A stretch of DNA of 64,000 nt, taken from the human T2T-CHM13v2.0 reference genome, Homo sapiens. Position 1 is the stretch's first letter. Each line of letters begins with the position of its first letter. Under the pieces are notes generated by a model. That model made no database searches and was not told where the DNA came from. It saw only the letters and a program-made list of their open reading frames with translations. The stretch lies in NCBI RefSeq assembly GCF_009914755.1, contig NC_060930.1; one strand, written 5' to 3'. Made by a program: the position numbers and the translations under genes. Shown piece by piece: positions 1-64,000 of this stretch.

Positions 1-2934
<2,934 letters not shown>

Positions 2935-2982
2935 TTATTTTGCTCATTAGTTGATGCAGTTTCTTCCTAGTCTCAATGGTCT

Positions 2983-3999
2983 TTACATTTTGGCATGATT
3001 TTGCAGCAGCTGGTACTGGTTGTTCCTTTCCATGTTTAGTGCTTCCTTCAGGAGCTCTTTTAGGGCAGGCCTGGTGGTGACAAAATCTCTCAGCATTTGC
3101 TTGTCTGTAAAGGATTTTATTTCTCCTTCACTTATGAAGCTTAGTTTGGCTGGATATGAAATTCTGGGTTGAAAATTCTTTTTTTTAAGAATGTTGAATA
3201 TTGACCCCCACTCTCTTCTGGCTTGTAGAGTTTCTGCCGAGAGATCCGCTGTTAGTCTGATGGGCTTCCCTTTGAGGGTAACCCGACCTTTCTCTCTGGC
3301 TGTTCTTAACATTTTTTCCTTCATTTCAACTTTGGTGAATCTGACAATTACGTGTCTTGGAGTTGCTCTTCTCGAGGAGTATCTTTGTGGCGTTCTCTGT
3401 ATTTCCTGAATCTGAACGTTGGCCTGCCTTGCTAGATTAGGGAAGTTCTCCTGGATAATATCCTGCAGAGTGTTTTCCAACTTGGTTCCATTCTCCCCGT
3501 CACTTTCAGGTACACCAATCAGATGTAGATTTGGTCTTTTCACATAGTCCCATATTTCTTGGAGGCTTTGCTCGTTTCTTTTTATTCCTTTTTCTCTAAA
3601 CTTCCCTTCTCGCTTCATTTCATTCATTTCATCTTCCATCGCTGATACCCTTTCTTCTAGTTGATCGCATCAGCTCCTGAGGCTTCTACATTCTTCACGT
3701 AGTTCTCGAGCCTTGGTTTTCAGCTCCATCAGCTCCTTTAAGCACTTCTCTGTATTGGTTATTCTAGTTATTCATTCTTCTAAATTCTTTTCAAAGTTTT
3801 CAACTTCTTTGCCTTTGGTTTGAATGTCCTCCCATAGTTCGGAGTAATTTGATCGTCTGAAGCCTTCTTCTCTCAGCTCGTCAAAGTCATTCTCCGTCCA
3901 GCTTTGTTCCATTCCTGGTGAGGAACTGCATTCCTTTGGAGGAGGAGAGGAGCTCTGCTTTTTAGAGTTTCCAGTTTTTCTGCTCTGTTTTTTCCCCAT
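2983..3999 (-). pseudogene. L1 ORF1 with two in-frame stops
   Basis: ORF pieces 3999-3772 and 3639-2983 are in the same frame; TGA at 3774-3772 and at 3672-3670. Confidence 0.95.
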
Positions 4000-4454
4000 C
4001 TTTGTGGTTTTATCTACTTTTGGTCTTTGACGATGGTGATGTACAGATGGGTTTTTTGTGTGGATGTCCTTTCTGTTTGTTAGTTTTCCTTCTAACAGAC
4101 AGGACCCTCAGCTGCAGGTCTGTTAGAGTACCCGGCCGTGTGAAGTGTCAGTCTGCCCCTGCTGGGGGGTGCCTCCCAGTTAGGCTGCTCGGGGGTCAGG
4201 GGTCAGGGACCCACTTGAGGAGGCAGTCTGCCCGTTCTCAGATCTCCAGCTGCGTGCTGGGAGAACCACTGCTCTCTTCAAAGCTGTCAGACAGGGACAT
4301 TTCAGTCTGCAGAGGTTACTGCTGTCTTTTTGTTTGTCTGTGCCCTGCCCCCAGAGGTGGAGCCTACAGAGGCAGGCAGGCCTCCTTGAGCTGTGGTGGG
4401 CTCCACCCAGTTCGAGCTTCCCGGCTGTTTTGTTTACCTCAGCAAGCCTGGGCA

Positions 4455-4709
4455 ATGGCGGGCGCCCCTCCTCCAGCCTCGCTGCCACCTTGCAGTTTGA
4501 TCTCAGACTGCTGTGCTAGCAATCAGCGAGACTCTGTGGGCGTAGGACCCTCTGAGCCAAGTGCGGGATATAATCTCCTGGTGCGCCGTTTTTTAAGCCC
4601 GTCGGAAAAGCGCAGTATTCGGGTGAGAGTGACCCGATTTTCCAGGTGCCCTCTGTCACCCCTTTCTTTGACTAGGAAAGGGAACTCCCTGACCCCTTGT
4701 GCTTCCTGA
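4455..4709 (+). CDS. L1 ORF0 (antisense ORF in the 5'UTR), open, 84 aa
   Basis: GCAATGG start; MAGAPPPASLPPCSLISDCCASNQRDSVGVGPSEP... matches the primate L1 ORF0 N-terminus. Expression unknown. Confidence 0.7.
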   Translation: MAGAPPPASLPPCSLISDCCASNQRDSVGVGPSEPSAGYNLLVRRFLSPSEKRSIRVRVTRFSRCPLSPLSLTRKGNSLTPCAS

Positions 4710-4954
4710 GTGAGGCAATGCCTCGCCCTGCTTCGGCTCACGCACGGTGCGCGCACCCACTGACCTGTGCCCACTGTCTGGCACTCCCTAGTGAGATGAA
4801 CCTCAGATGGAAATGCAGAAATCACCTGTCTTCTGCGTTGCTCACGCTGGGAGCTGTAGACCGGAGCTGTTCCTATTTGGCCATCTTGGCTCCTCCCCCC
4901 ATCTTCTCAGTTTTCTCAAGGCCTTCTTGTTCTCCAAGCCCTTAGCAGTTTCCA

Positions 4955-5261
4955 TTTTTTTTTTGTTTGTTTGTTTGTTTGTGACAGAGTCTCGCTCTGT
5001 CACCAGGCTGGAGTGCAGTGGCATGAGCTCAGTTCACTACAACCTCTGCCTCCTGGGTTCAAGCGATTCTCCTAGCTTAGCCTCCCAAGTAGCTGGGACT
5101 ACAGGCACATGCCACCACACCCAGCTAATTTTTGTATTTTTAGTAGAGATGGGGTTTTGTCATGTTTGCCAGGCTGGTCTTGAACTCCTTACCTCAGGTG
5201 ATCTGCCTGCTTCAGCCTACCAAAGTGCTAGGATTACAGGTGTGAGCCACCGCACCTGGCC
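4955..5261 (-). mobile_element. Alu (AluS-like)
   Basis: Dimeric Alu; TSD AGCAGTTTCC at 4944-4953 and 5262-5271. Confidence 0.95.
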
Positions 5262-5284
5262 AGCAGTTTCCTTTTAAGAGCTGT

Positions 5285-5800
5285 GCATTCATTCATCCAT
5301 TCATTTAATCATTCAACAACTATTTACTAAGCACCTACTATGTACCATGCGTTGTTCTAGGAGTTAGGAAGAGTGGAGAGCAAGCCAGCCATAGTCCCTT
5401 GTCCTCTGGTAATTTAGATTCCATTGAAAAAGGCCAACAATAAGCAAGTAAACAAATAAATTAACAAGATAATTATAGATTGTGATCAGTGCTTTGAAGA
5501 ATACAAAGTGGGTAATATAAGAGGAATTAACTGGAGGAGGTGTGCACTACTTTTAATAGGATGTTAGAAAAAGCTCCTCTGAGAAGGTGAAGAGAGGGAG
5601 CCAGCAATGAGAAGAGTTGGGAGAGAGCAACAACAGCAGATGCAAAGACCCTGAAGTGGGAAAGATCTTGAACGTATGAAGTGGGATGACAATGGTTTGA
5701 TGTGAGATTGGAGAGGTACTAAGAGCCAAGCTGTGTAGGACCTTAGGGACCAGGATAAGGAGTTGATCGTTGTTCTAAGAGCAGTGGAATGCCACTGAGT
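5285..5800 (-). mobile_element. L2 3' fragment
   Basis: CATTCATTCA..CAAC.TATTTACT.AGCACCTACTATGT L2-end signature. Confidence 0.7.
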
Positions 5801-5832
5801 AGCTGTAAGTGTGATATTTACGTGGTCTAATG

Positions 5833-5980
5833 GATTGATTGATTGATTGATTGATTGTAGAGATGGGATCTGGCTGTGTTGCCCAGGCTGATCTCAAGCT
5901 CCTGGCTTCAATCAATCCTCCCACTTTGGCCTCATCTCCCAAAGAGCTGAGATTATAGGCATAAGCTACCACACTCAGCA
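5833..5980 (-). mobile_element. FLAM/AluJ monomer with (GATT)n tail
   Basis: Left-arm Alu sequence only; GATT repeats at 5833-5856. Confidence 0.8.
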
Positions 5981-6437
5981 TGATTTATGTATTTTGAAGC
6001 TCATTTTGTCCTAGTAGTCTTTTCTCTCAGTTTTCTTTTTCTAATTCCTATTCCCCTTCACATTATTTACATTCAAGACGATCATCTCATTTCCATGTCC
6101 ACTTCCCCATCGGGGAGAATAGGTCTTCCAAACAAGTTATTTATTAACCTGTACAAGGATCGCTAGTAAGTGCACCAAATATAGCTAATTTGATTCTGGC
6201 TCCCACCTCTATTAAAGACTTCAAAGAATCATAGATTTGTAGAATGCTAGAGTTGTAGGGAACATTAACAATGTGTAGTCTAGCCCTTACAATATGGATA
6301 AGAAAATTGATTCCCAGAGAGATGATCTTGCTGGTGTGTAAGTAGGGAAAACTTTCGGATCCTCATCTGTCAAGAATGCAGGAGCAGGTTCCTTCCTGTC
6401 TTTTAGGCGCCTGTTTCAATTAAGAAAAAAAAATATT

Positions 6438-6713
6438 GGCTGGGCACGGTGGCTCATGCCTGTAATCCCAACACTTTGGGAGGCTGAGTTGGGCAGATCA
6501 CAAGGTCAAGAGATCGAGACCATCCTGGCCAACATGGTGAAACCCCGTCTCTACTAAAAATACAAAAGTTAGCTGGGCATGGTGGCACATGATGTAGTCA
6601 CAGCTACTTAGGAGGCTGAGGCAGGAGAATTGCTTGAACTCAGGAGGCAGAGGTTGCAGTGAGCAAGATCACTCCACTGCACTCCAGCCTGGCGACAGAG
6701 CGAGACTCCGTCT

Positions 6714-6753
<40 letters not shown>
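6438..6753 (+). mobile_element. Alu with ~39-nt pure poly(A)
   Basis: GGCTGGGCACGGTGGCTCA start and dimeric body. Confidence 0.95.
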
Positions 6754-6756
<3 letters not shown>

Positions 6757-7070
6757 AGGATGTCCTAACTGGTTTATTGGCTTCAAGGTCAATCACCATA
6801 GGTCAGTAGTGCTGCAGCTACTGCTAGCATAGCAGCCACGGGCCCAGCTGCCCTACCCCCATGCACATTTCATGTTTATTGGGGCTCATCCATGCTCTTC
6901 TATAGGAAAATAGCCTCTACCTCACTTCTGCATTTCAAATCTCATAGAAATACATTTAGTTGGAAGGACTTATTTCATGTCCAGAATCCTAGCTCCAAAA
7001 ATTCTGAGAAATAGAGTTTTTTACTTTTCAATCTCTTCAATAGAAAGGAAATGAGGTCATTCCATATATG

Positions 7071-7255
7071 TAGGTTTGGCAGATAAAATGCAGAACATCC
7101 AGTTAAATTTGAATTTCAGATAAACAATGATTTTTTAGTATAAGTATCTCCCAAATACTGCATGGGGCATACTTACACAAAATACTTGTTTATTATTTAT
7201 CTAAAATTCAGATTTAAATGGACATCCTGTACTTTTATTTGATAAATCTGACATT
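7071..7255. mobile_element. MER53-like palindromic MITE
   Basis: CATCCAGTTAAATTTGAATTTCAGATAAACAA with inverted counterpart TTATTTATCTAAAATTCAGATTTAAATGGACATCC. Confidence 0.8.
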
Positions 7256-10200
7256 TTGACAAATCTCCAGCACAGAGACTGAGAGCAGAAGTCCTTAATT
7301 TAGATGGGGGACATTGAGGAAGGCCCATCTTCCAAGGTGATATTTAAGGGGAGACCTGAGAGATGAATAAGAGATCATCATGCTCAAAGAGGAGAGAAGG
7401 GCATTGCAGGCACAGGTAACAGCTTTGCAACAGCCTAGAGGCAAGAACAATTTGGGCTAATTTAAGCAAAGTTGACACATGATGAGTTAGGAGTAAAGAT
7501 GGCACAAGATAATAATGAAGACGTAGGCAGAGACTAGAGCAAGTGAAATCTTAAGTTTTAGTAGTGGAATAAACAAGAGTGGAATGGGGGAGACCCAGGG
7601 TCACTACCTGCTAATGGCATTCCCAGAGTTGTATACGGCAGTCATCCCAAAGAGAGAAAACTATGCCAGTAATTTAGGTGAGAAAGGATGATGGCTTGAG
7701 ATAGTGGGATCCAGTGGAGCTGAAAATGAGCAGGCCAATTTGAAGTGTATTTTGTAGATAGAATTGACAAAAACATTGAAGTGGCCTTTGGGTGATGAGG
7801 GAGGGGAAAATCAATCATGAATTTCTAATTTCTGGAATGGATGACTGTGTAATTGCAAGGCTGTTACAGAAATGGGCTACATACTTAATGAGCTTTGGAT
7901 GTTGAGATGGGATCACAAGAGAGGGGGTAAAGACAAAGTGATGAGATATTTTGTTTCAGTTGGACCACAGTCCACAATAACTGCTTCTCCTCTCTGCAGA
8001 ATATTCACTAACATGCACGAGACCTGTTTGCTCTGTCCTTCTCTCCTTCCTCCCTGCCCTCCCCTTCATCATTTTCTCCTTTTTATTCTCTGTCCTTTCT
8101 TTCTGTTCTGTAGTCATCCTATTTCCTTGACAGAATCGAAGCCTCAGCCAGTGAGATAGATGGAGTGTAGGCAGCTAGAAATGGAAAGGATTCCTGTGCT
8201 TCTGTGATTCACAGTCTCCCAGTGGGCCTTTAAACCATTTAACCTCTGTTGTCCAGACCCCAGGAAGAGGGGAGGCTGGAAGAGGGAAAAGAACTTGGAC
8301 TGGAGCAGCAGGGGAGGCCCTGGAGGAAGGAGCAGGTATCATCCTCCAGCAAATGGGCAATCCATTAGTCCAAACTCCTCATTTTAAAATTGAAAAAACT
8401 GAAGCCTTTGCCCATTTTGACTAAACCAGATAAGAAATTATACAGTATGAAGGAACATTGACACCACTTAGAAACAGTAGGGTGTCAAGATTTGACTTGA
8501 CTCTTGTTAGTTTTGTGACTATAAAGTGAAAACAATTATATCAAAAAATTTGTTTTAGGGATGATAAAAGTAATTTATACTTATTCGTTCAAAAGTACTT
8601 ATTAAGGACCTACTATGTGCAGATACAGTGTTGAAAGCTAGGGACTCAGTGGAGATCAACACAGACAGGAACCTGGCCTCATGGGAATTCTAAACTCTAG
8701 CGGGGAGAACAGCTCATTAACAAATAAATAAGTGTAATGTATGGTAGGTACCACGAAGCAACATAAAGCTGGGAAGAAAGACACAAATGCTAGCATAGTT
8801 TTCTCTCTTTGGGATGACTGCCTTATACAACTCTGGGGAATGCCATTAGCAAGTAGTGGCCTCGGATCTTCCCCCATTGCACTCTTGCCTATTCCACTAC
8901 TAAAACCTAAGTTTTTGCTTGCTCTAATCTCTAAGTCTTCATTATTATCTTGTGCCATCTTTACTCCCAACTCATCATGCGTCAACTTTGCTTAAATTAG
9001 CCCAAATTGTTCTTGCCTCTAGGTTGATGCAAAGCTGTTACCTGTGCCTGGGATGCCCTTCTCTCCTCTCTGAGCATGATGATCTCTTATTCATCTCTCA
9101 GGTCTGCCCTTAAATATCACCTAGAGAGATGGGCCTTCTCAATGCTGGATGGAGTGCTGGATGGAGTAGATAGAGTTACAATCTCAATAGATTCTATTTG
9201 AGCAAAGATTTGAAGGTGGTAAGAGAAGTCGTCAAGTGCTTATCTGAAGGAAGGATCATCCAGATGAAAGGAAAGGCAGAGGCAAAGGCTGTGATGCTGA
9301 AGCTGCTGATGTGTTTGAGATTTAACATGAGGCCATGTGGCTGGAGCAGAGGGAGCAGCGGGTGTGGAGTAGGAAGTCAGAGATGGGACTGGCCGACTGT
9401 GCAGGGCTTTGTCATTGTCAGGACTTCATTCAGTACTGGGTGAGGTGAGCCTACCAGGGGTTGGAGTTGGTGGGAAGGGGCTGACTTCTGGACGTGAGTT
9501 ACTGCATTGGTTGTGGAGTGTGAGAGCAAAGGAGGAGGCAGGAAGCTCTAACGAATTTGGCCCCACCATGGGGAGGATGGAGCTGCCAGTGACTGCAGTG
9601 GGAAGAACTGTGAGGAGCTGGCCTGGGCAGGAATATCAGGGGTGGCATGTTGGACATGTGAAGCCAGGAGGCCTGTGGGCCATCCAACAGTGCTGTGAAC
9701 TGTGCAGCCCGATGTAAGCATATCTGACATTAGGAGTGGTGGAGAAACAAAAAGAACAAGGATAGTTCATTTTAACACAGTAATAATTTTATAATTTTAT
9801 AATTTTCAAATCATTAAAGATTTTACTACTTTCTTAACTACTCCAGGAGCCTGTGTCACATTCCAGTCACAGGGAGGAAACTGGGGGCCATGCAGGATAA
9901 AGGTCAAAGCCTGCATGCTGGGACTCAAGTGCTTCCTCCCCAACAGTATTAGAACACCAACTCCCAGGAGCACAGAGACTTGAAGAGAGTGTCCGGGTCG
10001 TGGACTATGAGTCAGAGAAACCAAGCCAGGGGCATGCAAGGCAGCACGAGGCAGAGCAGGGAAACCCAGCAAGGGAGGTGGCAACGCAGAGTGACCTAGA
10101 AAAGCCTGATGAACTGAGAGCCAGCCGACAACAGGCCCCATGTGCCTCTGTGTCTTGGTCCACATGATAGACTCTCCCTCCCTCCCTTCCTTCCTCTCCT

Positions 10201-10784
10201 CTGGTGACCAGTAGCTAAAACATCACTGGCACGCTGCTGGCATCCAGCCTGCCAATTAGTTCAGGAGCCACTCCCTCTGACTGCCTCCTGAGCCTCAGAT
10301 GTTACCTCCCCTGTCTCCCAAACACACCCCTCCAGCTCTGTCCTGCCTGCCCTGAATCTCTGGAAGGAAAACTTGCCCTGGGACCTGCCTTGGACTCTCT
10401 GGTTCCCCTCATCCAGCCCCTCCCTGCGCAGAACATGGCATGGCATCTCGTGCCCTTTTATCTGCCATTTCTGGCCACCTTTGCAAGCGTCCTTGAAACC
10501 AGCGCTTGGTAGAGTTATCCACACCCATGTGAGGCTCCCCTGCCCCCTGGGTGGTGTATGTGGCAGGAGGAGCAGGGAGGAGCTTCAAGGAAGCAGAGGG
10601 AAAGGAACCTATAAGAGTTCTTGGGATGGCTTCCAGGAAGCTGTGAGGACAGAGCTATGCTGAAAGGAGAAAGGCAAAGGCTACAGAAAAGTGAACACTG
10701 AAGAGGAATTAGGCAAGAACAAAGCCTACCAAGTTAGAAGAAGGGAATGAGAGGGCGAAACAACAGCACCAGAAAGGAATGAGG

Positions 10785-11114
10785 TTGCCGGGCACGGTGG
10801 CTCATACCTGTAATCCCAGCACTTTGGGAGGCCGAGGCAGGCGAACCACCTGAGGTCGGGAGTTCAAGACCAGCCTGACCAACATGGAGAAACCCTGTCT
10901 CTACTAAAAATACAAAATTAGCTGGGTATGGTGGTGCATGTCTGTAATCCCAGCTACTCAGTGAGGCTGAGGCAGGAGAATCGCTTGAACCCGGGAGGCG
11001 GAGGTTGTGGTGAGCCGATGCGCCATTGCACTCCAGCCTGGGCAACAAGAGCAAAACTGCATCTCAAAAAAAAAAAAAAAGAAGAAAGAAAGAAAGAAAG
11101 AAAGAAAAAGAAAA
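10785..11114 (+). mobile_element. Alu (AluSp/Sq-like) with GAAA-rich tail
   Basis: TSD AGAAAGGAATGAGG at 10771-10784 and 11115-11128. Confidence 0.95.
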
Positions 11115-11895
11115 AGAAAGGAATGAGGATCAGGAGTCCGGGGGAGAGACATGATCTTACAGAACGGGCTGGACCTGGGGAGAGGATTTTGTCAGAACTA
11201 TGGAAAGTTTGAAATGAGGTTGAAGAAGGAGTGATGGTAATACTTTTTACATTTTTAGAACATCTTCTTATATTTTATTTCATCATTCATTCATCATAGA
11301 TCTCATTACCCCCATTTTACGGATCAAGAAACTGAGGCTCAGAGAGGTGATGTGAGTTGTCCAAGATCACACAGCTAATAAGAAGGTACATTCTCCTCTA
11401 TACCACAGAGCACCTCTTCTGTGTGTGGCATATTACATAGAAAAATGAGATTAGACATTTAAAAGTTGAGGATTCTCATCCAGCAAACACTTATGGGGCA
11501 CTTTTTATGTGCCAGGCAATATGCTAAGCACTGAAGATACTAAGACAACCTGCTTTCAAAAGATTGACCTTCTGGTTAAGGAGTGATATCAGTGGTGCAA
11601 ACCAGGTAGGGGGCGGGGCTGCCCATAGGCTGAGGGCTCCTCTGGGAGAGGGCAGCTTAGGGAAGCTTTTACAGCGGATGTCTGGGAAGAAGGGAACCAC
11701 TTCCCCAGTGGATGGTGGAAGGGGATAGCAGAGGGCATTTCAGGGAAAAGCAAGCAAGCAGAGTGTGTGGGAGAGCTCCAAGGAGTTGAGATCCACAAAA
11801 GAGGGATGTGTAGGGAGCTGGATGGAAAAGCTAAAGAAATAATGGGGAGAATAGTGATATTAATTAAATTCGTGATCTGTTTAAAACCATTGCAT

Positions 11896-12024
11896 AGGGC
11901 AAGGCACAGTGGCTCATGCCTATAATCCCAGCACTTTGGGAGGGTGAGGCAGGAGGATCACTTAGCCCAGGAGTGAGAGACCAGCCTGGGCAACATAGCA
12001 AGATTTGTCTCAATGAAAAAAAAT
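11896..12024 (+). mobile_element. FLAM/AluJ monomer
   Basis: Left-arm Alu sequence followed by an A tail. Confidence 0.8.
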
Positions 12025-13097
12025 ACTAAATGTTTTTAAAAGGCACAATGCATAGCTGTAATAAGAGTTGAGGAGGAATCTTACAACTACAGTGTTAAAG
12101 GAGACAAAGGGTGTTTCTTCATTATGTTGCGGTGATGGAAACTTAAATGAGATAAGGATATATTTGAGTCTTCCTATATGCCAGATGGCATGCAAAATGT
12201 TTTTATATACATTATGTAATTGAATTCATGTAACAGTGAAAAATAGTGAAGATGACCTATTTGGGTTGACATGAGAAGATCTATAAGATCGTGGTTAAAA
12301 GAAAAAGTCAGTGCAGAACATTATGTACTATAAATTATGACCCATAGTAAAGAAACACATACAGGGGAAGGGTTTTGGTCAGAGGGAGTACAGAGCCAGG
12401 GCAGCCAAGAGAAGGAGGTATGTCTGAGCCTGGTGCAGGCTGCGTGCCTAGGGCTGGCACTGAGAGGGACATGGAGCTTGTCATACTGAGGGCATAACTC
12501 AATCCTGTTACACTAGGCAAGTCTCAGAGAATTTTCAAGTGGAAGTGAAACACACTCTGGTGACACAGGTTGTAGAGATTGTTCTGTCTGCAGGTGGATA
12601 GATTGGAGGCAGGAGGAGAGCAGTCAGGTAGGAGAGATCCCGAGGGGTGGACAAGCCTGGCCCCTGGAAACAGAGTCGGGGGAGAGGAAGCAAGGGTGAG
12701 AAACTGGGCTGAGGAAATGAGTGGGTGACAGATCTTCACATGGCTGGTAGGGGGAAAAAAAAGGAACACAGAACACAATTAGATTATTTTCAGGATTTTC
12801 ATCGCAGTTATATATGCAAATAAAAAGTTAAACAAGTTGATGAGTTAATTTTTTTAAATGGCAGCCCTCACCCCCATCTCCACTACTTTCAACTCTTTTA
12901 GCTGTTTTGGTGTTCACCTTCACATCTGTAAATACAAGGATTATATTATTACTATTTGCTCTTCTAATTTTAGGCATTATCTATTATTGATTTGCTGTTA
13001 TCAAAGATATAGCTTTTTCTTGTAACCACAACCTCACTTGATCCCACAAACACATATCCTCACTATTCCCACTGTCCCTGGTTTATAGCTATTTCAA

Positions 13098-13098
<1 letters not shown>

Positions 13099-13138
<40 letters not shown>
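13099..13138. repeat. (CA)n microsatellite
   Basis: About 20 CA units. Confidence 0.98.
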
Positions 13139-13139
<1 letters not shown>

Positions 13140-13236
13140 TTCTATGTGTATAAAACACAAATATGTAAATACAAACATGTCCTGAAGGATCAAATCAAAC
13201 TAGGATTCAGGAAGATCATAGCTAAAGAAGACTTTC

Positions 13237-13552
13237 GGCTTGCACGGTGGCTCACACCTGTAATCCTAGCATTTTGGGAGGCCAAGGTGGGCGGATCACC
13301 CAAGGTCAGGAGTTCGAGACCAGCCAGACCAACATGGCAAAACCCCATCTCTACTAAAAGTACAAAAAATTAGCTGGGTGTGGTGGTGGGCACCTGTAAT
13401 CCCAGCTACCTAAGAGACTGAGGCAAGAGAAGCCCTTGAACCCGGGAGGCTGAGGTTGCAGTGAGCTGAGATGTGCCACTGCACTCCAGCCTGGGTGACA
13501 GAGCAAGGCTTCATAAAAACTTCATAAAAAAAAAAAGAAGAAGAAGAAGAAG
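13237..13552 (+). mobile_element. Alu with (GAA)n tail
   Basis: Dimeric Alu body. Confidence 0.93.
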
Positions 13553-14379
13553 ATTTGAACCAAAAGGTAGAGAAGCACAAGACAAGAGGCTGTGAAAAAG
13601 CAAGTCATGCATTGGTGAGTATGTGTGTGGAGGGCAGGGATGAGGAAAATTTCAGAACAGAATCAATTCAGCCTTGTGCAGAAAGGAATAATGAAGGCAG
13701 GAGGCAGCAACTTCAGGGCTGTCTGATTTGAAGGAAATATTAAAGCCTTTATCAGGAAAGGGGAATCACTAACAGTCAGACAGAAGCACCAGACTGAAGG
13801 AAAAAAGATCACAGCCCCATATCCTTAGAGAGTATCAGAGACCTCAGATGCCAGGCATCTGCCATGCTGTTGATTTACTCTGCAGTGAGTCACTGGATCC
13901 TTGAAACTGGGGGCAAGGGTGAGATCATTACCCCAGAAGGCAGGGAGCAGAGACAACAAGGCCCTTGGGGTCCAGGCAGCTGAACCCGTCTGGTCAGAGG
14001 ACACTGTCACAAAACCAACAAAGAATTCATATCTAATAGGTTTTCCTCAGGGCTCAGATGAGTAGGTTTGGGAGTTACTGGGAGGCTGTGATACCAGGCA
14101 GGATGACAAACAAAAACAGTCAGCCAAGAAAACAAGCTTCAGAGTGTTTGCCCTGGGAGAACAAGGGATGTCCGGGTAGAGCCAAAGCCAATGGCTCCTC
14201 CCTCCCCACAACTCAGAGCCACCAGGGACCTGGGCCATGTGTCCCTTTCCATGACCATGGGGTGTGTGACTGCGGGAGGCTGAAAGTGTCAGCACTGTGA
14301 CCTGGAAATATATGCCTGGATTGGGGAGGTGGACACCTTGGAAATAAACTCCAGACTTCCTCTATTTGAAAAATTTTGT

Positions 14380-15348
<969 letters not shown>

Positions 15349-16964
15349 GGGTAACACTCAGTGTTCTTTGCTTCCTTCTTAACTCTCTGGGATCTACATT
15401 GAAGACCTGGCCCCATGTTGTGTGGGAGAAGCTGGTACAAAGGCAGGAGGTGCTCTTAGAAAGGACAAAACCAGTAATGCATTCACTCAACAAATATTTA
15501 TGGAGCACCCACACATGCCACAGACTGTTCTAGGTACCAAGGACAATAGACAAATAAAGCAGGATCCCTGAATTTTTAGGAAGCTCTCAGTTGGGGTAGA
15601 GGTGAGAAACACACATAAACAGATCGTCTTGATTGTGGAGATTAGTGCAGTGATCAAGGTATGCCCTGGGGACTGCTATGTGCTTATAGATGTGGTGCCT
15701 AAACCAGTGTCGGAGAGGAGTGGGGGATCAAGAAAGGCTTTCAGGGAAGGAGGCGTTTGAGGCCCTGGAAGGCTGAGGACAAGCTAAGAAGAAGGAACAA
15801 TGAAAGCGGGTCAGGGAGATGTAAACAGTGTGGTGAGTGGGGAATTTTAGGCAATTTGGCCTTTCTGGAGTGAAAAATGGGAAGCAGGTGGGGGCAGGGG
15901 TTAGGCTGAAGGCAGGCCAACGTGGAGTTCAGGCTTTATCCTTTAGAGAAGGGAGGCATTATTGAAAGTCCAACAAGTTCTAACATGACCAGATTATATT
16001 TTTAGAAATCATTTGAATATCTGCAACTTACTTTAAAATGCATAAAATTATAAGATGGATAGAAGGATGAAGGAATGGGTCGACGGAAACATATTTGATA
16101 AAGCAAGTACAGTAAAATGCTAATGAGAAAATGTAGGTGGTAATATTTGGATGGTCACTGTAAAATTCATTCAACTCTTCTGTCAGAAGATTTTCAAAAT
16201 AAAATTTTAGAAAAGCATAGACTTTGGCCTGGGTAATGGAAGATGGATTGGGCAGAATAAGTCTGGAGGCAGGGAAATGAGAAAGGCAGCTGTCATAATC
16301 CAGGTGAGGGCTGATCTAGACAGTGCTAGGAGGAAGATGGGTGGAGTCCTGTGGTAGGCGCTAACATCAAGGAGGTTGGGGCCTCAAGGACTGTAAGAAT
16401 GAGGAAGAAGAAAGAGTTGAAGATAACACCTAGGTTGGGTGACTGTGTGGGGGTTGGTAGCAACAATGAGTATAAAACAGGCAGCAGGATCAGGTCTGGG
16501 AAGGGGGACAAGATGACTTCATGACCCCAGAGTTTCTATGGGAATATGCTTTGGGAGCTTGCAGACCCCTGGCTCCTCAAGGGGGCCACTCTGGTGGGGG
16601 AAGGGACTCAGTACCGTGGATCTCCATCTCTTGACACTTGCCCCAGTTTTCACTGGATTTCCCCAGGAGTGGAGTGGCTCTTACTCTCCCTCCCTAGGGA
16701 GCAGCTCTTCCACCCTCCTAATGACTTCTCCACTCCTGCCATGCTTTTTCCTCTTTTAGCTTTTGAAAACCATCTTTCTCCTTTCTCTGGTTTTCCAAGC
16801 CAGATACTCAAATTTGACCCTCCCTGGAGAGTACACCCTCTATGCTCACTATCTCTTTTCCCTTCTGCTCATCTTAGCATCCCCCAAGTGTTGCCCTTGG
16901 CTCTTTTCCAATACCATTGTTTCTTTTTTATGTTCTCGCTTTCCTGTGGGTGACAGATTATGGA

Positions 16965-17856
<892 letters not shown>

Positions 17857-18899
17857 GCAGATAAGTTGTGTGTGTGTGTGTGCATGTATACGTGTGTGTG
17901 TGTCCGTCTGTGTAGGGAAATACCGTGGAAAGTTACTATTTGTTATAGCCATTTTATCATATATTTTATGAGATTTTATCTTTTCAAGTCAACTTTGCAT
18001 GTGCTTTGTGTTGAAAGACCTGAGTTTGAACATTCATACCATATTTGGAATATGGGAATGTAACGATACCTAATTTAAGCAGTTGTGAGAAGCAAATGGA
18101 ATAATGTATCTGAATCCATTTAATAAACTGTTCAACATTGTAAACATGCTGTTAGTAGTATCATAACTGTGTGAAGAGGCAGAAAACACTTTGGACTGGG
18201 GGATGGAAATCTTGGCCAGGGTTCAGTATTCACTTGACTTCCCGGCCATAACATCGAATGAATGGCCAGGACTCTCTTTGAGTAAATGAGCTTCTGAGAG
18301 GCTCCTAAAGAGGCGACCCCCATCCCTCACAGCTGAGAAGAGTGTGATCATCGTTTAAGGTTAAGGTCCAGGTTGGAAGACCTCCCCAGATTTAAACCTT
18401 GCTACAAAGTATTCTTTCATTTACTTTGAACCCTTCCTTCATTTACATCCCTTTAGGAACCAGGCCCTGTAGTGCTCAAGGAGGGTGGGAGAGTGAAACG
18501 AAAAGGAGTGAGATGCTGCTTCTGTTCTCGAGGACTTCACAGTCAACTTGCGGTAAGTGCTGCAGGGAGATGGCTGTAGTGGCTTTGGGAGTGTGCACAC
18601 TTTTCCAACAGAAAGTACCAGGAACCCTGCCTGGGGAAGGCTTCCTGGAGGAGGTGAGGTGGAGCTGGTCCACGAAAATTGAGTGGGATTTCCAAGACAT
18701 CAGTCTTTCGCGGGAAAAGAGAAATTAGGGCATGGTTTTAATTTAGTAAATATTTATTAATCAAGTACCCCATTCTAGGGTCCGTGCTAAGTGTCTGGGG
18801 TTGGTAGAGTCAGGAAGTATAAAATCAACTTAAGACATTTGGGAAAGATCTCCCTTTGTAGTAAGGAAGTTGAATCTGTACACAATGAAAGGAAACAAG

Positions 18900-19460
18900 G
18901 TAAAAGGCGCGAAGTCCATGACCATGACGAGGGCTGTGAGAACTGTAAATAGGGATTTGGGCAGTCCCGGCTGATTCTGAATAAAAGTCCGGAGGGGCGT
19001 TACTTTCGGGTCTCGGCCTGTGTGTCCCCAGCCCTTTGTTGTCCCCTCCGCAGGAAGGTGAAGGCTGTTTATGTAATCGGCGGCGCCTCGCGGGCGACTG
19101 GGGGAACTGGATGGGGGAGCCTGGCCAGGGCTGACTGAGCGCCCCTGGAATCCGTGCTCCGGGCGTTGGCTCACTCCCGCCCCGACACCTGGGCCCGCCC
19201 TCCCGCTGCGCAGCCACGCGACGGGCAGCAGCGTGGGCTGGCGGGCGACTCCCCACGCCTCCTGCAACACCGCCCTCTCCCTACCGGAGCGAGGAGGCAG
19301 GAAAAGCCTAGAGACGCCTGGTCCCATCCGCCTACCCAGTCCCCAGCCGGCCTGAAGGGAGGAAGAGGAAGGAACCCATAATCATCCCAAACTGGCGCAA
19401 ATGGTGGGTTTTACTGTCCAGAGGTCATTTCGTCTCTGCGTTTCCAACCTCCTCGCCCTT
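18900..19460. promoter_or_regulatory. CpG island
   Basis: Dense CpGs and GC boxes (CCCGCCC) in non-repeat sequence. Confidence 0.75.
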
Positions 19461-20151
19461 TTACTTTTTTTGGGCTCACTCAGGAAACTGGAGCAGTCCT
19501 TCTCTGGGTTTAACTTCAGTCCCTCACATGGCAACACTAGGAATGATCAAGACTTTTGTTGCGGGTAGTGGTGATGTGGGTTTGAGAGGAGGATGCATCT
19601 GGTCGTGGGATTAATTTTGGTTTCTGAGTATTATGAAGAACTAGAAAAGTTTTGCGTATGTCGGTTTTCAGGATGGGGTTCAGATGGGTCAAAGCCCTGT
19701 GCAGGTCCACGGGGGCTGCAGGAGGTAAAATGGAGGAGGAGACAGGCGGACAAGCTGGGGTCAGTGGTCCACTCCCCTGTGTCTGTCTTAACCGAGATGC
19801 AGCTGGATGCTTGCACGTGGCAGCTTTTTCAACCACCTGTTGATAGACGTTCGTTTCCAGTCTTATCCTGTTACCAACTGTGCTGCAATGAACAGCCTTG
19901 TGTATAGCCTTTTAGTGTATTTGAGCCTTTCTTTTCGACCCAGGCATATTGTAAGGAGAGAGGAACTGAGATAGAAGGAATATTTAAAGCAGGGTCAGAG
20001 AAATCAGGACTGGATCAGGAGGAAGCCCGAAGGGTGTAACCTTCCCATAGGGCTGCTGGAAGCCTAGCTTCAACCCTTCCAGCTGCAGCACATCCCAAAC
20101 TGGGGCGAGAAGCGAGTGAGGAGGAGATGCAGAGGAAGGCAAAGAACAACT

Positions 20152-20672
20152 CTAGCGACCCAGGGTGATCCGGGTGCCGGAAAACAGAAGCTGGAAAAAG
20201 GAGATCTGCCCCGGAAAGGAGGCATGGAAAGTGTAGATGTGGGTCCTCGAGGTGGCGTCGTAGAAGACTACCTCTCCGCCCTAGTAATCCACGCGGACGC
20301 CCACTTTGTTCGGACAGACCGGGAGATCCTCGCGGGAACCGCTCTCGATGAGCGCCTGGCACTGGGAGCCGCTGCTGTGCAGCTCCACGAAGCCGGTCAA
20401 GGGCTCCACCTCCAGGAAGCCCCGCCTGGGAACCAGCTCCAAGGCCAAGCCCAGCACGCAGGCCCCGCCCCCGGGCCCTTGGAGCTCCGCCTCCCAGGCG
20501 CCGCGGCCGGAGCAAAGGCCCAGCGAGCCCAGCACTCAGCGGAACCTGTAGAAGCGTCGGGGGTTGCCCCGCTTCTGCGAACCGCCCTGGGATGCGAGGT
20601 TCAGCGTCACTATCTCATCCTGGGAAAGGATGAGATCCGGGTGGGCCGAGGCTGCGTCCAGTGTCACAGGGG
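20152..20672 (-). pseudogene. Relic PRY-SPRY (B30.2) exon, the former terminal exon of TRIM31
   Basis: One frame: APVTLDAASAHPDLILSQDE..NPRRFYRFR*VLGSLGLCSGRGAWEAE..CVLGLA..KVGVRVDY*GGEVVFYDATSRTHIYTFHASFPGQISFF..RITLGR*. Contains the B30.2 motifs TLD-TAHP-L-LS, RF--CVLG, WEVE-like, and GV-LDYE-G-V-FY. Confidence 0.92.
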
Positions 20673-21188
20673 CCGTGTGAAGATGAGGAGAAAGAGGTGG
20701 CCAACCCCGGGTCAAGTTGTCCAAACCCCCTACCTTCCTCTGATACCCCCGTCCCACCACCCGCCCCGCTGGATGCCGCCAGAGAGGCTTTCTCTTCCCA
20801 GTCACAGCCTTTGTGGTCCCCAGAGAAGTCTTAGGCCCGGCCCCGCCTCCTCCTCCTCAAAGTTAATCCCTAAATTTCACAATGTGTTGTTCTGTGGGCG
20901 CAGAGAGAAGTTCTTCATTGGTGGTGGTGGTGAGATCATTTCAACACCCGAAGATGAGACCATCTCTTCCTTGTCCATTTCCCGTGGCCCCTAATTCCCA
21001 TGTCTAAGACAAGAATTGAGTCTAGTATAAGAGGTGTCAAGGCTCAGACTTTCTGAGGGCCAGTAATTTTCTAAAGTGGAGTTCCTCAAACACAGGGATG
21101 AGTGAAAGTGTTGGAATACAAAAGGAGGAATAGTCATCCCCCGCCACACACACATACACTTTTACTAGGATTCCACGTTCAGTCGCAG

Positions 21189-21194
21189 TTTATT
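21189..21194 (-). terminator. TRIM31: Poly(A) signal AATAAA of TRIM31
   Basis: TTTATT on +, ~615 nt past the stop codon, with GT-rich sequence further downstream on - (21145-21160). Confidence 0.8.
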
Positions 21195-21516
21195 AAAGTT
21201 AGAAGTGTCTCCATCCACCCCCTACAGAGGCTTGCGTGGTGGTTCCAGTCTGCTAAATATTTCAGAATGGGGACCTCATTCTATCTACTGATTTATCAAA
21301 TCTCATTAATTAATTTCCCTTGCTGATATGAGGGGTTGGGAGAGAAGGGGGACGTGGGAATGTAAGGAAGAGCGAGAGTGGTCGGGCTCATGGGGTTTGA
21401 TGGACTGTGACCCAGGCTGGCGTTGCTCGTCTCTGGATTTCACTCCTGGCTGAACTGGTGCCTTCGGTAAACAGCTGCTTAAAGAGTGCGGGGACTGCTG
21501 CAGGGACTTCCTTTTT

Positions 21517-21530
21517 CCACTAGGCGGCAC
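21517..21530 (+). promoter_or_regulatory. Candidate CTCF site with upstream TGCAG motif
   Basis: CCACTAGGCGGCAC core; TGCAG at 21499-21503, 13 nt upstream of the core. Confidence 0.6.
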
Positions 21531-21809
21531 CACAGCCAAAGTGATAAGAAGTCAAGCGTGGGGCGGGTGGCTGGAGATTGTCTCTTCCCCTCCTTTTGCT
21601 CAAGAACTCGTCCATTCCTTCTCCAACTCTCTTCACCACCACCCCCGCCCCCATCTCCACTCTCAGTAGCCCGAGCCCTCCCATTCTCCACTCCTTCGAC
21701 CCAATTCCACTAAGTCAAGAACCGTGGTCGGTCTCAGCCACTCACTCAGCGCCACTCTATGCTCCGAAGTCCGTGGAGCACCACCGCTCCCCGTGTTCTC
21801 TGAGCTGGC

Positions 21810-22063
21810 TTAGCTTGAAGGAACCTTACAAAACCAAGCCCGGATCGCTGTCAGCCACTCACTCAGTGCCGCATGGAGCTCCTCGGACAGCGCAACGTCA
21901 AATGTCTTCGTATCCTGAGAGCTCGCTCCTTGACCAGAAATCTCATCATAAGAGGCCAGGAGACATACTGGAAAAGTGACTTTCCCAGCAGACGAGGCCC
22001 GAAACAGGGAGTGGGATGGGGCTGAAGAGTGGTGATTTGGTGGCCCCGATGTAGTTCTGCCGC
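21810..22063 (-). CDS. TRIM31: TRIM31 exon 9 coding part (residues 342-425)
   Basis: Acceptor ...TCCCGCAAAG|GCGGCAGA, phase 1; encodes GGRTTSGPPNHH...AWFCKVPSS then TAA at 21812-21810. Confidence 0.93.
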
Positions 22064-22375
22064 CTTTGCGGGAGAAGGAAAGGAGAAAAGAGGTCAGCGG
22101 GAGCACCTCGGCAGCAATCCTCCATTGCCAGACAGCACAGCTGAGCTCTACATACAGCAGGAGGGATGGAGGTGAAACTCAAGAAAGTACACCTGAACAA
22201 GTCGGAGCGCCCTCTGTTTCCTGGCAGAGGTGTAATTTGGGGAGGAACTGAGGAAATGGAATAAATGAATTCATTCATTTATTCATTTATTCCATTTAGT
22301 GGAATTGGGTGGATACAGCATTTTGACCACCTGTAGACTTAGAGGTCCCTTAGTATTCAGAGACAGGACTCTTAC

Positions 22376-22441
22376 CTGCAGAAGATGACCCGGGCTCTGA
22401 GGTTTTGTTCATTTTATGATTATTTTTCTGTAACAAGCCCC
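22376..22441 (-). CDS. TRIM31: TRIM31 exon 8 (66 nt)
   Basis: TTTTAG|GGGGC...GCAG|GTAAG; encodes WGLLQKNNHKMNKTSEPGSSSA; phase 1/1. Confidence 0.93.
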
Positions 22442-23441
22442 CTAAAAATTGGGGAGAGAAAACCTATTTGGTCTTGATAACCAGAAGCTGCAAATTAAAA
22501 ACAAAAACAAGCACCCTGCCATCATCAATCAGAACAGTCAATGGTTCTCAGTGGGACCCATTCCCCACCCAGGGGGAAGTGTGGAAACCTTTCAGGTTGT
22601 CTCAGTGACAACAAGAGTGTGGTTCTCTACTGGCTTATAGGGCTTTCTGGGGCCTGGGATACTAAGCATTTAACAGGGCAAAAGTCATGGAGCATAACAA
22701 AGATGGCCTTTCTAAACACCGGTAGCTCCTTTTGTGGAGAAATGCTGGTGGAATAGGATCCCTAAATCCTGCTCTCTGGCTTTGGAATGCATTCTGTAGT
22801 TTCTGGCTTTGGAGAAAGGAGTTCTAATTCTCTCTCTTTCACTTAATGATCATATGACCTGGGTAACTTACCTCCCCTCCCGGAAGCTACATGGACCTCA
22901 CTGTAAGTTGCAGATAATAACACCTATCTTGGAGGATAGTTGTGGGGTTTTGAAATATTAGATGCGCACATAGTGGTCCTTTAAGAAATGGTACTTCTAC
23001 TGTTATTATCTTAGGTGGCAGAACCATATCTAATGACTTTAGCACAGGCTGTTATTACAGTGGGTCTCCATCCCCTGAGCTGTACTGACCTCACACCCAG
23101 AGGAGTTTGCCTCGAAACCTGGTGCCCTGTAGGGGCAGCAAATACTACAGAGGTGGAGCTGCCTCCTTCTTGTCCCACTTTTTCCTCCCTGTCTCTAGGA
23201 GTGAAGAAATACATTTGCAATTTTCTATTACTTCTGAATACTTCAAAGTTTGGGATTAGTGACTGTTTTGTGAGTTACCTGAGTTTAAAATAATAAAACA
23301 ACCATATGCCTGTTCTCTCAATTGGCTGAGGAATCGGCATTCACTTATATCTGGCCTTCATGTAATCATAGAGACACAATTCTTCCCCTTTTCTCACTTT
23401 CCCCAAATGGCAGAAGCAACCAACCATCATTTCTCACTTAC

Positions 23442-23516
23442 AGCTCTTCATGTCATTTTTATTCATGCTTTTGAAGAATCTGTTTTCATCTTTTTTCCTA
23501 TCAGCCTGGAGTTGGT
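23442..23516 (-). CDS. TRIM31: TRIM31 exon 7 (75 nt)
   Basis: CCCCAG|ACCAA...AGCT|GTAAGT; encodes DQLQADRKKDENRFFKSMNKNDMKS. Confidence 0.93.
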
Positions 23517-23715
23517 CTGGGGAATAAAGAATGGGATGAAATGGTGAGAGTCCAGAGGGGTTGAGCAAAGAACTCACTATCACACAGCAAGGCACTAATT
23601 TGAAATGCCTGGGAGAAGTAGAAGCTGCATTTGACTCTCATATTCTTATTGGACCAGGAAGGTATGCAACCCTTGAGAGATGCCCTTTCTGCTTTCCTGT
23701 GGTGACTGCCTAGCC

Positions 23716-24042
23716 CAGCACTGTCCAGTATGAATGATGAATGTAATCTGAGTCACGAATGTGAGCCACTTATATATTTTTAAATTTTCTAGTAGTCACC
23801 TTTAAAAAGTAGAAAGAAACTAGTAAAATTAACTTTAATTATATATTTTATTTAACTCAATATTCTCAAAATGTTATTTCAACATGTATTATAAAAATTA
23901 TTGCTATCTTTTACAGTCTCTTTTTACACTCAATCTTGTGAAATTAATGATTCTTCACATATAGCATGTTTAAATTTGGACTAGCTACATTTCAAGTGCC
24001 TGTCAGCACATGTGGCTAGCAGCTACTAAATTGGACAGTGCA
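23716..24042 (+). mobile_element. MER33-like hAT-Charlie MITE
   Basis: TIRs CAGCACTGTCCA ... TTGGACAGTGCAG. Confidence 0.8.
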
Positions 24043-25077
24043 GAGCTAGCCCCTTTCTCACTGCCTGACAAAGGTAGGTGCTCAGGACAAAGAGTGCCTT
24101 GAGGCTTCACCCTTTAGCTTCAGAAGGCCTACTGTAGGGCTAACCACCCAGGAGCCAGGTGGGGTAAGGGGGGGCCCCACTCTCCTAAAGCCTGGATGGC
24201 AGTCCTGCCCTCTTTCCCATGAAAGAGGGCTTGAGAGGGGGAACGAAGACAGAGCTCCTGCAAGGGGAGGCCGAGTGCCTTCATCTCCCAGTTCACCCCT
24301 GCCAGAAGAGACTCCTTTTGCAGGTAGAGGATGAGCCCAGAAGTTGGGGACAATGGCCCATTCCTGGCCTAGATTTCCTGTAGGGGTGCTGGACTGAGTG
24401 GAGAACTATAGGGTGGAGCCCCTAGATGGGGAGCTACTTCTGGCCCCAGCACCCTTCCCCCAGTGTCTTGCAGCCCCAAGACAGCACAAGACAGCCTGGG
24501 GCTAGGTAGTGGGACAAGCGTGGGCAGCTTCCCTGAGAGCCACCAGCCCAGTCATGGGGACTGCTCAGGGGAGACGCGGGGGCCCTCTTAGGAGGGGTCT
24601 GCAAACCTAGAGCATAGGAAACACTGCCTGGGAGCACTTCACCTACAAGGGCCTTTAGCAGCTTCAGGGCCCAGCCACACCCTTCTCCACGTACGTGTTC
24701 CAGACCCAGTCACCCCGAGCAGGGAGAACCAACCCTCATAATAAGAACTGTGGAGATTGGACCTGTGGTATAAGTAGACTCCCTACCACCTCCTGTATTT
24801 CCTAGGCTTTAATAGGGCCAGGTGGCCATTGTGCCTTCTTCTTTGGGGTAAAAATAAAATAAAAATAAGAGAAAAAAAAAAGAAGGAAATAGGGCCAGGT
24901 GGGAGTTGGGGGACTGTGTGTGTGTGAGTTTGTGTATGTGAAAGAGGGAAAGAAAAGGGGGATACAGAGTAGAGCACACCAGTCTCCCCAACTCCAAACC
25001 TGATGAAGTGGAAAGGGCTGGGCTCCTTTATTGAAATTCCAAACTAGAACCAAGCTATTCTTGACCTGAAGAGCCTA

Positions 25078-25486
<409 letters not shown>

Positions 25487-26327
25487 TCAGACAACAAAAT
25501 TAAGAATAAAACAAAACATGCTTTCCTGTTTATGTCTGCCGAGTGGAGATTCCCGGCTGAATGGGTGGAGATCTTGGGGCATTGCCCTGGTCCTCCTTTT
25601 CCGTAGTCCCAAGGGGAAGTGTTTGTGTATGGGGGGCTGGGGGTTGGGGTGGGGGAGGTGGGTGTGGAACTCCAGGTGATAATTTCAGAAGATTCCATCT
25701 AGCTGTCTTTATGCCCACCTTAGACCAACACAGTCTTCACATTAAGGGGAGTCCTTACAAATACTAACCCTTCTTCCTAGTTGCAAACACAGAAAGGTTT
25801 ATGAAAAATATCTGGCCGAACATCTAAAACCCAAGTCATCCACTACTGTTCTGCTGATTTCTGTTTCCCTGTAAGGCTGGAAGAGGTTTCTCCCCAGAAT
25901 GTCACTGATTTTGAATTTATTTTCTCTTCTTCTGTAGGCAGGAGGAGACACCAGTGTGCACCAGAGAAGGAGAAGTCAGAGATGACAGTCCCTGCCTGAG
26001 GCCATCTCTGGTCCACCAGACAACTCATCACCAACTTCCCAACAGCCACTGCTCTAGGCCAGGTGTCCACATGGGGAATAGGTCCAGGCCCTCTATGGCT
26101 CTCGCAGGAGTCAGGGAGGCAGATAAATAACATATCACGAAGACAGAATATAAGAAATGCCTGGGAGGAGGCATACTGATGCGTGGAAAGTACTCAGCCA
26201 GAAGCCTGGCACTAGAAGGGCCCAGGGATTGTTGGCATGTATGAGTCACAGTTCCATTTCAGTGGAGTGAGCAGGGAGAGAATCTCCTGGAAGTAGGTGA
26301 ATAGAGAAAATACAGCCTCTTCCTTAC

Positions 26328-26443
26328 CTTTGAATTTTTTCAGGCTCCCTGTGATGGAGTCGTGTCTTGATTTTGCTTCACTGAGTTTTTTCTCCAGTTC
26401 CAGAGGAACAGGGGTTGGGTTGAGAAACTGAAACTCTTCACTT
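26328..26443 (-). CDS. TRIM31: TRIM31 exon 6 (116 nt)
   Basis: CCTAG|AAGT...AAAG|GTAAG; encodes SEEFQFLNPTPVPLELEKKLSEAKSRHDSITGSLKKFK. Confidence 0.95.
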
Positions 26444-26478
26444 CTAGGAAGATGTGGTTGAGCTGGTTGGTGAGATCA

Positions 26479-26853
<375 letters not shown>

Positions 26854-27294
26854 GAAGACCTGGCGGTTAAGGGATAGTGAGCTGGGAGTCAGAAAGTCAG
26901 GGCTAGGGATATGGGGCAGGAGTGAGGTAGGGCATAGGGAGATATGGAAATGAAGATGGGAGATGGAGACAGAGAGGAGGGAAAAAAACAGGGTCAGGGA
27001 GACAGAGTAGGGGACCCAGGAGCTATTCAGTTGAGCAAGGGGGCATTCAGGAAATAGTAGAATCTGTGCTGAAGAAGGAGGAAGGCTGAGAAAACAGCTG
27101 GTTTCTTTAACAACCAACCACGTGCTAATATGGTTGGCATAGGCATTCCCCAGCTGCAGCCTAAATGTATGAATGCAGAGTTAGAGGTGGGTGGGTATTT
27201 CTGAGAGAGGAATGTTGACTGCATTTGGATATACGCTGAGAATTGTATGTGGATGAATCAGTAGGCAAAATACATTTGGGGTGGCCCATCATAC

Positions 27295-27317
27295 CTGCAC
27301 AAGACGACTTTGATATC
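27295..27317 (-). CDS. TRIM31: TRIM31 exon 5 (23 nt)
   Basis: TTCTAG|GATATCAAAGTCGTCTTGTGCAG|GTATG; the canonical 23-nt TRIM exon, DIKVVLCR. Confidence 0.95.
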
Positions 27318-27742
27318 CTAGAAGAGAAAGAGAAACAGCACAGCCTCAGCACTTGGCTGATTCCCAGGAGCCAAGGAGGAGATACAGAGCCTGCTGGGTG
27401 TGGGGCAGAGCAGGAGGAGTAAGAACCCCTCCAAGTCTCTCTTACCCCATCCTCCTCCCCTCTCCCCACCACGAAGGGCTTCTCCAAGAAGCACTGCTCT
27501 GCCAGTAAGCAGAAAAGTGTTTTGACCTCAAGAAGAACTGAGTGAAGAAGAGAAGAGTGAGATTTAGAAGATGAATTTGGCTCTGAGACTGAACAAGGGA
27601 GCCTGCTAGCCAGGGCAGGAGAAAGGCTAGAATGGCTTTGCATGATCTTTCTTAAAATAAATAAATAGGTTTTTGAACCTGTGGGAGAATAGATGACTTG
27701 AGGAGGAATCATCTCAGCTTATTTTAAGCACCAGCTAGACTT

Positions 27743-28600
27743 GCACTGTCCAATATGGTAGCCACCAACCACATGTGGCTACTGAACATTGGAAATTGTG
27801 GCTAGTGTGACAAAGAACTGAATTTTTAATTTCATTTTTACTAATTCAAATTTAAATTAAAAATAGAGGCCAGGCACGGTGGTTCACGCCTGTAATCCCA
27901 GCACTTTGGGAGGCTGAGGTGGGCAGATCACTTGAGGTCAGGAGTTCGAGACCATCCTGGCCAACATGGTAAAACCCCGTGTCTGCTAAGAATACAAAAA
28001 TTAGCTGGGCGTGGTGGTGGGGACCTGTAATCCCAGCTACTTGGGACTTGGGCCTAGGAGGCGGAAGTTGTAGTGCGCCAAAATCGCGCCACTGTACTCC
28101 AGCCTGGGCAACAGAGCAAGATTCCATCTCAAAAAATAAAATAAAATAAATAGAAGAAGGGTAAAGTACTTTTTCCATTAAACACAACTTTATTGATTTG
28201 GTAAGACTATATTTTACTTTAACAATTGACAATTTAGCATCTGAATTGAGATGTGCCAAAGTGAAAAATATACACACAATTTCAAAGACTCAGTGTAAAA
28301 AAAAAAAAAAAAAAACCACCAAAAACCCAGAATGTGAAATATCTCATTAATACTTTTAAAATATTCATTACAGGCTGAAAGGATAATATTTCAGATATAT
28401 TGAGTTAAAATATTTTATTAAAATTAATTTCACTTTTATCATTTTAATGTGACTAACTAGAAAAATTTGTAATTCCATATGTGGCTGAAACTACATTTCT
28501 AAATCACACATGTGGCCAGAATTATATTTATGAATTACATATGTGGCTCACATTTTCATTCTAATACATGCGGCTCACATATTGCTATTGGACAGCACTG
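27743..28600 (-). mobile_element. MER33-like element interrupted by an Alu
   Basis: TIRs GCACTGTCCAAT ... ATTGGACAGCACTG. Confidence 0.75.
27868..28152 (+). mobile_element. Alu with internal deletion (TRIM31 intron 4)
   Basis: Right arm lacks the GAGGCTGAGGCAGGAGAATC segment. Confidence 0.93.
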
Positions 28601-28715
28601 GGCTAGAGGTAGGATGGTTGGGGCAATCTCAGGTATTCTGCCAGTGGTCCATGCTCTGACCTGAGACTAGGGATGGGCTGCTACCTCTCTGCAATTCTGC
28701 CCCCAAGGGACTCAC

Positions 28716-28946
28716 CTCCAGCAGCTGCCTGGGTGGCATGTTCTGCTTGGTCTTCAGGGAATCAACGAGCTTCTTGAGATCGTTCAACTGTGGCTCAGTG
28801 GAGGCAACATAGTGTTTCCCCGCTTCCGTTCCCTCATGACCCAGCCAGTAAATCCGTGATAGCAGGAAATTCTTCTCCTCCTCTAGGACTTGATGCAGGA
28901 GTTCAAATTCTGTGAGGATCCTTTGCTTCTCATGTTCTACCTGGTC
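28716..28946 (-). CDS. TRIM31: TRIM31 exon 4 (231 nt, coiled coil)
   Basis: TTAG|GACCAG...GAG|GTGAG; encodes DQVEHEKQRILTEFELLHQVLEEEK...PRQLLE; phase 0/0. Confidence 0.96.
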
Positions 28947-29297
28947 CTAAGAAACAGGGACAGGCAGAGGGTGAGAGGATGGCCTCGAAGGTCCTTCTAG
29001 CCCACTTTATTCAGCCATTAATTTTATTAAGTTTGTGTGGAATTCCCAACCAGAGCAATGTGCCAGGGCAGACCTGGAAGAAAGGAAAGGAGAGGAGAAC
29101 AAACTTCTAAAAGCACCTACTACGTGCTCAGCTTTAAGCGAAATTATTAATTTATGGTTTACCACTTGCCTTCAAGGAACTGTCTAATACAATTCCAGAA
29201 GGCTTTTCAGTTTATAATCTTTCATATAGATTTTATTCCTTTCACGCACACAGGAAAATAGGTAAGTGGGGTCACAATGTCTTCATTTTCCTTCTGT

Positions 29298-29600
29298 CTT
29301 TTTTTTTTTTTTTTTTGAGACAGTCTCTCACTCTGTCACTCAGGCTGGAGTGCAGTGCACGATCACGGCTCACTGCAGCCTCATCCTCCCAGGCTCAAAC
29401 AATACTTTCACCTCCCAGCCTCTCTAGTAGCTGGGACTACAGGCGTGTGCTACCACGCCCGGCTAGTTTTCTTTCTTTTTTTTTTTAATTAAGAGGAGAG
29501 TCTCGCTATGTTGCCCAGGCTGGTCTCAAACTCCTGGGCTCAAGCGATCCTCAGCCTCCCAGAGTGCTGTGATTACTGGCGTGAGCCACCGCGCCCGGCC
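29298..29600 (-). mobile_element. AluJ (TRIM31 intron 3)
   Basis: TSD AATGTCTTCATTTTC at 29276-29290 and 29601-29615. Confidence 0.95.
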
Positions 29601-29914
29601 AATGTCTTCATTTTCTAATTGGGGAATCCGTTGAGGGCGCAGCTCGGCCTTAAAAACCTGTACTTGCGATTCTAAGACCAGCGCGGGTTTTCCGTGCCCC
29701 ACCTTGTCTGCCGGTGGAGACTGAGCAGTCAGCCCGCTGTAATAGCGAGGCCGACGCGGGAGGTGATGCCGCCTGGCCGGTCAGGTGCTGAGGCGCCGAG
29801 GAGAGGACATGGCTCACTGGATCTTTTTCTGAGGGGTCAGTGTAATAGGGGATTCCAGGAGCTTTGGCAGAGATGTTTCTGCTTCCAGAGATCGTGGGAT
29901 GGAGTTTTTCTTAC

Positions 29915-30010
29915 CGTGAAGACATCGACCCTGTGTACACCTTGTGCCTTCACTTGTACTGTCTCCTTCTCCTTTTGCTGCAAGACTTGGATCTGCTCTT
30001 GAATCTGCCC
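29915..30010 (-). CDS. TRIM31: TRIM31 exon 3 (96 nt)
   Basis: CCGCAG|GGGCAG...ACG|GTAAG; encodes GQIQEQIQVLQQKEKETVQVKAQGVHRVDVFT. Confidence 0.96.
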
Positions 30011-30655
30011 CTGCGGAAAGAGGGCCGTTTGGACAGGCTGTGCCTGGAGATTTCTGGCCTCATAAAATCCTCCTGGTCTCTTAGGAGAGCTGGTGACACT
30101 CTCCAGGTGAGTCCTTGTGTAATTATTAAGGACTCGCCTTTCTCAAGCTGGCGGGGAAAGGGGTTGCTGAGAAGGGAGAAATCTGGAGCCTAAGTGACCT
30201 AAATGACCAGAACATAGTTATTTATGACTAACTAGGACTATGGATGGTGCTTTGGAATTATCAAAGAACTACAAACTTCCCTTCATCTGTCCTACCAACA
30301 ACTTTAAGAGAGTTGTTTTGTTTTTGCCATTTGAAAGGTGAGGTACCTGAGGCTCAGAGAGGTAAAGTGATTCCTTGCAGGTTGTACAGTAAACTCACAA
30401 GACTGGGCTTGAGCCCAAACCTTCTGAGTCAAATTTTCACATCCTTTCCATTCTCCATTGCACCTTGATTTAGAGAGTCAGCAGTTCCCCAGACTCAGCT
30501 CTTTGAACCCACTGTGCCTGACTGCGAGCTGCCCACTCAAGCCCAAGGGGTGGGGGCAATGGGGTGCAAACCCTCAGTGGGAAGGTAGCAGTTTCCAGGG
30601 CCTCACTGAACTCCTGGGCTGATGGGGGAACAGGGAAGAAACCTCAAATGCCTAC

Positions 30656-31072
30656 CTGATAATTCTGGGCAGCTTCTTCGATCAAGCTGACATTATGGGA
30701 TTTGTGGTCCTTGGATTCACGACACACAAAACAGAGGAACTTCCCATCATCCTCGCAGAAATAGTGGAACATCTCCTGGTGCCTCGGGCATGTAGCCTCT
30801 TTCCTTTTGGACTGCACCTCAGAGGCTTGTAGAGCTTGGATTTTCTCCACCAGATTCCGCAACAGCGAGTTGAACCTGATTGCGTTCTTCCTTACGGAAG
30901 TTTTGCAGAGGGGACATTTGAAAAATCCACATGATGTTTCCCCAATCTGAGTGATGCATTTGAGGCAGAAATTGTGCCCACAGTCGATGGTGACAGGTTT
31001 CTGCAGAATGTCCAGGCAGATGGGGCAGATCACTTCCTCTTGCAGTTTGTTCACAAACTGCCCACTGGCCAT
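30656..31072 (-). CDS. TRIM31: TRIM31 exon 2 coding part: RING + B-box2 (E3 ubiquitin ligase)
   Basis: MASGQFVNKLQEEVICPICLD..CGHNFCLKC..CPLC; B-box CPRH..C..C..C..H..H; donor CAG|GTAGG. The exon starts at 31155 (CCTAG|AAAC). Confidence 0.98.
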
Positions 31073-31330
31073 GACAGAACAACAGGGCTGTTTCAAGACT
31101 GTAGGAAGCTGTGCCAAGTCTGTAGGAGCCCCGGAGTCCACTGTGGATACTGTTTCTAGGAAGGGAGAAGGGAGTCAGAGAAAGTGGAGGTCAGAGATTC
31201 TGCCAATTAGTTAGAAGAGCAGAGAGAGAGGAAAAGAAGAGGGAGAAAAAAATAAAGAAATGATAGAAAAGCGTAAAATTTAGGATCTAGAAAATATTAT
31301 AAAGAGAGGAAAACAGATGGGCAGTCCTAC

Positions 31331-31358
31331 CTTGCTACCTCTTGAGAACAAATGGATA
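31331..31358 (-). other. TRIM31: TRIM31 non-coding exon 1 (TSS approximate)
   Basis: Donor GCAAG|GTAGG at 31331|30; TATA-like TTTATAA at 31387-31381. Confidence 0.65.
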
Positions 31359-31379
31359 CTTTGAATGTGTAATAGGCTG

Positions 31380-31715
31380 CTTATAAAGTGAAATAAGTTG
31401 TCCTGAACTTTGGACTAAAGGTATGTTTGTATGGTGGTTGACTAAGATCAGAATGACCGGGGCACCAAACACCACTTATGGGGGATTTCCCAATCAGCTC
31501 TGAGTAGGGAGTGGAGGGGTGGGTGGTGATGCCTACTGAAAGGTCACAGCCAGTTCACTGCAATGCTTTGGGCATCTTGTATGCAAAGTTCAAGCCTTGG
31601 TAGAGCATCTGGAAAGTAGGGGAAGGGCAATTCTCTACCTCAGGTGCTTTGGCTCCTCACAGAATTTTGTGAAAATGTGGAGGTTATCATCACCTACCTT
31701 GGGGAATTTCCAGTC
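31380..31715 (-). promoter_or_regulatory. TRIM31 proximal promoter (TATA, IRF-like, HNF4 DR1, two NF-kB sites, DR5 RARE)
   Basis: AAGTGAAA 31386-31393; AGTCCAAAGTTCA (-) 31404-31416; GGGGATTTCC 31481-31490; AGGTCA-cagcc-AGTTCA 31541-31557; GGGAATTTCC 31702-31711. Confidence 0.75.
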
Positions 31716-32248
31716 ACAGGGTCAACCAACCACTCCCTAGCTCAGTAGGATAGGCAAGGAACTTCCTTTCTAAAGAGTTGTTCTTTGTTTTTGCACTTTG
31801 CTCTTGCCCCTGGTGATCTTCTGTCTCCCCACAACACCTGTAGTAGTCTGTCCTCTGTTGATTTTTTCTCTGTATGTCTCCAGTATGCTGGTGTCTCCGT
31901 GCCCATTCTTTGCTTTGCCAATTCTGTCTATATGTTCTTCTTCTTCCTTCTTGGTGCTTCTCTGATCCCTGACTTGCCTTCTATGGCTTTTGTTATGACT
32001 AGGAATATATCAACCAGTGTTACATACATTCCCTTCTGTACATTCATGTCCTAACCTTCCCTCCTTGCCTCTTGTCTTAAGGAAAAGGGTGCTTCCTCCC
32101 TACCCCTTCTCTTGGTATAGCTTCCACCCTCACCTCCTCACTCTCCATTATCAGCCGTCTGTCCCCAGCAAGAAGTACACCATTAATTTTTGTCTGATCT
32201 TAATCTTAGGTCAAACAGGGCTTGTGGATGACTATTATAATAATAGCC

Positions 32249-32379
32249 AGAGTGATCATACACTCTGCTTTGCCTGGAACCATCCTGGGTTTCACTTTGT
32301 CCTGGTGTAATTATTAATAGCACCTCCTTTCACTTTCAGAAATGTCCAGTTTGGACTATAAATTATGTGGCTCCCCTTA
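32249..32379. mobile_element. MER94-like DNA element
   Basis: GTGTAATTATTAATAGCACC..TTTCACT..TAAATTATGTGG..CCCT signature. Confidence 0.6.
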
Positions 32380-33340
32380 TAGCAACTGCTGTAAACCAAA
32401 GACTTTCAGAAATGTTATACCTCCAGACCTTTCTTTTTGTTTGTTTTAGGGTTAAATTAAAACAGTCTAACATCTGTAAATTGTTTTACTTACACTCCTA
32501 AACTGCTGGCCCCTAGAAGCAGAATTTAACTTTTGACAGGTTTTGTTTGACTGGCATGATGATTTAGAAAATAATGATAATGTAGATGCCTTTAGAGAGG
32601 GTGGCTATGTTCCCCACCGCTCTGCTACCTCACGTCTCCTTGGCCCTTGAAGGCATTTGACATTATGACTCTGATTTATAGATTTATTTTGCTTATATTA
32701 CCTCATTTAAGTCTCACCTGTAAGAAATTATCTTTATCCTTTCTCAAAAAAGGAACTCAGTATTCTTCAGAATCACTTGGAAAACTTGTTAAAATTCAGA
32801 TTTGCTGAACTCCAGTAGAGACTTTCTCTTTCAACAGGTCCTTGGTGGAGCCTGATGATTGACATCTTAAGCAAATTCTCTGGAGAAGTCGATGCTCCTG
32901 ATGGAGGCTCACACATTGATAACCCCTGGTTTAGAGACACTACTAATTGTTCCAGCTCATCCAGCTAATAAATGACAGATCTCAGACTTAATTCCAGGTT
33001 TCCTATTCCACATTAAGTCTTCTTTATTCTTTCTTGTTTCAGCATTAATGAAAACAAATAGTAATCTTTAAAAATGATAAACAAATATTTTAAAAGAACA
33101 TTGGTATTTCAATGAAGCTGGGCAACCCAGCAGAGAGAATGAAAATACTCATATGAACACCACTGGAGAGTTTCAAAGAACTGTCACCAAACAGGTACTG
33201 ATGGCTTCATGAGGAAGGAAATTTAGACATAAAAAATGAGAATCTACAGTGTTTCAAAGGTGCTTTACTCTCTCAGAATTATTATTGTTATCCTGGGTCA
33301 TCCATCCACTGGACTGAATGGAGATATATATATACATATA

Positions 33341-33698
<358 letters not shown>

Positions 33699-34789
33699 TG
33701 AAACCAAATGCCTCCAATTTGCAAGGGCTAGGGTCTTGAGATAGTTGGTATTGTGTTAGTTCCAAAGGACTTCCAAGCCAATTCTGAGGCATAGAGTTTA
33801 TAAAAATTAGCCATAGAACAGGAAATGATGCAGAGCCTCATGCACATGAGACAGCTGTCACACACAAGAAAGCAGACACAGAGCCATGCAGCAGCGAGTG
33901 CACAGATCTGGAGGGGACCTGCCAAGACTAATGGGATGAGACACCTTATCAGAGGCCAGTGAAGGCTAGAGGCAGCTCAGTTGTCAGACTAGACAGCCCC
34001 ACAATGTTACATAAGCCTCCCTGCATCACGATTCCAGCTACAGAAGCTTCCCCTGCCTCAGGATTCACATTTCCGGGCCTATGTGAATTGGTAGAATGTC
34101 TATGGAGGAAAATAATGTGATATGTTTCAAAACTACAAATGCTCATTCCCTTTATCCCAGAAATTCCACCTCTGGGAATTTAGTCTACAGATATACTCAC
34201 ACATATAAATTTATTTTGGACTTTGTGGTAATGTTTGCATTAGCAAAATATTAGAAAACAATCTAAATGTACATCAGTATGGAAATGTTTAAATAAATTA
34301 TAGCCCAGCTTTATAACAGAATAGAAATAAAAAAGAATCAGGGAGTTCCTTATTTACATATGGAAAATATGGCCAAGATATGTTGTTATGTGAAGAAAGG
34401 AAAAAACAAATAATGCAGAAAAATGCATGTACTATGCTACCATTTGGGTAGAAAAAAAATACTTATTTTCTTGAATATCCAAATAAGTTCTTTCTGGAAG
34501 GATAAGAATTTAATAACTAACAATGGTTGTCTCTAAGGAGAGGGACTGACTAGCCAGGGAACAGGGGTGGAAGAGAGGCTTTTCTTTGTATGACATATTA
34601 CATTTTGTGAATTTTTAATTGTATAAATACATTAAGTTTTTTTCTTTTTTAGTACTTTTTACATTATGTTTTACAACATTAAATAGTAAATCAAAAAATG
34701 GACAGAGAATGAAATGGACATTTGCAGAGCAATAAAACCAATTAACCAATAAATACTTGAAAACAGTAATCTTGAAAATGCACGCTCAA

Positions 34790-35130
34790 CTCATTGGCTC
34801 ATGCCTGTAATTCCAGCACTTTGTGAGGCCAAGGCAGGCAGATTTCTTGAGCATAGGAGTTCAAGAGCAGCCTGGACAACATGGTGAAACCCTGTCTCTA
34901 CAAAAAATACAAAAGTTAGCTGGGCATGGTGGCACACACCTATAGTCCCAGCTTCTTGGAAGGCTGATGCAGGAGGATTGCATGAACCTGCGAGATCGAG
35001 GCTGCAGTGAGCCGTGATCATGCCACTGCACTTTAGCCGCCCTACTGCACTCCAGCTTGGGTAACAGAGCAAGACGTTTCCTTAAAAAAAAAAAAAAAAG
35101 AAAGAAAGAAAGAAAAAGAAAAAAGAAAAT
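34790..35130 (+). mobile_element. AluJ
   Basis: GAGGCTGCAGTGAGCCGTGATC J-type diagnostic; lies within L1M-like sequence. Confidence 0.9.
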
Positions 35131-35639
35131 GCCAATTAAAATAAAAGAAGATATCAGTTTATATCTTAAGTTTAAGTCTGGAATATCAAATATAGCCAAG
35201 GACATGGAGAAATAGGTACTCCTATACCCTACTGGTGAGAGTATAAATTACAATAATTTAAAAATATTTAGTAGAATTTAAACGGTGTACTTTCATTTCA
35301 AGGTTCTGTAATGATAATGATGATGATGAAAATACTGCTACCAGTAAATAAAAGCTAACATTTCTTGAATGCTTACCATGTGCCAGGCACAGTCCCAAGC
35401 ATTTTGCGTATTAACTCATTTATATAGAGAAGTATTATTATTCCCATTTTGAGGACAAGTCAACGGAGATCAAGAGAGATTAAGCAATTTGCCCCAAAGG
35501 TCATTCAGTAAGTAAATAGTGGAATGGGGACTTGAACCCAGGTAGCCTCTAGAGCCTTCTTACACCCTGTATGATTCTGCCTCTCTAGAGAAAACCTTGC
35601 ACATGTGCACTCAGAGATGCATGTAACAGTATTAATATT

Positions 35640-35949
<310 letters not shown>

Positions 35950-35954
35950 CTATG

Positions 35955-36167
35955 TCAGGGTTTTTCAATGATAGCACTGTTGACATTTTAGGCTGGATAA
36001 TTCTTTGGTGTGTGGTGGCCCTGTGCACTGTAGGATGTTTACCAGCATCCCTGGCCTCTACCACTAGATTCCAGTAGCACTCCTATCCCCCAGTTGTGAC
36101 AAACAAAAATGTCTCCAAGCATGACCAAATGTCCCTGGGGGACAAAACCTCTGATGGAAAACCAGTG
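35955..36167. mobile_element. MER20
   Basis: GCACTGTTGACATTTT.GGCTGGATAATTCTTTG..CCCCAGTTGTGACAA..CAAATGTCCCTGGGGG. Confidence 0.85.
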
Positions 36168-37083
36168 ATCTGTATGTAGTCATATGGCTAGGTCTCAAAA
36201 CAGTAATGAGTATGTGGTGATTTATATACACTTAGAAACACACAACACTTCATATAGTTTGCAGTTTCCATATATGTGATAGAAGTTTAAACACAAGGCC
36301 TGAAAGGATACATACTAAATTTATGGCAGTGTTTGCTTCCGGGAGGAGAGAGAGAAAGAGCGAGAGAGGAATGGAACTAAGAAGAGAACTAAATGGACAG
36401 AGGGATTCTCAAATTTTTTTGAGATTAAAATTTAAAAAATTAAATCTGTAATATTTAATTTTTAAAAATCTGAGGCAAACATAGCAAAATGTTTGTATTT
36501 GTTAATTCTAGGTTGTGGTTATAAGGTGCTTGTTATATGATTTTCTATTATTTTCTATATTAAGTTTTTCCAAAGTAAAATATTTTAGTTAAAATAGGAA
36601 AAATGTTGAAAATGAACAATGGATAGAAATAAAAATAGAAATTCAGAGGAATTCTAAAATAAATTCTAAAATTAAGAAAAAGTTCAACTCCTTTCCTACT
36701 ACTCAGGAAAATACAAATAATGCGATACAAATACAAAAATGAGATAAACTTTGTACTCATCAGATTGGCAAAATTTTTCAAAAATGTCCAGAGCTGATGA
36801 GGATGTGGAAAAATGGGACTCTTCATATGCGGCTGGTTTCAGTGTGAATGGGCACTATCTTTTTCAAAAGCCTCAAGGCAAATGACTTAAAATGCATTTG
36901 AACGGTGACTAGAAAGAATATTATAAGAAAAGTAAAATGCACACAGGATTTCAAAAGGGTTTTTAGGCTTCAAGATAAGTCAGGGACGGTGGGGTCGAAA
37001 TGAAGTCAAGGGACAGCTTACACAGAGATACCCTATAACCAGTCTCCCAACAAGAGAGCTAGATTTTATTTAGTTAAAAATAG

Positions 37084-37551
<468 letters not shown>

Positions 37552-38646
37552 ATAAAAAAGTTCTGTTTAAAATACCAGAATGATTAAAATGTTTGCTTTC
37601 TGTTTGCATGTATATCATCCCATTAAAAATGAGTTTAAAGTTTTCTATAGAGATATATACATGCAAACAGAAAGAAAAAAAAATAGGAGGGCCATCAAAA
37701 TAAATGGAGCAACAAAGTTCAGTTTATATATAGCAGTCAATATAACATTGGGCTGAATTGCTCAACCAAAGGATCAGTCATGAGATTAAAAACCCCAACA
37801 AAATGTAAAGCTCCCTTTCTTCCTTAGAGAAACCCATTAAAACATAGAAGCATAAATCCAGAGATAGTTTAAGGGCTGCTGTGCCTGTGCAGATGGGAGA
37901 ACCTCATGGTGGTCTCACTCCTCTCCCTCTGCCAGGAGAAACTGCAGTCTCCTAACACCGCGACTCCAACTTAGGAGCAAGGGCAGGGGGAAGAAGCTGA
38001 AAAGGCCTGGCCTTCACTTGACTCAGTTATCCAGATTATTTAAATTATTGGATTGGCCGGTGGAATGGTTAATTTTATATGTCAACTTGGCTAGGCCGCG
38101 CTACCCAGTTATTTGCTATGGTTATGCTGCTTCTACAATAAATGACATCAGAGAAAAGTGGTTGAGAGAAAAGTGGCAAGAAGAAATAAAAATATGCTTG
38201 GGTTTGAGGATCTAAATGCCCCCATCAGAACACATCAGACTATGTAATATTCTTGTACCACAGAAGTACCGTGTCCAGAGCCTAACACAGAGCTCTTGGT
38301 AACTCACTCTGGGAAGCGCATTTTAATAAAGGTAACCGCAAACTGGACTGCCTTGAGAGGAGGTCACTTGGATGGCAAGCAGTTTTGAAATCTCATTTCA
38401 GGAGGCATGAGGAGGATCTGGTTGGCCCTGAGAGACTCAGGAGTACAGAGTGCTGCCTTCCAGATGCGGGGAGGTTTGTGGTGGATGTCTGTCTCTCCCA
38501 TGGTCTCAACACTTCTATGCAGATTTCCGCGGGCTGAATTGTGTCCCTCTCACCCACTGCTCCAAACTTGTATGATGAAGCCCTAACTCCAAGAACCTCA
38601 AAATGTGACTATATTTGGAAATAGGGCCTTTGAAAGTTGATTAAAT

Positions 38647-39726
<1,080 letters not shown>

Positions 39727-40311
39727 GAGGTAAAATAAGCCCATCAGAGCAGACCTTTGTCTAATCTGACTGGCGTCTTCATAAGAAGACGAGATTTGGA
39801 CACACAGAAGGGCACCAGGGATGCTCCACATGAGGAAAGACCTTGTGAGGACTCACTGAGTAGACGGCCATCTGTAAGCCAAGGAGAGCGGCCTCACAGG
39901 CAACAACCTTGATCTTGGACTGTCAGCCTCCAGAACTTTGAGAAAATAAATTGCTGTTGCTAGAGCCACCCAGCCTGTGGTACTTTGTTACGGAGGTCCT
40001 GGCAAAAGAATACACAGATGAACTCCCATATCACCGCAGAGCCCACCTTCCATCCCCACAACCCCAGTTCTGAGTTTCCAGCTCTTCGCAAGGGATCTCC
40101 CAACCCTTACACCTCCTACTGGATGGAGCAGTGCTCATCTCCTCTTCTCTCTATTGCAAACTTCAGTGCAGGCACTCCACAATCCTGCAGCTGCAATGTG
40201 AGCCAGTTTAGCCCCTCTGGACTGTGTGTGGGCAATATACACCAAAATTATTTTAAAATGCACCTAAGACCGTTTGGCCCAGTAGTTTCATGTCTAAAAG
40301 TTTTCCCTAAG

Positions 40312-40922
40312 TGAAGCCATCCTCACAGGGTTAACAATAATTCTGGACAGAAATATAATTATAATTAAGCCTTAATCAGACTGCACTTTGACTCACTTCC
40401 TTGAAACCAAAAGTCATGTAACACTAGACACTGACCAGTCATATCCCCATTGTTGCTCTAGGTAGGATTTCTGACATAAGAATCAGCCAAGGCAGGAGGA
40501 TTGCTTGAAGCCAGGAGTTCGAGACCAGCCTGGGCAACAAAGCAAGATCCCATCTCTACAAAAAAAATTATTAATTAAAAAAATTTTTTTAAAGAATTGC
40601 TTAAGCAGATCCTGAATTTTAGTAGAACAGCTGATGACAACTAGTTTAAGACCTCCACAAAGGAACTGTTTTCTCAACTTGATAATACAGCTTCTTCATC
40701 TCCTTGTCCCATGACTTCACCCTGCACTCTTCAGCCAGTCACTTTGGCCAACTCCAAAATCTTTAAAATCTCTAGCTCCAAATTATTTGGGGAGATGGAT
40801 TTGAAGTTCCCTTCCATGTCCTCATTTGGCGGCCCTACGATTAAACCTCTTTCTCTGCTGCAACCAGGTTTCAGCTTACTGACTTTCTGTGCCTGTTGGG
40901 CAACAAATCTGTTATGGTTACA
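40312..40922 (+). mobile_element. Solo ERV1 LTR (LTR26-like) containing an Alu fragment (40486-40590)
   Basis: TG...CA termini, 4-bp TSD TAAG (40308-40311, 40923-40926), and ATTAAA at 40840-40845. Confidence 0.75.
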
Positions 40923-41591
40923 TAAGGAAGTAATCAAAAGCATATATAGTCAGAGAAAAGAAACCAGAAGGATAACTTATTTGTTCATTACAATGGATAC
41001 TTATTACTATGTGACAGGCATAATTCTAGGCACTTTTATTACAGTGAATAAAGTATACAGAAGCCCCACCCACTGAGAGCCAGGCAGTAAATCAGCTAAC
41101 CAAATGAATCATACATTAGGAGGAAATTTTTTTTTTCACATTAAGGTTCTAAGGAGGAAATAAATATTATGGAGGAAAAAATAAAGCAGAAAGGGAGTAT
41201 GAAGAGCAGTCGATATGGTTCCAGTTTTCAATAGAGCTGTCAAAATAGGCTTGAGAAGGTGAAAACTGGCATCAACTTGCAGGCAGTTAACAGTAAGGTG
41301 CCAATAGTTGTTATTGCTGGTTGGTGAAATTATGGGTAATTATATTCTTTTATACTTTTCTGTGCTTTCCAAATGCAGCACAATTAACATATTTGCTTTT
41401 ACAATTAAAAAAATCCCACAATAAATGTTACTTAAAAAAAAAAACTGACACCTTCAGTTGTTCCCCATTTTCTACAGAATAAAGTCCAACTCGTCCTCCA
41501 TTGGCCTCTTCCCTTTCATCTAAACTTATCTTTCATTCCTTAACTGTCTTTTCCAGTTGGCCTGATACCCTGTGACCCAGATTTGCCAAAC

Positions 41592-41750
41592 AGGGTTGTC
41601 AGATTTAGCAAATAAAAGTACAGGACACCCAGTTAAATATGAACGTCAGATAAACAATGAATAATGCAATATTTGAGACATACTAAAAAACTACTTGTTG
41701 TACATCTGAAATTCAAGTTTAACTGAGCATCGTATGTTTTTCCTGACAAT
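41592..41750. mobile_element. MER53-like palindromic MITE (second copy)
   Basis: AGGGTTGTCAGATTTAGCAAATAAAA..CCCAGTTAAAT..CAGATAAACAA / TTGTTGT..ATCTGAAATTCAAGTTTAACTG. Confidence 0.8.
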
Positions 41751-41910
41751 GTGACAAGTGATCTTCCTTCCCCTGTGCTGGAATAATCTCTTTTCCATCT
41801 TTCCAAATTTTTCCAGCTAATCAGAGGGTGGGGAGGAGGGATGGATGTGGGTGGGAATGAGAGATAAGCCTGCCTATCAACTCCTGTATTTAATATAGGA
41901 TATTCCTGGG

Positions 41911-42311
<401 letters not shown>

Positions 42312-43845
42312 TTATGACTTTCCTATAGATAAAAATTGCACCTTTAATCAGAGAACAATGGCCCAGGTGTCAGGTATAGGTGAAAGTCCAAAGTTCTCTT
42401 CAGAAAAGAAACTCTATTTTAGTTATACAGAACATTTATTCAAATCTTCCACTATTTAATTTATGTAAAATATCCTAGTCAATGTTTTTAACCCGAGTGT
42501 TTTTAAACATTGCTTTTTAAAAAATAAAAAACTTTTAAAATATTGAACCATTTACGGGGGCTTTAAAAACAGACAGCTTTTGTTCCAAATGAGGATGCCT
42601 CTCCTTCCGTTTGTCTGACCTACCCTTTGCCCCCATGGTCCCCTACTCCATTTATTAGCTCCACAGAGACCTGACAGAACCTTAAAGTTGATCCCTGAGT
42701 CAGACTGGGCCTGTCTCAAGGTCAGCTCACATCTGAAATCAAGCCTCTGCTGAGTCTGTGGAGTAAAAGGCTGATACTCCCTTCTCTCCTGCAAGACAGC
42801 TGTGTGCTCTGGCCCAGAGTGGGCACAGAACTGCTGGGCCCAGGCTGTCAGAAACTTCTGGGCTGGCATCCAGCTGCTCCAATGCACAAAGCCAGCTAAC
42901 GCAGGCCAACCATGCCAGTGAGTCCACATTACAGAAGGACGGGAAGCAGTGGGATGCGGTACCCAGGGGTAGCAGTCTAATCCCTCCCAAAGCCAAATTC
43001 TAGAAAAATTTTCCAAATTTAAAAAATGGAAAAGGGAAAAATGGAAAATGGAAAAAATTTTAAATTTAATTTTCCAAATTTAAAAAATGGTAAAAGCTCT
43101 TACCCATGGCCATAGTTTTTCATCTTGACATCCTCAGCACTTACCATGGTACCTGGCACAAAACAGCTAATTTTTCAGTTGCCATACTGAACAGCCATTG
43201 TATACAGGCTCTCTATATTCCAATGACAACAATCTTTAGGCAACATTGTTAAGTGACAGAACAGTGTTTAGTATGCAAAACTTTGCTTAATAAAGGGGAG
43301 AAATACCAATATATATAGTTGTATTTAACTTCTATTTACATAAAGAAACATTGAAAGGATACGCAGAAAACTAATAAAAGTGTGTACCGGTGGGCCAGGG
43401 ACGGGGGTAGTGGTAGGTGGAATGAATGAAGAAGGGCAAGGTGGTCACAGTCCTACTTAATCTATACCTTTTAATATATTATTTTTTGAGCCAAGTGTAT
43501 GTATAACCCTTTAAGTTACATAGTTAAAATCATCTATTTTTGGTTATATAATTTTGTAGTAGCAAAAAACTCAACTGAAAAATAGGAAGCTATTCTCTCC
43601 ATTTCTCTCTGTGGTCACATAGCCGCTCACGTTTAATTCTTTCTAAGCTCACAGATTGACCAACACAGCCACCATACTTGAGTTTCCATGACTTTATAAT
43701 TCTAGTGCCCATCACTGTCTCAATCTAGATTTCCTTTTCCCCAAAAAAAATCTGCTACGTCACTTGCTATAATTTCTAGCTCTCTGCCAAATGTTTCACA
43801 CATAGCTTTTATCCTTTTGAAGATAGCATATACATTGTTATATAG

Positions 43846-44220
<375 letters not shown>

Positions 44221-45289
44221 TGTTTCTGCTTTTCTTATGGCAATCTCGCCTCTCTGGGGCTTGATTATTTTTGCTTGTTTGCTAGATGCATTTGAGGCCT
44301 AGGATGCTATTATCTTCTTCCCAGAATGATTGTTTTTGACACTAGCAGTTTAGAGTCACTTTGAACAAGTTCAATGGTTACTTGAGATTCTCTGGGCTGG
44401 GACACCATTTCTACTCCCTTTAAGCCTTTAAAGGCTGCCAAAAATGCAGCTTGGATTCTTAAACTCTCTTCAGCAAATGCTCCCAGAACAGAAGCGACCC
44501 CAGTTGCAGGCTCACCTCCATGTTCCTTTCCTTTCCCAAATTTTGGCCCAGCAATTCCTCACTAACCTTTGAATATTTAAGTAAGATACTTAAAAATATT
44601 TTACCCAGCATTTTTAGTTGTCTTCAAATGGAGGCTTGGTCTGAATTACTCAGTCCATTAATGGAAGCAGAAGCCCTTCTGATGCAGGCCTTAGTTTTTC
44701 AGTAGTTTGCTCTTCTCTGGGCCTTAGCTTTCAGAAAGATTCTCTTGTCTGTAGTAGTAAAGTCTGTATAAAGTCTGCATGGACTTTTCTTGCGTACACA
44801 CATTGCCACATCACCTCCAGTCAAGGCTGGAAGAGAATCTTGCATTTTACACATCTAATATTTCAGAAGAGCTGGAGTCACAGCAGTCCTCTTCACTGAG
44901 CTCAGAAACAAAACCCTGCTTGTGCATATATTCAGGCTGGGACCTCTAAAATGCAGACACCTAAGTGCTCCAGCTTTGAGAATTCTAGCTTCAGTGTGAC
45001 AACGGCATAAGGAGTTGCCCTACGGTGTAAAGGCCCCTGTGAGGTCTCAGTTTGCAGACCAGGATGTGACAAGGAGATTGGAGCTGCAGTCAGCTCTAGA
45101 GGCCGAAAGAGGAGCCAAACAGCAAACAGAGGTGCCAAATGCTGCCTTAGAAATCTGTAAGCCAGCTAAGAGTTCTGCAGTCTCAACTAAACAAAACTTT
45201 TTTATTCCATTGGTTTGGGGTGTACTGTTCTTAGGGCTTTTGCCAACTGAATTGGTCTGTGGTGTCTTGAAAGATTGGGGGTCTGCACG

Positions 45290-46380
45290 GAAAAGGCTCG
45301 GAGGCCAGTTCTCTGAGGCTGCCTTTGTTGCAGGAAATAAAATGAATCTTTCCAGAGCCACAGCACTAGCATTTGGAGACCACTCTCAGGGGCTTTGGGG
45401 CGTACGACTTTCGGGGCTCTGGTCCTCTGTTTCCCTATCCGTAGAATGGAGACGGCTACTCTGTGAGAAGCCCGAGGTGCGCAGGACCCAAGTGAGGAGC
45501 CGGCAACCTGAAGTCCTCAGGATGGGGAGGGATCCGAAGGAGGCGGTGTGAAGACTCAAGAGGACCGCCTTGGGGTGGGAAGAGGACAGCCCGGCACTGG
45601 CTGCTGGCCCAGGTGCTGTGATGGGTTTCGTGCGCAGAGAGGCCTGACAGCCTCTGCATCAGTGACCGGGCGAAGAGTGGGGCAGCTCGGACGGTGGTTG
45701 GGGAACGTTAGGGAGATTGGCGCGCGGACCACTGGGTGAGCGCCCAGGAACGCCGGACGCGCGCCTTCACGCCCGGGTGCCTGGCGGCGTTTTAGAAAAG
45801 CTGTATTTGAAAAGCAACCGATTGGGGTGAAGGCGGGGGAGCGGAATCCTGATTACACTGTCCCAATTTCAGTTGAGGTGGGCTTTTAAAAGAAATCCCA
45901 ATTCACACATTCGATCAGGTTAGTTACAAGAAAGGCTGGGAGGAGGTGGGGCTGGAAACACCAGAGGGCCCAGATGTCCGTTGGCGACGGTCTTCTGCAA
46001 ACGACAGAGCGCAAGCCTTGCCCCTGGAATTCTAGAGCCGCCGCAAAGATAGGAACTCAAAACGACCCGAGCCCCGGAGCCGCAGCCCCTCGGGACGGTC
46101 ACGAGCAGAGCTCCCAAGGGGACCGCTGGGGACTGGGCGGGGGCTCTGCTTCTCACCTGTTCCTTCTCTATCCACTGAGCCCTGACACGTAGGACCAGCG
46201 CTACTAACAGACTTGTTTTCCGGTTCAGCTCCCCTTAGGGCTCCTGTTGGAAACCGACCCTATCTGGGGAGCCTGTCTGGGCCACTCCCATTGCCGGAGA
46301 ACTCTCCTGGGGCGGGGAGATGGCCCAGGTTTGTGGGGCTTGAAAGCTTACACAGTGTTGTGTCTTTTCAAGAAAAAGGA
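45290..46380. promoter_or_regulatory. Intergenic CpG island with CCAAT boxes
   Basis: High CpG density; ATTGG at 45716 and 45821; CCAAT at 45863 and 45898. Confidence 0.75.
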
Positions 46381-46383
46381 TAC

Positions 46384-46717
<334 letters not shown>

Positions 46718-46849
46718 GATACAGAATTTGACAAAATTAAGAATAAAAGCAAATATGACTTACAATGAGGAAAAACAATGACAGCAAATGATAAATGTTT
46801 AAAAACTGACATATCACAAACATCAAAAAATCCCCCCAAAATTCTAATA

Positions 46850-47420
46850 ACTGCTTGAACCACCCCTATATTTTCCCATTTATATTTTTTGATTCCCTCT
46901 TCATTCGACAACACTTTTGTAATGTATTTTCCTGGGTGAGAATGAATAATTTGGTATTTCGTCTAGCATAGTTAAGCAAAAAAAGTTTTTATTGAAAGTT
47001 TAGAAAAGTTAATATCCATTTCACAATCGTTATTGGTAATAATATGCAAATTTTTAGTGCTATTAATTTTGGAGAAGCCTCTGTGAAGAGTTTCCTATGT
47101 AAGCCTGAGATTTCAGGGCATTTCAAGTTTTCTTGGGCAGTGACTAATCTTAAATACTCTTTTAAGTTGCTGAAAGTCATTGGCCTGTTTTTCGTTAAGT
47201 CCTTGTTGTAAAGGTGTAGTATGAAACTGTTTGTAGATGTCAATATTTTATGCCAAAACAACAAGTTTTTTAAGTTTTAATGTGTTTATGTGGTTAATTC
47301 TTCATCAAGTGATTGTCAAACAATCTAGGCATCTATTCTATTTAAAATGTATCCCTTCCCTTCAATAAATTGCTGGTTTTGGCTGGAACCAAACTTTTTT
47401 TCTTCTTCCAATTCCTTTTC
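46850..47420 (-). mobile_element. Decayed hAT (Tip100/Arthur-like) transposase C-terminus
   Basis: Minus-strand remnants ..PKLIALKICILLPIT.. and FSKLSI..TML..LS.EE.IK.Y resemble the hAT dimerisation domain. Confidence 0.55.
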
Positions 47421-48511
47421 TGATGTCAGAATAACTTCTATTAATTTCATGTGCAAATATGCAAGAGATCATTTTATTTCATGATGTATGTATAATTGTA
47501 TATGCATATTTAATAAGTATATTCCTAAAGAAGAGAGCTTCCATTTTGACTAGACTTTGATGAGACTGAGTAATACGCTTATAATTTTCTACATCTAGGG
47601 GTTAAAAGGATTTATTGGCTTCACTGTCCACAGACTTCTGGTGCCTCATGTCACAGCACACATTCTTATTGTGACAGATCTCTGACCTTTCACTTTAGTC
47701 TCTGATGTCAGGTGAGTTATCTCAGTGGGTGGTGGTTCCTGTAAGCCACTTCTACACTGAGACGGGTAGCAATAACTTGACTATACATGAAAGTGCTTAT
47801 GAACCACATATCCTAGTAATCTCAAACAATGTAATCCCAACTTAATTTCCCCTTAGCTAGAACCCCCACATGCTACCTGATACAAGAGAAACTGTGACAG
47901 AGGGAAGTTGACGTGGAAGGAGACAGTAATCCTAACCGTGGTTAAAATATGTTACTTTTGCAAATTTTACAAAACACTTAGCATGACCATATTGAACACA
48001 TTGCTTGGAATTCCAGGGTCTTGGAAAGAACCAGTGCAAGGGATGAACTTAATGGCAGAGCTTCCTCTGCACACTTCACGACTGCAACAGGCTTGTCCCT
48101 GAAGTCTCTCCGCTGGGGTCCCACTTCAGGCTGACGTACTGTCTGTGTCACCGAACATCACTCTCTGCATTTGCTTACCCTTTTTGATTCTTCCCTGTGC
48201 CTCAGTTTGGAGTTGGAAGCTCATAAATTCCCCTATTATAGGGAAGTGGCTGATTGTGTAACCCTATCCTTTTGTTGAAATAGGTGTGTCCAGTTAAGTA
48301 TTTACTGTAAACCAGCCCCTCATACGCATTCCACTGGGGGTGGATTCATTGCTTTCTACAACCTCGCCATATGTAATGTCCACACTGGTCCATCTGGCTG
48401 TGCTTCTCAAGATCAGCTGTTTTGTAGGACTTGAAATAAGGATTCCTTAACAACCTGGTGAATGCCTAATAGCCTCAATACATTTCAGGCTGTTTTAGTT
48501 TTGTTTATTTG

Positions 48512-48775
48512 GTTTTCGTGTTTTGTGGTGAGAACACTTAAAATCTACTCTCTCAGCAATTTTCAAGAACACAGTGTACCATTACTAACAAATCACCAGA
48601 AGGTACAACAGATCTCTTGAAGTATTCCTCCTTGAAGTAACTGAAACTTTGTATCCTTTGACCAACCCATCCCCATGCCCACCACGCCCAGACTTTGGTA
48701 ACCACCATTGTATTAATACTGTCTGCTTCTACCAGTTAACCTTTTTACACTCTAAGTGAGGTCATGCTGTATTGG
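48512..48775 (-). mobile_element. L1MA 3' fragment
   Basis: GTGGTGAGAACACTTAAAATCTACTCTC..AACTGAAACTTTGTATCCTTTGACCAAC. Confidence 0.75.
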
Positions 48776-49477
48776 AGGTTGTTTCCTCCACGCGACTGGG
48801 TGGAATTCAGAGGTTCCTACCAATAACTCATTTCTTTCACCAGCAGCTCCCAAGGGCTCTGCTGAGTCCCCCATGCCTCCTGAATCTGAGATCTTGAACC
48901 CCTGCTCCTCCCCAACCCTGTTTTTCTGAGAACTGCCTCATCAAACATAGAGCATAGCAACTTTCCTGAGATTTCTCTAAATTTCCTCTTATTCAGGTCA
49001 CTGTGCATGACAGATTGACTGCTTGATTCCTGGAAGTCTAGGGATAAAAAGTATTGAGTGCTGGTCTAAAGGACAGGTTTCAGCAGAGGACACAATCTCA
49101 GAGCAGACAACTTAAGTTTCAGTATTAGGCATTTCCGTTCTTAAACATTCCTTCACTATTTCTGCCCAAGACATTTCTCACTGGTAAACTTTCCTTGTTG
49201 GTTACCTGCCTTCTGCAGCCCTGCAGGCTCTGTCTCTCTCCTGGGCCACCCCTCTTCCTCTTACACAGTTTTATGCTCCCCTTCCCTTCTCTTTCCTTCC
49301 ATCTTCAGTCTACATATTTCACGGCTAGCTTTCCACAGCCAGATGTTTCTTGCCCTGAGGAATTATGCTATCAGTTTTTAAGCCACCGTTTAAAAGACGG
49401 TTGCCAGTGCCCTAGAGTCTTGGCAACAATGCTCCACCTTCCGGAGGTGAAGCGAAATGGTGTCCTGTCTTGAAAGA

Positions 49478-49495
49478 CAGCGCCACCTACTGTCC
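49478..49495 (-). promoter_or_regulatory. Candidate CTCF site
   Basis: GGACAGTAGGTGGCGCTG on the minus strand, in unique sequence. Confidence 0.6.
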
Positions 49496-51159
49496 ATCAA
49501 GAGACAGCTGCCGAAAACAGCTGAATGACCCTGTTCATTGCCTGTTCTGGGGAGGGTGGCAGATAATCCAGGCAAGAATAATTCGAAGGTACATTGAACT
49601 TGAGGTGGTGATGGAACACTTAAGAATGCACAGAAGTTTAAACTCAATAGGGATAGTAATACCAAGCTGGCATCGGGCCTCAGGGAGGTTACAGGATCTG
49701 CATAGTGCTAACAACTGTGCATCGGTAGAATGGGAATCTGAATCCGGACACTCCGCCTGTGAAGTCCACGTAGCTCCACCTCGCTGCACTAAGATAGAGT
49801 AGATCTCCTTTTATGGATGATCAAATAAGTGAGAGGGAACCCAGGAGCCAGTGGAGAGGAGAATTTTAAGGAGGGGACTGCTGATGATCTAAAGTTTGAG
49901 TCATCAGTTTGGATGTGAACTGAGAAAATACCGCTGGGATTTGAGTTTAGGACTTAGTTGGAGACCCTTAGAGAGTGGTTTAGGGTGCCCAGCCCTGGGA
50001 TAGGCATAGGAGAGTATGGAAAGACAGAAAGACATAGTCCTATCCCTCATGAAGCTAAATGTGAGCCAAAGCCAGGGAAGTTGGCAAAAATCAAATGGTA
50101 ATAAATGAGACGGTGATTTAGGAAAGAGAGATCCATGTAGAACCTGCAGGCCCCTCTGACACCTTTGTGAAAATTAGGATGGATCAGTTCACTTTCTTGG
50201 GGCCATTGCTGCCCTGAGCCAGAGCCCACAGCTTGGCAAGCAACCTCTGGGCTAGGTCTCAGCCCCCATTCATCAGAATGAAGACTGACTTGTTAGGAAA
50301 GTTTCATTCAGGAAACTGGGACTTGAGCTGGGCTTCCACTGATGTGAAGGGTTTGGAGCAGCTGTGTGAAAGAGGTAGGAGTTAGGTCTTCCCTGCTGGG
50401 AAATGTCAAAACAGAGGCAATTAAGAGTCATAAAGGAGAGAGAGAAGACAAAAATCACCTGACTCTTGGCTCCAGTATTTTTAAAGCATGAGAAATTAGA
50501 TAAGATCACTCCTTTAAAACAGTTACTGAGCACCTAATATATTCAAGGAGCTATGCCGAATAGGCTGACTCAGGGAAATAAGGACCCTGACAGTTGCGCA
50601 TTAGTTTGTAGTTTATGAAGCACATCCATTTCCAGCTATGACATTTTGTCCACTTTCTTGTAAAGGAGGCTGAAGTTGTGGCTGCCCCTGAACATGAAGC
50701 TACAAATCTCCACAATTAGGACCATAATCCAGATTCTTTGACTAGTCCAGAATTCCTTTCATTCTGACCATCCTCTTCTTAAACATTTTAAAATTTAGGT
50801 AATTGTTTAGATAGATGGCACATTTGCTGGCTCAAAATTTTAAAAACACAGGAAAAAGTCTCCCTCTTGCCCCTGGTTTCCACACATCTAGTTTCTCTCT
50901 CCAGAAGCAAATTTTACTAGTTCATTGATATATTCTTCCAGAGATGTTCTTTGCATAAAAAGCAAATAAGAATATTTATTCTTCCCCGATTTGTGCAAAT
51001 AATAGCATATTATACACACTGTTCTGTACCTTGCTTTTAAATTTAATTTATTTTTATTTTTTAAAATCAGTAATCTATGTGTCCAAAGCATAAACCAGGC
51101 ATGGGCATAGACCAGAAGCCAAGCTGGGATAAACAGGGGGTTGCTTTGTTCCTGTCTGA

Positions 51160-51464
<305 letters not shown>

Positions 51465-52939
51465 AAGCTTTTTTTTTTTTAATGTATCAATTTATGTTGG
51501 AGATTATTCCAATAGCAAAAGTTCCCTTCCACACCCCACCCCCTACTAATGGCTGCACAATGTTCTATTGTATGAATGTAGCTAGTTTATTTAGCTTAAC
51601 TTCCGTTGATGAACATTTGTTTTTTTTCTAAAATTTGAAGCAAATGTTTCTAAAACATTGATGCAATAGGTATATGCATATATTATTTCACATATGCATG
51701 AATATATATGTAAAATTTCTAACATCAGAATTGCTGGCTCAAAGAGAATGTACATTTGTAATCTTGGAGGAAATTCTCAAATTCCTACTCCTCTAAAGGA
51801 GGAGTACTAATTGGCATTCCCATCAGCAGTGTATGGGAGTGCCAATTTCCTCACACACTTACCAACACTGTGTTACCAAATGTTTGGATTTCTGTCAATC
51901 TGATAGGAAAAATAGTATGTCAGTGTTATTTTAATTTGTATTTTCTTCATGAGATTGAGATTATCTTTTAATATGCTTTAGAGACATTTGGTATTTCTTT
52001 TTCTATGAAATGTCTGCTGAGATACCTCTGCCCAATTTTCTTCTTGGTAGTTGATAAATTCTTATTTGCAAGAGCTGTATATAAAAGGTAATTAGCCCTT
52101 TGATTTTGATGGCAGTTGTAAATATTTTTCTTCTTCCAATGGTATTTCGTCATTTGTCTCTTGACATTGCACTTACGGTTTTTTTTCCCCCATGCAGGTC
52201 TTTTTTAATGTGGCTGAATTTATCTTTCTTTCCTTTTATGGTTTCTACATTTGAAACATTCTCAAGCTACTGCTAGTTAAATACAGTGGATTTCTGCCTT
52301 CAAGTTGCTCAATAAACCAGTAGGAAAATCAAGAAAAGTACCTAAGTAACTAGTAGAAGTTACTATATAGTCAGTACTATAAGTTGGTACAAAGTGCTGT
52401 TTCTTCATCTGTCTATCCATACATCTAATTATCAATCTATCTTTCCATCTGTCCATTAATCCATCCATTTATCAAGCTTTTACTGAATCCTTTCTAAGAG
52501 CAAGAAAAGGTATATATAGAGAGATGACATTTTATGGTAATGAAGCCCATGGGCTGGGATAAGAGACACCCAGATCTGAATCCCAGCTCTATGTTTACAC
52601 CACTGTGGCCTTGGGCAGGTTACTTAATCTGTCCACATTTTTGTTTCTTATACTATTTCATGAGATACGACAGGAATGTAGATTGTGGAGGGGTCAAGGA
52701 TTGAAGGTTAAAAAACAGACATTGTTGGAAATGCCTTAGGAAGAGAACTATAAGTGAGTACAATGCCTACATTTATAATTTCAGGTGGTGAAATCTGAAT
52801 CCTGACAAGGTCAAGAGAGTGGCCACTAGGGTGGGTGGCAAAAGCAAAGGTCATTGGATGTGAGCAGGACAAGAACTGAAAGGCCTTGGTGTTAAATGAT
52901 CATGTACATAGTCTTTGAAATCACCAGGATCATGGTAAT

Positions 52940-53890
<951 letters not shown>

Positions 53891-54189
53891 AACCCACAGC
53901 AAACAGTGGCAAAGTGGGATTGAGGGAGGAGGCTCTGAAATGAGGTTTTCAACAAGCGTCTTGGACCCTTAGAAGTTTCAAGTGACAGCCCTTATTAGTG
54001 GCACCCCTTAGGGGCTCCCTCAAACTCAATGCCAAGACTAGCCTGACTGGAGGGAACTTAGACAATGGAGTGGGCATTTGATGTTCCAGCATCTTGAGTG
54101 GGTGCCATTATTCTGTGACACCTGGATCCTGGGGTTCCATAAGCTGGGGTTCTAGGATGTCCATTCTTAGTTGAGTCTCATTTCCTGTC

Positions 54190-54400
54190 ATATCGACGTC
54201 AAAGGCCCAAGACCTTCCTCCTCCCCTTGAGCAAACAAGCCACGCCCTGCACCAAAGTCCATCTCACCTTCCAGCTACCCTAGGTAATTTTCCTGGTAAT
54301 TCAGTGTTTCTAGGAAAGCATGAGTCTTTCCACCCCCCGCCCTGAGATTTACTGACATATGAACACATATGATTGGCATGATATAAGAACCACTCATCTG
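54190..54400 (+). promoter_or_regulatory. TRIM40 proximal promoter
   Basis: FOXA-type AGCAAACA 54230-54237, HNF4-type CAAAGTCCA 54253-54261, ATTGG 54372-54376, TATAA 54382-54386. Confidence 0.65.
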
Positions 54401-54409
54401 CTGGCCATC

Positions 54410-54464
54410 TCTCCAGGTCTAGAGCCAGAGAAGATGATCTGAAATTGTAGCAGGAGAAATTGAG
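54410..54464 (+). other. TRIM40: TRIM40 non-coding exon 1 (TSS approximate)
   Basis: Starts ~28 nt after TATAA; donor GAG|GTAGG at 54464|5; next acceptor CTTCCTCTAG|G at 55007|8. Confidence 0.55.
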
Positions 54465-55311
54465 GTAGGATACTAAGAAAGCTTTTCAGGAGTGGGGCTA
54501 GGCAAGAGGTGCAGCATGAGGGAATAAGAGTGAATCCTCAGTATCTAAGGGAGGTGGCAGGTGGCGGGGGACTTCTTTCTTTGGGTCATCTTTGGTGGTG
54601 ATTTGACAGGAAGGAACAAAGTGGCTTCAAACATTATACAAGTCTCTAGTCTGTTCTGTGTCCTGTTTTCTTTCTCATTCTTTCAGTGTGGAATCTATAT
54701 GACCCTGGGAGGGATGTTGGTTGGAAGAATGACCAGCTGATGGAGATGCTGCTGTAATTATTGGTGGTAATAATGGGCAGCAGTGAGCCACCCGGTGTGA
54801 CAGTGTAGGAGAAAACAGTCCAAACTCCTGCCAAACTCTCTCTACTGATGGCAAATCAGAGGAGACTCAAATTGTAAGTTTATAGTGGTCTGGCTTTTGG
54901 CCATGACAATGACACCTTGCCCTTTTAATTTGGGGCCCGTGCAAATATTCACTGAAAGCTGTCAAGAGGAAAACAGAATTGGTTATTGAATCACTTGCTT
55001 CCTCTAGGTGTATGAAAAATAATTTCAAGTTTAACAAACACAAGGAAACCGCAGGGTCCATGTCAAAGCTGATGAGCTATTTCTGAAACTCGTGAAGAAT
55101 TGTGGTTTGTGTGGTCTATGTCACGGCACCCTTGAGGGAGAGTGGGCAATTGCCTGAACTTGGAGGCTGTGTCCTGTCCCCAGGCTGCTCCAGGGCTGCC
55201 TCCTTCCGACTGGGCCTTCTTATCTGGGACTGTTGAGGGCAACAGGCCTTCCGAAGACCAGTGAAGAAGGAGGCCCTGCAAACAGGAGGCTGACAGGGTA
55301 GGAACGAGGCC

Positions 55312-55656
55312 ATGATCCCTTTGCAGAAGGACAACCAGGAGGAGGGTGTCTGCCCCATCTGCCAGGAGAGCCTGAAGGAGGCCGTGAGCACCAACTGCGG
55401 ACATCTCTTCTGTCGAGTGTGCCTGACACAGCATGTGGAGAAGGCCTCAGCCTCTGGGGTCTTCTGCTGCCCCCTCTGCCGGAAGCCCTGTTCTGAGGAG
55501 GTGCTAGGGACAGGCTATATCTGCCCCAACCACCAGAAGAGGGTGTGCAGGTTCTGTGAGGAGAGCAGACTTCTTCTATGTGTGGAATGCCTGGTGTCCC
55601 CTGAACACATGTCTCATCATGAACTGACCATTGAAAATGCCCTCAGCCACTACAAG
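55312..55656 (+). CDS. TRIM40: TRIM40 first coding exon: RING + B-box (115 aa); remaining exons lie beyond the window
   Basis: MIPLQKDNQEEGVCPICQESLKEAVSTNCGHLFCRVC..CPLC..CPNH..CVEC..H..H..ALSHYK, then donor AAG|GTAAG. Confidence 0.96.
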
Positions 55657-56342
55657 GTAAGCCTGGGTCACCGCAGCCAGGCCCTGCCTCCACCTCGCTG
55701 AGGTGCTGCATCCTACATGTTCATCATGCCTGGCACCTCAGAGTAGCTCAACAATGGACATCTCTCTTTGTTTCTTCTGCTTCATCCTGTTTTGGACCCT
55801 TGTCTTGCTTTTCTGTGTATATTTTGAGGCTGATGTTTCCATGCATTAATGTGAGTCTGTCTAAAAGAGGATATTGTCAGTGTGATGTTAGAGTCCCAGT
55901 CTGCTCATCTGTAGAATAGAGTAATTGGACTAACTAATGCAAAACCCTTTCAGGACTAAAACTGTGTGAACTCCTGGTTGATAGTACTAGAAACTTGGCT
56001 AGAAATGTAATCAGGTTTTATATACACTAGTAATTATCCTGCAAATATATTAAAACCTGAAAGTTACTACATAATTTTTTCTCTCTTTTTCTTCCTTCTG
56101 CATTTGTCTTATCTTTCCTTTTCCTTTCTTTGCTATGGCAATTATTTTATCTTATTCTGTTAAATTTTCTATCACAAAAGTTACATGCTGTAGGTAATAA
56201 ATTCAGAAAGCACTGAAAGGTATAAAGTCAAGACTAAAAATTTGTCTTCCTTTCTCCCTCCATTCATAGTCCTCAGAGGTAACCATTGTTTGATTTTTGT
56301 ACATCCTTCCAAAAAATGTGTGTGCTTATGAATGCACTCTTA

Positions 56343-56365
56343 CACACACACACACACACACACAC
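56343..56365. repeat. (CA)n microsatellite
   Basis: About 11 units. Confidence 0.95.
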
Positions 56366-57605
56366 CCTCAAAGGATTCTCTCTATATTTTTTTCTGTAAC
56401 TCATTTTTGTTATCTAAAAGTGTGGCTTGAACATTTTCTCATCAGCATGTATAGATCTTCTGAATTATTTTCAAGAACTGTGTGGTATTAAATTCTATGA
56501 ATGTACCATAAATTGGCAGACATTGGGTCATTTCCAAGCTATTGTTTTGTTTTAAGATTACACAGAACGTTCTAATGAATATCCTTCAACATATATATTG
56601 GAGGACCTAGAATATCCAAGATATATTTTGGTGAGAGCATAAGGTAGAAATCTAACTTTAGTTTTTCCAAGTTATAATCAATTTGTCCTATCACCATTTG
56701 TTGAATGATTCATATAGTTTCCCCATTGATTTGAATGCCAATGTCATAATATACCATATATGCATATTTTCTTGCATACTGCCTTGATTCTTTGTGCTGT
56801 TCTATTCTGTCTATGCTTGCCTATAAGCCAAGGTATTTTAGAGATTTTATCCTTACCATATATTTTAATGTCAGGTATTTTGATAGAATCCTCACAATAC
56901 TCTTATTTTTCAGAATTCGTGCAGATATTTGTATATCTTTATTTTGCCAATTAGCTTTGGAATTATTTTTATCAACCTTTCCCCTGACCCTAATCCAGTT
57001 AGTATTTGACTGGACAATTGACAATATTTTCACATGGCATCCTTCTATCCAATAGTGAAGGCTGAACTTCCAAAGCTGAGGTAGCTTTGAGATACTTGAC
57101 TTTTGGAGAACATGTTATGATACAGAATGAGAAAGTGGGGAGTCCAGATTAAAAGTGACTACAGAAAGGTAGAGAAATAATTGAAAAAGCCAGAGGCAAA
57201 GTTCTATTTGGTTCTAACATCATTCCCTCCAGGTGCAATGTCCACAGGAGAGTGGGGAGGGATTCCTCACCTGCCGATGAAGCAGCATAAGATGGAGAAA
57301 TTTATTTCCTCACTAAATGATTTTTTCAGGTCTGTCCTTTGTGTTAGATGTCATGCTAGGCATTGTAGAAAGTACAAAGATGATTCATAATTCTTGTTTC
57401 AAATCTGTCTTTAAATAATGACAAGAAAGCTAAAACAAATAAATAACGATGACACTTGTTCATTAAGTAAAAACTTAGTAAGTTCCTGCTGTGTGTGAGA
57501 AACTGCAGCATGTGCTAGGAATCAATGAAGACAGATGCCATTCCTTCTGCCAGGAGTTTGCAGTGTAGTAAGGGAGACACAAATAAGTAATCAAAGAACT
57601 GTAAC

Positions 57606-57876
57606 TTTTTTTTCTTTTTTTTTTTTTTTTTTTTTTGAGATGGAGTCTCATTCTGTCACCCAAGCTGGAGAGCAGTGGCATGATCTCGGCTCACTGCAAC
57701 CTCCGTCTCCCAGGTTCAAGCAATTCTTTGCCTCAGCCTCCCGAGTAGCTGGGATTACAGGCACCCACCACCAGGCCTAGCTAATTTTTGTATTTTTAGT
57801 AGAAACAGGGTTTCACCATCTTGGCCAGGCTGGTCTTGAACTCCTGACCTCATGATCCATCTGCGCTGGCCTCCCA
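57606..57876 (-). mobile_element. 5'-truncated Alu
   Basis: TSD AAAGAACTGTAACTTTTT at both flanks. Confidence 0.93.
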
Positions 57877-58149
57877 AAAGAACTGTAACTTTTTATTAGT
57901 TAGGAAGAAAATAAACAAGGGTCTGGGATGAACAGTAATGGGTGGCCCATGTCCATTTGGTCAGTGAGGGCCTCATAGAGGAAGTGACCTTGAAGCTGAG
58001 GGCTGGCAGAAGAGAAATCAACCTGCAAAGACAGGGGGTAGGGAGTGCATACAGATGCCCACACCTGAGAAGTCTTGTTATATTTGAAGAATTTATCATT
58101 AGAGTTTGAATCGACAGGACTTACTGAGAGATTAGAAGTGGGTTCTTTG

Positions 58150-59002
58150 TAAGAAAAAAACAACCCCATCAAAAAGTGGGCAAAGGATATGAACAGACGC
58201 TTCTCAAAAGAAGACATTTATGCAACCAACAGACATATGAAAAAATGCTCATCATCACTGGTCTTTAGAGAAATGCAAATCAAAACCACAATGAGATACC
58301 ATCTCTGCCAGTTAGAATGGCAATCATTAAAAAGTCAGTAAACAACAGATTCTGGAGACGAAGTGGAGAAATAGGAACGCTTTTACACTGTTGGTGGGAG
58401 TGTAAATTAGTTCAACCATTGTGGAAGACAGTGTGGTGATTCCTCAAGGATCTAAAACCAGAAATACCATTTGACCCAGCAATCCCATTACTGGGTATAT
58501 ACCCAAAGGATTATAAATCATTCTACTATAAAGACACATGCACACGTATGTTTATTGTGGCATGGTTCACAATAGCAAAGACTTGGAACCAACCCAAATG
58601 CCCATCAACGATAGACTGGATAAAGAAAATATGGCACATATACACCATGGAATACTATGCAGCCATAAAAACAGATGAGTTCACGTCCTTTACAGGGACG
58701 TGGATGAAGATGGAAACCATCATTCTCAGCAAACTAACACAAGATCAGAAAACCAAACACCACATGTTCTCACTCGTAAGTGAGAGTTGAACAATGAGAA
58801 CACGTGGACACAGGGAGGGGAATATCACACACCAGGGCCTGTGAGGGGATGGGGGGTAGGGGAGGGATAGCATTAGGAGAAATACCTAACGTGGATGACG
58901 GTTTGATGGGTGCAGCAAACCACCATGGCACGTGTATACCTATGTAACAAACCTGCATGTTCTGTCCATGTGCCCCAGAACTTAAAGTATATATATTTTA
59001 AA
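58150..59002 (+). mobile_element. 5'-truncated L1PA 3' end (older L1PA)
   Basis: ORF2 C-terminus and 3'UTR ending CCCAGAACTTAAAGTATA; TSD AAGTGGGTT at both flanks. Confidence 0.93.
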
Positions 59003-59277
59003 AAGTGGGTTGAAGGAAGGAGGAAGGTCAAAGATGACTTCATGAGTTTCTGGTTTGAGAAACTGAATAGATGATGTGAAAGATAATAACTTGGTAGAAC
59101 AGGTTTGAATGCAACACCAAGAGTTTCATTTAAGACAAGTTGAGTCCAAGTTGAGACACATCAAAATAGGATCTTACATACGCAGCTGGATCACAAATTT
59201 AGATCTCCAGAGTCTTATTCCTAGAACCTAGAACAAAGATCCATCCAGGCAAAGACAATATTTAAATCCAAGAAAAG

Positions 59278-59711
<434 letters not shown>

Positions 59712-60379
59712 TTAGATGTAGGCAGAGGAGGACCCAGCAAAGGAGACAGGATGAGTTGCCAGAAAGGCAGGAGAAAAACAAGGGGAATGGTGCCCCAGCT
59801 GCTAAGAGAGAAGGGTATTTTAAGAGATTATAATAGATTGCATTGAACAATGCTAACACTTCAGTAAGATGGTGGCAGAGGCATGAGAGCTGAGTTGGGA
59901 GGAGGCACACTTCTTCCATAGTAATAACAGGGAACAAGAGAAGGTGTCTGCAAGCCTACATAGTTTTGCAGTTTTGGAAATCCAGGTTTTGTTCTGGTTT
60001 TTATTTTCTCATAATATTTGAGGAAGGAACATCAGCAGTATGGGTGGGATCAGGATGGATGTGAAAGGTTTGAAAAGAAACAAGATGGTGTGATGCAGTG
60101 TGGGAGAGCGCTTACAAGAGAAACTATGTAGGGTTGGCAGACAGTATGTAGCACCAATTTGAGGTCTGAAATGTTTAACATGTTTCAGGAGGCTGCCTGA
60201 GGACAGACAGCAAACAAGAAGGTGATGGTACATTTTACCATGGATAAGGAGTTGTCTGAAAAGTAACACAAAGAGGGAGGGTAAGGGAGTTGAGTATATT
60301 TCTGAAGAAGTGATTATAATGGTGGACCTTATGTGTACTCATGGATATTGACAGCGTAATTTTGAAATTAAGGAGGGTT

Positions 60380-62200
60380 TTTTTTTACTGATTTTTTCAC
60401 CATATCTCTATTTATTTGAATTAAACTTTGTAGTTAAGTATTGTAAATTTTGTTCTTTTAAAAGAATCATATAATCCCTGACTGTACTCTAAAAAGACCG
60501 AAAAATTTATAAAATCTACAAATTCTTATTTGTATACCTGTTTCCTCACTGACCAGTCAATGTCAGTGTCAATCACTTTAATGTATTTTGCTGGTTTAGT
60601 AAGTGTGTGACAGTGATGTACGTTGTTTTACTTTGCTTGATTATGAATGCTAGTAGTGGTGAGGCTTTTATCCATGAAGACTCGCTGTCTGCATTTTCCC
60701 CTAGAATCAGGGCATAAATTCTACATGATTGCATCAAAATAGTTTATCTTTTGGATAATGAGCTCCATTAGTTGTGTTTGTTTAACCTACATTTTTTTAT
60801 TCTGTTATTTCTTCTTAATTATATTTTTGGGCAACTTTTTAGAAATTTGCATTTAAATTGGCTCTATTCTTTTTTATAATATAATCTCCATGTCTTAAAT
60901 ACACAGAAATTTGTTTAATATGAGTGTGCTGCTCTGTTTTATTTTTAAAGGTTTATTAATTCCTGGCTTACTTGGAATTTCATATAGTATGTTGTGTGAA
61001 GGATGACTCCACGTTAATTTTTCTTTATTCTGGTATCCAGTTGTTCCCAAAATATTTATATAACAGTGAGTCCTTTCCACATTTACGTGTTGTTTCTCGC
61101 TTGACATCAATTAAGTTCTCATGATGGGCTGTTTTTTTTTTACTCTAGTCCATTGATTATTCTTTCTGTTATATAGTTTTGACAACATGTTACTTTATGG
61201 TTTATTTTTAAATCTAGCAGCATTTTTGCCATTTAATAATTTTATTACCTGATATTTTTGCTGTCTTTTAAGATGAGTGCTTTTTTACAATGTTTCTAAA
61301 TTTCATAGATCATTCCATAAGATTTTAATGGTTATTGCATTAAATTTGTTGATTACTAAGAATCATGACTTTTGGGGGTTTAGTTAGTCTTCTCAACCAG
61401 TACCAAGATACATCACTAACGGCTTTCCACTATGTATCTGAATCAGATATTAAATTGTCTTTACTTAAACCTCATGTGCCCTGACTCTATTGAGGGTAGC
61501 TATGTATTTTACAACACTATTTTTTTTGACAATTTTTACTTGTAGATTCAAATGAGATTCTTTGCTGAGCTCATGTATTTACCATACATTTTTAAAAATT
61601 TTCTGACATTTTCTAGATCATAATTGTGTGAGTGATGTTGTTTTTAATTCATATTTTTGGACACAGTTCTGTAAGGAGCATGCATTTTGAAAGCTGTTAA
61701 TTTTTCTTTTTTTTTTTTTTTTTCAGTGTCAGGGATAGGTACTTTTTGTCTGTTAACCACTTTTCTTTTGTACATTGTGTTAGCAAGTTGTTTAAGAACA
61801 AATTTAATGCCCTTTTTTGTCAGATTTTAAAAATTTAATATGATTTAACCTGAATGACAGAATTTTAAAATATTCATTTAGACAAGACAGGTCTTCGACT
61901 ATTTTCTAGATTTCAACTTGTCTTTTTTTCTCTGAGGAATATTTTGGTAGGTGAAAGTGTATAGAATTTAGCTTTTCAATTCTAATGAGTGTCTTATTTA
62001 TATTATATGCACCCATTAAATACCTTTATGCAAAAATTGGTGAAAAAGTACTTTTTAGAAACAGAGGACTTTACCTTACTCATTTTGAATATTGTAAACA
62101 ATATGACAGTATTATCTTCAGTCATTCTATGCCTTTATCTTTATTACTGTTATCTTTGCCTTCTTTTTTTCATTTACACAGTGTCTGTAGTTGGCTTTAT
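60380..62200 (-). mobile_element. Old L1M fragments
   Basis: Very T-rich, with degenerate L1 ORF2 antisense motifs such as TATCCAGTTGTTCCCA and GGTTATTGCATTAAATTTGT. Confidence 0.5.
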
Positions 62201-64000
62201 TAAATTTTAAACTGCCAGATGATAGGACTGTGGCTTTTTGAACTGGACCTTAATAGGCCTGACTTTGACAGGCAGAAAAATAAAGCACTCCTGACAGAGA
62301 GAAGTAAAAGGCCATGAGGAGGTGTGGCTGCACGGGTGTGTTTGGGAAGCAGAGAGCAATGTTGTGTGCTGGTGAAGAGAGTTCAGTGAGCAGAGAGAGA
62401 ATCCCGGACAATGTCAGTTGGGGCTGGGTCCTGGGGCACCTTGGATGCTGGGTGAAGGAGTTTGGGCTTATCTTTGTTGCTGAGAAGCCATTTTGAAGGG
62501 AGGACTAACATCAACAAAGGTGAAATGTGACAGATTTCAAGCTGAATGGCAGGCAGAATGGCAGTCCCAATGTCAGAAACATGAAGGTCAAGAGGAGTGG
62601 ACTGCAGAAGAGCTTGGGGAACTGGGCAGCATGTTTGATTCTACCATATTGATTTTGAGCTGCCAACAGGGCAGTAGGCAGCACTTAGCTCTCACTTGGA
62701 AGCATGAGATGGATTGCTAGGAAAAAAGATTTGGTTTTGGAATTCTAAGATCTGAAGGCTCCAGAAAGGAAAGCTAAGGACATAGTCTGAGATAGAAAAG
62801 GGTTGAGGAGCCAACTTCAAGGCTCCTTTTTACAGAAAAAAATGAAGAGGCAAAGAAGCAGTGGCAGAAGGCACAGGTCTAGGAAGGATGGGGTGGAGAG
62901 GAGGTACAGAAAGGCACCTGCGGATTTCATGGCTGGAGATCTCAGGTGACTTTGGAGAGAGAGGCTTTAAAGGAGTGATGAGAAACAAGGCGGCTGGCTG
63001 AGGAATGACGACAGTGAGGAGGTGAAGACAGCAACACCAAACAACTTGACTGTGAGGGCAGCAAGTGAGTAGATGCAAGCGGTGAAGGCTGTTTGTGCTT
63101 TTCAGGACATGAACTCTTGTGCTCGCACAAACAGTTCCACACCAGCCTGCCACCTTCTTCAGCGAGACTCATGAGCGACATCCATGATGCCCATTTATTA
63201 CTTCCCACTCCTATGACTTTTTTATTTCGTCTCTGCTGGGAAATGCCTGCAGGAAACACCCAGTGACGTGACACGTTTTTAGTAACTTTGTGGTGACATC
63301 ACTGTCTTCTCTGCTTACTGCAGCTTTCTGTTCACCAAATGCCCTTGCTGACCCCTCACACACACAGTCCTTTGACCTTGATTTCACCAGGAAATTCTCA
63401 GGCTGGAAAGAACTTTCAGTTGTCTTCACCATCCCCTGACTTCTACCTGTACATCTCCAAAATCTCCTCAAAAAAGATTAAAAAAAAAAAATCTGAAGTG
63501 GGAAAGATTTAGTGAAACACACACTTTTCAGCTAATAGCACATCCTGATCTTTAGTTCACAAATCTCTTCTCGTTTTGTTTTCTATTTTATCATTCACCC
63601 TCCAACTGCCCCCCGAACCATGGGCAGCCATTTAAAGCATTTGTTGTTATTTTTGCTTCTCTTATAGGTCATCAAAAACCTGAAAGCAAAATTTTTTTAG
63701 AAACTCAAATCATTCTTTAACTCCATAGCTTCAAGGACACAGCGACACATCCAGATGCTGATTTAAGATTGAGAGAGAAGGCACTGCCTACCTGGGCTAT
63801 GAGTTTGCACCTAGTAAAGGGCTCTATCTTGTCACTCATCCCAGTGAGGACCAGGCAGCAGAGGTAGCAGAGGGTTGCCATTTCCTCTTTAAGGCAATTC
63901 CCTCCAGACTGGCTCCATGTGTTACTGTAAAATAGTAAGAAGTGCTAGAAGACTGTCATATAACTTTTGTATGTTGAGAGAAAGCACCCTGAAGTCAAGT

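What the first reader, a model, noticed from the sequence alone, without database searches (positions are those of the whole stretch)
20152..20672. Complete, decommissioned PRY-SPRY (B30.2) exon stranded behind TRIM31
Seen: a single 521-nt minus-strand frame with no frameshift encodes a whole B30.2 domain (APVTLDAASAHPDLILS...RFYRFR*VLG...SGRGAWEAE...KVGVRVDY*GGEVVFYD...HIYTF...FF...ITLGR*). The only internal stops are TGA at 20538-20536, at the conserved Cys of CVLG, and TAG at 20283-20281, at the Glu of DYE. Each is one base from the expected codon. The ORF track splits it into unrecognised pieces. Established: the 96/231/23/116-nt exon series is typical of TRIM-B30.2 genes; human TRIM31 lacks B30.2, while (recalled) mouse Trim31 has it. 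Inference: this is TRIM31's ancestral substrate-recognition exon, and the repaired protein would be 514 aa. So few lesions suggest a fairly recent primate loss, so human and mouse TRIM31 may select targets differently. The missing domain is known at protein level; I cannot confirm whether this relic has been described.
Basis: partly seen in the sequence, partly recalled or inferred. Interest (0 to 1): 0.85.

Follow-up and report, generated by a model that had tools for sequence, protein, structure and literature searches.

The report
Dead B30.2 exon of human TRIM31
Just downstream of the human TRIM31 gene lies the decayed last exon that still encodes the target-binding B30.2 domain in most other mammals; it is a real relic, but the loss of this domain in human TRIM31 was already reported in 2008.

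Summary
Minus strand 20672-20152 is one frame of 173 codons, broken only by TGA (20538-20536) and TAG (20283-20281). Read through, it passes Pfam's cut-offs for PRY (32.2 bits) and SPRY (36.7 bits).

It is TRIM31's own former last exon:
- It is 50.6-65.1% identical, end to end, to the C-termini of the 57 closest TRIM31 orthologues, against 28-36% for 20 human paralogues.
- It joins the TRIM31 clade with 100/100 support.
- Horse TRIM31 finds it as its best match in the whole human genome.
- It lies 1190 nt downstream of the exon-8 donor, on the same strand and in the right phase.
- The predicted junction AL|TPVTLD matches the horse.

- The ancestral layout includes a 201-nt exon 8, giving 581 codons rather than 514 (orthologues 574-594 aa).
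- The loss is not recent. A siamang TRIM31 model still splices into this exon and stops at the same codon, and the relic has changed 7 of 33 columns invariant in orthologues.
- There are further lesions: two one-codon deletions, and GG where the acceptor AG should be.

Sardiello et al. 2008 already reported that human TRIM31 lost its SPRY domain. The result is ordinary, with some new detail.

The parts
20152..20672 (-). Relic of TRIM31's last (B30.2 / PRY-SPRY) exon: 521 nt, phase 1, including its own terminal TAG at 20154-20152
20518..20667 (-). PRY part (Pfam PF13765, 32.2 bits read through 1 TGA)
   Evidence: chr6:29966518-29966667; on the piece alone
20212..20499 (-). SPRY part (Pfam PF00622, 36.7 bits read through 1 TAG, model positions 3-99 of 121)
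   Evidence: chr6:29966212-29966499
20536..20538 (-). First internal stop, TGA, at the column where 28 of 28 non-muroid orthologues have Cys. The siamang isoform X2 protein ends exactly before this codon.
20281..20283 (-). Second internal stop, TAG, at the Glu column of the D[HY]E.GE motif
20614..20619 (-). Site of a one-codon deletion against all aligned orthologues (SQD-EI versus SQDLKT); shared with siamang
20200..20205 (-). Site of a second one-codon deletion (GQI-SFF versus GQIFPFF)
20673..20700 (-). Former 3' splice site. The pyrimidine tract is kept, but the last two intron bases (20674-20673) read GG, not AG.
   Evidence: That AG was ancestral is inferred from the siamang model's junction.
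20673..21862 (-). Former intron 8 (1190 nt). Its 5' part now supplies the last 17 codons, the stop and the 3'UTR of human TRIM31.
21863..22063 (-). Ancestral exon 8 (201 nt, phase 1-1), ending at the donor GA|GTGAGT. The human select mRNA reads through this donor.
21736..21755 (-). Second copy of the 20-nt donor motif (exon end 21746). It is used by human NR_134870.2, by chimpanzee X15/X17 and by siamang X2.
21810..21812 (-). Stop codon (TAA) of the human 425-aa TRIM31. Chimpanzee, bonobo and siamang proteins have Gln here, and the two Pan proteins read on to 21666.
21189..21194 (-). AATAAA signal inside the former intron, 18 nt before the annotated TRIM31 3' end (21171)

Best explanation
The stretch is the dead last exon of TRIM31.

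In the placental ancestor, TRIM31 was an RBCC-linker-B30.2 protein of about 580 aa. Exon 8 (201 nt) was spliced across a 1.2-kb intron to this exon.

In the primate lineage leading to humans, the exon acquired a stop at the conserved Cys codon, 45 codons in. Because this was the last exon, the mRNA would escape nonsense-mediated decay and give a protein with only a PRY stub (inferred). That state is still annotated in a gibbon.

Transcripts then came to end inside the former intron. The exon-8 donor is read through, a stop is met, and an AATAAA at 21194-21189 sets the 3' end.

The abandoned exon went on decaying: a second stop, two codon-sized deletions, loss of conserved residues such as the SPRY Trp, and GG in place of the acceptor AG in this human reference.

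It now does nothing for the protein. Human TRIM31 (425 aa) has no B30.2 and must find its substrates through the coiled coil and linker.

Shown here: the identity of the relic, the lesions, the exon phases, the junction, and the sharing of the stop position with siamang. Inferred: the order of events, the acceptor change, and the age.
For: Similarity. The relic, read with X at the two stops inside a script, was searched against 241 sequences. The first 95 ranked proteins all came from the TRIM31 searches. The first 57 are 50.6-65.1% identical over 166-180 aligned columns, and most of those alignments end at the subject's C-terminus. The best of the 20 human paralogue B30.2 exons is TRIM39 at 87 bits; the 20 range from 28 to 36% identity.

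Tree (careful search). The relic and 34 TRIM31 orthologues sit on one side of a branch with 100/100 support, against the 20 human paralogues.

Reciprocal search. Horse TRIM31 against the whole human genome gives the relic as best hit (218 bits, 65%, 1 TGA and 1 TAG), then TRIM31 exon 1 (202 bits). The next-best B30.2 is TRIM15 (107 bits, 40%).

No close copy elsewhere. The 84-aa piece finds only itself and TRIM15 (36%) in the human genome.

Gene structure. The relic is on the same strand, 1190 nt beyond the exon-8 donor. Exons 6, 7 and 8 are 75, 66 and 201 nt, so all are phase 1. The split codon gives Thr, hence TPVTLD as in tree shrew and horse. The 581-codon model aligns end to end with orthologues of 574-594 aa.

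Siamang. Isoform X2 (P0127, 477 aa) ends ...HRVAL|TPVTLD...FYRFR. Its last 44 residues match the relic at 40 of 44 and stop at the human TGA position.

Decay. The relic breaks 7 of 33 invariant columns, against 0-3 for each of 28 orthologues. It breaks 13 of 63 columns that are at least 90% conserved (21%), against an orthologue median of 3.8% and a maximum of 11.6%.

Annotation. No RefSeq transcript covers the relic.

Literature. Sardiello 2008 reports that human TRIM31 lost its SPRY domain.
Against: - No non-human primate DNA could be read here. The sharing of the TGA with siamang rests on where a predicted (Gnomon) protein ends. That the acceptor was once AG is inferred.
- Within the TRIM31 clade the relic's position is unresolved. 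No starred set holds it, and its nearest rows are horse and rhinoceros, not tree shrew or Glires.
- CpG content is high (observed/expected 0.75, GC 66%) and sharply confined to the exon. This matches living B30.2 exons such as TRIM15 (0.71). It is unexpected for a methylated sequence that has drifted for tens of millions of years.
- Both indels are multiples of three, and there is no frameshift in 519 nt.
- Sardiello 2008 describes the human lesion as 'distal frameshifts', which is not what the exon shows.
Confidence: 0.9

Rival explanations
1. The relic is the remnant of a different gene: another MHC-linked TRIM or BTN gene, or a lost tandem TRIM31-like duplicate whose 5' exons were deleted. 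On this view it was never the last exon of today's TRIM31.
For: Several mammals have more than one TRIM31-like gene on one contig (pika, lemming, voles, beaver). The chr6 region is full of TRIM and BTN B30.2 exons.
Against: Human paralogue exons are only 28-36% identical, against 50.6-65.1% for the 57 closest TRIM31 orthologues, and the clade has 100/100 support. The phase, the strand, the 1.2-kb distance and the conserved AL|TPVTLD junction fit exon 8 of this same gene. The siamang model splices the TRIM31 exons to it. No second set of RBCC exons matched between the relic and TRIM31, though the tblastn filter covered only window 19000-32000.
Confidence: 0.03
2. The exon is still in use in humans as an alternative 3' exon. 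It would give a TRIM31 isoform that ends in a 45-residue PRY stub, as in the siamang model.
For: Siamang isoform X2 has exactly this structure. The pyrimidine tract is kept. Both donors are intact and are used in human and chimpanzee models.
Against: The acceptor dinucleotide reads GG in this reference. None of the 8 RefSeq TRIM31 transcripts reaches beyond 21171. Human and siamang differ at 4 of 44 residues in the stub, which is what neutral drift would give (the rate is recalled).
Confidence: 0.04
3. The dead exon has been taken over as a regulatory element (an unmethylated CpG island or enhancer). That would explain why its base composition is preserved.
For: GC is 66% and CpG observed/expected is 0.75, dropping to 0.2-0.45 in both flanks. 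RefSeq lists H3K4me1 hESC enhancer elements at 20689-21189 and 18693-19202.
Against: Living B30.2 exons of TRIM15, TRIM7, RNF39 and TRIM62 have the same composition, so it may simply be inherited. The annotated enhancer abuts the relic but does not cover it. No functional data were available here.
Confidence: 0.1
4. The frame is open by chance in GC-rich DNA, or the TGA is recoded (selenocysteine in place of Cys) and the domain is still made.
For: GC-rich DNA gives long open frames: a 292-aa ORF lies antisense to the relic. The TGA sits on a Cys column, the classic Sec/Cys pattern.
Against: E-values reach 1e-72 against orthologues. The antisense ORF and the other-frame ORF have no Pfam match. 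The second stop is TAG. An Rfam scan of 17500-22500 at E<=1 gave no SECIS, only two chance-level matches below their gathering scores. The invariant SPRY Trp and other invariant residues are lost.
Confidence: 0.01

Closest known systems
B30.2 (PRY-SPRY) exon of TRIM31 in other placental mammals (e.g. tree shrew P0145 587 aa, horse P0128 592 aa, cow P0132 574 aa, rabbit P0138 594 aa; muroid Trim31 about 505 aa)
   Same: Same position in the gene, same phase and the same junction (AL|TPVTLD, as in the horse). It has the same length bar two codons and ends at the same C-terminus. The 57 closest are 50.6-65.1% identical.
   Different: The human copy has two stops, two one-codon deletions, 7 of 33 invariant residues changed, GG at the acceptor, and is in no annotated transcript.
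Human class C-V TRIMs derived from C-IV genes by loss of the C-terminal domain (TRIM31, TRIM52, TRIM61, TRIM73, TRIM74: Marin 2012; TRIM15 in mouse and rat, TRIM31 in human: Sardiello 2008)
   Same: [quoted passage not shown] The papers name TRIM31 itself (passages only).
   Different: The papers give no coordinates and no relic exon. Sardiello calls the human lesion 'distal frameshifts' and says the cow has it too. Here the exon shows no frameshift, and the current cow protein has PRY and SPRY.
B30.2 exons of the neighbouring genes TRIM15 and TRIM10
   Same: Nearest human paralogues in the tree. They share the 96/231/23/116 exon series, and their last coding exon is 518 nt against 521 nt here. 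TRIM15 has similar GC and CpG content.
   Different: Only 34-35% identical. They are separated from the TRIM31 clade by a branch of about 0.9-1.1 changes per site.

Membership tests
B30.2 / PRY-SPRY domain (Pfam PF13765 + PF00622) | PRY profile match over the curated cut-off | tested here: met
   32.2 bits against 27.5 when read through the TGA. The open 45-aa piece alone scores 23.8 bits, E=3.5e-5, below the cut-off.
B30.2 / PRY-SPRY domain (Pfam PF13765 + PF00622) | SPRY profile match over the curated cut-off, directly after PRY | tested here: met
   36.7 bits against 26.3, model positions 3-99 of 121, read through the TAG. The 84-aa piece alone scores 15.8 bits.
B30.2 / PRY-SPRY domain (Pfam PF13765 + PF00622) | An open reading frame that can give a folded domain | tested here: not met
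   Two in-frame stops. The invariant Trp of GFW and 6 other invariant residues are changed. No fold was predicted, because the tools take no read-through protein.
TRIM31 orthologue group (last exon) | Closest to TRIM31 C-termini and not to other TRIM or BTN genes, in both directions | tested here: met
   95 proteins from the TRIM31 searches rank above the best of 20 human paralogue exons. The clade has 100/100 support. Horse TRIM31's best hit in the human genome is the relic.
TRIM31 orthologue group (last exon) | Position, strand and splice phase fit the upstream TRIM31 exons | tested here: met
   It lies 1190 nt beyond the exon-8 donor on the same strand. The phase is 1 with either donor. The junction AL|TPVTLD is as in the horse.
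TRIM31 orthologue group (last exon) | The exon is spliced to TRIM31 in some mammal | tested here: met
   By my reading, about 92 of the 111 listed non-primate proteins carry RBCC plus PRY and/or SPRY in one chain. Siamang X2 joins TRIM31 exons to the relic's first 45 codons. All of these are gene models; no transcripts were seen here.
TRIM31 orthologue group (last exon) | Used by the human gene today | tested here: not met
   None of the 8 RefSeq TRIM31 transcripts reaches it. The acceptor reads GG. Human RNA data were not available.

The most novel reading that the evidence does not exclude
The exon may not be simply rotting. It keeps a CpG-island-like composition cut exactly to its borders and an unshifted frame over 519 nt, with only codon-sized deletions. 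It is still spliced in a gibbon model, and it sits beside H3K4me1-marked DNA. Human TRIM31 has meanwhile gained a further, human-only stop 49 codons before the Pan stop. Together these would fit a stepwise, possibly selected, trimming of the C-terminus of an immune E3 ligase in apes. In that case the old exon would survive as a regulatory element or as a rarely used 3' exon.
Probability: 0.1. Interest if true: 0.45.

Novelty: already known. Interest (0 to 1): 0.25.

Why it matters
TRIM31 is studied as a regulator of NLRP3 and MAVS, largely in knock-out mice (reviewed in PMC5620554, passages). Mouse Trim31 carries a B30.2 domain that the human protein lacks. The relic shows that this is a true lineage-specific loss and not an annotation gap, and that it is older than the split of humans and gibbons. 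Mouse results that depend on the B30.2 domain therefore need not carry over to humans.

The relic also corrects two details in print. The human exon has nonsense changes and codon-sized deletions, not frameshifts. The cow gene is intact in the current annotation.

Beyond that, it is an ordinary example of domain loss by 3' truncation.

Tried and rejected
Chance ORF: rejected (E 1e-72; the antisense 292-aa ORF and the other-frame 166-aa ORF have no Pfam match).

Origin from another TRIM or BTN gene: rejected.

Selenocysteine recoding of the TGA: rejected (no SECIS; the second stop is TAG).

A 117-nt tandem duplication around the exon-8 donor: the two 20-nt donor motifs differ at one base, but the flanks are only 69 of 123 columns identical, and the repeat finder did not report this pair. 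Left as a weak possibility.

Dating the lesions on a primate tree: not possible, because no non-human primate DNA is within reach. The Old World monkey proteins found (231-372 aa, UniProt models) lack PRY/SPRY, but they look partial and show nothing about the relic. No strepsirrhine or tarsier TRIM31 was listed, and the only New World monkey entry is a 99-aa fragment. Thousands of candidates of untold source were left out by the tool, so these blanks mean little.

A rough age from decay: 7 of 33 invariant codons changed gives about 0.11 substitutions per site (my arithmetic's non-synonymous fraction; Poisson range about 0.04-0.25). At that distance 1.4 stops are expected. Set against recalled primate neutral distances, this points to tens of millions of years. 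The retained CpG content argues for less, so I give only the gibbon bound firmly.

Literature: 6 searches found no paper that describes the relic exon itself. The library lacks most subscription journals (for example a 2003 Tissue Antigens paper on the MHC TRIM cluster, which I only recall). Supplements are closed, so Sardiello's additional files and Malfavon-Borja's table S1 may hold relevant alignments or taxa that I could not see.

Full report
THE SEQUENCE. On the minus strand the codons from 20673 to 20152 form one frame of 173 codons plus a terminal TAG. There are two internal stops, TGA at 20538-20536 and TAG at 20283-20281. The ORF listing splits the frame into 89-aa and 84-aa ORFs among many overlapping GC-rich ORFs.

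The open pieces give weak Pfam matches on their own: PRY E=3.5e-5, SPRY E=0.016, and nothing for the 42-aa tail. Whole-genome profile scans that read through stops put the locus over both curated cut-offs. PRY scores 32.2 bits against 27.5, one of 81 matches. SPRY scores 36.7 bits against 26.3, one of 140 matches.

WHOSE EXON IS IT. A genome-wide protein search with the 84-aa piece finds only itself and the last exon of TRIM15 (36% identity, E 7e-5), so there is no close human copy.

Three protein searches, climbing by length, gave 221 proteins. One search listed the best 120 of 149 hits. By my reading of that table, about 92 of the 111 non-primate proteins carry PRY and/or SPRY on a TRIM31 chain. 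They include tree shrew, rabbit, rodents, ungulates, whales, moles, afrotherians and xenarthrans. None of the 9 listed primate proteins does, and none of the 12 primate proteins across all three searches.

The relic was read with X at its stops, inside a script, and searched against those 221 proteins plus 20 human B30.2 exons taken from the reference. It hits 95 proteins from the TRIM31 searches before the first human paralogue. The first 57 are 50.6-65.1% identical over 166-180 aligned columns, and most of those alignments end at the subject's C-terminus. Muroid Trim31 is 37-47% identical. Human TRIM39, TRIM10, TRIM15, MEFV and the rest are 28-36% identical.

In a maximum-likelihood tree of 55 rows, the relic and 34 orthologues sit on one side of a branch with 100/100 support, next to TRIM15 and TRIM10 (quick tree; careful tree, whose bootstrap had not fully settled). 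Horse TRIM31 searched against the whole human genome returns the relic as its best match (218 bits, 65%) and TRIM31 exon 1 as its second. TRIM15's B30.2 is far behind at 107 bits.

HOW IT FITTED THE GENE. RefSeq's TRIM31 coding exons are 417/96/231/23/116/75/66/254 nt. The 96/231/23/116 series is shared with TRIM10, 15, 26, 27 and 39, whose last coding exons are 518-683 nt.

Exons 6 and 7 and the first 201 nt of exon 8 are all multiples of three, so the phase stays at 1. Exon 8 has a donor GA|GTGAGT at 21863, which Gnomon models use. Joining 21863 to 20672 makes the split codon Thr and the junction ...LHAAL|TPVTLDAASAHP. Horse has ...LKVAL|TPVTLDAASAHP and tree shrew has ...LPAAP|TPVTLDVASAHP. 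The model has 581 codons and aligns end to end with orthologues of 574-594 aa.

It resembles short forms such as muroid Trim31 (about 505 aa) or a 490-aa tree-shrew model, but it is not the main layout.

The last 17 residues of human TRIM31, its stop and its 3'UTR come from reading through that donor into the old intron. An AATAAA at 21194-21189 precedes the annotated 3' end at 21171.

LESIONS. Against 34 orthologues, the TGA falls on the Cys of FRCVLG, which is invariant in 28 of 28 non-muroid rows. The TAG falls on the Glu of D[HY]E.GE. There are two one-codon deletions (SQD-EI and GQI-SFF) and no frameshift.

The relic changes 7 of 33 columns that are invariant in 28 non-muroid orthologues, including the SPRY Trp. 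Each orthologue, tested the same way against the others, changes 0-3. At columns at least 90% conserved the relic changes 13 of 63 (21%), against an orthologue median of 3.8% and a maximum of 11.6%. The two bases before 20672 read GG behind an intact pyrimidine tract.

AGE. Siamang TRIM31 isoform X2 (P0127, 477 aa, an NCBI model) ends ...HRVAL|TPVTLD...FYRFR. It uses the second donor copy (human 21746), enters the relic at the same point, carries the same first codon deletion, differs at 4 of 44 residues, and ends exactly before the human TGA position. The first stop and that deletion are therefore older than the human-gibbon split. In that model the acceptor still works, so the human GG probably came later (inference).

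Only 2.5-2.8% of single-base changes in this GC-rich exon make a stop. Two stops are thus unlikely for a young relic (P=0.02 at 0.015 substitutions per site, 0.06 at 0.03) and expected at about 0.1-0.15. That agrees with the 21% loss of conserved residues. 'Few lesions, so recent' is not supported.

Against an old age stands the CpG content: observed/expected 0.75 at 66% GC, falling to 0.2-0.45 in the flanks. This is the same as in living exons of TRIM15, TRIM7 and RNF39. I cannot explain it. I could not test Old or New World monkeys or lemurs.

THE LITERATURE. Sardiello et al. 2008 (PMC2533329; passages) list human TRIM31 as R-B2-CC-nd. [quoted passage not shown] Marin 2012 (PMC3503706; passages) places TRIM31 among the class-V proteins derived by domain loss.

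Malfavon-Borja et al. [quoted passage not shown] Song et al. 2016 (PMC5155141; one passage) map NLRP3 binding to the coiled coil and do not mention SPRY.

None of the passages I read describes the relic exon, and six searches found no paper that does. Supplements and most subscription journals were out of reach. The domain loss is known; what is added here is the anatomy of the relic, the junction, the gibbon evidence, and the correction of 'frameshifts' and of the cow's status.

VERDICT. This is a real and correctly identified pseudo-exon, an ordinary case of domain loss by 3' truncation whose substance is already in print.

Noticed in passing
Protein P0162 (Nannospalax galili TRIM31-like isoform X2, 535 aa); not in the window: This TRIM31-like model carries a cyclophilin domain (Pfam PF00160) in place of PRY/SPRY. 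A full cyclophilin-A-like sequence follows a few residues after the VTLDAA start of the B30.2 exon. It looks like a TRIM31-CypA fusion, comparable to the TRIM5-CypA fusions of monkeys. The rodent TrimCyp paper (PMC6677749) lists Nannospalax only in its assembly table, in the passages I read.
   Followed up: partly
window 21810-21812 (-): The stop codon of the human 425-aa TRIM31 is aligned with Gln in the chimpanzee, bonobo and siamang proteins. The Pan proteins read on for 48 more codons to 21666 (bonobo protein 474 aa). The human C-terminus therefore appears to be shortened by a human-lineage stop.
   Followed up: partly
window 21736-21755 and 21853-21872 (-): The 20-nt exon-8 donor motif occurs twice, 117 nt apart, with one mismatch. 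Both copies are used as donors in primate models. The flanks are only 56% identical, so an old tandem duplication is possible but not shown.
   Followed up: partly
window 20100-20700 and 18900-19400: There are two CpG-rich, GC-rich patches (CpG observed/expected 0.6-0.95), one coinciding with the relic exon and one about 1 kb beyond it. RefSeq marks H3K4me1 hESC enhancer elements at 20689-21189 and 18693-19202. CpG retention in a long-dead exon is unexplained.
   Followed up: partly
table (cow P0132, 574 aa): The current cow TRIM31 isoform X1 has PRY and SPRY, unlike the 'distal frameshifts in ... cow' reported in 2008. None of the 120 listed hits is from a carnivore, which fits the 2008 statement that the gene is absent in dog.
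   Followed up: no
window 20116-20994 (+): A 292-aa ORF runs antisense across the relic. It has no Pfam match and is most likely a by-product of GC-rich codon usage on the other strand.
   Followed up: yes
chr6:30,000,415-30,016,218 (TRIM40 to TRIM10; partly window 54415-64000): TRIM40 also lacks a B30.2 domain (258 aa). The genome-wide PRY scan shows no relic between TRIM40 and TRIM10 at E<=0.01.
   Followed up: no
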